Below are positions 1-64,000 of a stretch of 64,000 bases of DNA, piece after piece. The DNA comes from an uncultured Bacillota bacterium (lineage in GTDB: Bacteria > Bacillota > DTU025 > MWDF01): assembly GCA_963823655.1 (NCBI GenBank), contig CAWGMK010000007.1, forward strand, positions 192,001 through 256,000. Direction: 5' to 3'. The translations under genes were made by a program, and so were the position numbers. The notes under the pieces were generated by a model that had not been told where the DNA came from, ran no database searches, and saw nothing but the letters and a program-made list of their open reading frames with translations. Position 1 is the stretch's first letter, and each line of letters begins with the position of its first letter.

Positions 1-11
1 GGCGGAGCAAA

Positions 12-614
12 ATGAAAAAGACAGCGCTGATGATCATGGCCCTGATATTAATCTCAGCACCCGTCTGCGCATTCACCATGAGGAATGAGCCTTTGGGGTG
101 GCTCGGCTGGCAATGGGGAATGCCGTTAAACGACATCAAGGGCTGGCTATACTACAACGGACAACTGGCCCTGCCATTTGTAGGCGCCACGAACAATGCC
201 ATATACACCAGGCAAGGGCAGGATAATGTTTATTTCGGACACGAATGGCTTGATACTTACTATGTTTTTGAGAAAAGCAAGCTTTGCGCCGTCATGCTGG
301 TAACGGATGATTGCACTGATATAGGCCGGGCCATTTCCTTCTTCGGCCGCAATGTGGGTACTAACGATGCCAAGCAACCGATGTCCTTCTATGGGCCGGG
401 CGGCGCAGAGGTGTTCTCAAGGGTTTCAGAGGAAAGCAGGAGCAAGATATTCTATTACGCAGCGGCGAAGGGCACATACGCCTCCTTCCTGTATATCAGC
501 GGGCCCACCATGTTTCTTAAGCCTGAAGAAGTGCTGACAGCAAAGCATTACGTCATCATAGGGGAAAAGGATTATGTGGATAGGCTGATCGATATGGTGG
601 CAGAAGGCCAGTAG
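12..614 (+). CDS. Hypothetical secreted protein
   Basis: 200-aa ORF with N-terminal signal peptide (MKKTALMIMALILISAPVCA) and a GGAG RBS; no recognisable family. Confidence 0.7.
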   Translation: MKKTALMIMALILISAPVCAFTMRNEPLGWLGWQWGMPLNDIKGWLYYNGQLALPFVGATNNAIYTRQGQDNVYFGHEWLDTYYVFEKSKLCAVMLVTDDCTDIGRAISFFGRNVGTNDAKQPMSFYGPGGAEVFSRVSEESRSKIFYYAAAKGTYASFLYISGPTMFLKPEEVLTAKHYVIIGEKDYVDRLIDMVAEGQ

Positions 615-677
615 ATCTCATGCATGAGCATGCACGCCCGCCGCACTCGCGCATTGACAACTAAGTACTGTCTTCTG

Positions 678-1214
678 CTATAAAGATGCGTTTACATTGT
701 CCAGCCAGGCAGCAATGTCTTTACCTGCGTCATTTACCCTGCTCCCCCGAATTGCCAGCCCCTTTTGCAACTTTGACTTAGGGCACAGCTTAGCGATGTC
801 CTTCTCGCTGCGCCCGAGGCCGCTTCCTTCATGCGTGCAGAACGGCAAGAGAACCTTGTCCGAAAAATCATATCCTTCAAGAAAAGTAAACACAGGCATC
901 GGCATCGTTCCCCACCAGTTAGGATAGCCGAGGAAGATTACATCATAAGATGAGATGCTATCCAAATCGGCGGAAAGCTTTGGCCTTGCATTCGCCCGCA
1001 GCTCGTTCCCGGCTACATCGGTCGCCTCATTGTAGTCCGCCGGGTATGGACTTATGGATTCGATGCGAAAAAGCTCTCCCCCGACTATTCCATGTATCAT
1101 TTCAGCTGCAATCTTGGTATTGCCGACCGGCAAATCCACAATCTTTCCGGCGACATAATTGTTGCCTTCACGCGAGAAGTAAGCGATAAGGCACCTCTTC
1201 TTGAAAATGCCCAT
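678..1214 (-). CDS. Flavodoxin (flavodoxin_4-like)
   Basis: IAYFSREGNN...GNT, IFLGYPNWWGTMP and PFCTHEGSGLG motifs; likely start MGIFKK at 1214. Confidence 0.9.
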   Translation of the reverse strand: MGIFKKRCLIAYFSREGNNYVAGKIVDLPVGNTKIAAEMIHGIVGGELFRIESISPYPADYNEATDVAGNELRANARPKLSADLDSISSYDVIFLGYPNWWGTMPMPVFTFLEGYDFSDKVLLPFCTHEGSGLGRSEKDIAKLCPKSKLQKGLAIRGSRVNDAGKDIAAWLDNVNASL

Positions 1215-1416
1215 TATGTGCACCTCCACTTTCAACCGGGTTTGTCGTCTTCCGCTTATGTTTCAAGAATTTCAAAGGGAATACAACCTTGCCGCTATCC
1301 ATATCCATGATAGAACTTTTGTGGCCAGTTCGCCCGGGCACAGTTCTTAAACCTGCTTGCTTGACTATGACTTCTCACGAGTATAAGAATTCCCTTTTGA
1401 TATTTCGAGAAAGGGA

Positions 1417-1436
1417 TATAATGAATACTAATACAA
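1417..1436 (+). promoter_or_regulatory. -10 element overlapping an ARG-box-like site upstream of proB
   Basis: TATAATGAATACTAATACAA; the same TATAATGAATA core occurs upstream of argG. Confidence 0.5.
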
Positions 1437-1552
1437 TTTGAGGCCATAGATATGAAACATGGCCGGCCTGCGCTAATCCGGCCCCAAGGCGTCTGAACCC
1501 ATGAAGGCACAGCTTTACGGACGAGTCCGCCGACGGCCATGAAGGAGATTAT

Positions 1553-2330
1553 ATGAGGATAGTTATAAAAATCGGGACTTCAACTATAGCACATCCACAG
1601 GGCAGCTCAACATCCGCCGCATGGAGAAGATGTGCAAGGTGCTCTCCGACCTTAAGAACGTCGGCAATGAGATCGTGCTCGTATCCTCTGGCGCCATAGG
1701 CATGGGCGTGGGCAAGCTGCAGATGAAGCAGCGTCCGAAAGACATGCCCACCAAACAGGCGGCCGCTGCGATCGGGCAATGCGAGCTGATGTACACCTAC
1801 GACAAGCTTTTCTCCGAATACCGCCACACCGTGGCCCAGATCCTGCTGACTCGAAGCGACATAGACCAGAAGGACCGCAAGACGAATTTCCAAAACACCA
1901 TCCACCGCCTGTTTGAGCTGGGCGCGATGCCCGATTATAAATGAGAACGATACGGTGGCAACCGAGGAGATATCCATCGGCGACAATGACACCCTTTCTG
2001 CGGTCGTTGCCGCTGCAATAAAGGCGGACCTGCTAATACTTGCTGTCCGATATCGACGGGCTTTACACCGCCGATCCCAAAAAGGACCCTTCTGCGAAGA
2101 TGATAAACAGGGTGGAGGAGATCACCCCGGAGATACTGGCTTTGGCTGACGGCAAGGGCTCGGAGCTTGGAACAGGCGGCATGGCCACGAAGCTGCGCGC
2201 AGCCCAGATCACGACCGAGGCCGGCATAGACATGATCATCGCAAACAGCGAGGACCCCGACATACTTTACGCCATCCTGGACGGCAAAGAGGTGGGCACA
2301 AGGTTCGTCAAAAAGGGGCTGGGCTCATGA
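1553..2330 (+). CDS. proB: Glutamate 5-kinase, short form without PUA domain, split by about 3 frameshifts (probably assembly errors)
   Basis: ATG 1553 after AAGGAG gives [11 protein letters not shown]; later frames give [33 protein letters not shown] and GTGGMATK. Confidence 0.93.
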
Positions 2331-3584
2331 GCACGCAGGAGATAATGAGGCAGGCGAAAACAGCATGGCCAAACCTTGCCAAAGCATCCTCACAGAAGAA
2401 GGATGAGGCGCTCCTTCGCATGGCAGACGCCCTGATTTCGAACGCTGACACGATAATCGCGGCCAACATAGAAGATGTCGAGGCAGCCAAAGGCTCCATT
2501 TCCGAGGTCATGCTGGACAGGCTGAGCCTGAATAAGGCCAGGATCGAAGCTATGGCGGACGGCATCCGGCAGGTGGCCAAGCTGCCCGATCCTGTCGGCA
2601 AGGTGATAAGCAGGATAGAACGACCCAACGGGCTGGTCATAGAAAAGACCAGCGTCCCGATGGGCGTAATCGCCATAATATATGAGAGCAGGCCCAACGT
2701 CAGCTCCGATGCCGCAGCCCTTGCCTTGAAGTCGGGCAATGCGTGCATACTTAGAAGCGGCAAGGAGGCCTTCCGTTCCGCAAATGCCATCGTACTTGCG
2801 ATGCAAGAGGGGCTTGCGGAAGCAGGATTGGACAAAAAACTGGTACAGCTGGTGCAGGACACCTCCAGGCAGAGCGCGCGCGACCTGATGACGGGAGTGG
2901 GCTTTATCGACCTGCTCATCCCCCGCGGCGGGGCGGAGCTCATCCGCGCCTGCATAGAGGGGGCGAAAGTCCCCTGCATCCAGACGGGCACCGGCATCTG
3001 CCACATATATGTAGACTCCGAGGCCGATTTGGAGATGGCTTGCAGGATCATAGAAAATGCCAAGGCGAGCCGCCCTTCGGTGTGCAATGCGGCAGAAGTA
3101 TGCCTTAGTCCATAAGGATATCGCAGAAACCTTCCTGCCCAGGCTGCAAAAGCAGCTCGTCTCAGAACGCAGGCAAAGAGGGCAAAAAGAGATCGAACTG
3201 AGGCTGGATGAGAAGGCGCAGAAGATAATAGCAGGTGTATCCGCCGGCCCGACGGATTTCGATACAGAGTTTCTGGATTACATCCTCGCCGTGAAAATCG
3301 TAGGCGGGGTTGAGGAAGCCATCGACCATATCGCCCTGCACTCCACAGGGCACAGCGAGGCCATCATAACGGAAAACAGCGCGACCGCGAAGCAATTCAC
3401 CCTATCGGTGGACAGCGCGGCCGTTTACGTTAACGCCTCGACCAGGTTCACAGACGGCGGGGAGTTCGGCCTGGGTTGCGAAATGGGCATATCCACACAG
3501 AAACTGCACGCTCGCGGACCCATCGGGCTTGAGGAACTGACGACATACAAATATATAATCCACGGCAACGGCCAGATTAGATGA
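2327..3584 (+). CDS. proA: Glutamate-5-semialdehyde dehydrogenase, one frameshift near 3105
   Basis: [13 protein letters not shown] and [10 protein letters not shown] in the first frame; [24 protein letters not shown] and [10 protein letters not shown] in the second. Confidence 0.95.
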
Positions 3585-3592
3585 GGTGCATC

Positions 3593-4402
3593 ATGATTGA
3601 CAGGAAGACCGGCTTCATTGGAACGGGCAATATGGGCAGCGCTTTGGTCAAAGCGGCGGCAAAAGCCATCGGAAAGGCAGACCTGCTGATAAGCGACCGT
3701 ACTGCCTCAAAGGCGGAGGCCCTGGCAGCGGAGGCCGGAGCTACTGTTTCCAGCAACAATGCGATTGCTTCAAGCTGCGGTACGATATTCCTCGGAGTTA
3801 AGCCTCAGATGATGTCGGAGATGCTTGGCGAAATTGCCCCTGCCTTGAAATCGAGGACGGACGATTTTGTGCTGGTTTCCATGGCGGCTGGAGTCACCAT
3901 CGAGCGCATACGCTCTATGGCAGGAGGCGACTACCCCGTAATCCGCATAATGCCCAACCTCGCAGTTACGGTGGGCGAGAGCATGATACTCTACTCCGTG
4001 AGCGAAAATGTCCCGGCGGACGGGGTAGCGGGCTTTCGCGATATGCTTCGATTTGCCGGAGCCTTCGACGAGCTTCCTGAAAGCCTGATGGATGTAGGGT
4101 GCGCCATATCGGGCTGCGGCCCTGCATTTGTATTCATGTTCATTGAGGCCCTCTCCGACGGAGCCGTTGGATGCGGCCTGCCGCGCGAAAAGGCCATGAA
4201 ATATGCGGCACAGACGCTATATGGCGCATCCAAGCTTATGCTTGTAAGCGGCAAACATCCTGCCGAGCTTAAGGACCAGGTCGCAAACCCGGGCGGCGCC
4301 ACAATAGTGGGAATCCATGCGCTTGAGAACCGCGGCTTCAGGGCCGCCGCCATAGAAGCTATAAATTCTGCATACCAGAAGACGATAAAACTGGGCAAAT
4401 AG
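3593..4402 (+). CDS. proC: Pyrroline-5-carboxylate reductase
   Basis: GFIGTGNMG, VKPQ, RIMPN, SGCGPAF and PGGATI motifs. Confidence 0.95.
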   Translation: MIDRKTGFIGTGNMGSALVKAAAKAIGKADLLISDRTASKAEALAAEAGATVSSNNAIASSCGTIFLGVKPQMMSEMLGEIAPALKSRTDDFVLVSMAAGVTIERIRSMAGGDYPVIRIMPNLAVTVGESMILYSVSENVPADGVAGFRDMLRFAGAFDELPESLMDVGCAISGCGPAFVFMFIEALSDGAVGCGLPREKAMKYAAQTLYGASKLMLVSGKHPAELKDQVANPGGATIVGIHALENRGFRAAAIEAINSAYQKTIKLGK

Positions 4403-4421
4403 CCAACAATACCGCGCATTT

Positions 4422-4467
4422 GGCAGGCAAGCGGATTTTGCTTATGAATCCGCTTGCCTGCCTTTTT
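4422..4467 (+). terminator. Rho-independent terminator after proC
   Basis: GGCAGGCAAGCGGATT...AATCCGCTTGCCTGCC hairpin followed by a T run. Confidence 0.85.
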
Positions 4468-4523
4468 GCATTCACAAAATCGCGTTACCTCTTATCAGTG
4501 CGATAACCTAACTTCCGTTTGAC

Positions 4524-4563
4524 TATAATGAATAAATATACTAATATAGATGAATAACTACAC
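4524..4563 (+). promoter_or_regulatory. argG promoter with tandem ARG-box-like sites
   Basis: TATAATGAATAAATATAC and ATGAATAACTACAC resemble ArgR/AhrC operators (TGAATAAnnATTCA). Confidence 0.65.
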
Positions 4564-4585
4564 AAATTCCTTGGAGGGTATTCCT

Positions 4586-5806
<1,221 letters not shown>

Positions 5807-5824
5807 ATTCTTGCGAGGTAAAAC

Positions 5825-7207
5825 ATGGGCAAGATTTGGGCTGGCAGGCTTGCAGGCGATCTGGATGAGAGGGCGGATGATTTCAACTCCTCGATTAGCT
5901 TTGACGGCCTGCTCTACAGGCACGACATAGAGGGCTCGATCGCGCATGCCAAGATGCTTGCCGCGAAGGGCATAATCGGCGAAGACGACGCAAAAGCCAT
6001 CACCGAGGCCCTTGCCGGCATACTCGAAGAGCTGGAAGACGGCAGGCTTGAGCTGGATATGGGCTGCGAGGACATCCATACATTCGTAGAGCAGGTGCTG
6101 ACTGAGCGCATCGGGGAAGCGGGCAAGAAGCTCCATACGGCAAGGAGCCGCAACGACCAGGTGGCGCTCGATATGCGCATGTATCTGAGGGATGAGGCCC
6201 AAGAGGTCATCGTTCTCATCAAAGACCTGCTGGGCGCAATCGTCGGCAAAGCGGAAGCACATAAGACGTCCATAATGCCGGGCTACACCCACCTGCAGCG
6301 TGCGCAGCCGATTACTTTCGGGCATCATCTTCTGGCCTATGCTATGATGCTGATTCGCGACATCGACAGGCTGGAGGACGCTATCGCCCGTATGAACGTT
6401 TCGCCAATAGGCTGCTGCGCCCTGGCGGGCACCACCTACGATATAGACCGCGATATGGAGGCGAAGCTGCTGGGCTTCGACGGCATCGCGCAAAACAGCT
6501 TGGACGGAGTGTCCGACAGGGACTTCTGCATAGAGCTTCAGGGCGCTTTCGCAATCATAATGATGCATCTCTCGCGCTTTGCGGAGGAGTTGATCCTCTG
6601 GTCATCTTTCGAGTTCAGATTCGTTGAATTGGACGCCGGCTATACGACGGGCTCATCCATCATGCCGCAGAAGAAGAACCCCGATGTGGCGGAGCTAGTC
6701 CGCGGCAAGACGGGCAGGGTCTATGGGAATCTGATGGCTACGCTTACTATGATGAAGGGGCTCCCCCTTGCCTATAACAAGGATATGCAGGAGGACAAGG
6801 AGGCAATAATCGACAGCCTGGGGACCGTGAAGAAAAGCCTTGGAGTCTTCGCCCCGATGATAGCCACGATGCATGTAAATACCGACAGCATGATGAAAGC
6901 GGCCCAGACTGGTTTCATGAATGCGACCGACCTTGCCGACTACCTGGTGAAAAAGGGAATGCCGTTTCGCAGCGCCTATAAGATAGCCGGGCAGGTCGTG
7001 GCTAAATGCATATCCGAGGACAAAATCCTCGAGACATTGGCCCTTGAGGAATACAAGCATTTCAGCGAGCTGTTCGATGCCGGCCTTTATGATGAGATCG
7101 ACCTTAAAGCATGCGTAGAGAAGCGTATATCGAAGGGCGGCACTTCAAAGCAATCGGTTGAGGCACAGATAGAATTCGTCAAGGAATTCCTGAAAGAACG
7201 AGTATAG
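5825..7207 (+). CDS. argH: Argininosuccinate lyase
   Basis: HTARSRNDQV, PGYTHLQRAQP, GSSIMPQKKNPD and AYNKDMQEDKE. Confidence 0.98.
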   Translation: MGKIWAGRLAGDLDERADDFNSSISFDGLLYRHDIEGSIAHAKMLAAKGIIGEDDAKAITEALAGILEELEDGRLELDMGCEDIHTFVEQVLTERIGEAGKKLHTARSRNDQVALDMRMYLRDEAQEVIVLIKDLLGAIVGKAEAHKTSIMPGYTHLQRAQPITFGHHLLAYAMMLIRDIDRLEDAIARMNVSPIGCCALAGTTYDIDRDMEAKLLGFDGIAQNSLDGVSDRDFCIELQGAFAIIMMHLSRFAEELILWSSFEFRFVELDAGYTTGSSIMPQKKNPDVAELVRGKTGRVYGNLMATLTMMKGLPLAYNKDMQEDKEAIIDSLGTVKKSLGVFAPMIATMHVNTDSMMKAAQTGFMNATDLADYLVKKGMPFRSAYKIAGQVVAKCISEDKILETLALEEYKHFSELFDAGLYDEIDLKACVEKRISKGGTSKQSVEAQIEFVKEFLKERV

Positions 7208-7445
7208 AAATTGGCCTGCTATCAGGGTTCTTCGGAGACATTCGGCTTCAGGCCGGCATTACTTGTTTAGTTCCGCCGATGTATTCGTGAATTCGCCAGA
7301 AATGATGAACAGGGGGCATGTAAGATATGCTCCCTGTTCGTTAATTCCTAGCTATATTTCCTAGAATCTCTGGTTCTATGGGCCTTAGACCAATCTGTCG
7401 ATAGAAATGCGCAATTACACCGGTTAGTAAGTCTTTGCTTCTACA

Positions 7446-8129
7446 TTACCTGGCCATTATATTATTGCCCTTGTAATCGACCTGGATGCTTTCTATCTCG
7501 ACGTAATTTTCAAACCCTTCGAAATCGGGTTCGACCAGGATGTTCGGGCAGAACCAGTCCGAATCATAATATGTCAGCTCAAGCTCCTGAATCAGAGTCG
7601 AATTGATGGTGATAGAAACGTCATTGCCATTCTTTACAATTACCATCGTGTTGGCCCCGGTTCGGTTCAGTCCCGGCACAAGGCCTGTGGAGTTCATATG
7701 AACCACCATGCTCGGAAAATCATCATGGTCTGTTATCGTAATCCTCTCTTCTGTTGACGGATCAGCTGCGATGTTGTCAAACTCGATCGCGAAGTGATTA
7801 CTGCCGGGGCCGAATCCCTTTTCGAATACGCCATCGGCAAGTATAAAAGAGAAGAATGCCGTATGGCTGCTGTCCAGGTTCAGATTGAATGCTATCGTGA
7901 CGGTGAAATCGCCGGAGAACATATTCGGACAGGCGATCACCATATCATGCAACCTGACGCCGCTATCGACGAAATCGTGCCCTACTCCCTCGAAGTACCA
8001 TTCATCAACCCCCTCGCCGAAGTCGCCCTCAAGCTCGAAGCTATAGACATACTCCAGCGTTTTGCAGCCGCATGTCAGCGCCAATGCCATTGCAAACATG
8101 ATTACCAGAACCATCCTGAACGATCTCAT
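7446..8129 (-). CDS. Acidic lipoprotein, paralogue of 8381-9034
   Basis: Start MRSFRM at 8129 after a G-rich RBS; lipobox-like LTCGC; aligns by eye with the neighbouring gene. Confidence 0.75.
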   Translation of the reverse strand: MRSFRMVLVIMFAMALALTCGCKTLEYVYSFELEGDFGEGVDEWYFEGVGHDFVDSGVRLHDMVIACPNMFSGDFTVTIAFNLNLDSSHTAFFSFILADGVFEKGFGPGSNHFAIEFDNIAADPSTEERITITDHDDFPSMVVHMNSTGLVPGLNRTGANTMVIVKNGNDVSITINSTLIQELELTYYDSDWFCPNILVEPDFEGFENYVEIESIQVDYKGNNIMAR

Positions 8130-8330
8130 CAGTCCACCCCCCCTTTTAGTGGATATGCTTTCCGCATTGCACGAATTACTCCTGCAGCAGTTGAAAAAAT
8201 GGATGCGCAGAAAAAAGAAGGGCAAATATGTCAGGTTATCCCGAAGGAAGCCAAGCTCGCTTTTTCGGCGTATATTGCGCAGAGGAAGACCCAAAAAGTA
8301 TCGCAAATCTAGACCAGAGACTTAAACAAA

Positions 8331-8357
8331 ATGGGGAGGGGTTAATGCCCTCCCCAT
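8331..8357 (-). terminator. Terminator between the two lipoprotein genes
   Basis: ATGGGGAGGG/CCCTCCCCAT hairpin with an adjacent T tract on the minus strand. Confidence 0.7.
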
Positions 8358-8380
8358 CTATGAGCTGTGTTTTGTTACAG

Positions 8381-9034
8381 CTAAATCGAATTGCCCTTCT
8401 CATACTTCACTTTGACGCTACTCAGATAGAAGCCGGCATCGGCAGTGAAGCCCGTGTGGCGCACATACAGGTAGGGCCTGTAGTATTCGGCCAGATTTCC
8501 GCCGTCGATGTTGAAATTCCCGGTGCTAAACCCATTGATCAGCACATTTATTGCGTTGCCAGTCCTTCTTATCGTGAACTCATTAACGCCATCCTCCATG
8601 CCGTCCGGGCCCCAGGACCTGTCATCCCAGATATTCGGATTTGCACCTTGCCCAACGCTGTGCCTTGCGGTAAGAAGGTCGAAGTACTCTGTAACAATGC
8701 CTGCATGGTGGCCTATGGAGCTGGCATTGCCGTCTACTATAAAGAATGTGAAGTCCACATAATCCGTATCCGTTACGGGAAGCTCTATTTCGAATTCGAA
8801 AGTGCATTCGAAATCGCCTTTGAACGAAATGGGAGCAGCCATGGCCATATCGTCGATTAGAAGGCCTTTATCCGAGAAGCTGTAATCCGAACCCTCCGTG
8901 CCCCAGATGCCTTCTTCATCAAGGAATGTTTGTTCATCGGCAAAATCATGGGAATAGGTAACTTTACAGCCTGTTAAAAGGGCAACCAGCATGATGATAA
9001 TGACCAGGATAGTGCCTTTTACTATTGCGCGCAT
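8381..9034 (-). CDS. Acidic lipoprotein, beta-sandwich-like
   Basis: Lipobox LLTGC; GGAGG RBS; beta-strand-rich sequence. Confidence 0.8.
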   Translation of the reverse strand: MRAIVKGTILVIIIMLVALLTGCKVTYSHDFADEQTFLDEEGIWGTEGSDYSFSDKGLLIDDMAMAAPISFKGDFECTFEFEIELPVTDTDYVDFTFFIVDGNASSIGHHAGIVTEYFDLLTARHSVGQGANPNIWDDRSWGPDGMEDGVNEFTIRRTGNAINVLINGFSTGNFNIDGGNLAEYYRPYLYVRHTGFTADAGFYLSSVKVKYEKGNSI

Positions 9035-9152
9035 AGTTTTTCCTCCTTCGAATTTCGCCTGAAGCCATACTTATACTTAGTCATATAGGCCCCTAATCCT
9101 GCATAGATGCAAGAAAATCCAAATCGTTCAGCTTGGATTCCAGTACCAGACA

Positions 9153-9893
9153 TCAGCCCTTCCTTGCGTACAGGCATAGCCTTCCTTTTTTGCCGCATGC
9201 ATCGATTACTTTCAGGAAACTTAGGACATTCAAAGCTGTTTGGGCATGCTTGCGGCTTATTGCAGCGCTTTTAGCGAAGTCGGCGCTGGTGAAAACCGAA
9301 GGCAGGTTCTCCGGCACAAGCGAGGAGTAGTCTTCGGGACCGCTTATTAAAAGCTCCTGCTCGAGGCCGAGAGGCAGGCGGTCGCATCTGCTGGAGCCCT
9401 TCTTCCTGTCATCGCTCCAGCCGTTCAGAAGCCTGTACTCCTCCATGTCGACCAGCATGATGAGCAAGGACAGGTTCGGGTGCGCAAGCAAGGGCTTGAT
9501 ACGATAAAGCTCGTAGAAAGCATCGTAGATGTTGCCGTGCTTCGGCGAGAGGCGAGGCTTCGAAACCTGCCCATCTGCAGGATCGATCCAAAGCAGCCAT
9601 TTTCTAGCGGGCAAAGGATAGACTATTGTTACCTTGTGTCCGGGCAGGAAGGCCCCAAGCTTGGCGCGGAGCTTATTGAACTGCCGTGTCTGGATTTCGA
9701 AGATGTGATCGCCGGAGAGTATATCGGCGAAAAAGGAGCCCAACTTTATCTCATGCTTTGCTAAATCCGGTTCCAAATAGAGCTTGATGGTGGCATGCAG
9801 GGCCTTTTCGCCGAGCGTGCCGATGCCGTTTGCGGCAGGGTTTCCTTCAATGAAAGCAAGGCGCGCAGATTCGAACCGGGCTTTATCCATCAT
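9153..9893 (-). CDS. Conserved hypothetical protein, PD-(D/E)XK nuclease-like
   Basis: EKALH...ADIL...IFEIQT pattern; possible HTH at the C-terminus. Confidence 0.6.
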   Translation of the reverse strand: MMDKARFESARLAFIEGNPAANGIGTLGEKALHATIKLYLEPDLAKHEIKLGSFFADILSGDHIFEIQTRQFNKLRAKLGAFLPGHKVTIVYPLPARKWLLWIDPADGQVSKPRLSPKHGNIYDAFYELYRIKPLLAHPNLSLLIMLVDMEEYRLLNGWSDDRKKGSSRCDRLPLGLEQELLISGPEDYSSLVPENLPSVFTSADFAKSAAISRKHAQTALNVLSFLKVIDACGKKGRLCLYARKG

Positions 9894-10162
9894 TAAGGTA
9901 CCTCTTCGTAAGACTTGGATAATGAAAACGACGCCTGGTTACATTGATAGCATACCGCTTGTCCGAATTAGATAGGAGAGGGCTTATCATTCGAAAGGCT
10001 TGATCTTTCGCATGGCTATGACATCAAATGAAATGATAAATGAGAGTGAAATCTGCTGTCTTCCTCACTATGGGAGCTCATCCAAAATTACTTTAAGAAA
10101 TGTCGGCTTTTAAGTTATCATCATTAGTATGACGGATAGGGCCACTCGTTGGAGGTGATTGT

Positions 10163-11011
10163 ATGCCTAACATTCAAGCCTCAGCGCAGATTCTCCGCGA
10201 ATATGAGAATCTGAAGCCGGTAGGAAAAAGGCTTGCCAATTACATCATGGATAACGAAAGGGAAGTCATACACCTTTCAATTACGGAGCTTGCCGAGAGG
10301 GCCGACGTGAGCGAGACTACAGTGATAAGATTCTGCAGGCAATTGGGGTATGAGGGCTATCAGGACTTTAAAATCAGGACAGCCCAGGGGATGGTACCGG
10401 AACTGAGCAATATACATGAGGATCTTTCCGAAGGCGACAGCCCGAGATCTGTATTGAAGAAGGTGTTCGCATCCTCCATAAGCGCGATCGAGGATACACT
10501 TCAAATCATTGACGAGGTGGCCTTCGACAAGGCGGCAACAGCCATCGCAAATGCAACGAGGATAGTATTTTCGGGCGAAGGCGGGTCGGGTATCATCGCG
10601 AAAGATGCGGAGCACAAATTCATAAGGCTCGGAATTCCGACATGCTCCAACCTGGATCCCTATATGAGGCTTGCAGCCGCGACTTTGATGAAACCGTCTG
10701 AAGTAATGTTAAGCATCTCACACAGCGGAAGCACTAAGAACATCGTTGAGGCATTATCGCTGGCAAAGAAAAGCGGAGCGACAACAATCTGTATCACGCA
10801 ATATCAAAAGTCACCAATCACAAAAGTCGCCGACATAGTGCTGACAGTATTCTCAAAAGAGGTAGAGTACAGAAGCGAAGCCATGGGCTCGAGAATTGCC
10901 CAGCTTTGTGTAATTGACAGCTTGTATGTAGAAGTTGCAAAGAGGCTTAGGGAGAAATCATGGGACACGATTAAAAAGGTCCGTGAAGCACAAGTTACTC
11001 TTAGGTATTAA
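10163..11011 (+). CDS. RpiR/MurR-family transcriptional regulator
   Basis: N-terminal HTH (SITELAERADVSETTVIRFCRQLGYEGY) plus SIS domain (ISHSGST, SRIAQL). Confidence 0.95.
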   Translation: MPNIQASAQILREYENLKPVGKRLANYIMDNEREVIHLSITELAERADVSETTVIRFCRQLGYEGYQDFKIRTAQGMVPELSNIHEDLSEGDSPRSVLKKVFASSISAIEDTLQIIDEVAFDKAATAIANATRIVFSGEGGSGIIAKDAEHKFIRLGIPTCSNLDPYMRLAAATLMKPSEVMLSISHSGSTKNIVEALSLAKKSGATTICITQYQKSPITKVADIVLTVFSKEVEYRSEAMGSRIAQLCVIDSLYVEVAKRLREKSWDTIKKVREAQVTLRY

Positions 11012-11125
11012 CGTCGCCTAATTAAATAACAGCTCATATCAATATCGCCCATCTATGCCAATGGAATATGGGTTGTCGGGTGAGCATCCCCTGGTTCTCA
11101 GCCCTGTGTCGAAATACTTTGTGAA

Positions 11126-11216
11126 GAAAAATATATTTCTTTTTTGGTAATTAGGAAGGAATATTTTATTTTTGCGTGTATACTTATATATAAGTTTCGA
11201 TAAATATTGATCGAAA
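11126..11216 (+). promoter_or_regulatory. AT-rich promoter/operator region of the tct-pepM operon
   Basis: Palindromes GAAAAATATATTTC (imperfect), ACTTATATATAAGT (11182-11195) and TTTCGAT..ATCGAAA (11195-11216). Confidence 0.5.
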
Positions 11217-11250
11217 TCATTCTCGATGAAAATAAGGGAGGTAGCAGACC

Positions 11251-12207
11251 ATGTTCAAGAGGTTGACAATCCTGAGCCTGGCGATCCTAATGGCAGTTGT
11301 ATTAGCAGGTTCGGCAATGAGCGCGTACCCGACGCAGCCCATAAACTACCTAATTGCCTTCAGTGCAGGCGGAGAATCAGACATCACCGCACGCATGCAG
11401 CAAAAGTACCTTGAGCAGGAGCTTGGCGTCCCTATCGTAATGACATATAAAACGGGCGGCGGCGGCGCAGTCTGCTGGGCAGAGCTTGTCCGCTCCAAGC
11501 CGGACGGATACATAATAGCAGGCGTTAACGAGCCGCATACCATGCTGCAGCCGATGCAGAGCAACAGCGGATATGAGACAAGCCAGATCCAGAGGGTAGC
11601 CCTCTTCCAGTTCACCCCCTGCGCATTGATTGTGCGCAAGGATAGCCCCTTCAAGACCCTTCAGGATCTGATCGATTTTGCGAAGAAGTACCCCGGCATG
11701 GTGACTGTAGGCGGCAGCGGCAGCTGGGCTTCGACCCACTTTACAACGATGTTGCTTGAGAAGGCGGCCGGAATAAAGCTCACATACATCCCGTTCGCAG
11801 GCTCTGGCGACACTAAGCCCGCAATCCTTGGCGGTCATGTGTCAGCGATAGTTGCACATCCAACGACCGCAGTAGGAATGAAGAATGACATAAGGATACT
11901 GGCAGTAGCTGCAGAGAAGCGCTCTGCGGTGTTCCCGGATGTTTCTACGTTCAAAGAGCTTGGCGTCCCGGGCGTTGTTGAAGGTTCCTACAGAGGCGTC
12001 GCAGTGCCTCCCGGCACCCCAAAGGATATTGTTAACAAGCTGGCAGCGGCCTTCAAGAAGGCCAATGAGGATCCGGCGTTCGTTAAGACCATGACAGATC
12101 TGGGCTTCGACCTGCTGTGGAAGGGCCCTGAGGAATATGAGAGCTGGATCAAGGAGAGAACGGTATATTACGCAGAGCTTCTCAAGACGCTCGGATATTC
12201 GAAATAG
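11251..12207 (+). CDS. tctC: Tripartite tricarboxylate transporter substrate-binding protein (TctC/Bug)
   Basis: Signal peptide; YPTQPI..FSAGGESD, GGGGAV, PDGY, YIPFAGSG and VPPGTPKDIV. Confidence 0.93.
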   Translation: MFKRLTILSLAILMAVVLAGSAMSAYPTQPINYLIAFSAGGESDITARMQQKYLEQELGVPIVMTYKTGGGGAVCWAELVRSKPDGYIIAGVNEPHTMLQPMQSNSGYETSQIQRVALFQFTPCALIVRKDSPFKTLQDLIDFAKKYPGMVTVGGSGSWASTHFTTMLLEKAAGIKLTYIPFAGSGDTKPAILGGHVSAIVAHPTTAVGMKNDIRILAVAAEKRSAVFPDVSTFKELGVPGVVEGSYRGVAVPPGTPKDIVNKLAAAFKKANEDPAFVKTMTDLGFDLLWKGPEEYESWIKERTVYYAELLKTLGYSK

Positions 12208-12293
12208 CTTCTGGACAAGCTTCGTAAGGGGGGCGAAAGCCCCCCATTTGAATGCCTCTATGAAGATTAACTAATGATTGCGAGGGACGCAAG

Positions 12294-13805
12294 ATGGTTC
12301 TTGAAGGCCTTCTGGGAATTTTGACTCCTCAGATACAACTTTATATCCTGCTGGCGACCATAGGAGGCATGATAGTCGGTGCACTGCCCGGGCTTACTGC
12401 GACAATGGCAGTTGCCGTTATGGTCCCGCTGACTTTCGGAATGGAGCCGGTTACGGGCCTTGCGGTCCTCGGTGCCATATACATGTCAGCAATCTATGGC
12501 GGATGCTTCTCGGCCATCCTCATAAACACCCCGGGCACGCCCGGTTCCATAGCAACAGCTTTTGACGGGTATCCGATGTGTGTGAAAGGTGAGGGAATGA
12601 GGGCCATCGTAGGCGCGACGGTCGGCTCCGTGATCGGCGGCGTCGTAAGCCTTGTAGCACTTTTCTTTCTGTCGCCCCCTCTTGCAGCCATTTCGTTAAA
12701 ATTCGGGCCTCCTGAATACTTCTGGCTTGCCATATTCGGACTTACCGTAATGGCCAGCATGGGGGGTGAGGGCTCTCTAGTAAAGACCTTCATGGCGGGA
12801 GGGCTCGGGCTTCTGATCAGCTGCATAGGGATGACCATAATGGGCGGGCAGCTGCGCTTCGGCTTCAACAACTACCACATGCAGGGAGGCATCGACCTCG
12901 TGTCTGCCATGATAGGCCTTTTCTGCATCCCTGAGGCGCTGAACTACATGAGCACCTTCGGCTCCATGTATAAAATTACCGAAGTAAAGAAGCCCAAGGG
13001 GGCAATCTGGGCGGCGATCAAGGAGACTCTGGCTTTGAGGGCCACCCTGGTGCGTTCTTCGCTTATTGGTTTAATCGTCGGCATCTTGCCGGGTGCAGGT
13101 GGCACTATCGCCAACATGATCGCATACAACGAAGCTAAGAAAGCCTCAAAAGATTCGGCTAAGTTCGGCACAGGAGTCCTTGAAGGAGTAGTGGCTCCTG
13201 AGACGGCGAACAACGCGACCGTTGGAGGAGGGTTAATTCCGACTCTTACCCTGGGTGTTCCGGGCACCACGGTAGCTGCGGTTATCTACGGAGCATTGCT
13301 TCTGCACGGCCTTAGGCCCGGTGCAGACCTTTTCACCTCGAACGGCAAGGTTGTCTGGGGGTTCATGTTCGCAATTCTCATATCTACGATAATGATGGGC
13401 GTTATTGGACTTCTCGTAGGGATACAGATGTATAGAGGAGTCTCAAAGGTGCCGACGAGGTTCATGGCACCGGCTATAGTCGCGTTATCAATCGTGGGAG
13501 CATACGCGGTAAGAAACAGCAGCGTGGATGTAATAGTTATGCTGGTGTTCGGACTTCTCGGGTACATCCTGAAAGAAATGGGCCTGGCCCCCGGCGCATT
13601 GGTTCTCGGCCTTATATTGGGCCCCATCGCAGAGGCAGGCTTCGTCAGGTCCAGCCTCATTGGGCAGGCCGCAGGCTATTTCAACATTTTCGTTAAAAGG
13701 CCTATCAGCCTTATACTGATAGCCCTTACTCTCCTGTCGCTTATCTGGCCAATAATCACAAATTACCTGTCCAAACGGGGTAAGGGGAGGGTTTCAGGTG
13801 CCTAA
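12294..13805 (+). CDS. tctA: Tripartite tricarboxylate transporter large permease
   Basis: GALPGL, ILINTPGTPGSIATAFDGYPM, GPPEYF, PETANNA and PTLTLGVPG. Confidence 0.95.
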   Translation: MVLEGLLGILTPQIQLYILLATIGGMIVGALPGLTATMAVAVMVPLTFGMEPVTGLAVLGAIYMSAIYGGCFSAILINTPGTPGSIATAFDGYPMCVKGEGMRAIVGATVGSVIGGVVSLVALFFLSPPLAAISLKFGPPEYFWLAIFGLTVMASMGGEGSLVKTFMAGGLGLLISCIGMTIMGGQLRFGFNNYHMQGGIDLVSAMIGLFCIPEALNYMSTFGSMYKITEVKKPKGAIWAAIKETLALRATLVRSSLIGLIVGILPGAGGTIANMIAYNEAKKASKDSAKFGTGVLEGVVAPETANNATVGGGLIPTLTLGVPGTTVAAVIYGALLLHGLRPGADLFTSNGKVVWGFMFAILISTIMMGVIGLLVGIQMYRGVSKVPTRFMAPAIVALSIVGAYAVRNSSVDVIVMLVFGLLGYILKEMGLAPGALVLGLILGPIAEAGFVRSSLIGQAAGYFNIFVKRPISLILIALTLLSLIWPIITNYLSKRGKGRVSGA

Positions 13806-14254
13806 GAAGAGAAATATCGACCTTATTGCCGCATTATTCGTGGGGGCCATCAGCCTTGTCTTCTGGTCCCAGCTGAAGGACATCAATTCTCCCATGGATG
13901 TTATATTTCCCAAAAGCGTCCTGATAGTAATGTTCGTTCTGTGCGGGATCCTGCTGATTAAGGCGTTCACTAAGCCGGATCTCAAAGAATTGTTCGCGAT
14001 AAAGAACAGGAACATGGTCGCGTTGGGGGCTATCTGCCTTGTTGTGTGGGTGGCGCTGCTCGGGAGTAACGGGTTTCATTTCAATAAGCGTGTTGGCATT
14101 CACGCTGCTCTCATGGATTATGCAGGACAAGGAGAAAAGGACTCTGAAATCGGCCCTTAACTCCGTGATTGTGGGCAGCATCCTAATCGGGCTTATCTAT
14201 CTGGTGTTCGTAAAATTGCTGCTTGTTCCGCTTCCAAAGGGCTTCCTCATTTAG
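13798..14254 (+). CDS. tctB: TctB small membrane subunit, frameshift near 14062
   Basis: Hydrophobic helices spread over two frames; ends with the typical FVKLLLVPLPKG. Confidence 0.8.
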
Positions 14255-14290
14255 GGATCGAAGCAATGAGCAGATTAGGGGGGTGTACCC

Positions 14291-15178
14291 TTGTTGCCTA
14301 GAAAAATTGGCTTCATAGGCTTCGGCGAGGCGGCTTCGGCATTTGCGAAAGCGCTATCCGAACATGGAGCAAACATTGAGGCCTTCGATATCCTTATAAA
14401 CGCTGAGGACGGCCTGAAGGTATTGAATCGCAGGAGCGATGGCGTAGATGTGAAGTTTCGCAAACTCGAGGATGTCATTAAGGACTCCGAGCTGATCATA
14501 TCCACAGTTACCACGGACGTTGCCCTGGCAGCTGCGAGAAGTTGCGCCGGGTTGCTGTCCTCATCAAAAGTATATTTCGACCTGAATTCCACTTCCCCGA
14601 ACGTAAAAATCGAGATATCCGAGGTCATAAGAAGCACCGGGGCGGGCTTTCTGGAAGGCGTAGTGCTTGGCGCAATAGGAGCCACCGGGTCTGCCACCAA
14701 AGTACTTCTCGGCGGCGATCTGGGCGAAGAGTATGCAATCAAGCTGAAGGAGCTGGGGCTAAACACCTCGTTTTTCAGCAGGGAGATAGGTAAGGCATCG
14801 ACTTTCAAGATGATAAGGAGCGTTTTCAGCAAGGGCGCAGAGGCACTGCTGCTAGAGATGCTCCTTGCCGGCAAGAAGGCCGGTCTTGAGGAGGAGCTGT
14901 GGAAGGACATAGTTGGGTTCATGGAATCCAAGCCGTTTGGCAAGATAGCCTCCAATTGGCTGCAAACCCATGCGGTAGCGTGTGAACGCAGATACTATGA
15001 GATGCTCCAGGTCTGCGGAACCATGGATGAGCTTGCAATCGAGCCTGTAATGGCAACTGCAACCGCAGAAGTGTTCAGGCATTCCGTTGAAGCAGGCCTG
15101 AAGAATAGTTTCCAGGATAAGGCCTCGAGCGTAAATGAGGTAATAGACGTGCTTTCCCAACTTGTGGGCAAAATGTAG
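14291..15178 (+). CDS. NAD(P)-dependent dehydrogenase, beta-hydroxyacid/6PGD-like (DUF1932 type)
   Basis: GFIGFGEAA Rossmann motif, [21 protein letters not shown] and RRYYEM. Confidence 0.85.
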
Positions 15179-15191
15179 GAGGCATCTTCAC

Positions 15192-16064
15192 ATGAACAAG
15201 ACAACGCAACTGAAAACACTGCTGAAATCCCCCCAGCTAGAATTCATACTAGAAGCTCACGATGGCATGAGTGCGAAGATCGTCCAGGAGGCGGGTTTCA
15301 AAGGCATTTGGGGCAGCGGGCTTACGATATCAGCGGCCATGGGAGTTCGCGACAGCAACGAAGCAAGCTGGACGCAAGTCCTTGAGGTTATGGAGTTCAT
15401 GAGCGATGCGGTAGATATCCCGATATTACTTGACGGCGACACCGGATATGGCAATTTCAACAACTTCCGCAGGCTCGTCAAGAAGCTAGAGCAAAGGGAT
15501 GTCGCTGGAGTATGCATAGAAGATAAGCTTTTCCCTAAGACGAATTCGTTTATAAATAGCACGAACCAGCCGCTTGCGGATATTCGTGAATTTGCCAACA
15601 AGATCAAAGCCGGAAAGGATACGCAGTCCGATCCCGATTTCTGTATTGTCGCCCGTATCGAATCGTTCATCGCCGGCTGGGGCCTTGAGGAGACTTTGAA
15701 GAGGGCCCACGCATATCACGAGGCAGGGGCCGATGCACTGCTCATTCACAGCAGGATATCCAAGCCCGATGAGATCCTGGCATTCATGAAAGAGTGGAAA
15801 GACACATGTCCTGTGGTCATAGTACCGACCATGTATTATGACACACCGGCAGAAGTGTTCGAGAAGGCCGGGATATCGCTCGTCATATGGGCGAATCACC
15901 TCATGAGAAGCAGCATGGCAAGCATGAAGGAAACGGCAGCGCAGATTGCCGCAGAGCGCTCCATAAGCACCGTAGAGAAGAAAGTGGTCTCCGTAAAGGA
16001 GATATTCCGCATGCAAAACGCGAAGGAGCTTGAAGAAGCCGAGAGGATCTATTTGCCCTCCTGA
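15192..16064 (+). CDS. pepM: Phosphoenolpyruvate phosphomutase
   Basis: Diagnostic [10 protein letters not shown] (EDK-X5-NS), plus [29 protein letters not shown] and VIWANH; no nucleotidyltransferase fusion. Confidence 0.95.
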
Positions 16065-16128
16065 GCAAACGGAAAACATTACTTGGTTTCGATTAATTTC
16101 GGGTATGACAGCTTTGGAGGCGTTTCCG

Positions 16129-17163
16129 ATGAATGCCAAAGTCATGGTTGAGGTAGATTGGCTAAGGAAGATCTCCCGCAAAATCCTTGAGATGCGCGGC
16201 GTAGACAAGGATTGCTCCGATGTTGTGACCGACATGCTCGTCGAGGCGGACCTGTGGGGGAGGAATTCCCATGGAACAATGCGCCTCGCTAAATGGGCAC
16301 CCGGGATCGAAGAGGGAACGATAGCCAAGCGCAATGAGATGAAGCTTATTAGAAGAAGCGGCTCCATCGAGTGGTTCGAGGGGAATATGACTCTTGGCCC
16401 CGTCTCCGCAATGACGGCGATTGAATCGTGCCTGAAAAGGGCAAAGGAATCCGGAGTGGCAATCTGCTGCGTATCCGGCGCGTCCCACATAGGAATGCTG
16501 GGCTATTACGCCCAGAAGGCAGCCCTCAAGGGGCAAATCGGGATAATAATGTGCAATACGGAGCCTGCCATGGCACCTTACGGAGGTTTAGATAAGGTGA
16601 TTGGCACAAATCCGATTGCGGTGGGGATACCTTCCGGCGTTAATCCGCCAATAGTGCTTGATATGGCAACTACAGTGCATGCAAGGGGAAGAGTCGTGGA
16701 AGCCCTCGAAGAGGGCGAAGAGTTGCCGGCAGGATGGGCTGAGGACGCCTTCGGTGAGCCGACAATAGATCCGGCCAAGGCGCTTGAAGGCTCACTGCTT
16801 CCGACAGGGGGCGTAAAAGGATACGCCCTGGCAATAATAGTGGACATACTCTCCGGCGCCCTCTCCGGAAGCTCGGTCGGCACAGGCGTGCTCGGCTCTC
16901 ACGATATGAGCAAGCCTTCCTCAAGAGGGGACTTCTACATGACAATAGACCCGGACCATACAGTAGGCCGTTCAGCGTTTGAGGCATCTGTTATGGACCT
17001 TGCGGGACAGATCAGGTCTTCAAGGACTAAAGAGGGAATGTCGATAATGCTGCCGGGCGACCCGGAAATGGACGAAAGGCAGAGAAGGCTTGAAAAGGGC
17101 ATACCGATGGTACAGTCGATAGTGCAGAAGCTCGAGATGCTGGCCAGCATGCAAGCAAAGTAG
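16129..17163 (+). CDS. Ldh_2-family 2-hydroxyacid dehydrogenase (ComC/AllD/DlgD superfamily)
   Basis: ADLWGRNSHG, SHIG, GTNPIA, LDMAT, KGYAL and LPGD; start 16129 after GGAGG. Confidence 0.92.
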   Translation: MNAKVMVEVDWLRKISRKILEMRGVDKDCSDVVTDMLVEADLWGRNSHGTMRLAKWAPGIEEGTIAKRNEMKLIRRSGSIEWFEGNMTLGPVSAMTAIESCLKRAKESGVAICCVSGASHIGMLGYYAQKAALKGQIGIIMCNTEPAMAPYGGLDKVIGTNPIAVGIPSGVNPPIVLDMATTVHARGRVVEALEEGEELPAGWAEDAFGEPTIDPAKALEGSLLPTGGVKGYALAIIVDILSGALSGSSVGTGVLGSHDMSKPSSRGDFYMTIDPDHTVGRSAFEASVMDLAGQIRSSRTKEGMSIMLPGDPEMDERQRRLEKGIPMVQSIVQKLEMLASMQAK

Positions 17164-17241
17164 TCCAAACATACATCCGTGTCCGGCTTGGCTGAGCAAC
17201 AGGCAAAATAGCAAATCCGTAAGACACATCCGAAATGACGG

Positions 17242-17291
17242 ACGATGACGGCTTTCTCAGTGGGGTTCAGACCTGAGAAGGCCGTCATCGT
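17242..17291. terminator. Hairpin between convergent genes, closing the pepM operon
   Basis: ACGATGACGGCTTTCTCAG...CTGAGAAGGCCGTCATCGT inverted repeat. Confidence 0.75.
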
Positions 17292-17339
17292 TTAAATCTC
17301 TTGTTTAGTTAAACCTGCTCGTAATCCGTATTATCAGGC

Positions 17340-18053
17340 TCATCGAATATGAAGCGAGAAGCGTTCCCCGAACAAAGCCAGGAAATCCTCCCGCGACTTA
17401 CTAAATACCCATTCTGCGCCTTCCAGCCTCTCACCCAGCGTGCATGACATAACATGCAGCAAGTGCCTGATATGGTACAGCCAGTCCTTAACACAGCTTT
17501 CCTCCAGCCGGCTGCGCATCTCGATTGTAAGCCGCTCGTTCTCCTCGGTGAGGTCTATGCCGTGCCAGGTGAATTCGCAATATCTCAGCTCGGCTCCGGA
17601 CAATTCCTGCTCCACTTCCAGGTTAAGATTCTCATCGAATCCCATCGCCAGGTGCCTGTCGATGTTTTCGCAGTAACAATGGCCCTCCTCAGTCAGGTTG
17701 TTCTCCTGCCAGGCATCGTGCCAGGGGCATGACAAAGTGCGGATTACCAATACGGGGGATCGTTGCACAATAACGGAACGCATGCTGCCCTGAGGGGCTC
17801 TCCATTCGCTGTAAGCCCTGTAAGCTGTCATATTTGTCTCATCGCCGTTTCTCAGGGCCCTTTTTCTCATGCGCCTTCCGCGCTGCAGCCCATATTCCTT
17901 GACCGCTGCAATTACCGCCAGCCTGCCCTCTTCCCCGTAGCGCTCGACGGCATTTCTCGTGATGATGCCGAACAAAGTCGCATGATGGCCCGGGAGCAGC
18001 TCTGCAGCCGCGCTTTTACACGCCTCGTCGCCGAACGATTTGACTTTGCCCAT
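17340..18053 (-). CDS. L-2-amino-thiazoline-4-carboxylate hydrolase-like (ATC_hydrolase) protein
   Basis: YGLQRGRRM, CPWHDAW, YCENID and CEF patterns. Confidence 0.75.
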   Translation of the reverse strand: MGKVKSFGDEACKSAAAELLPGHHATLFGIITRNAVERYGEEGRLAVIAAVKEYGLQRGRRMRKRALRNGDETNMTAYRAYSEWRAPQGSMRSVIVQRSPVLVIRTLSCPWHDAWQENNLTEEGHCYCENIDRHLAMGFDENLNLEVEQELSGAELRYCEFTWHGIDLTEENERLTIEMRSRLEESCVKDWLYHIRHLLHVMSCTLGERLEGAEWVFSKSREDFLALFGERFSLHIR

Positions 18054-18062
18054 TTCGCCTAC

Positions 18063-19223
18063 CTAGCCCCTATCTACATTAATCACTGTCCTGACGGAGG
18101 GATCCTTCTTGCGTATGGCCCTGCTTACCGCAGTAACAAGCTCATCTTCGCCCATCTTGTAAGAAAACGGGACAGACATATCGAAGATGATGTTGTTGTG
18201 AGTGATGCCTTTTACCACCCTGAAATCGTGGAATCTGAGCTCGGGATCTATCTCGGCTAAAGTTGCCGCAGCCAACTCGCGCATCTTGTTGACGAAAGGG
18301 TCATCTATCACTACCGGATCGAGGTGGATTACGAGATCGACCTGGCGCGCCTTCCTGATGTCCAGCTCGATGTTGTCTATTAGGTCATGGCTTTTTAGAA
18401 TGTCGACTTTTGCGTCGACTTCCACATGGACGGAGGCGAAAATGCGGTTCGGGCCGTAATCATGAACAAGCAAGTCGTGGGTGTTAATCACACCATCGTA
18501 CTTCTTTATGAAGTCGTCGATCTCCTCTATGGCATCTGCAGTCGGCGCTTTGCCGAGCATCCGGTCCATGGTCTCCCTCATAACCTTGTAGCCGGAGAAG
18601 ATGATAAGGCCGGACACGATCAGCCCCATGTAGCCGTCCAGCTGGAAATGGATTATGGGGCTCAACAGCATGGATACTAGTACCGCAGAAGTGGCTAGGA
18701 CATCAGAAAGGCTGTCGGTTGCCGTCGCCTGTATCATAGTCGAGCCTATCTGCCTGCCCAATGCGATGTTGAACCTATACAGCCAGAACTTAACGCCTAT
18801 GGAGAGCAGAAGAATGATGACGGCCAGGATGCTGAAGCCTATCTCATCTGGATCCATGATCTTCCCTACGGATGATTTGCCCAGCTCGAAGCCCACCAGA
18901 AGGATTATCACCGCAACTATGGAGGAGGCTATGTACTCGATTCTCGCATGCCCGAACGGGTGGTCCTTGTCTGCGGGCTTGGAGGAGAGCTTGAAGCTCA
19001 CCAGCGAGATTACTGAGGAGCCTGCGTCTGAAAGGTTGTTCATTGCATCGGCGGTGACAGAGATGCTCCCAAACAACGTCCCTGCCGTGAATTTCGCGGC
19101 AAATAGGGCGAGATTCAGGATTATACCCACTATGCTGCTCAGCTTCCCGTACTGGTTGCGGACGGCATCATCATGTATCCTGTCGGGGTTCTTCACGAAA
19201 AGGCTAACGAGATAGTTCTTCAA
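18063..19223 (-). CDS. Cation diffusion facilitator transporter
   Basis: ADAMNNLSD, PADKDHPFGHARIEY, HDLLVHDYG and IHLDP. Confidence 0.93.
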   Translation of the reverse strand: MKNYLVSLFVKNPDRIHDDAVRNQYGKLSSIVGIILNLALFAAKFTAGTLFGSISVTADAMNNLSDAGSSVISLVSFKLSSKPADKDHPFGHARIEYIASSIVAVIILLVGFELGKSSVGKIMDPDEIGFSILAVIILLLSIGVKFWLYRFNIALGRQIGSTMIQATATDSLSDVLATSAVLVSMLLSPIIHFQLDGYMGLIVSGLIIFSGYKVMRETMDRMLGKAPTADAIEEIDDFIKKYDGVINTHDLLVHDYGPNRIFASVHVEVDAKVDILKSHDLIDNIELDIRKARQVDLVIHLDPVVIDDPFVNKMRELAAATLAEIDPELRFHDFRVVKGITHNNIIFDMSVPFSYKMGEDELVTAVSRAIRKKDPSVRTVINVDRG

Positions 19224-19552
19224 GATGGTTCACCTTCGTCGTATTAGCGATCCAATGGGCCCATCGGCGGCCTCAAGCATCGCTTCTGTTTTTGCTTCAG
19301 TTTAGCACAATGCCGGCTGTATGGCTCAAAGCGCATCTTTCAGCTGCCGTCGGTGGGTTTCTGTGAACGACCGATTGTCGCCTGCCTTCGTATAAGACAT
19401 CGTGCGAAAAGTCCCGTGAGTCAGGTAATTCCGGCAACCGGCATTAGGCTATGTAAAATGGGGCCAAGGACATATACTTTGATTGTCAATGCACAATAGG
19501 CGAAGGGGAGAACCCGCCGTCAATGCGAGCATCAACTACCAAGGAGGATAAT

Positions 19553-20324
19553 ATGTACGCACCGAGTTTCAGGCTTGACGGGAAGACAGCAGTAGTGACA
19601 GGGGCAGGGCGCGGAATAGGCAAAGCCATAGCATTGGGCTTGGCTGAGGCCGGCGCCGACATAGTCCTTATGGCAAGGACCGGAAAAGAGATGGACGAGG
19701 TCGCAGGCCTAGATCGGGGAAATCGGCAGAAGGGCACTGGTAGTCCAGGCAGACCTCACAAACAAGGAAGCCATAGAAAAGGCTTTCGATGAAGCCCTGG
19801 GGCTGTCCGGCAGGATAGACATACTTGTCAACAACGCCGGCGTGAATCCGAGGACGCCTACCTTCGAAGTCGATCAGGAATCGATGGACAAACACTTGAA
19901 ACTAAATCTGGAAGGAGCCTTCTTCTGCTCCCAGGCCGCAGGAAGGATAATGAGCAGGCAAGGGGGCGGCAGGATAATCAGCATTGCGTCCGTTGCTGCT
20001 CAAGTAGCAACCAAGGCCGGGATCATCTATTCGATGACCAAGGCCGCCGTAGTGCAGATGACGAAGACGCTCGCTGTAGAATGGGGCAAGTATGGCATTA
20101 ATGTGAACGCGATCGGCCCGTGGTATATAAGAACGAGCATGACGGAGGAGAAGCTGAAGGACAAGGCGCTTGTGGAGCAGATACTTTCAAGGACGGTGAT
20201 ACAAAGGATCTCCGATCCGGAAGATCTTGTAGGCACTGCGATATTCCTATCCTCAGACGCTTCAAGCTATATAACAGGCCAGACCATTTTTGTGGACGGC
20301 GGCCTTACTATCTACGGTTTCTAA
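19553..20324 (+). CDS. SDR oxidoreductase (gluconate 5-dehydrogenase/KduD-like), frameshift near 19705
   Basis: TGAGRGIG, NNAG, YSMTK and VNAIGP across two frames. Confidence 0.88.
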
Positions 20325-20339
20325 GGATCAGCCTGCCCG

Positions 20340-20373
20340 GGAGCCGAAGGCCAAAAACCTTCGGCTCCTTTTA
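20340..20373 (+). terminator. Terminator after the SDR gene
   Basis: GGAGCCGAAGG/CCTTCGGCTCC hairpin followed by a T run. Confidence 0.85.
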
Positions 20374-20707
20374 TTTGCCCAAAAAGAAAGATGACGGCAA
20401 GGGCGATCGATTTTTACTCTCGGTGGATATGGAACCGATATCACAATATACCTAAATTTGCCAATGATGAAACGCTAGCTAGATTAGGCAATCAAATAAT
20501 CATATGCAATCTAGCTGTATGTTACACGCATATCACTGGCAATATAAATATCTCTCTGAAACAGAGTATATTCATAGAAATTCCCGTCAATGTAAGAGCG
20601 AATATCAATATAGCAGCAGCTAAATACGCTTATAGTCGAAATAAATAAATATTTGCACTTTGCAGGAGGAATCTCAACTTGGGCGGATAATAAATATATA
20701 ATATATA

Positions 20708-20721
20708 TGAAACCCTTACCA
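20708..20721 (+). promoter_or_regulatory. LacI-type operator candidate
   Basis: TGAAACCCTTACCA resembles LacI/cre-type sites and lies upstream of the LacI gene. Confidence 0.45.
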
Positions 20722-20780
20722 CATTTCCGAGTGCTCATGAATACTGAAAGCGGAAATCTGGTACATGGAGGTGCGCAGGA

Positions 20781-21791
20781 TTGACGACGATCTATGAGAT
20801 TGCTAAGAAGGTCGACGCTTCTCCATCAACGGTTTCACGTGCGCTTTCAGGCAACGGCTATGTAAGCAAGGAGATGAAAGAGAAGATCCTTGCCGTGGCC
20901 GAATCCCTATACTACAGGCCGAATGCGCTCGCAAGGGCGCTAGTCACAAAGAAGAGCCAGACGATTGCCTTCGTTGTAGCCGACATCGGCAACCCCTTCT
21001 TCCCCGCAATAGCCAGGGGAGTGGAGGATGTCGCAAGCACCAAAAGCTACAATGTCATCCTTTGCAATACGGATTCCAACAGGGTCAAGGCCGACGAGTA
21101 CATCAAGGTGCTAAGCAGCAGGCAGACGGACGGAGTCATATTCTGTACCGCAAGCGTTAACGACAGGCATGTGAAGGAAGTTATTGGAAGCGGCATCCCG
21201 GTCGTATTAGGATACCCGAGCAAGACCATCAAATGCGACACCGTCTCGTGCGACAACCTCCATGGGGGCATGATCGCGACAGAGCACCTTATAGGCCTCG
21301 GGCATACAACGATCGGGATAATCAGCGCCCTTGTGAAGCGCGTGACGGGCGGCGACAGGCTAAGAGGGTATAAGAGGGCACTCGTTAAACATTCGCTCCG
21401 GGTGAGGGAGGACTTGATCGTCGAGGGCGACTACAGCATGGAGAGCGGCTACGAGAACGCCAAGAGGCTTCTAAACCTCATCGGCCGCCCGACTGCGATC
21501 TTCGCGACCAATGACCTTATGGCGATAGGCGCGATGAACGCGATAGAGGAGGCAGGGCTCAAGGTCCCTGATGACATTGCAGTCGTCGGATACGATGACA
21601 TCCTTATGGCATCGATCGTAAAGCCCAGGCTGACCACGGTGGCCCAGCCTAAATACGAGATAGGGCAGCTTGCGTGCAAGGCCATCCTGGACAGGATGGA
21701 GGCCCCGGACAGGCCCTGGGAGCATACGGTCCTCAAGCCGAAGCTTATAGTCAGAAGCTCCAGCGTAGTGATGGATACCAACAGGGCGTAA
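20781..21791 (+). CDS. LacI-family transcriptional regulator
   Basis: [40 protein letters not shown] and LTTVAQP. Confidence 0.96.
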
Positions 21792-21820
21792 CCTTTAGCG
21801 ATAAATTCTAGTCAAAACTA

Positions 21821-23041
21821 TTGATGAAAAACGAGAAAGGAATGAACCTGATGCCTGAACTTGGATTCGACCCCGCAGATCGGATGAAACTGGTGCCCTT
21901 CTCTGGTATCCGCAGGATGTTCGAGAAGGCCAAAGCGCTTGAAAGACAGGGCAAGGACGTAATCATGATGGAGACCGGGCGTCCGGACTTCGACACCCCG
22001 GCACACATCAAGCAGGCTGCAATCAAGGCGCTTGAGCTGGGCCATGTGCACTACACCTCGAACTTCGGCATCCCTGAGCTCAGATCGGCAATCGCCGAGA
22101 AGCTCCAAAAGGAGAACGGGCTCAGCTATGACCCGGAGACCGACATCATAGTGACGGCAGGGGCCTCCGAGGCCATACTCGACGCTTTCCTTGCCTTCCT
22201 CAACCCCGGCGATGAAGTGCTGTTCCCCGAGCCCAGCTGGCTGAACTACAATGCGGCGGCAAGGCTCACAGGCGCGATCCCCGTTGCAATGCCGATGAGG
22301 GAGAGCGCGGAGTTCCAGCTGGATCCCGCAGAGATCGAGAAGCTTGTGACCAAGAAGACCAAGATGATGGTGATCGTCTCCCCGCACAACCCGACGGGCA
22401 CGGTCCAGCACCCCGATGTGGTCAAGGCGCTTGCGGAAATCGCCGTCCGGCACAACCTGCTGGTGGTATCCGACGAGATCTACGAAAGGATCATATTCGG
22501 ATCCGCCAGGCATGTAAGCATTGCGTCGTTCCCCGGGATGAAGGAGCGCACGATAGTTGTGAACGGCTTCTCCAAGGCATATTCGATGACAGGCTGGAGG
22601 CTTGGTTACCTTGCAGCCCCCGCGCCCATCATCCAGGCGATGAACAGGGTGCACCAGTACAATACGGCCTGTGCCAACTCATTTGCGCAGGAGGGCGCAG
22701 TTGCCGCCCTTAAAGGCTCCCAGGACTGCGTGCGTGACATGGTGGCGGAGTTCTCCAGAAGGCGCGACCTGGTCATAGGCGAGCTTCAATCGATGAAGGG
22801 CATCACATGCCCGACTCCTGAAGGCGCGTTCTACGCCTTCATAAATGTCGGCGGCCTTGGCCTTACCTCGGAGGAGTTCTGCGAGAAGCTCATCGAGCAG
22901 ACATACGTCTCCTCCGTGCCGGGCCCGGTGTTCGGCGAAGCTGGCAGGGGTTTTGTTAGGTTCTCATACGCCAACTCCTACGAGAAGCTGCAAGAGGCGA
23001 TGAAAAGGATCAGGAAGTTCACCGAAGAGCATTCGAAATAA
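21821..23041 (+). CDS. Class I/II PLP aminotransferase (aspartate aminotransferase-like)
   Basis: PHNPTG, SDEIYE, NGFSKAYSMTGWRLGY and EGAFY; true start may be 21842 or 21851. Confidence 0.93.
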   Translation: MMKNEKGMNLMPELGFDPADRMKLVPFSGIRRMFEKAKALERQGKDVIMMETGRPDFDTPAHIKQAAIKALELGHVHYTSNFGIPELRSAIAEKLQKENGLSYDPETDIIVTAGASEAILDAFLAFLNPGDEVLFPEPSWLNYNAAARLTGAIPVAMPMRESAEFQLDPAEIEKLVTKKTKMMVIVSPHNPTGTVQHPDVVKALAEIAVRHNLLVVSDEIYERIIFGSARHVSIASFPGMKERTIVVNGFSKAYSMTGWRLGYLAAPAPIIQAMNRVHQYNTACANSFAQEGAVAALKGSQDCVRDMVAEFSRRRDLVIGELQSMKGITCPTPEGAFYAFINVGGLGLTSEEFCEKLIEQTYVSSVPGPVFGEAGRGFVRFSYANSYEKLQEAMKRIRKFTEEHSK

Positions 23042-23111
23042 ACGGCAGTCGCCGCCCTCACAATAAGGGCGAAAAGCAATTCTGGCATTTTGAAGAAATG
23101 AGGTGTAATTC

Positions 23112-24810
23112 GTGGCGTTTCTTTACTCAAACGAGGATACAGTCGAAAGATTATCCGGTTTATGCCTTAAGGGCACGATGCTGACCACAACGCAGTACCA
23201 TGACAGAAGGCATGTATTGCCCTTCGTGCTTGAGAAGGGCGGCAAGAGCTATTTTGTGGTAAGGCAGATGGACCAGGGCAATATCGAAGGTGCGGGATTC
23301 AAGTCCATGCCGCAAGTAAGGTTCCTGCCCTACTTCCTGCCGGGGGCAACAGCCGATGTGCCGTACAACAGCCGCCCAGGCCGTACTGGCCGTTTTGGGC
23401 AAAGAGCCCCTTACCGTGGATGAGGATATGCCGGTGTCTGTCTACCGTGAGCTTAAGGCCGCTGCCGACGCCGCAGTGCAGCAGTCCCCCGCAAGGCCGG
23501 TAGACGCATTCAGGCTCAGCACCAAACAAGTGCTTTCCAAGTTCAACCACCACAGGCCGGACGTAATAAGGGCGGCAAACGAGATGACCGCGGGCCATCC
23601 GCAGTACAAGAGGCTTAATGCCCTATATGCTCTCAAGGGCGACCCGTTTGCGATCCTTGATGCGAAGGCGTCATCCAAAGGAATTGGCGCTCTGCTCGCA
23701 TCATGGGTAACCAATTTCCAGGAGTTCACCGGGCTTAAGGCCACCCTGTCGGAATGCTACGGCTATGCCGCCCTCTATCTAGCCGGCAAAGCGGAGACCT
23801 GGGTTATAGTGCCGTCAGGCGAGGCCAAGGCATATTCCAGCACCTTCAAGAGCTTCGCCAGCTTCGCTGATGCCGTAAAGGAGCTTTCAGCAGGTGCCGT
23901 CGTAGGCATAGAGGAGGACACCTTAGGCGCAAGGCGTTACGTCGACATGGCCGAAAAAGGCGTCACACTTAAAGATGCCGGCAACATGATGAAGGAATGG
24001 CGCGACGAGAAGGCGATGTTCGACATCCCGTATTTCGTGGTCGGCGCGATGGCGACAAGGTACGCAATGGAAGGCGCATATGATTTCGCCGACCTCGCCA
24101 TCAAGGCGAACGTACCCGTGAGCGAAAAAGAAGTAGACAGCATATACAGGGCGAGGCTGGATGAATTCGCCAAGCTCTACAGATTGCAAGTGGAGCTGAA
24201 GTTCTTCTTCGTGAACACCCATTCAGGCTCAAGGACGATTTACCCTTCAAGGCCCACCGACTATGTGATACATAAGGGCATCAACTCGCTAAAGCTGGAC
24301 TCGGGGATATTCGTTTTCGACGATGGCCTGTTCCACGCATCCAGCGACATAGCCCGCACTGTGACAACGACCGCAGCCGCCGACGAAGTCGTAGATCTAA
24401 TGGAGAAGGTGCTGGTCGAGCAGACGATACCCGGAATCAAACCGGGCATGACAGGCGAGGAGATCCATAAGATGGGCGTCAATCAGATGGGCGCCTATGC
24501 AGACGTGTTCTTCAAGCATGGCTATATGCCGAGCTCGTTCTCATGGAGGCATGGCTATCCCAGGGACATAGGCCATTCCATGGAGAGGCAGGAGACCACC
24601 CACTTCCATTTCAGGCCCGGCGTTACGCTGAAGATGCTTGCCGGCATGGTGGGTTGCATAGAGTACCACTGCGCATACGATAACCACTCAATAGCAGCGG
24701 AGGACAGTTTCGTGCTGGATGATCAGGGCGCAATCATAATCAGCAGGGGCTCCGAGGAGTACGGCCCCGACGGAAAAGTAACTAAGAGGCGCCGCATAAA
24801 CCGTATCTAG
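23112..24810 (+). CDS. Divergent M24 (pita-bread fold) metallohydrolase, frameshift near 23360
   Basis: C-terminal LDSG..SDIART..GHSM..IEYH..AEDS metal-ligand spacing; GTG start after GAGGTG. Confidence 0.7.
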
Positions 24811-24840
24811 CTGACCAAGTCAAACAAAGGAGGATATAAG

Positions 24841-25960
24841 ATGAAACGTTTAATGGCACTGGTTACCTTAATGCTTGCGTTGGCCATGGTTTCCGCAATG
24901 GTAGGCGCGGCCGCAACACCCATACAAGGTGGGCTGCATTGTCCCTCTGACAGGTGGCGCCGCTGCTAACGGAATGTACATCAAGCGCGGAGCAGAACTC
25001 GCCATAGCCGAGATTAACGCCAATGGCGGCGTGGCAGGGCATCCTGTCGAGCTCATCATGGCTGACGACGCCGGCGTGCCGGCAACATCCGTCTCCGCGA
25101 TGAACAAGCTCGTCTTCCAGGACAAGGTTGACTTCCTCATCGGCGGCAACATCAGCTCCACAGTCCTGGCGCATATGCAGATCTCCGAGAAGGAAGGCAT
25201 CCCCTACATAGTGACCACGGCCTCCAACGCGCAGATAACCACGAAGGCCAACAAGTGGACCGTAAGGCTGCACCAGAACGACCTGACACAGTCAGTTCAG
25301 CTTGCAGACTTCGTATTGAACGTAATCAAGAAGACCAAGATCGCCGTCATGTTCGACACCGGCGACTACGGCACCGGCTGCAAGAACGCCTTCAACGACC
25401 AGCTCGCCAAGCTCGGCAAGGCGCCGCTGATCACAGTAGGCTTCAACACCGGCGATAAGGACTTCATGTCGCAGGTAATCCAGGTCAAGGCGAAGAGCCC
25501 TGACGCAGTCATGGTATTCGCAGTCCAGGCCGAGGCCGCCATCGTGACCAACCAGCTCAGGCAGATGGGCGTAAATGCGACCATTTGCGGCACCGGCGGA
25601 TACATTGTACCCAAGTATATCGAGCTTGCACCCGGCACATCGGAAGGCACGGTCGGCATGACCACATACAGCCCCTTCGATGAATCGCCTGAAGTAAAGA
25701 AGTTCACCGAAGCCTACATCAAGGCCTACAACGACACACCTACACACCACGCTTGGAATACATATGAGGCATACATCTACCTGCTGAAGCCCATAGTGGA
25801 CAAGGTAGGAATCGACAAGGCCGCCGTAATGAACGCGCTCAAGTCGTACAAGTGGTCGGTAGCGGGCAATAACAAGTACTTCGACGAAACAGGGCAGGTA
25901 ATCATGCCCTCGATCTTCATCTCAGTGCAGGGCGGAGTCTGGAAGTACTTTAAGCAGTAA
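24841..25960 (+). CDS. LIV-type ABC substrate-binding protein, frameshift near 24920
   Basis: Signal peptide from 24841; PLTGGAAANG, EINANGGVAG, DYG and DKDF. Confidence 0.88.
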
Positions 25961-26044
25961 TATCCAGCACTTACGGTCGGGGCCGACATTTCGCTTCGGC
26001 GATGGGGCCCCGGCCCATCCTTTCTAGGAATCGGGGGGATATGC

Positions 26045-26962
26045 TTGAGCTTTTTGACCTTGATACAATACGTCATTAGCGGACTTGCCATCGGCAGCAT
26101 CTATGCGTTGATAGCGGTCGGGTACGCGATGATATGGAAGGCCATGGGAGTCCTCAACTTCTCGCAGGGCCAGGTATTCATGCTTGGGGGCTTCTTTGGG
26201 CTTACTTCGCTCAGGTTGATGGGGACCCCGCAATCAGGGACGCTGCCGGTCATCGCCGGCGTTGCGATTTTCGTAAGCGGACTAGCAATAATTCTTGCGC
26301 TCTTCACCCAGACTTTCGTGTTCGCCCCGATACAAAGGAGGACCCCGCCGGAGAGGATAAAGGTCAATATGCTCGTCTCCACAATGGCGGTAGGCATAAT
26401 CCTTGAAAATGCCGCAAGGCTCATCTGGGGCACTGAACCGATCTTCTTTCCCAGGATATTCGGTTCCAGGGTCTTCGTAATAGCGGACATCTACATACCC
26501 GAACATTACATCAGGATCATCGGGCTTGCCGTAGTCCTTGTAATCCTGTTGCAGCTTCTGCTGTATAAGACCAAGATGGGCCGCGCAATGCGCTCCATCG
26601 CCCAGGACAGGGACACGGCGGCATTAATGGGCGTAAACGTGAAGCAGGGCATCTATATTACCCTTTGCGTTACGTATGTGCTAGGCGCGCTCGCCGGCAT
26701 GCTTGTGGCCCCGCTCCTTTACGTCTCGTTCGACTACGGCGGACTTTTCGGCCTTAAAGGATTTACCGCAGCCGTCATCGGCGGCATCGGAACCGTTCCC
26801 GGGGCGATACTCGGAGGGCTGGTACTTGGAGTCGTCGAAAACGTCGGGGCAGGGCTCATCGATGCGACCTACAAGAGCGCTATAGCCTTCCTAGTCTTGA
26901 TACTGGTGCTGCTTATCAAGCCCTCGGGGCTTCTTGGCAAGCGCACTATTCAGAAAGTGTAG
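26045..26962 (+). CDS. livH: LIV-type ABC permease
   Basis: GSIYALIAVG, NFSQG, GRAMRSIAQD and KPSGLLG. Confidence 0.9.
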   Translation: MSFLTLIQYVISGLAIGSIYALIAVGYAMIWKAMGVLNFSQGQVFMLGGFFGLTSLRLMGTPQSGTLPVIAGVAIFVSGLAIILALFTQTFVFAPIQRRTPPERIKVNMLVSTMAVGIILENAARLIWGTEPIFFPRIFGSRVFVIADIYIPEHYIRIIGLAVVLVILLQLLLYKTKMGRAMRSIAQDRDTAALMGVNVKQGIYITLCVTYVLGALAGMLVAPLLYVSFDYGGLFGLKGFTAAVIGGIGTVPGAILGGLVLGVVENVGAGLIDATYKSAIAFLVLILVLLIKPSGLLGKRTIQKV

Positions 26963-26971
26963 GCGGCCGCC

Positions 26972-27949
26972 ATGAAAAGCAAGCAGAAAAGGGCTTTAAT
27001 ATGGGTCGCCGTCGCAATGGCCGCGCTTTTGGTGCCGCTGGTCGCCCAGCAGTACGCCGTTCACATTTTCGTCCTTGCCGGCATCTACCTTGTTATGGCG
27101 ATAGGCCTTAGCCTGGTAAGCGGCTTCGCAGGTCAGTTGTCTCTAGGGCAAGCAGCCTTCTATGCCATTGGCGCATATATCTCAGCCCTGTTGACCATCA
27201 ATCTGGGCATATCATTCTGGCTGGCGCTCCTGGCCGGCACCGTAATTGCGGGGCTCATGGGCATAGTGCTTGGTTTGCCTACTCTGAGGCTTTCGGGCGT
27301 GTACCTTACTGTGGCCACAGTTGGCTTCGGTGAGATTGTCAGGCTAGTGCTTCTGAATTGGACACCTGTCACCAGGGGAGCGATGGGAGTGCGCGGAGTG
27401 CCGCCTCCCTCACTATTCGGTTTTCTGATAGATACACCTTTCAAGTACTACTACCTTGTGCTCGCGGCCGTGGGCATCAGCCTTTTCATCGCGTCGAGGA
27501 TCATCAATTCGCGCGTCGGCAGGGCGTTCATATCGGTCGCCGACAAGGAGATCGCGGCCCAGTCGGTCGGCATCAACCCTACGTACTATAAAACGCTCGC
27601 TTTCGTGATGGGCGCATGCTTCGCAGGGGCCGCCGGCAGCTTGTACGCGCACTATATCGGCTATATCCATCCGGATGCCTTCACACAGGCGGAGTCGATA
27701 ATGGTAGTGACCATAATGGCAGTGGGCGGAGTAAGAAGCCTTATGGGAATCACGGTCTCGTCGATCGTGCTGGTCACGGCGATGGAATACCTGAGGGCGT
27801 TTTCGGAGTTCAGGCTGATAATGTATGCCTTGATGCTGGTGCTAAGCCTAATATTCATGCCCAACGGCGTGGGCGGGGTCGCCAGCATGCTGATTGCCCG
27901 AGCAAGGCAGAAGTCGGGACGCTCGAAGCGGGAAGGGAGTGCATCTTAG
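26972..27949 (+). CDS. livM: LIV-type ABC permease
   Basis: GQLSLGQAAFYAIGAY, LRLSGVYL and GAAGSLYAH. Confidence 0.9.
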   Translation: MKSKQKRALIWVAVAMAALLVPLVAQQYAVHIFVLAGIYLVMAIGLSLVSGFAGQLSLGQAAFYAIGAYISALLTINLGISFWLALLAGTVIAGLMGIVLGLPTLRLSGVYLTVATVGFGEIVRLVLLNWTPVTRGAMGVRGVPPPSLFGFLIDTPFKYYYLVLAAVGISLFIASRIINSRVGRAFISVADKEIAAQSVGINPTYYKTLAFVMGACFAGAAGSLYAHYIGYIHPDAFTQAESIMVVTIMAVGGVRSLMGITVSSIVLVTAMEYLRAFSEFRLIMYALMLVLSLIFMPNGVGGVASMLIARARQKSGRSKREGSAS

Positions 27950-28726
27950 ATGGGCGATATGCTAAGAGTCGAAAATCTCACGATGATGTTCGGCGGCCTG
28001 GCGGCCCTGAAGGATGTCTCGCTTAACGTGGAGCAAGGCGAGCTGCTCTCGGTAATCGGGCCCAACGGCTCAGGCAAGACGACGCTTTTCAATGTCATAA
28101 CCGGCCTTTACGTGCCCACGTCGGGAAAAGTCGCCTTCAACGGCAAGGACATCACGCGCTTGAGCGCCTACGGAATTGCCGAGCGCGGCCTGGCGAGGAC
28201 GTTCCAGAACATAAACCTCTTCGATTCAATGACGGTGCTAGACAACGTGAAGGTGGGGCAGCACAGCGCCACTAAGTCCGGCGTGCTTGATGCCGTAATC
28301 CGCTCGGGGCGCTATCAAAAAGAGGAGAAGGAAACTAAGGCCAAGGCTGAGGAGCTTGTGGAATTCGTAGGCCTTTCGGCGGTCTCAGGCGAGCTTGCCA
28401 AGAACCTGCCCTACGGTGAGCAGAAGAGGCTGGAGATCGCAAGGTCGCTTGCATCGGATCCGAAGATGCTGCTTCTGGACGAGCCCACAGCCGGGCTGAA
28501 CCCTCGCGAGAAGGCAGTCGTTGCGGAGCTTATCAAAGCCGTCCACAACAAGGGAGTAACAATAGTGCTCATCGAACACGATATGCGCGTTGTCATGGGC
28601 ATATCCAGGAGGATCATCGTCCTTGACCACGGAGAGAAGATAGCTTCGGGAAGCCCGCAGGAGGTTAAGACCGACAAGCGGGTCATAGAGGCGTACCTTG
28701 GTAAACAGACGGCCGCAAATTGCTAG
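27950..28726 (+). CDS. livG: LIV-type ABC ATPase
   Basis: FGGLAAL, GPNGSGKTT, RTFQN, LPYGEQKRLE and LLDEP. Confidence 0.93.
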   Translation: MGDMLRVENLTMMFGGLAALKDVSLNVEQGELLSVIGPNGSGKTTLFNVITGLYVPTSGKVAFNGKDITRLSAYGIAERGLARTFQNINLFDSMTVLDNVKVGQHSATKSGVLDAVIRSGRYQKEEKETKAKAEELVEFVGLSAVSGELAKNLPYGEQKRLEIARSLASDPKMLLLDEPTAGLNPREKAVVAELIKAVHNKGVTIVLIEHDMRVVMGISRRIIVLDHGEKIASGSPQEVKTDKRVIEAYLGKQTAANC

Positions 28727-28744
28727 GTCTGGAGGGAATTCCAA

Positions 28745-29452
28745 TTGCTTAAGATAAAGGACCTGAATGTATACTACGGCGCCATCCATGCCCTTAAGGG
28801 AATATCCCTGGAGGTCAACGAGGGCGAGATCGTCACTCTGATAGGTTCCAACGGGGCCGGGAAAAGCACTACGATCAAGACGATAAGCGGGCTTATAGCC
28901 CCGCATACAGGCACTATAGAATTCCTGGGAAAGCAGATCGGCGGCATGCCGGCGCACCAGATCAACGCACTTGGCATCATACAGATACCTGAAGGCAGGA
29001 GAGTCTTCCCTGAGATGACAGTGGGGGAGAACCTTCTGATAGGCGCTTTCCTCAGAAAAGACGTTAAGGGCATCAAAGAGGACATGGATAAAGTCTACGA
29101 CCGCTTCCCCAGGATGAAGGAGAGGGAGAAGCAGGTGGCGGCAACGCTTAGCGGAGGAGAACAGCAGATGCTCGCCGTGGGCAGGGCGCTCATGGCAAGG
29201 CCCAAGCTGCTGCTACTCGATGAACCTTCGATGGGCCTTGCCCCGATACTCGTAGACGAGGTCTTCGAGATAGTGCAGGAGATCAACAGGCAAGGCACTA
29301 CGATACTGCTCGTCGAGCAGAACGCGAAGATGGCATTAAGCGTTGCCAACAGGGGATATGTGCTTCAGACCGGGGAGATCGCCCTGTCGGGTACGGCCTG
29401 CGAGCTTCTGAATACGGAAGAAGTTAGAAAGGTGTACCTGGGAGAGAGCTAA
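28745..29452 (+). CDS. livF: LIV-type ABC ATPase
   Basis: GSNGAGKST, PEGRRVF, LSGGEQQML and LVEQN. Confidence 0.93.
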   Translation: MLKIKDLNVYYGAIHALKGISLEVNEGEIVTLIGSNGAGKSTTIKTISGLIAPHTGTIEFLGKQIGGMPAHQINALGIIQIPEGRRVFPEMTVGENLLIGAFLRKDVKGIKEDMDKVYDRFPRMKEREKQVAATLSGGEQQMLAVGRALMARPKLLLLDEPSMGLAPILVDEVFEIVQEINRQGTTILLVEQNAKMALSVANRGYVLQTGEIALSGTACELLNTEEVRKVYLGES

Positions 29453-29489
29453 TATAAGTTTCCAATATTACGTGGAGGTGGCTTGAGAG

Positions 29490-30383
29490 ATGTCGTTTAA
29501 AGTAAGTGGGATTATCCCTGCCATGGTTACGCCGTTTGGCAAGGACGGAAAATTGAACCTTCCCGCCTTGAGGAAATTGACGAATTACCTCATAGATTTG
29601 GGAGTTCATGGCCTGTTCGCCGTAGGCGGGCAAGGGGAGTTCTGGGCAATGGACGCGGACGAGAAGAGACAGGTTATCGAAACAGTCGTGGAGGAGACCC
29701 GCGGCAGGGTACCGGTATATGCGGGGACCGGCGCGGAGACTACATGGGAGGCGATTAAGCTCACCCAGATAGCAGAGTCTGCCGGAGCCGATGCCGTCTC
29801 GATAATCACGCCTTATTACGTAGCACCGTCCCAGGACGAAATCCTCGAGCACTATAAGGCCATAGCGAAGTCGACCAAGCTGCCGGTAGTCCTCTACAAC
29901 AACCCGCCAAGGACCGGAAACAACATTTCGCCCTCGATGCTGGAAAAGGCAGCCAAGGTCGAGAACATCGTCGGTGTTAAGGATTCCGGCGGAGACATGA
30001 CGCAAGCTTGTGAGTACATAAGGCGCACTGACAAGGACTTCGCGGTGCTGATGGGCCGCGATACCATGATATTCGCGGGAATGTGCGTAGGGGCCAAGGG
30101 TTCGATTACCGCAACCGCAAATGTGGCGCCGAAGCTCGTAGTCGAGATATATGACGCCTATATGGAAGGGGACATGGTCAGGGCGCAGAAGTGCCAGGAC
30201 CAGCTGGCTCCATTGAGATTGGCATTTGAGCTGGGCACGTTCCCGGTCGTTATAAAAGAGGCCCTTGAGATGATCGGAATAGAGGCGGGGCCTGCAAGGA
30301 TGCCGGTCGGCCCGATGAAGCCCGATAAGAGGGCTGAGCTGTTTAACGTGTTGGTCGGCATGGGGCTTCCTGCCAAGATGTAG
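29490..30383 (+). CDS. DapA/NAL-family class I aldolase, probably catabolic
   Basis: TPF, GGQGEF (not GTTGE), YNNPPRTG and Schiff-base GVKDS. Confidence 0.88.
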   Translation: MSFKVSGIIPAMVTPFGKDGKLNLPALRKLTNYLIDLGVHGLFAVGGQGEFWAMDADEKRQVIETVVEETRGRVPVYAGTGAETTWEAIKLTQIAESAGADAVSIITPYYVAPSQDEILEHYKAIAKSTKLPVVLYNNPPRTGNNISPSMLEKAAKVENIVGVKDSGGDMTQACEYIRRTDKDFAVLMGRDTMIFAGMCVGAKGSITATANVAPKLVVEIYDAYMEGDMVRAQKCQDQLAPLRLAFELGTFPVVIKEALEMIGIEAGPARMPVGPMKPDKRAELFNVLVGMGLPAKM

Positions 30384-30400
30384 TGAATTGACTCTAAGCG

Positions 30401-30434
30401 AAAAAATCCGGTTGCCGCAAGGTAACCGGATTTT
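30401..30434. terminator. Bidirectional terminator
   Basis: AAAATCCGGTTGCC GCAA GGTAACCGGATTTT between convergent genes. Confidence 0.85.
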
Positions 30435-30447
30435 CATATCCCGCTTG

Positions 30448-31159
30448 TTAGAAGGGCTTTACGCCGTCCAGCCAGCCGTTGCTGTGCCAGTGCTCCCTGT
30501 CGTGCAGGTTCCAGGTGTTCTTGCGCATCATGCCGGACATCAGCTTGAAGAAAATGCTCCTGAAAAGGGGGTTCCCGGCCTTTTCTATTCCATCGACCGA
30601 GCTTATCAACTTCTTCGCCAGCTTTGCCGCGTCTTTCCTTATCTTGGCCTGTTTTCCCGGCTTCACCTCGGCCCATTTCATGGCGGAAACGGGGTTCTTG
30701 TAGGAGTATACTCTCTTGACTCCCCAGAAAGTCAGGCTCTTGCGCAAAGTGCTTGTGGCGTGCCCGAGTCCCGGCGCCCGCCGTCGTGCAGACTGTAAGG
30801 CCTACTTTGTTGAACATGCTGGGATTAGGCCTGTGGCTCATCCACATGAAGCACAGATGGTCCAGCATGGCCTTCATCTGGCCGGATATGTCCATTGCGT
30901 AGACAGGGGACATGAGGATTATCAGATCAGAGCCGGTAATAGCCTCGACGATGGGAAGCACTGCCGACGAGTGAGGGCAGGTCCCCTCCCCGTTCATGAA
31001 GCATGAGAAGCAGCCGTTGCAGAAATGCGGCATATCTTTAGGCAGCGAGAACTCCTTGACCTCGATTTCCGTGCGCTTGGAGATTTCCTCTTTTATCATG
31101 TCCACGCAATGCCAAGTGCTCCCGTGCCTCTGGTTTCCGTTTAGAACAACAATCTTCAT
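30448..31159 (-). CDS. Flavodoxin-like / NADPH-dependent FMN reductase (iron-sulfur flavoprotein type), frameshift near 30765
   Basis: MKIVVLNG, CNGCFSCF..CPH, SPVY and TTAGAG; C-terminus continues in ORF 30448-30747. Confidence 0.85.
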
Positions 31160-31181
31160 GTTACCCCTCCTGATGTCTGTC

Positions 31182-31844
31182 TTAGTATAATGATTGATCA
31201 TAGGCATTTCCGGCTCCGCCGGCCCCATATACCTTGTTGAAATGGTCCACATGCCTTTCGAAAAGCGCCCTTGCCTCTGCCAGGCTTGCCTCATCGTTGT
31301 CGAACTTGTAGAAGATGAGGAAAATCGGAGCGAAGAAGGCCATCGCCAGCAGATAAGGGTCGGTCTTGATGAACCCTCCGGCTTCTATCAGGGCCGCGAA
31401 GAGCCTTGATTGGAAATCCAGCGCGTCGTCGAAGGAAAGCCTCCTGTACAATCCGCCGAGCTCGGCGTTTCTGTACTGCTCGATGGTTAGCATCTTCCTG
31501 AGCTTCACATTTATCTCATCGACGAAGTAATAGTCGAATATCTTTGCGGATATGATCTTGAACTGCTCATTGGACATCTGCTTGTACATCTCGATAGTCC
31601 TTCTGTCCACCTCGAATTTCATGTCTTCTCCTGTGATCTCCATTTTGCGGAAGATCTCGGCTCCTCTTCCCGAATGCTCCTTGATTATTGAGTCGAATAT
31701 GTCCTGCTTGTTCTTGTAGTGGTTATAAAGAGAGCTTTCCTTTATCCCCACGGCACCCGAGATGTCCCTTACAGAGACAGAGTCATAGCCGTAAGTGGAG
31801 AACAGGTCGAGCGCCTTCATCAGTATCAGCTCTTTAGTAGTCAT
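31182..31844 (-). CDS. TetR-family regulator
   Basis: ALDLFSTYGYDSVSVRDISGAVGIKESSLYNHYKNKQDI helix-turn-helix. Confidence 0.95.
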   Translation of the reverse strand: MTTKELILMKALDLFSTYGYDSVSVRDISGAVGIKESSLYNHYKNKQDIFDSIIKEHSGRGAEIFRKMEITGEDMKFEVDRRTIEMYKQMSNEQFKIISAKIFDYYFVDEINVKLRKMLTIEQYRNAELGGLYRRLSFDDALDFQSRLFAALIEAGGFIKTDPYLLAMAFFAPIFLIFYKFDNDEASLAEARALFERHVDHFNKVYGAGGAGNAYDQSLY

Positions 31845-31852
31845 GCCGCACC

Positions 31853-32242
31853 TCACATTGATAGGGCAATCCTTGACGCCTCGATAACTGCTACTTGTAT
31901 CATGAAAAGCGCAGATATCGAGAAGAAGAATGCCCTTCTGATCTCCTGCTTCCTTACGAAAATGCTGGCTAACCCGAGAAGAAGCACCAGGCCGCCCGCT
32001 ATCGAGCAGATATTCGACTGCATGCTCGTCATGGAGAACATTGCTTCCGGGCCCGCATAGCCGTCCCTCATCGCGGAGGCGAAGCTGACTACAAGGCCCA
32101 CGAGGATGAACAGGGCGATAGCCTTGCCCCAGCTTTTAAAGCCGGCCCCCTTGCGGGACATGAACAATATGAATGCGATCATCAGGACGACTAACAAGGT
32201 TGTAACTGCCGCGAATGCACTTCCGAAATAGAGCTCAAACAT
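31853..32242 (-). CDS. Four-TM hypothetical membrane protein
   Basis: Four hydrophobic segments; GGAGG RBS; first gene of the TetR operon. Confidence 0.8.
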   Translation of the reverse strand: MFELYFGSAFAAVTTLLVVLMIAFILFMSRKGAGFKSWGKAIALFILVGLVVSFASAMRDGYAGPEAMFSMTSMQSNICSIAGGLVLLLGLASIFVRKQEIRRAFFFSISALFMIQVAVIEASRIALSM

Positions 32243-32257
32243 TTCAAATCCTCCAAA

Positions 32258-32297
32258 CTAACAGTTGTTAGCATCAATATAACTAACGGTTGTTAGT
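32258..32297. promoter_or_regulatory. Tandem TetR operators
   Basis: Two palindromes, CTAACAGTTGTTAG and CTAACGGTTGTTAG, overlapping the minus-strand promoter (TTGACA adjacent). Confidence 0.8.
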
Positions 32298-32418
32298 CTG
32301 TCAAGCGCGATTCTACGAGAATGACGAAATTTCTTAAATGACGCAAGAAACTGAAACCAAAAAGGCTTCAATCGGCATGGTATAATCACTCTTACTGTAT
32401 TTGAACTGAGGTAATTAA

Positions 32419-33311
32419 ATGAAAATCAGCAGATTTTCCGTTGTACTTCCCCTGTTAGTCGTAGTTCTTTGCCTGTTTACAACGCCATGGGATTATTTTT
32501 AGCGGATAATGGCCAGCCCTTTGAAACATTGAATGTCTACGGCGACTCCGTCACCCTCTACGGCAGCGGCATATATGCATATGATTTAATAATGAGAGCC
32601 CCCATATTTAGAGGAACGGATGCGGTAATGCTGTTTCTCGCCGTGCCCGCGCTCTTAATGGTCCTTTGGCTCCGGGCTAGAAGATGGAGCCTGAGGCTTC
32701 AGCTTATGCTTGTCTCGATGCTCTTCGTTTTTGTCTATTACTCAATGAACCTTGTTTTCGGGGTTATGAATAATGGGATGTTCCTGGCATACATAGCGCT
32801 GTTTTCGGCCGGACTTTTCGCGTTGGCCGAAGCGTTACGGGGGCTGACCGGTTCCGGTCTAGTTGACAGGATAATCGGACCGCTGCCCAACCGCGGCTTC
32901 AACGTCTTCCTTGTGCTAACAGGCGCGGCACTAACACTAGCATGGATTCCGGATATAATCACAGCCATGCTTTCAAATGGACCGCTTTCCTTGATCGAGG
33001 TTTACTCAACAGAGGTAACCTATGTTATCGACATCGCGATAATAGGACCTATGGCAATTGCAGGTATTTTCTTGATCAAATCGAGGCAGGACATCGGCTA
33101 TGTGATCCTTTCAATGTTGCTGACGCTATGCGCATTTATTGGAATCATGTTGCCGGTGCAGACGGTATTCCAAGCAAATGCAGGGATTTCCTTGCCCGTG
33201 CAAGTGATGGTTACCAAGGTAGCAAGTTTCTGCCTGCTCGCAATATTTGCTACATACCTCGAAATTAGGCTTCTTAAAGCGATACAGGACCCGAAAAAGA
33301 GGGTCCTGTAA
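32419..33311 (+). CDS. Polytopic membrane protein, frameshift near 32470
   Basis: ATG 32419 after GAGGT; multiple TM helices; YGSGIYAYD and YVIDIAII motifs. Confidence 0.7.
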
Positions 33312-33392
33312 CAAGTCGGAAGCCAAATTTTGCAGATGAAGTGTTAATAGTCAAAAAGGCAATACAAACGGGCGGCGAAATCCCCTGATGGA

Positions 33393-34229
33393 CTATTCTT
33401 TTCTATCAGGGATTCTGGATTCGCACGGCACGCCGACCTGGCACTTCCCGCACCCATATCTTGGGCTGAATTTTTCTCTCACGGTCTCTACGAATGCGTA
33501 GCATTTGACGTGGTCTTTGCCGCCTTCCAGGGTTATCGCCTGGGCCGGGCAGTTCTTAGCGCAGGAGCCGCACATCGTGCAATACTCGTAAGGCTCGCTG
33601 TAAGGCCTCTCACTAAAAGGCAGGACAATGTCCGAAACCAGGCTGCCGAACCTTCCCGCCATTCCTTTGCTAGTTATCATGCCCTTGGAAAGGCTGAAGG
33701 TGCCCAAGCCGCAAACGTAGGCTACGTGCCGTTCCGACCAGTTGCTGGTGAAAGAAAGCTCCTCCGGGAATGGAGTTTCGAAGGCGCTCGTCTTCGACCA
33801 GAACCGCGGATCCGCAACTGGTACTACGCATTTGCGGCCCTCTCTTAGCAGCTCCGATTTCAAATGGGCGCACAGCTTAAGCAGCAGAGCCTGCCCTTCT
33901 ATGCGGGCATGGAGCCATTCGGCGGACGGCATCAGCATATCCCTTTTATTGCCCTCTCTGACTGCTTGGCTGAAGGGAAGGAAGAACGATATAACGGTCT
34001 TGGCCTCCGGCAGCCACCATTTTGGCTCCTTGAAGTGGCTTCCTATAATGGAAGGCTGCTTCAGCTGCTCGAAAAGGCAATCTTCGGCATCGCCGAACGC
34101 GAATATAGGGTCTTCGAAGATCTTGACGCCCACCGCCTCGTCGGTGATAGCAATCTTCTCGGATATGTAGTTGCCCTCCTCGTCTCTGAGAAACTTTGAG
34201 GCGATAGCGGCGAAATCGGCTCTATCCAT
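33393..34229 (-). CDS. Epoxyqueuosine-reductase-like 4Fe-4S protein
   Basis: WSERHVAYVCGLGTF, GRFGS, CTMCGSCAKNCP and CGKCQVGVPC. Confidence 0.8.
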   Translation of the reverse strand: MDRADFAAIASKFLRDEEGNYISEKIAITDEAVGVKIFEDPIFAFGDAEDCLFEQLKQPSIIGSHFKEPKWWLPEAKTVISFFLPFSQAVREGNKRDMLMPSAEWLHARIEGQALLLKLCAHLKSELLREGRKCVVPVADPRFWSKTSAFETPFPEELSFTSNWSERHVAYVCGLGTFSLSKGMITSKGMAGRFGSLVSDIVLPFSERPYSEPYEYCTMCGSCAKNCPAQAITLEGGKDHVKCYAFVETVREKFSPRYGCGKCQVGVPCESRIPDRKE

Positions 34230-34489
34230 GCTGTGGGCCCCCGATCATCATGTCATAAAAGGTGAATCGCTTCAGATACATATAGGCGGATCGCCTATAT
34301 AGCTGTCTTATAGTATTCCGCTCATCAAAATCCAGAACCTTCGAAACGGAGTGCTCCTATTACTAGGATAAAGGCCAATCCCGCACAGCGCCACTATATG
34401 TTGGGTTCGGCATCGACGAGAAATATTGGTTATGAAAAGGCTTCCCCTTTCGAGGAAGCCTTTTTGCGCTATGACTGTGGGATTATTCG

Positions 34490-35830
34490 CTACTTGCCGC
34501 CCAGAGGCGCGGTTACGCCATCGACTCCGGCTACGGCGCAAATGGTCATGAAGCCCACTTGAAGGGCCTTCCATGCATCTTTGGGATTCCAGGTTTCGGC
34601 TGGAGCATGGTTTGCTGTGCTGCTTCCGCCGGCGCCAATGCATATCGAAGGATAGCCCTTGTAGACGGACCAGTTGATGTTGGTGCTGGACGCGCTGCTA
34701 AGAGACGGCTTGTATCCGAACACCAGATTGCTCTGCCAGTGCGCCTGTATCAACTTGATGTTCTCGCTCTGCTCGCCAGCAGGCCTGTCGCCGACCGGCG
34801 TTATTTTGACAGTAATCATGTTCTTGCCGTTCCAGTAACCCCAATGGTTGTTCTCCTCATCGGCGCCCAACTGCCACAGCGGCATGATGGTCTTTTCTAT
34901 GGTAAGGAGATTGGCCATCAGGTTCGACCTCATGTCGAGCTGGAGCCTGCAATCGGCTGCGATGGAGTTAACAGAAGTGCCGCCTTCTGCCATTCCCACA
35001 GTGTAAGTGGTCTTCGCGCCGGCGGGGACGGCTACGTCCGCGACCTTGGCGATGGCCCTTCCTGCTGCGTGGATTGCGCTAGGCAGGCCGAACGCGCCGA
35101 AGCTGTGGCCGCCGGGCCCGATGAAGTCTATGAAGTATCTGTGGCTGCCGGTGCAAAGATAAGTAATCCTCTCAGGTCCGCCGCCTTCGAAGTCGATTAC
35201 TGCGATTACGCTCTTGCCTATCGGGTGGTTCTCATTAAGGAAAGCCTTCATACCTCTCAGGTCTCCTAGGCCCTCCTCGCCGACTGTCCCGACGAATACT
35301 ATGTCATATACCGGCTTTATGCCGTTCTTAACGAAAGCCCTGATTATCGAAAGAACGCCGCCAAGCGCCGATGTATCGTCACCGATACCCGGGGCATGGA
35401 TGGTCCCATCCGGATCTTCAGTAAAGCCCTTGACGGTACCGGCTTCGAACACGGTGTCAAGATGGGCATCTACGAATACGACGGGGCCCTTTATCGTGCC
35501 GGGCAATATGCCCCAGCAGTTCCAGGACTTCTCGTCGATCGTAACGTCCGAAAGGCCTTCTTGCTTGAGAAGCGCCGCGTATGCCTTGGAGCGGACCTCC
35601 TCTTGGAATGGCGGGGCTTCGATTACTACTAGGTCTTTTACGAACTTGATTCTCTGCTGATGGTCAGCTTCGAGGAACTTGACAGCTGCTGTCACCTTGG
35701 GATCTTTTGCCAGTTTGTCATAAACCGCCTTCACTTCAGGCGATACGACCGGATCGGCCGCGAATACTGCAGGCGCGCATAATGCCAGCAATACGACCGA
35801 TGCCACTAGAAGATACAATAATCTCTTCAT
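34490..35830 (-). CDS. Secreted M20/M25/M40 metallohydrolase
   Basis: Signal peptide; AHLDTV, GIGDD, GEEGLG, GGHS and GGTSVNSI. Confidence 0.9.
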   Translation of the reverse strand: MKRLLYLLVASVVLLALCAPAVFAADPVVSPEVKAVYDKLAKDPKVTAAVKFLEADHQQRIKFVKDLVVIEAPPFQEEVRSKAYAALLKQEGLSDVTIDEKSWNCWGILPGTIKGPVVFVDAHLDTVFEAGTVKGFTEDPDGTIHAPGIGDDTSALGGVLSIIRAFVKNGIKPVYDIVFVGTVGEEGLGDLRGMKAFLNENHPIGKSVIAVIDFEGGGPERITYLCTGSHRYFIDFIGPGGHSFGAFGLPSAIHAAGRAIAKVADVAVPAGAKTTYTVGMAEGGTSVNSIAADCRLQLDMRSNLMANLLTIEKTIMPLWQLGADEENNHWGYWNGKNMITVKITPVGDRPAGEQSENIKLIQAHWQSNLVFGYKPSLSSASSTNINWSVYKGYPSICIGAGGSSTANHAPAETWNPKDAWKALQVGFMTICAVAGVDGVTAPLGGK

Positions 35831-36036
35831 TGGCTTCCTCCCTTTCCTCAACTTTGCAGCCTTCGTGGCCGCCTATATATAGAATTACTTAAATCAATAT
35901 CGAATCCTGCACTTAAAAGTGCCTAAAGAGAAATATTCATTGGTTTTTCTTTCATTCGGAATTGCAGGCAGTTTGATTGTATTTTGTATACATGCTTGCA
36001 TATAGGCAATGTAAGTGGGGGAGGAGTATCTGAATG

Positions 36037-36068
36037 AAAGAGCCCGGACCAATCGGCCCGGGCTCTTT
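36037..36068 (-). terminator. Terminator after the C69 peptidase
   Basis: AAAGAGCCCGG...CCGGGCTCTTT hairpin. Confidence 0.8.
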
Positions 36069-36091
36069 AGTTAGTTAGCAGAAAAGTCAGT

Positions 36092-37920
36092 TTAGTATGA
36101 CTTGACTACCCTTACTGTATCCTGTGTGGCGATCGTGGGTCCGCCTGCATATTTGGCGCTGAACCATATGTTCATCAGGCAGGGGGTGAGCGATCTGATA
36201 TCCTTCGTGAGGACGGTGATCGTAAGGTCGGCAATGCCGTCCCCGTTTACATCGCCCACTACTGACTCGCGGGCCCTCGCCCATGAGGAAGGATTGCTGT
36301 AATCGGCGCCGAGTGCCGCGGTCTGCGTGTCAACCTTGGTTACATCCAGAGTCGAAGATCCGAACAGCACCGCTTTTACCGGCTCTTCGGTCTTCGTCAA
36401 GGTCTATGGTCTCGTTTACTATGTCGACGCTTGCGCGAAGCAGCGTGTTATAAAGCTGCCTTGCACCGATCATGGCCCTCAAGGATGCGTCCCTTGTGTA
36501 CGATGTGAGCATCGCAGCAGCCTTAGCCTTGTCAATCTTGCTCATCGCCATGGCCTGTGTTTCAAATGCCTTCTGGTTGGCGAACCACTCGTTCTGAAGG
36601 TTCGTCTTCCATTCTTTGACCAGCTTGGCATCGGTGGCGTAGTTGAAATTGACGAGTGTCTGCAAATCTATGAACGCCCACCACGCCCTCGAAGGATCGT
36701 AGCTGTAGTCGATCCGAAGCGGCGGAGAAGTGCGTAGCCTTTCCGAGCTCGGGATCTATGAAGGCATACTCCTCGATTATCGAGGTGATCCCTCCGTACC
36801 AAGGGGTGTATGGGCTTGTGCAGGGATGTCCGCTGGATCTCCACATTACCGTGAAGTCCGGATCCTGCCTGAACTGGATTGCATAGCTCTCCTGGGTGCT
36901 GGATGCACAGAGCACCCTCATTGTCGTAAAGTGCAGATAGCCGTCCTTGTAGCCGTTGGTAAGATCATCAGCTGTACCCTCGTAATGATAGCTGAGGGCA
37001 TTCATGATGTCCTGGAGGCCGACTTTGCGAAGAGGCTTAACCGAGAAGGGCAGGTCTGAACCTGCAGGTATGTCCAAGCCGTGCAATATCTTGTGCGCAT
37101 ATCTGTGCCTGAAGGTGTTGCTTGCGGCATTGAAGCTTGATTCCTTCTGATAGGTCTTTGCGAAGTCGAAGTCGCTGTAATCGCCCTCTTTGGCCGGCTT
37201 GTACCAGCCCTTGGCGATCGCATAAGTTACGAGGCCCTTGGAATAAATGAAATTGGCCTTGTCGTTGAAGTCGATCTTCCTTGTGATGTAGTGGTTCGGG
37301 ATTACCATGACCTCATCGTCAGGTACCCTCTGGGCTACGAAGTTCTTGCCCATTGCGACCTGGCAGACCCAGCCCTCGTTCTTGTCGACGATCTGATAGG
37401 AACGGCCTGACGCGAAGTAACCGAAGGTCTCAACTAGCCAACCGGCCAGCTCAACGCCCTCGCGGGCGGTCCTGGCGCGCTCGCCTACGATCTTCCTGAT
37501 TGCATAGCCCATGCCATTGTCGGTGAGCTCGGCAATCGCCGTCTCGACCTTGGAAGATGCGCAGCTGTCGCTAGCCACGGCCACGCCGTACTCGTTGTAC
37601 ATGAAGTCGCTGAAGGAAGCGCCCGGAAGCGCGGCCCTTGTCTCGCTCCAGAAGTAGCTGGCCGTCTCGGCGGCCTGCGGGATCCTTGCAGTGTTGTTTT
37701 CCAGCTGCAGCATCTCGCCCAGGGAATTGACCTTGTGATCCACCAGATAGATGGGCATTACGAGCCTGCCGCCGTTGTCCTCGTTGTGGCCAAGCAGGAC
37801 CTCGCCGGTCGTAGAAGCTTTCTTACCGACGATGATGCTGGTGCAAGCTGATGCGCCCAGAGTCAGGGCAAGAACCAGGATGAAAGACACAAGAATCGCC
37901 AGAATGCTCTTGGACTTCAT
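36092..37920 (-). CDS. Secreted C69 dipeptidase with a C-terminal accessory domain, two frameshifts (near 36720 and 36400)
   Basis: Signal peptide then the Ntn nucleophile CTSIIVGKKAS..GHNED; NEYGVAV and ERARTAREGV; continues in ORFs 36330-36665 and 36092-36400. Confidence 0.85.
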
Positions 37921-38072
37921 GTTCCCTACCTCCTTATATTTTCGGATCATTTCTTAACCAGGTTTTCCCTTCGCGTGGCCTCCGCTTCGAGGTCGGATAT
38001 GAACCAGAATTTCAGGGGTTTCGCCCCGGGATAGGTTAGATTGGCGACCCACCAATCATAGAAATTGCAGGC

Positions 38073-38447
38073 TCACAGGTCGCCGGGGATTATCGGCGGC
38101 TGATAGATCTCTAGCGAGGCTCTTGCCTCACCTGCCTGGAACGTGTAGATGTCCACGATCTTCCCCTTGGTCTGGAAGAGCTTCACGAACTCGTAGTCGA
38201 GGAATATGATCTGTTCCTTGTAGGACCAGAGGACCAATCCCATGACCAGCTGGCTGAAGCTCTCCTTGTACTCCTTGTCGGGAAGCGTAGAGAGCCATTT
38301 CGTCGCGATTTCCTTCTCCGGGGTGCTTAGTTTCTTGTATTCTGCCAGGGATGTTTCTGTTAGCTTCCAGTCTGAAGCCTGCGAATAACCTTCAAAGGAG
38401 AGGATAAGTGCAAGGATGAGCGCTAAAAGCAAGGACAACCTCTTCAT
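38073..38447 (-). CDS. Hypothetical secreted protein
   Basis: Signal peptide MKRLSLLLALILALIL; RBS upstream. Confidence 0.65.
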   Translation of the reverse strand: MKRLSLLLALILALILSFEGYSQASDWKLTETSLAEYKKLSTPEKEIATKWLSTLPDKEYKESFSQLVMGLVLWSYKEQIIFLDYEFVKLFQTKGKIVDIYTFQAGEARASLEIYQPPIIPGDL

Positions 38448-38892
38448 GCTGTACCATTTCACCTCCCCTCAGTCGGCTTTGCACCATTAGTTATTCAATA
38501 GGGCCGGCGGTTATCCTGTATGTTCACATTGCTCATTTTTCAGCACAATGAATATGGGTATAACTGAATTTACAGTGATATACCAAAAGGGGGAAAAGTG
38601 GGGAAACCTGCGAGATTGCCATAAAGCTCGGAAAATCTGAGGGCAGACGCCGGCTTTCAATAGGGCTTTATAAACCATGCAAGCAAGGAATTCAGAAAAC
38701 AGAAGGCAAAATACGATTTGAGGGCACGTATGGCAGATTGACATTCTTTGTTGCAGCTACTACATTTGCATTAAGCGAAATATCCGCCTGACTAGGTAAT
38801 TCTTGAATCTGGCATGCCCTCTCGAAATTCCAAATATCCCAAATCAATTTCGAACAGCAGAGATGTTCCAATCCTGTTAAGGAGGGAAAGAT

Positions 38893-40381
38893 ATGAAATC
38901 GAGATTTCTGGTCTGCATTTTAGCGCTTCGCCTTAGTTATGGGCCTCGCTTCCTTCGCATCCGCGATCGAACCTGCTTCGATAAGCGGGCCTGCCCACTT
39001 CGGGGTGAAACACTACCAAAACGATTATTTCGTTTTCACAATTAGCATACCCGACGACCTGCGCGCGATCGCAGAAAGCTCCGCTTCAAAAATCCCCCTG
39101 AAGATCCAGATAGACTACAAGATGGGGAATGGGGAGTGGCACCATACAAGCGAATGGGATACGGCCCAGTTCGGCATGTCAAACGCAATGGGTGTCAACT
39201 ACATCAAGGACGAGACTTACATCTCTCAGGACAGGGCAAGCCTTTCAAATATGTTTAAGGCCGATGCCACTGCTCTTCAAGGGGTGAAGAATTCGGGTTG
39301 GGATTTCCCGGCGGAAAGGCTTTCATTCAGGGTGCGGTTTGTAGCAACGCTGGATGGGTATAAAACTTACACATATTCTGACTGGTCCGAGACTTTTATA
39401 TACGCAAAAGACGTGGTTTCGAACCCTGATGAGCTGATAAAATACGCGCCAACCTTGACCACGGCCACGGTAGAGAAGAACACCGCCGGGATGCCCTTCC
39501 TCAGGGTAATGACCGACAGGATACCCGGGCCGGTGCAGGATCTAAACGCCATGACGGGGACCGGTGTGAACATGGAGGTATGGATGAGAAGGGCGGGCGA
39601 GAAGGACTTCAAGCTGATCCACTCATCATACCTTTATGAGTTCATCCTTATCGGCGTAGATGACTACTTCGACAAAACCAAGCAGAACTACGAAGAGGAA
39701 GGCTATGAGATAAAGATCCGCTATGTTCTGAACGATCTGAGGAAATACCCTCAGGCCGGCCGCTCTGACATAATATACAGCCCGTTCTCGAACATATATT
39801 CACAGAACATGCCGGCATGGAGCGGGGCTTCGAAGTGGGCGACCACAGAGCTGACTGAAGCTGATCAGCTTGGGCTCATCCCTGAAATCCTGAAGGGCGC
39901 GGACATGACGAAGCCCATCACAAGGGAGGAGTTCGCAGAGCTTGCCGTGCTGCTTTACGAGAAGACTACAGGCCTGGCAAGCACCCCTATGGAGCCCAAC
40001 CCATTCATCGATACGGTGAATCCGCAGGTGCTTAAAGCTGCCAACCTCGGGATAACCAAGGGCACCTCACCTACGGAATTCTCGCCCGATGTGCTCATTA
40101 ACCGCGAGCAATGCGCCACTATGCTGTTCAGGGCGCTCAAGGCTATGAAGCCCGAGGGCGATTACAGCATAGAAGGGGTCAAGGACTTCGCCGACCAGCT
40201 TGATATATCGGGCTTCGCAGTCGAAGCCACTAAGTACATGTCCAAGATAGGCATAATACTGGGAGATGTGCAGGGCAGATTTATGCCTAAGGCAACGACA
40301 ACGGCCCAGAAGGCATCGGGTTATGGAATGGCGACAAGGGAACAGGCGATAGCGATGTCGCTGAGATCCTACAAGAAGTAG
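38893..40381 (+). CDS. S-layer homology domain protein, frameshift in the signal peptide near 38925
   Basis: C-terminal SLH repeats (ITREEFA, GITKG..FSPD..INREQ, ATREQAI); ATG 38893 after GGAGGG. Confidence 0.85.
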
Positions 40382-40447
40382 CCTATAAGGAATAAAATCA
40401 AGGTCCTCCTGTTAGCGGTCATCGCTTGCAGGGGGACCTTTACCTTG

Positions 40448-41518
40448 CTAATCGAGCCTGAGCTTCATTATCCCGTCCGGGCCGCAAAGGTAGGTGAAGC
40501 CTCCCTTGAAGATCAAGCGAGCCTCTTTCAAACCCCCGGCTATTGCGTAGAAAGCGGCGATCTTCAAATCGCTGTCCAGCGCAAGGATGCCATTGTGAAC
40601 CGGGACCAAATAGCGCGAACCATCGAATACGGGCCTGCCTACGACTTTGACTGGCGAGGTGATGCTCCTTATTACCTTTCCGTCCTCCGTATCCAATGAA
40701 GTAATCAGGCTGCCTTCATCTTCAATTAACAATGCCATACCCGCAGGGCCGGGACATACGTATTCGGGATGATTGCCTTTAATACCCCATTCGTAGACGT
40801 ATTTATCTCTTGTGTTCCAGAGAACGGTGCCGTAGAAATCGGCGACTACAAGGATTTTGTCTTCGCTTATCGGCTCGATGAGCCTGATATCGAAAGGCTC
40901 TACCGCCTTGAATTGGCCAACCGGATCCCCGTTTCTGATGTCGAACATATTGAAGATGTCTATCCCGTCGCCTACGTCCGGCCGGAAATAGAATCTTTCA
41001 AAGACCACTATGCATTTATGATTTCCGAGGTTTACAAGGGACCAGGCCGGCCCCGTGAATGTGACGAATCAGCAATCTTCAGGAGCCTGATATTCCCAAG
41101 ACAGGTCCCCTTCCTCGTCAAGTGCGAAAAGTCCGTGCTCCCAGCCGACATAGGCGTTGCCTTCAATGACGGCAAGCGCCGTAATGTCCCCGAACGACTC
41201 GAACTCCCAAATAGCCTCGCCGTCTTTGCCCAGCTTGACCAGCTTTTCTCCCGACGCCGCAAAAAGCGCTCCGTCCGAATCGGCAGCAAGATACTTCACT
41301 TCATCCTGCGCCGCCATTCCCATCTAATGCTTCCGTCATCGTTGAGCACGACGACGCGATTCCCAGCAGCAAGGGCAGGGTTTCCTCCCGGAAGCACAAG
41401 GAAAGGCCCGACGTCCTCAAAAGGGGCGGACCACTGAACATAACCGCTGCATGCGGCATAACCCGAGAAACATAAGAGCATGATAAGTTAGAAAGACAAA
41501 TAACCATCGTCTGTCCAT
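40448..41518 (-). CDS. Secreted PQQ-like beta-propeller protein, multiple frameshifts
   Basis: Repeated DG.I.WE motifs across ORFs 41296-41481, 41069-41323 and 40448-41008. Confidence 0.6.
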
Positions 41519-41690
41519 GTTGTCCTCCAAGCACGTAAAGCCTCTTGAATATATAATAGTTCATGAATATAAACAAATGCCAACCGACCGGACCCATGCC
41601 CCTCAGAGTCCTAAAAAGGCCGCCATGAGGCCGATATCGGGCATATGGTGTAAAATTATCATATCCGTCAGAGCTTCAAGAATCGGAGGG

Positions 41691-42713
41691 ATGCCTTTGC
41701 CAGAAATCAAGGACAGTTCCGACAAGAAAAGGATCGCGGCAGCCTTGGAATTTCCGGGCTTTATGCGCTTCAAAGCTCTTCATGAGGGGCTTGCAGACTG
41801 CAGCATTTACGCAAGCTCTGCAAAAGATCCCATCTACGCTGCGCGTTTCAACTACAAGCTCTTTATTCAGCCGCCGTCCGGCAGGCGGGATGCGAGAACT
41901 GCAAAAGACGCGGTGGACTTCATCGAATATGAGATCAGGTCCAAGCGAGGGACGGACTTCGACATCATGAGCATTTTCTGCCCCGATATAGCTTTCCTGA
42001 GGCTCATGAAGGACGCATTAGGCCAGCAACAGCCAGCTTTCGAGTGGCGCGACCGCTACTCATTGAAGTCGGAGGAGCCTTATACCGACGCCCCCGTACC
42101 GATCGGCTATGAGCTGAGGGAAGTAAGCCAAGGGCTATTGGACGAAGGGCTGGGCAATACTGAGGAACTGAAGCAGGAGATGTGCTCCGAAAGGCCCTCT
42201 GTAGACGATTTCCTGGCCAAAGGTTTCGGGATATGCGCTGTCAAAGGGCGCGAGCTTGCCGGCTGGTGCCTGTCCGAATACAACTGCTCGGCAGGTTGCG
42301 AGATAGGAATCGAAGTTCGCAACGAGCACAGGCATAAGGGCCTGGCTCTGGCCATGACATCTGCATTGATAAAGCTTGCACGCTCAAGAGGGTATGCGAA
42401 AATCGGCTGGGACTGCCACAGGCAGAACGCAGCGTCCTGGCATACCGCGATAAAAGCAGGCCTTTCAATAAGAGCGACATATCCCACTATATTCATCTGC
42501 AAGGACAAGGCGATGCAATACGGCGCCAACGGCAACATCGCCCTAAGAGACGGAGACGGGGATGCCGCCCTCGAGTGGTTCAGGAAGTCGGCCGCGACTG
42601 GCAAAGCCCCGTTCTGGGTATTCATAAATATGGCCCAGATACAGGCGCTTACCGGTGATATAAGGCTGGTCATGGAGGCATATGAAGGCTTGAAGACCGC
42701 CAGGATGGAATAA
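41691..42713 (+). CDS. GNAT acetyltransferase with TPR-like C-terminal tail
   Basis: EIGIEV..HRHKGLA..WDC..NAAS..A.KAG; start MPLPE after GGAGGG. Confidence 0.8.
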   Translation: MPLPEIKDSSDKKRIAAALEFPGFMRFKALHEGLADCSIYASSAKDPIYAARFNYKLFIQPPSGRRDARTAKDAVDFIEYEIRSKRGTDFDIMSIFCPDIAFLRLMKDALGQQQPAFEWRDRYSLKSEEPYTDAPVPIGYELREVSQGLLDEGLGNTEELKQEMCSERPSVDDFLAKGFGICAVKGRELAGWCLSEYNCSAGCEIGIEVRNEHRHKGLALAMTSALIKLARSRGYAKIGWDCHRQNAASWHTAIKAGLSIRATYPTIFICKDKAMQYGANGNIALRDGDGDAALEWFRKSAATGKAPFWVFINMAQIQALTGDIRLVMEAYEGLKTARME

Positions 42714-42832
42714 TCCGGCGTCTCAGCTTTCGTATATCAGTTTTCGTAGCCTTGAAGGACGATTGGCTCTTCCGGTAGAACATAACATCAATTGCCCACC
42801 ATTCCCACCCGAAAGGACGGAGCAGTTAAAGC

Positions 42833-44033
42833 ATGCGTTCAGAAATTGTATACATAATCGGAGGAAGGCTGGTCCTTCCGGACAGGATAGTGCCGGACGG
42901 CGGCCTAAGCATAAGATCCGGGATAATCGACGGCGTATTCATGCAGCCGAAATCTTCGCGCAGCATCCCCAAGACGGCAACTGTGATTGAAGCCGGCGGG
43001 GCATTCATATCGCCCGGCTTCGTGGACTTGCACGTACACGGGGGCGGGGGCTCAGACCTTATGGACGGCAGGGCCAAGGCCGTCGAAACAATGCGTACGG
43101 CCCATGCCGCTGGCGGCACCACGGCCATGCTCCCTACCACGCTCACCAGCTCGGATGAGGATCTAACAGCTGCCTTGTATGCCTTCAGGGCAGCTAAAGC
43201 CAGCAACCTTCCGGGACCAAGGTTGCTTGGAGTGCACCTGGAAGGCCCGTACCTGTCATTGGCGCAGGCCGGCGCGCAGGACCCGAGATTCCTTATGAGA
43301 CCGAGGCCTTATCATTACATGAGGATACTGGAGGCCTTCCCCGAGATTAAAAGAGTCACCGTCGCCCCCGAGCTGCAAGGCGCGATTGAGCTTGCCAAAG
43401 AGCTAACAAGAAGGGGCATATACGCCGCGATTGGCCACACCGACGCCACATACGACGAGATAAAGGATGCAATGGCTGCGGGATACACCCACATGACGCA
43501 CCTTTACTCTGCCATGTCCACGGTCAAAAGGGTGAGGGCGAGGAGGATCGCCGGCGCCGTTGAGGCGGCCCTGCTTTTAGACGGGCTAACCGCTGAAGTA
43601 ATAGCGGACGGCATGCACCTTCCCGAAGCCCTCCTGAAACTGGCCCTAAAATGCAAGGGGGCCGACAAGCTGGCCCTTGTGACGGACGCCATGAGGGCTG
43701 CCGGAATGCCCGACGGGGAATACCCCCTTGGCAGCTCTGCCGGGGGCGTGAGCATGGTAGTGGATGAGGGCGTGGCATGGCTTAAGGACAGGAGCGCTTT
43801 TGCGGGTAGCGTATCCCTTATGAACAAGATGGTCGGCAACATGGTGAAAATCGCGGGGGCAAGCTGTGCCTGAGGCTGTGAGGATGGCATCCCTGACTCC
43901 ATCTCGCATGATCGGCATGGAAGCTCAGCTGGGAAGCATCGAGAAGGGCAAGATGGCGGACATCGTCCTTTTCGATGACGATTTTAAAGTCTTAAAGACG
44001 ATAGTCGGGGGCAAGCCCGTTTATTCCCTCTAG
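42833..44033 (+). CDS. nagA: N-acetylglucosamine-6-phosphate deacetylase, frameshift near 43865
   Basis: PGFVDLHVHG, HLEGP, GHTDA, THLYSAM, IADGMH and VTDA; C-terminus EAVRMASLTP...GKMADIV ends at TAG 44033. Confidence 0.88.
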
Positions 44034-44156
44034 AGAAAAGAAAGCCATGCTAATCGTGCCTTAATGATGTTTTGCGAAGCTTGGCGCCTTGAGGGCATGT
44101 GAGTCGGCAAGATCCGATATCGAAGTATGTAAAGATGCTTACAGGAGGCGAAGTGC

Positions 44157-45503
44157 ATGGGCAAGCCTGGCGGATACAATGAAAAAGGCGCTGTAGGCGG
44201 TTTTGCTTCGAAGGGCAGCGCCGGCGCCGGCGAACATGGCCTGTCAGACGGTGGTGTCGAGCGGCTCATCGACGACGCCATAAAAGCCGCGATGGCCAGC
44301 ACTCCGGCAGTAGACATACATACCCATCTTTTCCCGCCCGGGCACAAGGACTTGCTGCTAAGAGGCATTGACGAGCTTCTTACTTACCATTACCTTCCCG
44401 TCGAGGCGCTCCGGTACAGGAAGATGGAGCCCCAGGCATTCTTCTCCATGAGCAAGGCAGAGCAGGCCGATGAGGTCTGGAGGACGCTGTTCGTCGAAAG
44501 GAGCCCGATCAGCGAGGCTTGCCGCGGGGTAATAACCGTGCTCAAGGCGTTCGGGCTGGACACAGGGGCGAAGGATCTGGGAGAAGCCAGGGGCTTCTTC
44601 AATGGCCTTACCGCAGAAGAGCATGTGGGCTTGGTCTTCGAGAAGGCGAACATCGATTTTGCGGTGATGACCAACGATCCTTTCGACAAGCAGGAGACTT
44701 CCTGCTGGGGGCCCTCTTTCCTGTCCGACAGAAGGTTCAAATCGGCGCTCAGGGTCGACTATTTGGTGTCATCCCCCGAAAAAGCCCTTTTGAAGATGAC
44801 AAAGGAAGGTTACAGCCCGGGAAGCGGAAGGGACAGCATCAGATACGGCGAAGTGCTGCGATTCCTTGACGGCTGCGCAGGCTATATCTCCCCTTTGTAT
44901 GCGGCAGTTTCGCTTCCTCCGAGCTTCAACCTGGCGGACGGGTCGTTCGGATCCGAGATGCTGCAAAAGGCGATAATCCCTTTCTGCGAGAACAAAGGCC
45001 TGCCCCTCGCCCTCATGATAGGGGTGAAGAGGGGGGTAAACCCTGAGATGGAGCTGGGAGGCGACGGGATCGGATCTTTCGATGTCTCGGCCTTGGCCTC
45101 TATGTGCCGCGACTACCCTCGCATGAATTTTATGGTTACGCTGCTCTCAAGGGAGAACCAGCACGAGCTCTGCGTCGCCGCCAGGAAATTCCCGAATCTC
45201 ACGCCATTCGGCTGCTGGTGGTTCCTGAACAACCCCAGCCTGGTGAAAGAGATCACCAAGATGAGGCTCGAACTGCTTGGCCTCAGCTTCATCCCTCAAC
45301 ATTCGGACGCGAGGGTGCTCGACCAGCTCATCTACAAATGGGATCATTCCAGGAAGGTCGTAGCCTCCGTTCTGTCGGAGAAATATAAGGACATGGCGAG
45401 AAGCGGCAGGCGAGTGGAGCCTTTTGAGATCAAGAGGGACTGGCTTGAGCTTATACACGGCAATGCCACGCGACTTTTCGGAATCGAGGAGGCTGGAAGT
45501 TGA
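44157..45503 (+). CDS. Uronate (glucuronate) isomerase, divergent Bh0493-like family
   Basis: DIHTHL, IDELLTYHYL, MTNDPFD, GCWWF and QHSDARVLDQLIYKW. Confidence 0.85.
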   Translation: MGKPGGYNEKGAVGGFASKGSAGAGEHGLSDGGVERLIDDAIKAAMASTPAVDIHTHLFPPGHKDLLLRGIDELLTYHYLPVEALRYRKMEPQAFFSMSKAEQADEVWRTLFVERSPISEACRGVITVLKAFGLDTGAKDLGEARGFFNGLTAEEHVGLVFEKANIDFAVMTNDPFDKQETSCWGPSFLSDRRFKSALRVDYLVSSPEKALLKMTKEGYSPGSGRDSIRYGEVLRFLDGCAGYISPLYAAVSLPPSFNLADGSFGSEMLQKAIIPFCENKGLPLALMIGVKRGVNPEMELGGDGIGSFDVSALASMCRDYPRMNFMVTLLSRENQHELCVAARKFPNLTPFGCWWFLNNPSLVKEITKMRLELLGLSFIPQHSDARVLDQLIYKWDHSRKVVASVLSEKYKDMARSGRRVEPFEIKRDWLELIHGNATRLFGIEEAGS

Positions 45504-46592
45504 ATCTGCAGTTCTCAGAGGACCCTTGTCTAGCGAAAAAGCTTGCTGGGCTAGCCCGGATAACGGAAGATAGCGAAAAGAGCGGAATCTGGCTGAAGCA
45601 GGGGAAGAACATCTCCTGGCTTCTGGGCGGGCCGTCCGCATGTGGGCCTTCTGGGCTCCGCGTCGGTCGCAAGCCTCATATTTGCCCAAGGCAAGCTGTA
45701 TCTGCTTACTGACAAAGTGGAAAGCGGCAGGCTACTGGCCGAAGAGTTCAGGCCATCCGGAGCAGAGCTCATCGAGTTCGAATGGTACAGGAAGTCTGAA
45801 GAGGCAGCTTCGGTCGAAAGGCTTTTCGGACCCGACCTTGCAACAGACGGCGAGCTGGAACCGCTCATCATGCCTTTAAGGGCGGCCCTGGACGAGAGGG
45901 AGCTGGCCACAATGCGCAAGCTTGGAAAAGCAGTAGCCGAGGCCGTCGAGGAGGGCTGCTTCAAGTGCGAGCCGGGCATGAGCGAGCACGAGATCGCAGG
46001 CCTTATGGCAGGGAAGGCGTTTTCTCTGGGAGTCGAGTGCAATGTTGTGCTGGCCGCAGCCGATGAGAGGATAAGCCTTTACAGGCATCCGATGCCCACT
46101 GGAAGGCGGCTTGAAAGGCTTGCGATGCTTTCCCTTGTGGGAAGGAAGGACGGGCTTTTCGCAGGCCTTACGAGATTTGTGCATTTCGGCGGCAAGGACG
46201 AGGGGCTGCTTTCAAAGCAGGCGATTCTAAACAGGATATTCGCGAGGCTGGTTTCCAGGACGAGGCCGGGGGCCGACCTCAAGGATGTATTTGCGGACCT
46301 CGCGGCGGACTACGAGGCGGAGGGCTACCGAGATGAGTGGAAGAGCCTCCACCAGGGAGGGCCGATCGGCTACAGCGCAAGGGAGCTCAAGGCGTCGCCC
46401 GGGCTGAGCTTTAAAGTAGAGCAGGGGCAGGCATATGCGTGGAACCCGACGCTTGCAGGCTTCAAAGTCGAGGATACGGTAATCATAGGTATGGCCTCCA
46501 ATGAGATCATAACGGCAACGGACAGGATACCGAAGATGGAAGTGGGCATGCCCGGTGCAGAGCTGGCTGTATCGGACATCCTTTACAGATGA
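45500..46592 (+). CDS. M24-fold protein lacking the canonical metal ligands, frameshift near 45630
   Basis: YRHP, LTRFVHF, HQGGPIGY, WNPT and KVEDT. Confidence 0.75.
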
Positions 46593-46634
46593 GCTTCTGA
46601 AGATAGGCAAGTAATCTCTCCGGAGGACATTCAA

Positions 46635-47744
46635 ATGGACAAGAACAGGATAAATAAGCTGTTGTCACTTATGCCGGGCCTTTCTGCAGAACGCCTAGCC
46701 ATCTCCCCGGGGCCCAATCTGAAGTACCTGACGGGACTCGAAATAGAGCCCCATGAAAGGACCTTCATGATGGTGCTGGGAGGACCTCAGGAGATTTCTT
46801 TCGCCCTTCCCATGCTGGAGGAGGAGAAGGTAAAAGGAGCAACGGCGGGCAACAAGGCCGCCATATTCGCATACTCTGACCAGGATGGCCCTGTGGGCGC
46901 CGTGAAAGCCGCATTCGGATTTTCCGCGGCATCTGACAAAAAACGGCTTGCCATCGGTGCGGAGTTCCTTCATATGAGGCTGAAGGAGTATGAGCTGATA
47001 AAGCAGGCATTGGGGCCAATCGACACAGCAGACCTTGATTCCGCCATGATGGACATGCGTTCGGTGAAGGACTCCCAGGAGATTGCCCACCTGAAAAGGG
47101 CGGCCGAGATAGTAGACAGGGGGATAGAGGCAGCTAGGGACTCGATAAGGCCTGGCGTCAGCGAGAATTACGTAGCAGAGCAGATAGAAAAGGCCATGAT
47201 GGCGGCAGGCGCCGATTCCGTGCCTTTCAACAGCGTCCTGTCCGGGCCAAACGCCGCCCTCCCGCACGGCAACACCTCAAGCAGAGTGATACTGGAGGGG
47301 GAACTTGTAATCTGCGACATAGGCGCCGGTTTCAAAGGCTACTTCGGGGACATTACAAGGACTATTGCAGCAGGGAAACCCTCCGATGGGCTGATAGCTG
47401 CCTACATGGCTGTTTATAAGGCGAACAAGGCCGGCAGGGAAGCGGTAAAGCCGGGGATGAAGGCCGAGGAACTTGACGCAATCTGCAGGGAAGTGATAAC
47501 GAAAGCCGGCTTCGGCAGCCTGTTCATACACAGAACGGGGCACGGCCTGGGTCTGGAAGTCCATGAGGAGCCATATATAGTTGCCGGAAACAGGAAAGCC
47601 CTTCTGCCCGGCATGGCATTTACCATCGAACCTGGAGTATATATTCCCGGCGTCGGCGGTATAAGGATCGAGGACGACGTAATCCTTACCGAAACGGGCG
47701 CCGAGATAATAACAAGGCAGCCCAGGGAGCTTATGTTTGACTAA
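46635..47744 (+). CDS. Xaa-Pro peptidase (M24B)
   Basis: PHG, DIG, GDITRT, HRTGHGLGLEVHE, TIEPG and RIEDD. Confidence 0.93.
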   Translation: MDKNRINKLLSLMPGLSAERLAISPGPNLKYLTGLEIEPHERTFMMVLGGPQEISFALPMLEEEKVKGATAGNKAAIFAYSDQDGPVGAVKAAFGFSAASDKKRLAIGAEFLHMRLKEYELIKQALGPIDTADLDSAMMDMRSVKDSQEIAHLKRAAEIVDRGIEAARDSIRPGVSENYVAEQIEKAMMAAGADSVPFNSVLSGPNAALPHGNTSSRVILEGELVICDIGAGFKGYFGDITRTIAAGKPSDGLIAAYMAVYKANKAGREAVKPGMKAEELDAICREVITKAGFGSLFIHRTGHGLGLEVHEEPYIVAGNRKALLPGMAFTIEPGVYIPGVGGIRIEDDVILTETGAEIITRQPRELMFD

Positions 47745-47847
47745 GCGCTAAAAGCGGCGATCTATAAGTGAAAATTGGTCATTTAGTTGGCCAAGGCGCC
47801 GGATCCTTTATGGGACCGGCGCCTCATACTGCCGAGAATCCTTTCAT

Positions 47848-48846
47848 CTATAATCCTTGCTGGGACATGAACACGAATAGCTCCTCCGTTGTTGGTAGCG
47901 AAGGTATTGCGCCTTTCTTCGTAGTGCAAATGGCGCCTACCGCGTTTGCCCGCTTAAGTATCTTGCGCCATCCTGCCTCGTCCAGGCCTTCGAGGAAATC
48001 TTTGAGGGCCAGCCCTCCTGCATCATCCAGGATTGAAGCGAGAAGTCCAGCTACGAAGCCGTCCCCGGCGCCGGTAGTATCGACTGGATCCACCCCGAAG
48101 CCGCCTTCAGATACTGTCAGCTCCTTGTAATAGAGCCTGCATCCCCGCTCGCCCATGGTGAGCACTATGGCACAGTCCGGTTTCGCGTGGCGCCTGAGAC
48201 GGTTTATTCCCGATTCCGGGGTCTCGGCCTCCGTAATCCTGATAAGTTCGTCCTCACCGATCTTGATAATGTCCGAGCGGCCCGCCGCGTCGAAGATGGT
48301 CTTCCTCGCATGTGCCATGTCAGGCCACAGGTCCGGCCTCAAGTTGGGATCAAAACATATCAAAGCCCCTGCAGAAGAGGCTTTGGCAATAGCTGCGTAG
48401 GTTGCGGACCGGGACGGTTCGGATATCAGGGAGATAGAGCCGTGCTCGAAAACCCGGCAGCTCTCGAGCAGATCGGAATCGAGCTCCTGTTCGTGCAGAA
48501 GCATATCGGCGCTTGGATTCCTGTAGAAGGAGAAGCTGCGCTCGCCTTGAGGCCCCAAAGAGACGAAGGCGAGGGCCGTCCTGGCCCTGGAATTGTATAC
48601 GACGCCCCTGATATCAACGCCGTTTTCCTCAAGCACGCCTGCAAGGTAATGCCCAAAGGGATCGTCCCCTACTTTTCCCGCGAAGGCTGCCCTGCGGCCC
48701 AGGCGCGACAAGCCGACTGCGACATTTGCGGGCGCCCCTCCCGGGTTTTTAATAAATGCCGAAGCTTCGCTTACGTCCAGCCCCGGCTCGGATGCCACGA
48801 AGTCTATAAGAAGCTCCCCCATGCATAGGACATCGATTTCCTTCAT
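47848..48846 (-). CDS. PfkB-family carbohydrate kinase (fructokinase-like)
   Basis: GELLIDF, GGAPANVA, FDPNLR and DTTGAGDGF. Confidence 0.92.
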   Translation of the reverse strand: MKEIDVLCMGELLIDFVASEPGLDVSEASAFIKNPGGAPANVAVGLSRLGRRAAFAGKVGDDPFGHYLAGVLEENGVDIRGVVYNSRARTALAFVSLGPQGERSFSFYRNPSADMLLHEQELDSDLLESCRVFEHGSISLISEPSRSATYAAIAKASSAGALICFDPNLRPDLWPDMAHARKTIFDAAGRSDIIKIGEDELIRITEAETPESGINRLRRHAKPDCAIVLTMGERGCRLYYKELTVSEGGFGVDPVDTTGAGDGFVAGLLASILDDAGGLALKDFLEGLDEAGWRKILKRANAVGAICTTKKGAIPSLPTTEELFVFMSQQGL

Positions 48847-49043
48847 TCAGGCACCCCCATATCAAGCTATTGCGTGAGAAACATACAATATCTTTTCATT
48901 GTGTTTATTTCGACGCTATTGCCCCCAACTCCTATAACAGGCCACTGCGGTAAAGGCAAAGTGCCTTCTCCTGGGTTATAATAACCTTGATAGAATTTGG
49001 TCCGCCTATTTGCGCTTGTTCGGGCAATAGTCACTTATGCAGG

Positions 49044-49205
49044 GGGATGCCGGCATCATTGAAAGAGCTGGGAGTGCCTGAAACTGCCCTGGACGGGCTT
49101 TCGGAGCACGCCTTCAACCACAGAAGACAGGTGGACATGAACCCCAGGCAGCCGACAAAGGCCCAGATAAGGGAGCTGTTCCAGATGGGCTGGCAGGGCC
49201 GCTGA
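49044..49205 (+). pseudogene. C-terminal remnant of an iron-containing alcohol dehydrogenase
   Basis: GMPASLKELGVPE...NPRQPT...ELF matches Fe-ADH C-termini; no N-terminal part upstream. Confidence 0.6.
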
Positions 49206-49303
49206 GGTTCTTCGAGTATTTGGAATTTGGAAACAGGGAAATCGACGGCAACGGCGCTTAATGCAGACAAACGCCGAATCAGGTTGAGAAGGAGCAAAAG
49301 CAG

Positions 49304-50644
49304 ATGGATGAGAAGACAAAGGAACTGATTTCCAAGGCTACGAAGCCCTCCGCCGACGCAATGAAGATGCACCCCTTTTACCGCGGCAAGATCGAGATTA
49401 CTCCAAAGGCCGTAGTAAGGGATATGAGCGACTTTTCGATCTGGTACACCCCCGGAGTGGCTGCTCCCTGCAAGGCCATACAGGCGGACAGGGACCTCGC
49501 CTACGAACACACCCTCAAATGGAATACGGTGGCCGTTGTGTCTGACGGCACGAGGGTCCTGGGCCTTGGTGACATCGGGCCCGAGGCAGGATTGCCCGTA
49601 ATGGAGGGCAAAGCTATGCTTTTCAAATACCTCGGCGGTGTCGACGCATTCCCCATCTGCCTTGATACCAAGGACCCAGAGGAGATAATCAACGCCGTGA
49701 AATGGCTTCAGCCCTCTTTCGGCGGCATAAACCTGGAGGATTTCGAACAGCCCAAGTGCTTCTACCTGCTTGAAAGGCTAAGAGCCGAGTGCCGCATACC
49801 TGTTTGGCACGATGACCAGCAGGGCACGGCCGCAGTGACTGTGGCGGGCCTCGTAAACGCGCTGAAGCTTGTTGGCAAGAAGTTCTCGGAGGCGAAGATC
49901 GCCCTGGTAGGCGCAGGAGCTGCCAATATCTGCACGGCCCGAATGATAATGAAGGCTGGGGCGACGCCCGGCAACATCATCATGTGCGATACGAAGGGTA
50001 CTTTGCACAAGGGCCGCACCGAGCTGAAGGACAAGGCCAAGGAGAAGTGGGAGATCTGCGAGAAGACGAACGCAAAAGGCCTTGTGGGCGACGTAGCGGA
50101 CGCAATGAGGGGCGCTGACGTGTTGGTTGCGCTTTCTCAGTCGGGCCCAGATGTCATTAAGAAAGAGTGGATACAGGGTATGGCGAAGGACGCCATAGTC
50201 TTCGTTTGCGCAAACCCGGTGCCCGAGATATGGCCGTGGATTGCCAAGGAGGCGGGCGCAAGGGTAGTAGCTACCGGCCGCTCCGACTTCCCCAACCAGG
50301 TCAACAACTCTTTGGGCTTCCCCGCGATCTTCAGAGGGGCTCTTGACGTTAGGGCGACTGCCATAACGGATGAGATGTGCATAGCTGCCGCAATGGAGCT
50401 TGCCAAATTCGCCGAGGAAAAGGGCCTGAGCGATGACTACATAATCCCTTCGATGGAGGAGTGGGAAGTCTATCCTCTAGAGGCGGCGGCAGTCGGCCTT
50501 AAGGCCATCGAACAGGGCGTAGCCAAGCTAAAGCTCACGCGCGAGGAGCTCATCAAATCTGCCACCGAGCTTATATTAAGATCCAGGAAGGCTACAAAGC
50601 TTGCCATGGACAACGGGATAATTGCGCCGGCCCCCGAGCTTTAG
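49304..50644 (+). CDS. NAD(P)-dependent malic enzyme
   Basis: [31 protein letters not shown] and [13 protein letters not shown]. Confidence 0.96.
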
Positions 50645-50665
50645 GCCGATGAAAGGGGCATTCAG

Positions 50666-51514
50666 ATGATCAGGGAGATAGACGCAAGCCTCGTTACGAA
50701 CGCTGTCGAGAAGCTTTGCGTAAGCGCCAACTGCAACCTGCCCGAATTGAACCTCAAGACCATAGAAAAGGCGATGGAGGGGGAGAAGTCCCCGCTAGGA
50801 AGGCAAATATTGGGCAGACTGCTGGAAAACCACAGGCTAGCCCGCAGGGAGCAAGTTCCGGCATGCCAGGATACGGGCCTTGCCATAGTCATCGTCGAGA
50901 TGGGCCAGGATGTCCACATCACTAACGGGGGCTTCGAGGCGGCAATAAACGAAGGCGTGCGGCGTGGCTACGAGAAGGGCTACCTGAGAAAATCCGCGGT
51001 GTTCGACCCCCTTATCGACAGGAAGAACACCGGGGACAACACTCCGGCGATAATTCATACGAGTATAGTGCCCGGCAGCAGGCTAAAGATTACCGTGGCG
51101 CCGAAAGGCGGCGGGGCGGAGAACATGAGCGCGACTTTGATGCTAAAGCCGGCAGACGGTGCCGAGGGCGTAAAGAAGTTCGTGCTGGACACCGTGGAGA
51201 AGGCGGGGCCCAACGCCTGCCCTCCTTTAGTCGTGGGAATAGGGATCGGCGGAAGCTTCGACCTTGTGAACCTTTTGGCCAAGAAGGCGCTTATGAGGCC
51301 GATGGGAAGCCATAATGAGGACCCGCGGTATGCCGCGATGGAAGAAGAGCTGCTTGCCGCAATAAACAGGCTTGGCATAGGCCCGCAGGGCTTCGGCGGC
51401 ACAACAACTGCGCTTGCAGTCCACATCGAGACCTACGCATGCCACATAGCGAGCCTGCCAGTAGCCGTGAACCTTAACTGCCACGTATCGCCGCACGAGT
51501 CGGCAGAAATATAG
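50666..51514 (+). CDS. Fe-S fumarate hydratase / tartrate dehydratase alpha subunit
   Basis: CQDTG, NTGDNTPA, PKGGGAEN, ACPP and CHIASLPVAVN.NCH. Confidence 0.93.
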   Translation: MIREIDASLVTNAVEKLCVSANCNLPELNLKTIEKAMEGEKSPLGRQILGRLLENHRLARREQVPACQDTGLAIVIVEMGQDVHITNGGFEAAINEGVRRGYEKGYLRKSAVFDPLIDRKNTGDNTPAIIHTSIVPGSRLKITVAPKGGGAENMSATLMLKPADGAEGVKKFVLDTVEKAGPNACPPLVVGIGIGGSFDLVNLLAKKALMRPMGSHNEDPRYAAMEEELLAAINRLGIGPQGFGGTTTALAVHIETYACHIASLPVAVNLNCHVSPHESAEI

Positions 51515-51519
51515 GGGGC

Positions 51520-52077
51520 ATGGGAATGATGAAGAGGATAAGCACCCCCCTGACAGATGAAACAATTGCGGATTTGAGGGCAGGCGACGACGTTCTGCTT
51601 TCAGGCTACATCTACACTGCACGCGACGCTGCGCACAAGAGGCTGGTAGCATTGGCCAAAGAGGGCAAGGAGCTGCCTTTCGACATCAAAGGCGCGACGA
51701 TATTCTACGTCGGCCCGACCCCGCCTAAACCTGGCAGGGTGATAGGATCCTCAGGTCCTACCACTAGCGGAAGGATGGACGCTTACGCGCCTTTGCTGAT
51801 GGAGCTTGGCGCAAACGGTATGATAGGCAAGGGCAAGCGGTCGAAAGATGTGAAGGCCGCGATGGCGAAGTACAAAGCCGTCTATTTCGCAGGCCTTGGC
51901 GGAGCAGGCGCACTTGCTTCAAACTGCGTTAAGTCGGCGGAGCTTGTGGCATACGAGGATCTCGGCACCGAGGCGATCAGAAAATTGTATGTCGAGGATT
52001 TCCCCCTTATCGTGGTCAACGACATATACGGCGGGGACGCATATGAAGAGGGAAGGGCCAAGTACGAGTCCAAGTAG
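51520..52077 (+). CDS. Fe-S fumarate hydratase / tartrate dehydratase beta subunit
   Basis: TARDAAHKR, GPTTSGRMD, IGKG and DLGTEAI. Confidence 0.93.
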   Translation: MGMMKRISTPLTDETIADLRAGDDVLLSGYIYTARDAAHKRLVALAKEGKELPFDIKGATIFYVGPTPPKPGRVIGSSGPTTSGRMDAYAPLLMELGANGMIGKGKRSKDVKAAMAKYKAVYFAGLGGAGALASNCVKSAELVAYEDLGTEAIRKLYVEDFPLIVVNDIYGGDAYEEGRAKYESK

Positions 52078-52099
52078 GCCTGAAGAGGGTTCAAATAGT

Positions 52100-52128
52100 G
52101 GTAAGGCAGCCGTTAAGGCTGCCTTACC
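52100..52128. terminator. Hairpin between convergent genes
   Basis: GGTAAGGCAGCC..GGCTGCCTTACC. Confidence 0.75.
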
Positions 52129-52153
52129 GATTCCATTGTCGGGATTTGTGAGT

Positions 52154-52360
52154 CTACTTCTTGTTGCACTCAGGGCAGCATCTCGCACAGCCGTCCACTT
52201 GCGGGAATATCTTCTTTGCCGCCTTGAGGGCGTCTTTGCAGTTGTCAAAACTGCCGACTACCGCGCGATTGTTTACTCCGGGCATGCTGGAGCAATTCCA
52301 GTTGTGCACCTCGTGCTCGCCCGTTTTCTGAGCAGTAACGGTTACATAGTATAACTCCAT
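52154..52360 (-). CDS. Small Cys/His-rich protein
   Basis: 68 aa; HEVH..C and DGCARCCPEC; RBS upstream. Confidence 0.75.
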   Translation of the reverse strand: MELYYVTVTAQKTGEHEVHNWNCSSMPGVNNRAVVGSFDNCKDALKAAKKIFPQVDGCARCCPECNKK

Positions 52361-52552
52361 TCAATCACCCCTTTCAGGCCGTTTTATCGAAAAATTGAAG
52401 GCTCCCCGCCTCAAAAAGACTATGGCGGATCGCATTATCTAATCACTAATTCAACCCTTAGAGCGGGAATCCTTCAATTTGGTGGCAGATTTGCGCGAGA
52501 AAATCGAATTTGCGTAAATGATCGAGGATTATTTTGGGAGATAATACGTCAA

Positions 52553-53734
52553 TTAAGCCTTTATGGCCATCTCGATACGCTCCAGCCCCTCCTTTAAAAG
52601 AGCCCTGGGACAGGCGAAATTCAACCTCGCGAACCCATCGCCGGAGCTGCCGAATATGAAGCCCTGGTTCAGCGCAAGGCCTGCCCTATCCGCGAGTAGT
52701 TCCTTAAGGCCGTCCTTATCGAGGTTAAGTGCCCTGAAATCCAGCCAGGCGAGATATGTGCCCTCCGGTTTTCTGTAATGTATCTGGGGCAGCCTGGCCT
52801 TTAGGAAATCTCCTATGAAATCGGCATTGCCCTCAAGATAGCTTAAGACCTGACCAAGCCACTCCTCACCTTGCGCATAGGCGGCGCCTGCTGCAGCTAC
52901 TCCGAAGAAGTTGGGTTCGGATATGCCGTTTGATTCGAGCCTTCTCTCAAGGCGGGACCGCAGCTCGGGATCCTGCACGATGATGTTGGATACCTGCAGC
53001 CCTGCAAGGTTGAAAGTCTTGCTGGGGGCGGTGCAAGTAATGGAGCATGCGGCAAAATCCCCGGAGAGCTTTGCGAACGGGACATGCTTATGTCCTGAAT
53101 AGATGAGGTCCGAATGGATCTCATCGGCTACGATGATCAGACCGTGCTTAACGCATATCTCGCCGAAGCGCGTAAGCTCGTCCTCCCTCCATACTCTTCC
53201 GACGGGGTTATGCGGGCTGCAGAGGAATATAACCTTGGCGTCCGGGTCAGACGCCTTTTGTTCCAGGTCTTCGAAATCCATCGAATAGTCCCCGTCAGCC
53301 CCCTCTATCAGCTTGTTTTCGAGCACATGCCTTCCGTTGTTCTCTATCGAGTGGAAGAAGGGGTGATAGACAGGAGATTGAACGATTACCTTGTCGCCGG
53401 GCGAGGTGAACTCCTGGACGGCGGCATTGAGGGCGATTACCACGCCTGGGGAGAATACCAACCAGCCCTCCTCGACCTGCCAGCCGTGCCTTCTGAGGTT
53501 CCATTCCAGGAAAGCCCTCTTATAGCCTTCGGTCATGCAGCTGTAGCCGTAGACTCCGCAGCGGGCTTCCTCGATTACGGCATCGATTACGGGCTGCGGG
53601 CAGGGGAAGTCCATATCGGCAACCCAGAAGGGCAACAAGCCCTTCTTGCCGTTGATCTCATCCATGATCTCATCCGACCATTTTATAGAGCACGTGCCCC
53701 TCCTGTCAGGGACTTTGTCGAAATCGTATCGCAA
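52553..53734 (-). CDS. patB: MalY/PatB-family cystathionine beta-lyase
   Basis: WVADMDF, CSPHNPVGRVW, DEIHSD, APSKTFNLAGL and RLNFACP. Confidence 0.92.
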   Translation of the reverse strand: MRYDFDKVPDRRGTCSIKWSDEIMDEINGKKGLLPFWVADMDFPCPQPVIDAVIEEARCGVYGYSCMTEGYKRAFLEWNLRRHGWQVEEGWLVFSPGVVIALNAAVQEFTSPGDKVIVQSPVYHPFFHSIENNGRHVLENKLIEGADGDYSMDFEDLEQKASDPDAKVIFLCSPHNPVGRVWREDELTRFGEICVKHGLIIVADEIHSDLIYSGHKHVPFAKLSGDFAACSITCTAPSKTFNLAGLQVSNIIVQDPELRSRLERRLESNGISEPNFFGVAAAGAAYAQGEEWLGQVLSYLEGNADFIGDFLKARLPQIHYRKPEGTYLAWLDFRALNLDKDGLKELLADRAGLALNQGFIFGSSGDGFARLNFACPRALLKEGLERIEMAIKA

Positions 53735-53928
53735 AACGCCACGCTCCCTTTGCTCAAAAATGCGTTGTTTCAAGCATACCATCTTCTGCTGTGTTCTTCA
53801 GTCCTGCACCGGCAGGCTTGTCCTCAAAAAAATAGTTGCCCTGGACTGCTGAATCCTATTCACATCAAGAGCATTGCACGAGTAATATATTTCGTGCGTC
53901 AAGTTCTTTGCAGGAAGGCGGTCGGGTT

Positions 53929-55020
53929 ATGGAATCTGGCAGGATAGATGGCGAAATTGAGCTGAGGGCGTTTCTTGACGAGGGGATTAGGTCCCTTGCG
54001 TCAGACGCTTTGAAGATGGTGGCCAGGAAGCCGGGGCTTATCGTGGACTTCACGCGCATGTCCAGAGGGCTTGAGGCGCAGGAGGCAAAAAGGAAGGCAC
54101 AGGCTTCAGGCGGACTGCATGTGCCGCCGTTCATGATCGCAAGCATTACTAAGATGTGCAATCTGGGCTGCGCCGGCTGCTACGCTGCGGTGAATGCCAA
54201 AAGCTGTCATGAGGAGCTTCCTTCCGGTACATGGGGAAAGTTCTTCTCTGAGGCTGAGGAGCTCGGGGTGTCTTTCATACTGCTTGCCGGCGGCGAGCCG
54301 CTGGAGCGCATGGAGATAATCGAAGAGGCCGCCTCGCACAAGTCCATAATTTTCCCCGTCTTCACCAACGGCTGCAAGATGGATGAGGAAAAGGCCCGCT
54401 TCTTCGCGAAGCACAGGAATTTGGTGCCTATCATAAGCATTGAAGGCGGCAGGGAGCTTACAGACGCAAGAAGAGGAGACGGCGTCTACGACAGGATAAT
54501 GGGCTCCATGAAGCTTCTAGCCGGGCAGGCCGTATTCTTCGGAGTCAGCATCACGGTGACTGCCGACAACATCCATGAGGCTGTTTCGGACAGCTTCATA
54601 GGGATGCTCCGTAAGAAGGGCGCGGGAGCATTTATTTATGTGGAGTATGTGCCGGCGGACGGCATAAGCATGGAGCTTGCGCCGGGGCCTAATGATAGGG
54701 AATATCTTGCCGAAAGAGTTTCGGTTCTCAAAAAGGAGCAGGGTGGCATACACATCTGTTTCCCCGGCGACGAGGAGGCCATGGGAGGATGCCTCGCCGC
54801 AGGTAGAGGGTTCGTACATATCAACCCGGCAGGTGGCGTGGAGCCCTGCCCGTTCTCGCCGGTCTCGGACAGCAGCATATCGAACCTGTCGCTCAAAGAG
54901 GCTCTGAAATCGCCCTTCCTTGCCGCATTAAGGTCTAGCGGGGCCATGGAGATCGAGCATCTGGGCGGCTGCGCGCTCTGGGATAAAAGGAAAGAAGTAC
55001 AGGCCCTTCTGGGCAGATAG
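53929..55020 (+). CDS. Radical SAM protein with SPASM/twitch-like domain
   Basis: CNLGCAGC, GGEP, FTNG and GCLAAGRG..HINP.G.VEPCPF. Confidence 0.9.
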   Translation: MESGRIDGEIELRAFLDEGIRSLASDALKMVARKPGLIVDFTRMSRGLEAQEAKRKAQASGGLHVPPFMIASITKMCNLGCAGCYAAVNAKSCHEELPSGTWGKFFSEAEELGVSFILLAGGEPLERMEIIEEAASHKSIIFPVFTNGCKMDEEKARFFAKHRNLVPIISIEGGRELTDARRGDGVYDRIMGSMKLLAGQAVFFGVSITVTADNIHEAVSDSFIGMLRKKGAGAFIYVEYVPADGISMELAPGPNDREYLAERVSVLKKEQGGIHICFPGDEEAMGGCLAAGRGFVHINPAGGVEPCPFSPVSDSSISNLSLKEALKSPFLAALRSSGAMEIEHLGGCALWDKRKEVQALLGR

Positions 55021-55277
55021 TCTCTATATTTCGCGAATCGTATTTTGACCGGCAGTAAAATGGCGGGTTGCCTCTGTTTGTCATGAATGCTAATCGCCAG
55101 GATTAGGCAACGATAATGCTGGGCTCCTGAACCAATGTACATAACAAAATGCACTTCATCTGAAGGATTAGTGGGTTCTGTGCTGAATACAGGGTTGCGA
55201 TGCCTCTAATTGCATATTATGGCTAATTAGATAACAGATGGCAGTTCATTAATAGATGTAAAAGTGGGAGGAAACTC

Positions 55278-55799
55278 GTGAAAAGAGTACTACCTTGTTT
55301 GCTATTGCTTTTTTTAATGATCGGAATGGCAGGTTGTGCTAGTCAGATACCATGGTCCTTTTGTATAAATAGCCTCTACTACTCCGACTATATATCCCCA
55401 TGGAAGGGCATCATTATTGAAAACCAACCTAATTGTAAGTGGATCACTGCTGATGTATCCATTACAAATCTCACTGAGAGCCCCAATATAATCCCCGATT
55501 GGCATTCATGGTTCAGCCTGGTTGTGCTTGCAACAGATGGATGGGCGTATTCATACCCGGACAGCATCTTCCCGGAAGCGGAATACTGCATAAAAAGGAA
55601 TGAGCCGATACCGGCTCTGACTACGGTAAGAGGGGAGCTCTACTTCAGTGTGCCTGAAGAAATGATTTTTGTTTACGCCGTATCTATGGGAATACTAATG
55701 GGAGATGCCCAGTACGTAGAGCCCAATGCAGTACCCACGAGCGACATACCATTATTTTGGTTGGAAAACTTTGACCTGCAAGAGGAGGCCGAAATATGA
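55278..55799 (+). CDS. Hypothetical lipoprotein (DUF4352-like Ig fold possible)
   Basis: Lipobox MAGC; VRGELYFSVP pattern. Confidence 0.7.
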   Translation: MKRVLPCLLLLFLMIGMAGCASQIPWSFCINSLYYSDYISPWKGIIIENQPNCKWITADVSITNLTESPNIIPDWHSWFSLVVLATDGWAYSYPDSIFPEAEYCIKRNEPIPALTTVRGELYFSVPEEMIFVYAVSMGILMGDAQYVEPNAVPTSDIPLFWLENFDLQEEAEI

Positions 55800-56707
55800 A
55801 GAGGCTTGCCCGAGTTTTACTTGTTTTGGCTTTTGCGGTATTGATGCATGGCTGTTCAAGCGGGCTAAGTGATATTGAAATAGTGAGATTAGGCAGACCT
55901 ATCCACCCGGGTGAAATCGATACCTTAACAGTTTTCGGCCTTAATCAGGCAGGCGCTACTAACCCGGTAGTTGCAGATTGGACATTAGAGGGAGAATGTG
56001 CGGTTTTGCTTAATAGCACAGGATATGCCGCAGACGTTTTGGCAGTAGAACCTGGCAGGTATAGAGTAACTGCTATAAAAGGAAACCTAACGGACGTTAA
56101 GGACTTCGATATCTATCTCCCTATCACGACAAGCATTTTCTGCGTCAATAAGAATCCCGAGAAAAGGCTGGAAATACAAGTAGGTTCATCCTGTGATATC
56201 CGCGCATATGGATTTGACCAATTCGGACGGGAGGCATGGTTAGACCTTGAGTGGAATGTAACCGAAGGACTTGGTGAGTTCACCGAGCTTGAAGACATAG
56301 TCTGCTATAGCCGAGTTTCTTTTAAGGCTACTAAGGGAGGGATAGGGTGGATTACTGCTTCCGAGGGAGAAGCTAGCAATTCATTTATGGTAGTTGTCTC
56401 CCCATATGAGCAAATTCCAACAGAATTCGTTATAACGCCTGCTTCTAGAGAAGTGAGGACTCCTGGTACCGCGCAGTTCTACGTCACCATGTATGACCAG
56501 ATAGGAAAGTATATGGATATCGATAATATTACTTGGGAGCTCGTAGGCGACATTGGGCGTCTTTTCCCTTCTTCCGGCGGCGGCATTTCCATCTTATTTG
56601 TCGCCGAGAAGGAAGGCACCGGGACCTTGACTGCAAGCTATGGAGATTTCACGGCTACAGCGGTCATTAGCGTATCTGCTTCGGCGCCTTATTCCAAATC
56701 TCAATGA
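55796..56707 (+). CDS. Lipoprotein with repeated Ig-like domains
   Basis: Lipobox MHGC; repeated DQ.G..W...G.G...F.A...G.G.ITAS units; overlaps the upstream stop (ATGA). Confidence 0.75.
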   Translation: MKRLARVLLVLAFAVLMHGCSSGLSDIEIVRLGRPIHPGEIDTLTVFGLNQAGATNPVVADWTLEGECAVLLNSTGYAADVLAVEPGRYRVTAIKGNLTDVKDFDIYLPITTSIFCVNKNPEKRLEIQVGSSCDIRAYGFDQFGREAWLDLEWNVTEGLGEFTELEDIVCYSRVSFKATKGGIGWITASEGEASNSFMVVVSPYEQIPTEFVITPASREVRTPGTAQFYVTMYDQIGKYMDIDNITWELVGDIGRLFPSSGGGISILFVAEKEGTGTLTASYGDFTATAVISVSASAPYSKSQ

Positions 56708-57081
56708 ACCTGTTGGGGCGATGTGGTCCCGTTTTCTACTTGATGTGCTCATGCTGGCCACTGAATTAAGAAGCAGCTGCACTCGGCATATTATTCCCTG
56801 TACGAACCGGGGGTGGGGTATACGTTAATGAGGGTTAGTTCAAAGATTTCCTTTTAGGGGCTAAGCAATGCACCAATATATACAAAGAGAGAAGATTAGG
56901 CAGGACGGAGCTTCCTAATACGTTACTAATGCCGCCAGTTAAGCTGGCGGTTTTCTTGATGGTCAACACATTTTTGATTTCAAGTCGGTAGAAAACACCC
57001 GATTTCATTATATTGCTATCATACCTGCACCTTAAATGTTCTAGGCTTTGAGCTCGGACAACGTCCTAGACGATGCTTTTA

Positions 57082-57135
57082 TTAACACAAATGTCACATG
57101 GCGTTAACATAGCCGTAACCTTCGCTAGGTAATAT
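57082..57135 (+). promoter_or_regulatory. Pho-box / OmpR-type direct-repeat array and -10 element upstream of cotH
   Basis: TTAACA-N5-GTCACA-N5-TTAACA-N5-GTAACC with 11-bp period, then TAATAT. Confidence 0.7.
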
Positions 57136-57269
57136 TGGTGCAAACAGGACATTAGTAATAGATCGTGCCTGAGAATCTATGGTTCGGACAACAGATTGAA
57201 CATAGCTCGAATCAAGGCTCTCATCCGTTCCTTGATTTGAATCCCTTTACAAAGAATTCGAGGTGAAAC

Positions 57270-58943
57270 ATGAAACAAGGCGTGAAGAATATCAGGTTTC
57301 TATCTATAGCTGTTGCCGTTGCCCTGGCAATGAGCCTTGCCTTTACGGTAGTCGGAGCCGCCCGAGAGGCAAATGCCGGCAGCGCTTCGGAGCCGGAATA
57401 TGTGACAAAGATCTTCGGTACGGATATCATCTCCATCGAGATCATCGCGGATGAAGCAGTATGGCAAGGCATGCTCGACAATGCCATAAACGAGCAATAC
57501 ATAATGGTCGACGTGGTTGTGAATGGGACGAAATTCCAAAATGTCGGCATCCGCCCGAAGGGCAACTCCAGCTTGACGCAGGTAGCGGCCTCTAACAGCG
57601 ATCGATATAGTTTCAGGCTGCAATTTGACGAATATGTTAAAGGCCAGACTTGCTTCGGACTTGATAGCTTCGTTATGAATAATATGCTCGGGGACAGCAC
57701 CTACATGAAAGAGTATGTCTCTTATGAATTGATGAGCGAAATCGGCGTGGATGCACCATATTTCGGCTATGCAGACATAAAGGTAAACGGCGAGAAATGG
57801 GGCCTGTACCTGGCAGTTGAGCGATACAGCAAAAGCTATGAACAGCGCGTTTTCGAAGATACGTCAGGCATGCTTTATAATGTAAAAATCTCGGGCATGA
57901 ACGGAAACGAGGGAGGCAATCTGCCGGGGCAGCTTCTAGGAAATGCCCCTGCCTTGCCGGATGGACAGAATGTCCCGGTAATGAAGCAAATTCCTCCAGG
58001 CATAGTCGGAAACCTAGACACCTCATCCCCGGCCGGGAGCACCTGGGCAAACTTCACACCCCCGGTTAATGCAGATGGAAGTGCATTTGTGCCGCAGATG
58101 CGCGGCGAAATAGGAGGAATGGACAGGAATTTCGGGGGTATAGGCGGACGTGGTAGCTCGGGCGGAAGCCTAGAGTACACGAATGACGATGTCGAAAGCT
58201 ATAGAGCCATATTCGATAATGTGGTAGGCAAAGGAACGGATAGCGATTTTCAGAGGGTTGTACAAGCGCTAGAGGCGCTTTCCGAGGGCGAAGAACTAGA
58301 GAAGTATTTCGACATTGACCAGATCCTGCGCTATCTGGCGGCGCATACCATTGTTGTGAATTTAGACAGCTACAGCTCAAGCATGGCGCAGAACTACTAC
58401 ATATATGAGCGAGAGGGCCAGATTACCATTCTGCCTTGGGATTACAACCTCGCCTGGGGCGGTTTTCAAAGCGGCAGCGCAACCTCAGTGGTGAACTTCC
58501 CGATTGATACGCCGCTAAGCGGAGTTGAGATGGCAAGCAGGCCATTGATCGATAAGCTATTCGCAAATGAGGGGTATCTAGAGAAGTATCACAGCTATAT
58601 GCAGCAGTTGATCGACGACTATTTTGCAAATGGCAAGTTCGAGGAGAAGATTAGCGCACTAGATGCCAGGATTTCGGATTACGTAAAGAATGACGCCACC
58701 GCGTTTTGCTCATATGAGGAGTACAAAAAAGCCATCTTGGCATTTAACATCCTTGGCGATCTTCGCGCCCAAAGCGTTCAGGGTCAGCTTGACGGCTCAA
58801 TTCCTTCTACTACAGAAGCGCAGAATCAAAGCGCAGATAAGCTTATACCTGCAGGGAATCTAAAATTGTCCGACCTTGGTAGTATGATGGGTGGAAGAGT
58901 CGGCAATAACACCAATTTTCCGGATGGAATGAAGCCAAGATAA
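57270..58943 (+). CDS. CotH kinase family secreted protein
   Basis: GIRPKGNSS, YMKEY, GLYLAVE, NLDSY..QNYY and LPWDYNLAWG; Gly/Pro-rich insert. Confidence 0.9.
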   Translation: MKQGVKNIRFLSIAVAVALAMSLAFTVVGAAREANAGSASEPEYVTKIFGTDIISIEIIADEAVWQGMLDNAINEQYIMVDVVVNGTKFQNVGIRPKGNSSLTQVAASNSDRYSFRLQFDEYVKGQTCFGLDSFVMNNMLGDSTYMKEYVSYELMSEIGVDAPYFGYADIKVNGEKWGLYLAVERYSKSYEQRVFEDTSGMLYNVKISGMNGNEGGNLPGQLLGNAPALPDGQNVPVMKQIPPGIVGNLDTSSPAGSTWANFTPPVNADGSAFVPQMRGEIGGMDRNFGGIGGRGSSGGSLEYTNDDVESYRAIFDNVVGKGTDSDFQRVVQALEALSEGEELEKYFDIDQILRYLAAHTIVVNLDSYSSSMAQNYYIYEREGQITILPWDYNLAWGGFQSGSATSVVNFPIDTPLSGVEMASRPLIDKLFANEGYLEKYHSYMQQLIDDYFANGKFEEKISALDARISDYVKNDATAFCSYEEYKKAILAFNILGDLRAQSVQGQLDGSIPSTTEAQNQSADKLIPAGNLKLSDLGSMMGGRVGNNTNFPDGMKPR

Positions 58944-59371
58944 GCTACTATCTTCGCAGTAAGATGGGATTGTGAAGTAGTTGGGGCCCACCTTTGGCAT
59001 AATGAAGTCATTACCGCCAGTGTTTATTTGCTGGCGGTTTTGTCTTTGATTTTCGCCCTTAGTGGAACAATGGGTAACCTAAGTGCGGATGGGCAAAATA
59101 TCGGCTGTTGGGTGGGAAAGTCGTTTTCGAGCAAGTGGCGGCAGTTCATTTCGTTTTGGGATTGGAACGCCGCCGGTACAGGTTTTGGCTAGGATCTTTG
59201 CTAGTCTTCAAAAACGCAATAGCAGTCGAAATACGATTAGCGTTCCGGCTCTAAGGGTAGTGTAAAGGCATACAAAAGCAATTCGAAGAATCAATTTTGC
59301 AGGAATTAGGAAAATTTGACAGAAGGATATTCCCAAGTAGTTGTTATCGGAACCGCAAACTAGCATGAAGG

Positions 59372-61021
59372 GTGGCGAGACGGATGTCGTTGCATGCGAT
59401 GAAGGTCATTAGAAACGCAGCAATATTGATCCTAGCAACGATTATATTAACCGCTGGCTGTTCATCGAAACCTTATCAAATATCAGGGACTATAACAGGG
59501 ACAGATGTTGAGGATGTTGAGGTTCACGTCTTCGGTACCGCAACATTTGTATTAAGCGACGCAGACGGAGAATTTGCGATTGGAAATCTTGTAGGAACGA
59601 AGAAGATCGTGCCTCAGAAAGAAGGGTATGAATTCACTCCATCGGAGAGGACGGTAAATGGCCCGTCGACGACTATCGACTTCTTATGCTCCGAGGTTGA
59701 AGAGACATATAACGTCTCAGGCACAATCACCGGGGCTGGAATAAGCGGTGTGACGCTGACTGTGCTTGGGAAAGGGATAACTACTACCTCGGATGCAGGT
59801 GGTCATTACTCCCTGTTAGGACTTGCGGACGAAAATACTATTATTCCTTCTAAACCAGGTTATACGTATACGCCCACCCAAAGAGTCGTAACTGGGGCCA
59901 CTACATCTGCCGATTTCGTGGGAACTGAGGCTGGTGGCGGCTCCTCAATTATTATGATAACTGGCGGTGACGGGCATACTCTAGCAATTGATGAGGATGG
60001 AACGCTTCTGTCTACCGGGTATAACAGCAGTGGGCAGCTTGGGAACGATTCTGACGAAGACACCAACGAACCAGTTGTCGTATCTGGAATAACCTTTGCC
60101 TCGGATATTGCCGCTGGTGAGGTGCACAGCGCTGCAATAGTCAACGGGCACCTATACACATGGGGAAATGATACCAGCGGGCAGCTCGGTATTGGAGGCA
60201 TTGGAGCAGAAGTTTGGGTGCCAGCTGAAGTAACGGGGATTACAGATGCGGTTTTCGTAGATGTTGCTTGCGGTTCGGATCATACGATTGCATTGACCGA
60301 TGATGGAGAGGTCTACACTTGGGGAGATAATGACTATAGCCAACTTGGCAGGGCAGTAGATGAATCTCACCCATCTAATCTTCCTGGCGTAGTAAATCTG
60401 GCGAGTTTTCTGCCGGATGTTCCAATAGGGGTGTATGCAGGAGATGCGCTTTGCCTTGTCCTAATGGATGATGGAGGCATGGTAGGATGGGGGGCAAACT
60501 ACTATGGAGAGCTAGGATTGGGGCCGGGTCAGCCAAACATTATAGCGACTCCGAGGGCAGTCCTTATCTCTGATGTTGAAGAAGTATCAACGGGGTATTA
60601 TCACACAATTGTCCGCAAAAGCAACGGTGAGCTGTTTATATGGGGCTATAACTGGGATGGCCAGATTGGTGACGGGACAAATATTGACTGTCCCACACCA
60701 AAACACCTGTCTGGTTTCGACAACGCGCTGAGCTTCTTGGCTGCAGGACTATCCTCATTTGTGGTGAATAGCTCAGGCGAAGTATATGCTTGGGGTAATA
60801 ATTCCAGCAGCTATCTGGGTACAGGAGAATCCTCTACCAAGATTTACTCCCCTACGCAGGTGCAAAACCTTGCTGACATAGAAGTGATCTATGGAGGGTA
60901 TGATTACACATTCGCATTCGAGACTGACGGGACTATGTGGGGATGGGGGAACAACGGCGATGGCCAGCTAGGTGACACGACATGGACCTCAAGACCGCTT
61001 CCGGTCCAGATCACTTGGTAG
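59372..61021 (+). CDS. RCC1-repeat lipoprotein with two N-terminal beta-sandwich repeats
   Basis: Lipobox TAGC (start may be 59399); about 7 WG.N..GQLG repeats; duplicated ISGTITG...GY.F/YTP..R.V units. Confidence 0.88.
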   Translation: MARRMSLHAMKVIRNAAILILATIILTAGCSSKPYQISGTITGTDVEDVEVHVFGTATFVLSDADGEFAIGNLVGTKKIVPQKEGYEFTPSERTVNGPSTTIDFLCSEVEETYNVSGTITGAGISGVTLTVLGKGITTTSDAGGHYSLLGLADENTIIPSKPGYTYTPTQRVVTGATTSADFVGTEAGGGSSIIMITGGDGHTLAIDEDGTLLSTGYNSSGQLGNDSDEDTNEPVVVSGITFASDIAAGEVHSAAIVNGHLYTWGNDTSGQLGIGGIGAEVWVPAEVTGITDAVFVDVACGSDHTIALTDDGEVYTWGDNDYSQLGRAVDESHPSNLPGVVNLASFLPDVPIGVYAGDALCLVLMDDGGMVGWGANYYGELGLGPGQPNIIATPRAVLISDVEEVSTGYYHTIVRKSNGELFIWGYNWDGQIGDGTNIDCPTPKHLSGFDNALSFLAAGLSSFVVNSSGEVYAWGNNSSSYLGTGESSTKIYSPTQVQNLADIEVIYGGYDYTFAFETDGTMWGWGNNGDGQLGDTTWTSRPLPVQITW

Positions 61022-61439
61022 CCCAATAATTGCAGAAGATCAAACTGTCCGAAATATGAGGAGCTCCACTAGGGATTGCTAACACTATGCATACCGGCGG
61101 AGCTTCTCTTGTGCTCAAATGGAAAGTAGACGGGATGAACGCGAAATCCCCGTTCATCTAGTAGAACTCAAAAGAAATTGTTATTCTGGTTCCTGCACAA
61201 TTAGGGTTATAATCCGCCAGTATGCTGGCGGATTTGTTCTAATTCGTTGGCGGTAAAAAACAGGCTTAGCATTCTCGAACAACATGTGCCAAAGCGTAGG
61301 GATTGAGAGATTTCCTATGGCTCACGTAAAGCATGTGGAATCTCCCGCATGACTGATGGCATTTTAATAAGGTATAACTCGAACATTGCCAAAACCCCCT
61401 TGTAACCAATTTAAATGGTAGTTACTCAGATACGACTTC

Positions 61440-61775
61440 CTATTGCATCCAAGAGAATACCTACAAATGGCTGCGTCTGTTCATTCGGGAAACCGTCTAA
61501 GAACTGCTCACATGCGGTTGCTCCATGTACGCTCATCCTAAGAACGCTTAGACGCACTCCTTTATTGCTGACAGATGAATCGAATTTGGTTCTTGTCAGC
61601 TGATGGAGAGGAGTTCGCAGCTTTTATCAAGCCACTCTTCCATTTCGCTGAAAGTTACGACATAATCCATCGCTTTTTTGCTCTCATTTTCTTTTTTCTT
61701 GTGATCGCAAGGTGAGATGAAGACAGTTTGCAGCATGTTCCGTACCTATCTTTTGCTTTTCTCTCATGTAAATCA
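61440..61775 (-). pseudogene. Decayed fragment of a [FeFe]-hydrogenase-like (Fe_hyd_lg_C) protein
   Basis: Minus strand reads KDRYG / TVFISPCDHKKKE..MDYVVTFSEMEEWL with a frameshift and stop codons. Confidence 0.5.
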
Positions 61776-61808
61776 CTAAAGCCAAAGTGGCCGATATTTA
61801 TCATGCAA

Positions 61809-61863
61809 AATAGTTGACATTGGAAACCATAAAGGTTTTAATAATAGTTGACTATGGAAACCA
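61809..61863 (+). promoter_or_regulatory. Duplicated MarR operator overlapping the promoter
   Basis: AATAGTTGAC(AT/TA)TGGAAACCA occurs twice, 34 bp apart; TTGACA and TAATAA elements. Confidence 0.75.
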
Positions 61864-61886
61864 ATTAACAAGGAAGGAGGTATCCT

Positions 61887-62339
61887 GTGAACAAGAAAAT
61901 AGCAAACATATATGACCTTATCCAAGAACTATCATGGTATTTCGGAAATCAAGGGTTCAGCGGAAAGTGCTGTGGAAACCTCTCCTTGGTTGAATTTACG
62001 GCCCTAAAACACCTAAGCATAAAGAATATAGCCTCTGTACAGGAAATTGGGGTCTCTTTGAATATCTCAAAAAGCGGTGCGAGCAAGATAATCGATCGTC
62101 TTGAAGCTGACGGTCTTGTCCTGCGTGAGAAGTCCACCGTCGACGGGCGTGTATGTTGCGTAGCCATTACTAAAGAAGGGGTAAACATGGCATCAAAAAT
62201 AACTGATACTTACTCTTCTTATGTAAATGAGGCGCTTAGGGATTTGGAACCAGTATCAATAGAAAATATCGAAAGCTCTTTGGCTATTCTAACTGATTCA
62301 ATACGCAAAAAAGGTTTCATTAAACCAACGGCAATGTGA
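61887..62339 (+). CDS. MarR-family regulator with Cys pairs
   Basis: SKSGASKIIDRLEADGLV.R...DGR winged helix; CC pairs. Confidence 0.9.
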   Translation: MNKKIANIYDLIQELSWYFGNQGFSGKCCGNLSLVEFTALKHLSIKNIASVQEIGVSLNISKSGASKIIDRLEADGLVLREKSTVDGRVCCVAITKEGVNMASKITDTYSSYVNEALRDLEPVSIENIESSLAILTDSIRKKGFIKPTAM

Positions 62340-62355
62340 AGGAGAAAGCGAAGCA

Positions 62356-63246
62356 GTGAATACTTTTATTGAGACAGTTAAGTACTTCTTCTACATTTTG
62401 GCTGAATTAACTGTGCTGTTTTTAGGAATCAGCACGGTAGTGGCTTTGGTGCTCATGTATTTGCCTCAAAAGAAGCTTAAGGGTTGGATGTCGGGGAAAG
62501 GGCTCATAGGTAACTTGGTCGGGGCGGCAATAGGGGCGGTTACGCCTTTTTGTGCTTGCTCTACCATTCCCTTGACCTTAGGATTTCTCGAAATGGGGAT
62601 CCCATTTGGGGCCGTAATGTCATTTGTTATCTCATCGCCTTTGCTAAATCCAATAATTCTAACAATGATTGTGGCATTGATGGACTTAAAATCGGCCATT
62701 GTATATTTCCTGGTTACCTTCATCGGCGCCATAGTTTTCGGAATTGTCCTTGAAAAGATTGGTGGCGCCAAGCTTATTAAAAATGTGCGAATAAAGTCGG
62801 GCGGCCACGAGGATGATGTGGATCTACCTTCGGCTTTCTTAATCAGATTGAAAATGGCCTTTATTAAGGCTTGGGGGGACTATAGGGGCGTACTGGTATT
62901 CCTTCTAATCGGAGTTGGGGTGGGGGCATTTATCTATGGTTACCTGCCTCAGGATTTTGTGCTGAGGTATGCCGGTCCAGATAACCCATTTGCCATTCCT
63001 ATCGCTGCGGCAATCGGAGTTCCACTTTACATCCGGGCAGAGACAGCCATACCTATCGGAGTGGCTCTCATGGAAAAAGGAATGAGCGTTGGAGCCGTAA
63101 TCGCACTAATAATCGGCGGCGCTGGAATGGCCATACCAGAGATGAGCATGTTGGCCAGTATATTCAAGAATAAACTGGTTGCGGCCATTGTAGGAGCAGT
63201 ATTCTTTACAGCCGTAATTGGCGGCTACATCTTCAATATGATTTAG
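62356..63246 (+). CDS. DUF318/ArsP-family permease
   Basis: TPFCACSTIP, SPLLNP, GVPLYI and GAGMAIPE. Confidence 0.9.
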   Translation: MNTFIETVKYFFYILAELTVLFLGISTVVALVLMYLPQKKLKGWMSGKGLIGNLVGAAIGAVTPFCACSTIPLTLGFLEMGIPFGAVMSFVISSPLLNPIILTMIVALMDLKSAIVYFLVTFIGAIVFGIVLEKIGGAKLIKNVRIKSGGHEDDVDLPSAFLIRLKMAFIKAWGDYRGVLVFLLIGVGVGAFIYGYLPQDFVLRYAGPDNPFAIPIAAAIGVPLYIRAETAIPIGVALMEKGMSVGAVIALIIGGAGMAIPEMSMLASIFKNKLVAAIVGAVFFTAVIGGYIFNMI

Positions 63247-63255
63247 GAGGAAAAG

Positions 63256-63429
63256 ATGATGGATGAAAAAAAGGGGTTCTTAGGCGGTCTTTTAGGAAGC
63301 AAAAAGGCAAAGAAGAGTCCTTGCTCATGCGGATGTATGGTGCTTGAGGAAATTCCCAGTAAAGATGCTGAAAAGAAAGATGAAAAAGAGCCCTCAGAAA
63401 ATGAGAAGGGCTCTTGTTGCAAGCAATAA
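63256..63429 (+). CDS. Small Cys-rich protein (57 aa), absent from the ORF track
   Basis: AGGAGG RBS; MMDEKKGFLGGLLG..PCSCGC..GSCCKQ*. Confidence 0.7.
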   Translation: MMDEKKGFLGGLLGSKKAKKSPCSCGCMVLEEIPSKDAEKKDEKEPSENEKGSCCKQ

Positions 63430-63567
63430 GTAACTGGCCGCTTCTTCTCTCCTAGAGTCAATGCGATAACTACAAAATGGGCATAACCGAAGCACAAGGG
63501 ACTTTGAAACAGATCCCAATGTAGTCACAACAAATCTCGGCTTACCTAAAGAGAATCGGGGTTCAAA

Positions 63568-64000
63568 ATGGAGAATATTTTAGAAATCAAAGGACTCCAA
63601 GTAATATATTCTAGCAACCAAGAGATAGTGAAAGCGGTCAACGGTATAAACCTATCTCTTGCAAAGGGCAGAACTCTTGGAATAGTAGGTGAAACTGGCG
63701 CGGGAAAAACAACAACCGCGTTAAGCATTATGAAAATTCTGCCCGAGCTGACCGGTAAAATCACCGGCGGCTCTATCATTTTCAATGGGAAGGATCTCAC
63801 CGATGTTTCGGAAGCGGAGATGCGCCTGATTAGGGGCGGGATGATATCCATGATATTCCAGGATCCCATGACAAGCCTTAATCCTGTGCTAACGGTCGGA
63901 GATCAAATCGCTGAAGCCATAGCTCTTCATAAAAACTTGGATTCCAAAGGCGTTCAAAAGCGGGTGTCAGAAATTCTAGAGTTAGTTGGCATACCTGCTT
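63568..64000 (+). CDS. Oligopeptide/dipeptide ABC ATPase (partial, runs off the window)
   Basis: GIVGETGAGKTT and MIFQDPMTSLNP. Confidence 0.9.
   Translation, partial: MENILEIKGLQVIYSSNQEIVKAVNGINLSLAKGRTLGIVGETGAGKTTTALSIMKILPELTGKITGGSIIFNGKDLTDVSEAEMRLIRGGMISMIFQDPMTSLNPVLTVGDQIAEAIALHKNLDSKGVQKRVSEILELVGIPA

Follow-up and report, generated by a model that had tools for sequence, protein, structure and literature searches.

Phosphoenolpyruvate (PEP) mutase is normally a maker of carbon–phosphorus bonds, and the presence of its gene, pepM, among genes for uptake and oxidation raises the question of which way the enzyme works there. In the window, by which we mean the whole 64,000-nucleotide stretch of DNA analyzed here, from an uncultured Bacillota bacterium, seven plus-strand genes at 10163–17163 encode a regulator (rpiR), a tripartite tricarboxylate transporter (TTT; tctC, tctA and tctB), a DUF1932-type NAD dehydrogenase (DH), PepM and an Ldh_2-family dehydrogenase. 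With moderate confidence, and judging from gene content and context, we read the operon as one that would serve the inducible uptake and catabolism of a C3 phosphono-carboxylate, most likely 3-phosphonolactate, via phosphonopyruvate to PEP. Its features are the following:

10163..11011, + strand: rpiR/murR-type regulator, 282 aa; HTH_6 and SIS sugar-phosphate-binding domain (Pfam)
11012..11250, + strand: AT-rich rpiR–tctC spacer with palindromes; possible internal promoter or operator
11251..12207, + strand: tctC, secreted solute-binding protein of the TTT, 318 aa; Pfam TctC
12294..13805, + strand: tctA, large membrane subunit, 503 aa; Pfam TctA
13798..14160, + strand: tctB, small membrane subunit, 3' of tctA, 120 aa; weak Pfam match and position
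14291..15178, + strand: NAD(P) dehydrogenase DH, NAD_binding_2 and DUF1932, 295 aa; proposed phosphonolactate dehydrogenase
15192..16064, + strand: pepM, phosphoenolpyruvate mutase, 290 aa; ORF open from TTG 15162
16129..17163, + strand: Ldh_2-family dehydrogenase, 344 aa from ATG 16129; ORF open from TTG 16030
17242..17291, + strand: strong hairpin at the operon end, between convergent genes; complementary arms and folding energy

The gene order, shared orientation and terminal hairpin claimed in a preliminary description of the locus were confirmed, with all seven ORFs found at the coordinates listed. The hairpin arms (17242–17260 and 17273–17291) are 19 nt each, 95% complementary and separated by a 12-nt loop; the fold of –36.9 kcal/mol (z = –5.58) was equalled by none of 200 shuffles, and a simple terminator scan missed it because the rule of the scan takes loops of 3–8 nt. 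The likely true starts of pepM, directly past the DH stop, and of Ldh_2 are ATG 15192 and ATG 16129, both preceded by GGAGG. Pfam and NCBIfam profiles identified no decarboxylase, aminotransferase, synthase, nucleotidyltransferase or glycan gene among the seven ORFs, in agreement with the same description.

By family, the window PepM is an authentic PEP mutase, with the activity itself predicted. It scored 396.6 bits against the PEP-mutase equivalog TIGR02320, above the cut-off of 319.55, and aligned over its full length with the crystallized mussel PepM 1m1b (432 bits over 288 residues), while the methylisocitrate-lyase and carboxy-PEP-mutase models scored far lower than the mutase model. The full motif [10 protein letters not shown], which had been claimed earlier, is present in the translation, as is the longer stretch [13 protein letters not shown]. 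A phosphonopyruvate hydrolase is made improbable by the score of 238 bits against TIGR02321, under its cut-off of 374.4, by the mutase score above cut-off and by the Asn of the EDK-x5-NS motif, where the hydrolase 2dua has Thr. The PepMs found next to DH genes form two lineages, mutually only ~40% identical, and both carry this Asn; the PepM' lineage scored ~290 bits against the mutase and ~301 bits against the hydrolase model, under both cut-offs.

In the proposed pathway, the secreted TctC would bind 3-phosphonolactate (2-hydroxy-3-phosphonopropanoate) and TctAB would import it. Oxidation to 3-phosphonopyruvate by the DUF1932 dehydrogenase would use NAD(P)+, with the Ldh_2 protein acting likewise on the opposite enantiomer, and the mutase would convert phosphonopyruvate to PEP, the direction favored by equilibrium; PEP would then enter glycolysis, where pyruvate kinase can yield ATP. 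The isomerization would turn the C–P bond into a high-energy enol-phosphate ester, and if the proposal is true, the bond is broken without C–P lyase, hydrolase or oxygen. The RpiR regulator may sense the substrate or an intermediate, phosphorylated ligands being typical of the SIS domain of such regulators. An equilibrium strongly towards PEP, a premise of the preliminary description, agrees with the more than 500-fold preference given in a preprint (10.64898/2026.01.15.699783). The PepM and dehydrogenase reactions are reversible, however, and their direction cannot be fixed from sequence alone. A catabolic pathway of this PepM and dehydrogenase kind was not found in the literature searched, and a point against phosphonolactate as the substrate is that, in a 2022 inventory, the culture medium of a Streptomyces was the one source from which the free compound had been isolated.

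The two dehydrogenases differ in how closely they are tied to PepM. The closest solved relatives of DH are the uncharacterized proteins 1i36, 4ezb and 3qsg. In the DH tree, the PepM-linked sequences clustered to a degree equalled by none of 500 shuffles, and the window DH fell in a starred clade of 13 rows composed solely of PepM-linked DHs. The Ldh_2 protein matched Pfam Ldh_2 with 345.9 bits; its best NCBIfam model was L-sulfolactate dehydrogenase (302.7 bits, under the cut-off of 500) and its best solved relative the L-sulfolactate dehydrogenase 2x06 (236.8 bits). Ldh_2 genes were present at 5 of 27 loci combining PepM and DH, with transporter contexts of three different kinds. What constantly accompanies PepM is the DUF1932 dehydrogenase; Ldh_2 is accessory.

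Among the transporter proteins, TctA (456 bits) and TctC (179 bits) were clear Pfam matches. TctB, at 20.8 bits, was under the 29.1 cut-off, and we base the call on its position and on the homologue in L007; L133 and L135 also have homologues at the equivalent position. The N-terminus of TctC resembles a signal peptide, and its segment AFSAGGESD matches the carboxylate pincer F-x-A-G-G-x-x-D of the family. The protein belongs to a distinct subfamily of eight PepM-linked TctCs with the group-specific residues R115, R129, K189, H203 and R248. The rpiR product, 75% identical to its counterpart at L007, matched Pfam HTH_6 (71.4 bits) and SIS (60.9 bits), and all NCBIfam MurR/RpiR models scored under their cut-offs. 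The spacer downstream of rpiR is a putative internal promoter or operator: it contains a palindrome at 11195–11216, not kept in the spacers of L007, L133 or L135, and a promoter-like site at 11109–11137, of a kind whose count did not exceed shuffled expectation.

To place the operon in a wider context, we studied the 27 loci carrying PepM and DH, which comprise the window, four metagenome contigs and 22 loci from species genomes, where 80 loci with DH homologues had been retained, and which span 11 phyla by record labels. The conserved core is the PepM and DH pair and not the seven-gene operon, which is rare and was seen in full in the window, one same-genus genome and one metagenome contig. 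The pair draws on both PepM lineages, and on the PepM tree the importer and DH context requires two changes. Binding-protein-dependent importers of three unrelated types adjoin the pair at 14 of the 27 loci:

TTT, 8 loci: window, L154, L133, L135, L136, L137, L160 (membrane parts only) and L213
ABC importer with binding protein, 4 loci: L228, L198, L157 and L164
TAXI-TRAP, 2 loci: L216 and L222

An MFS carrier, a family that does not fix the direction of transport, was the sole transporter at six further loci, and none was seen at the remaining seven, several of which are short contigs with partly annotated neighbors. RpiR regulators were found at four loci and LysR regulators at five. Synteny, which the preliminary description named as a check, held for the pair beside importers and regulators but not for Ldh_2, and recurrence of the whole operon was confined to the two cases above. 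The remaining 58 DH-homologue loci, mostly from Pseudomonadota and many of them adjoining generic Bug-type TctC genes, lacked PepM, so the DH family is not specific to the proposed role. PepM was present in only one of six other same-genus genomes, a patchy distribution that fits the expectation for an accessory catabolic island.

We also looked for other phosphonate genes in the host genomes. Profile searches of the window's own genome (97.1% complete) gave no ppd (best score 20.6 bits against a cut-off of 312.5) and no PhnJ, phosphonatase or PhnW above cut-off; none of the known steps for pulling or tailoring came to light. Of the 24 host genomes, ppd was present in two: G068, among the 22 further hosts, and the same-genus G001, whose only PepM lies in its copy of the operon and whose ppd (399.4 bits) lies on a separate contig among unrelated genes. 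The lack of ppd was upheld in the own genome but is tempered by this orphan copy within the genus. The idea of a mutase running in reverse is partly supported: all that was tested in silico favored it, namely the authentic enzyme, the own genome's lack of ppd and of the other phosphonate pathways sought, and the importers and regulators. The accessory standing of Ldh_2, the rarity of the full operon and the orphan ppd of G001 correct the preliminary description.

The main rival, which we regard as unlikely, is biosynthetic: PepM would turn PEP into phosphonopyruvate, which the DUF1932 dehydrogenase, Ldh_2 or both would pull away by reduction to phosphonolactate, to be used or released, with the adjoining transporters serving another purpose or re-capturing the product. 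Dehydrogenase-driven formation of phosphonolactate is described as an accepted branch point and pull (PMC8942020; preprint 10.64898/2026.01.15.699783). The closest relatives of the window PepM (L008–L014, 72–75% identical) lie beside a D-2-hydroxyacid dehydrogenase and Wzy-type, methyltransferase, deacetylase, glycosyltransferase-like and sulfotransferase genes, a biosynthetic-looking, glycan-type context, and the window clade is nested among such PepMs in the PepM tree. The MFS carriers, and an EamA-type carrier 3' of DH at L135, could export, and ppd is present in G001 and G068. Against biosynthesis speak the uptake systems at 14 of 27 loci, the regulators of the substrate-responsive RpiR and LysR types and a DH outside the family of VlpB-type 2-Hacid_dh enzymes. 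Among the annotated neighbors of the 27 loci there was no nucleotidyltransferase, glycosyltransferase, ppd, aminotransferase or other gene for tailoring, activation or attachment; instead, they include a TonB-dependent receptor (L227), a chemoreceptor (L162) and phosphoesterases.

Two other alternatives retain import but change the substrate. PepM could work towards PEP after uptake of phosphonopyruvate, phosphonoalanine or a larger conjugate hydrolyzed first, which we consider rather improbable. Phosphonoalanine is an aspartate analogue that could be oxidatively deaminated by a dehydrogenase; among proteins of solved structure, TctC comes nearest to BugD, which binds aspartate (144 bits), and the Ldh_2 family includes imine reductases, one of which (1wtj) is among the solved relatives. 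The operon contains no detected aminotransferase or amino-acid dehydrogenase family, though, and for phosphonopyruvate taken up as such a dehydrogenase would be superfluous, whereas DH constantly accompanies PepM. Hints of a conjugate come from GDPD, HAD and metallophosphoesterase genes at L157, GDPD-cluster and iPGM-like genes at L164, sulfatase-like hydrolases at L212 and an M20 peptidase at L146, but the minimal loci contain nothing but a transporter, PepM and DH. A highly improbable reading is that the operon works on sulfolactate, malate or another hydroxy-acid that is not a phosphonate, its PepM-type enzyme having instead one of the lyase, decarboxylase or hydrolase activities of the superfamily. 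The nearness of Ldh_2 to sulfolactate dehydrogenase, the import of sulfolactate by a TTT with the same gene order (PMC5812351) and the scores of the PepM' lineage under both cut-offs would fit; the equivalog score, the full-length mussel match, the Asn in both lineages and the low lyase and carboxy-PEP-mutase scores argue against it.

By analogy, the layout of the proposed phosphonolactate operon parallels sulfolactate degradation, where Denger and Cook reportedly described a two-dehydrogenase "racemase" in 2010. Here too, two dehydrogenases of different families could serve both enantiomers of a 2-hydroxy-3-X-propanoate, and Ldh_2 is nearest to L-sulfolactate dehydrogenase, although under its cut-off. 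The SlcHFG system of Chromohalobacter salexigens and Roseovarius nubinhibens is likewise described in a review as a TTT with tctB 3' of tctA (slcHFG; PMC5812351). The terminal enzyme differs, being a PEP mutase and not a sulfo-lyase or decarboxylase, and the kinship of TctC to known Bug proteins is no more than generic.

A mutase in phosphonate breakdown has been suggested before: Ternan, McGrath and Quinn are said to have found PEP phosphomutase activity in a phosphonoalanine-mineralizing Burkholderia cepacia in 1998. That case involves no gene cluster of the PepM and importer kind, and a 2023 review attributes the strain's C–P cleavage to the hydrolase PalA. The same review describes phosphonoalanine degradation by PalB and PalA as substrate-induced and phosphate-independent, with phosphonopyruvate, as proposed here, being the intermediate by which a C3 phosphonate reaches a C–P-breaking enzyme of the PEP mutase superfamily. 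Entry would be by a dehydrogenase in the window rather than by a transaminase, and the product would be PEP rather than pyruvate and phosphate. The early valinophos branch (PepM and VlpB) shares the PEP/phosphonopyruvate and phosphonopyruvate/phosphonolactate reactions, and the closest PepM relatives lie in clusters of that type; the window route is proposed to run in the opposite direction, with DUF1932 and Ldh_2 dehydrogenases instead of 2-Hacid_dh and with importers and catabolic-type regulators instead of downstream tailoring genes. The carriers of the PepM and DH module include a cultured bacterium, Adhaeribacter aerolatus NBRC 106133, which makes the proposed pathway open to experiment.

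Seven co-oriented genes at window positions 10163–17163, closed by a hairpin, had been claimed in the preliminary description, and open reading frames (ORFs), Pfam, NCBIfam and folding confirmed all of them. The features are as follows, with the genes on the plus strand:

rpiR, RpiR-type regulator, with HTH_6 at residues 7–75 and SIS at residues 128–256, the RpiR/MurR domain layout (Pfam)
tctC, binding protein of a tripartite tricarboxylate transporter (TTT), 179 bits (Pfam)
tctA, TTT component, 456 bits (Pfam)
tctB, small membrane protein of the TTT, 20.8 bits, below the 29.1 cut-off (Pfam)
DH, dehydrogenase with NAD_binding_2 and DUF1932 domains (Pfam)
pepM, PEP mutase, likely start ATG 15192 with a ribosome-binding site
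Ldh_2, second dehydrogenase, likely start ATG 16129 with a ribosome-binding site
17242–17291, hairpin after the last gene, 19-nt arms, −36.9 kcal/mol, z = −5.58

The regulator reached no NCBIfam equivalog cut-off. TctB was called from its expected position and its conservation in two full copies of the operon (L007, L133) and in a related locus (L135), and TctC, TctA and the sub-threshold TctB together provide the three TTT components. The N terminus of TctC resembles a signal peptide, and residues 36–44 (A-F-S-A-G-G-E-S-D) contain the carboxylate pincer, given for the family as P-F-x-A-G-G-x-x-D in section 13 of PMC5812351, with Ala instead of Pro at the first residue. Basic residues specific to the PepM-linked group of TctC exist (R115, R129, K189, H203 and R248); placing them by a constant offset onto the contact residues of TphC was too uncertain and was abandoned. 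For DH, the protein atlas held only generic oxidoreductase names, none of the 864 proteins matched at E ≤ 1e-20 carried an informative name, and no characterised member of the DUF1932 subfamily was found among solved relatives, homologue names or the atlas. Ldh_2 scored 302.7 bits against the 500-bit cut-off of the L-sulfolactate dehydrogenase model NF040650 and falls outside that equivalog; no model scored higher for it, however, and among solved structures 2x06 came first (236.8 bits). A conserved operator in the rpiR–tctC spacer was rejected, the window palindrome at 11195–11216 not being kept in L007, L133 and L135. At window 11251–17163, nine DNA runs contain small shares (0.05–0.10) of the sampled words, and no RNA run was listed as containing them.

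The enzyme had been described as a PEP mutase with the full motif, and both statements held at sequence level: it scored 396.6 bits with TIGR02320 against a cut-off of 319.55 (396.5 in the genome search), and its translation contains EDK-x5-NS, with Asn at the position that is Thr in the hydrolase. This Asn is catalytically essential. The motif aligns with the matching stretch of mussel PepM, and the match to the crystallised mussel PEP mutase 1m1b reached 432 bits across 288 residues. Hydrolase 2dua reads MEDKTFPKDTSL at the motif. A hydrolase identity, named beforehand as fatal to the proposal, is not what we found, TIGR02321 giving 238 bits against a cut-off of 374.4. A second lineage (PepM′), about 40% identical to the window PepM, scored about 290 bits with the mutase model and about 301 bits with the hydrolase model, both below cut-off; it retains the mutase-type motif IEDKKFPKNNSL, where 2dua has Thr at the Asn position, and among solved structures it best matches the Streptomyces PEP mutase 5unc. 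The operon belongs to the PEP-mutase and TTT families and lies outside the PalA and sulfolactate-dehydrogenase equivalogs.

It is also not a canonical phosphonate biosynthetic cluster. Pfam searches of the operon lacked the families of the VlpB-type 2-Hacid_dh, the PalB-type aminotransferase and the FrbC-type synthase, and no TPP enzyme is encoded among its seven ORFs; the two dehydrogenases could in principle reduce phosphonopyruvate. The reported absence of tailoring genes was borne out among the ORFs scanned at window 7446–21791, where we found no nucleotidyltransferase and no glycosyl- or lipid-transferase. The check for a phosphonopyruvate decarboxylase gene (ppd) proposed earlier gave none in the assembly (2.31 Mb in 13 contigs, 97.1% complete, 3.8% contaminated), the best match scoring 20.6 bits against the 312.5-bit cut-off of TIGR03297. 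The window lies at C7:192001–256000 of this assembly. No PhnJ and no phosphonatase were found in the same genome, and no PhnW exceeded its cut-off (best match 122.4 against 400.8 bits). Among 22 further host genomes, ppd exceeded the cut-off in one (G068), or in 2 of 24 when the genome itself (none) and its same-genus relative G001 (present) are counted; these absences are provisional because all but a few of the genomes are metagenome-assembled (MAGs). The ppd of G001 (L139:8943–10091 on G001:C9, 399 bits) is distant from the only pepM of that genome, the operon copy; its neighbours encode a subtilase, an outer-membrane-like protein, a beta-eliminating lyase and an aldehyde:ferredoxin oxidoreductase.

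A second pepM, on contig C11, was rejected as an independent locus. The contig (10,285 bases) matches window 7168–17356 end to end at 86% DNA identity, covering the operon and 3 kb upstream, and frameshifts and stops break up its protein pieces, which are mostly 88–100% identical where readable. The contig is probably an uncorrected or strain-variant copy, contributing to the contamination figure of the bin. The duplicate includes three minus-strand ORFs upstream of the operon, at window 7446–8306, 8381–9034 and 9153–9893 (286, 217 and 246 aa), which have no Pfam match and of which the first two are paralogues of each other. Downstream, a 160-aa ORF at 19842–20324, with an 89-aa ORF (19523–19792) just upstream of it, matches only positions 87–236 of the short-chain dehydrogenase (SDR) profile and may be an SDR gene with a frameshift or a truncation.

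A synteny search, proposed in the preliminary description, separated the full operon, which is rare, from the PepM and DH pair, which recurs. Among 46 loci from a PepM scan of species-representative genomes, the other six proteins were encoded only at L007, in G001 (= G025). The TctC scan kept 80 loci, with identities above 33% only at L053, on the same contig as L007, and L054, and the metagenome scan gave five relatives, one of which, L133, is a full operon copy. Only one of the six other same-genus genomes searched has a PepM, the one in G001. The few full copies and this distribution mark the seven-gene operon as a rare and patchy accessory trait.

For the pair, the other TctC relatives showed a broader pattern, with the gene order RpiR-TctCAB-PepM′-DH at L135, TctCAB-PepM′-DH at L136 and LysR-PepM′-DH-TctC at L137, and a PepM′ scan gave eight more loci, with DH adjoining PepM′ at several. 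An alignment scan with DH gave 145 relatives, of which 80 were kept; a PepM-type gene was present at 22 of these loci and at none of the remaining 58. At 18 of the 22 loci PepM′ lies directly upstream of DH, at two DH lies directly upstream of PepM, and at two there are one or two genes between them. Adding the window and four metagenome contigs gives 27 loci, in 11 phyla by record labels, including the cultured strain Adhaeribacter aerolatus NBRC 106133 (L212); in one more MAG the pair is split across two contig ends (L149, L054). A 614-aa ORF at L147, a seeming PepM–DH fusion, was discarded because it reads through a GC-rich PepM gene out of frame.

The window PepM groups with those of L133 and L007 in the PepM tree, in a clade with SH-aLRT support of 99. 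This clade nests, with support of 94, with seven PepMs found in another context, and the PepM′ sequences stand in a clade of their own; two changes on the tree are therefore required to explain the importer and DH context, the context groups being those defined by our own analysis. PepM-linked DHs were clustered in the DH tree, where they need 10 changes; the mean over shuffles was 23.8, and none of 500 shuffles was as low. The window DH falls in a starred clade of 13 rows, all PepM-linked and with either PepM or PepM′ as partner. Since this clade spans both mutase lineages, DH is the partner that stays the same, and the mutase beside it has been swapped between lineages. Other large DUF1932 dehydrogenase clades, 44–49% identical to the window DH (L165–L231, many from Pseudomonadota, e.g. 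L200 and L201), have no PepM nearby and in many cases lie beside generic Bug-type TctC genes.

We annotated representatives of the genes around the 27 loci and transferred the results to clustered neighbours. TTT components were found at eight loci, ABC importers with a binding protein at four, TAXI-TRAP systems at two and MFS carriers at six, while no transporter was seen among the annotated neighbours of seven loci, several of them short contigs. The TAXI-TRAP binding protein of L216 passes the Pfam Phosphonate-bd cut-off (36.1 against 27 bits). At L157 (919–7933) and L164 (30–7894), the PepM′–DH pair lies among genes for a TOBE-domain ABC ATPase, a binding protein and glycerophosphodiester phosphodiesterase (GDPD), with two GDPD-cluster genes at L164; L157 also has HAD hydrolase and metallophosphoesterase genes, and L164 an iPGM-like metalloenzyme. 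Judged by gene content, both settings look like a phosphorus-scavenging operon. Individual loci add a TonB-dependent receptor at L227, two sulfatase-like hydrolases at L212, a Cache-domain chemoreceptor at L162, an M20 peptidase at L146 and an EamA carrier at L135. RpiR regulators occur at the window, L154, L133 and L135, LysR regulators at L137, L198, L213, L162 and L232, and Ldh_2 at five of the 27 loci, across three transporter settings. The annotated neighbours included no ppd, aminotransferase, nucleotidyltransferase or glycosyltransferase.

Reduction of a 2-oxoacid by NADH is favourable by roughly 25 kJ/mol, an estimate from standard values. The mutase equilibrium, described beforehand as lying strongly towards PEP, favours PEP over phosphonopyruvate more than 500-fold according to a 2026 preprint (10.64898/2026.01.15.699783) and PMC3266647. 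With the two preferences opposed, the two steps taken together come out close to reversible, and supply and drain decide which way they run. Flux would go to PEP where an importer brings in phosphonolactate and glycolysis removes PEP, and in the opposite direction where tailoring enzymes remove phosphonolactate. The importers, substrate-type regulators, outer-membrane receptor, chemoreceptor and phosphoesterases, and the lack of tailoring genes among the annotated neighbours, fit flux towards PEP. Phosphonolactate is a beta-hydroxy acid relative to its phosphonate group, which suits an enzyme with the beta-hydroxyacid-dehydrogenase fold such as DH. Sulfopyruvate is the sulfonate analogue of phosphonopyruvate, and in sulfolactate degradation the genes of the TTT importer are ordered as in the operon (tctB after tctA); two dehydrogenases acting as a racemase were reportedly described for it by Denger and Cook in 2010. 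By this parallel, DH and Ldh_2 may serve one phosphonolactate enantiomer each. The operon would resemble the catabolic clusters for sulfolactate and phosphonoalanine in how it works, and differ from them in its terminal enzyme.

The same pair could instead run biosynthetically, from phosphonopyruvate to phosphonolactate, which is an accepted biosynthetic pull. In G001 the operon holds the only PepM and an orphan ppd lies on another contig among unrelated genes, G068 also has a ppd, and the MFS and EamA carriers could act as exporters. The PepMs most closely related to that of the window, 72–75% identical, come from producer-like clusters (L008–L014) in MAGs labelled mostly Anaerolineales, with one Bacteroidota. 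There a D-isomer 2-hydroxyacid dehydrogenase gene lies directly upstream of pepM (e.g. L012:322–12306), and the surroundings encode Wzy_C, methyltransferase, polysaccharide deacetylase, glycosyltransferase-like, sulfotransferase and ATP-grasp-like proteins; no ppd was found in five genomes of this type tested beyond G002. The sections of PMC8942020 on VlpB-type phosphonolactate formation define it by the Pfam family of this dehydrogenase. These clusters look like candidate producers of phosphonolactate-derived surface structures and, as read from their genes, show a nearly identical mutase working biosynthetically when paired with a dehydrogenase, which counts against import and breakdown; they also offer a plausible substrate source and gene origin for the window operon. 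The 58 DH loci without PepM count against breakdown as well, as does the record, in a 2022 inventory, of free phosphonolactate so far only from a Streptomyces medium. On balance, the catabolic role proposed in the preliminary description is partly supported and is favoured by the comparative context, with flux direction and substrate being inferred, and we lean modestly towards the operon importing phosphonolactate and converting it to PEP. That the PepM and DUF1932-dehydrogenase pair constitutes a widespread catabolic module, and with it a further mechanistic class of C–P bond cleavage, we give an even chance.

Known phosphonate degradation proceeds by C–P lyase, by three substrate-specific hydrolases or by an oxidative route. 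In the main text of a 2023 degradation review the terms 'PEP mutase' and 'phosphomutase' are absent, and no PepM-based catabolic route is described in the open-access main texts searched. A 1998 paper is said to have found PEP phosphomutase activity in a bacterium that degrades phosphonoalanine. The portions of the open-access literature searched mention phosphonolactate in biosynthetic or chemical contexts only, and the sections of the 2022 inventory consulted do not describe this cluster type, which the supplementary cluster-family tables of PMC8942020 might list. What would be new is the physiological role, served by known enzymes and a known reaction. If it is real, the C–P bond would be isomerised into the enol-phosphate of PEP and not hydrolysed, oxidised or radical-cleaved, and the phosphonate would be a source of carbon, of phosphorus and of one substrate-level ATP, including where oxygen is absent; keeping the phosphoryl group at high energy with no need for oxygen would suit anaerobes. 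The gene pepM, a marker of producers in genome and metagenome surveys, would then mark consumers too, changing the reading of pepM counts in environmental surveys, and producers of phosphonolactate-type surface structures would be linked with consumers. The catabolic hypothesis is directly testable with small, soluble enzymes and at least one cultured carrier, the Adhaeribacter strain.

A further PepM type was observed in Nitrospirales (L015–L042 and L048). Its pepM is not adjoined by ppd, and in the genomes checked (G009, G012, G014 and G016) the ppd-like genes are split, score below cut-off and are hundreds of kb distant; the protein is a 544-aa fusion of PepM with an NTP_transf_3 nucleotidyltransferase domain (e.g. 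L040:7977–9611).
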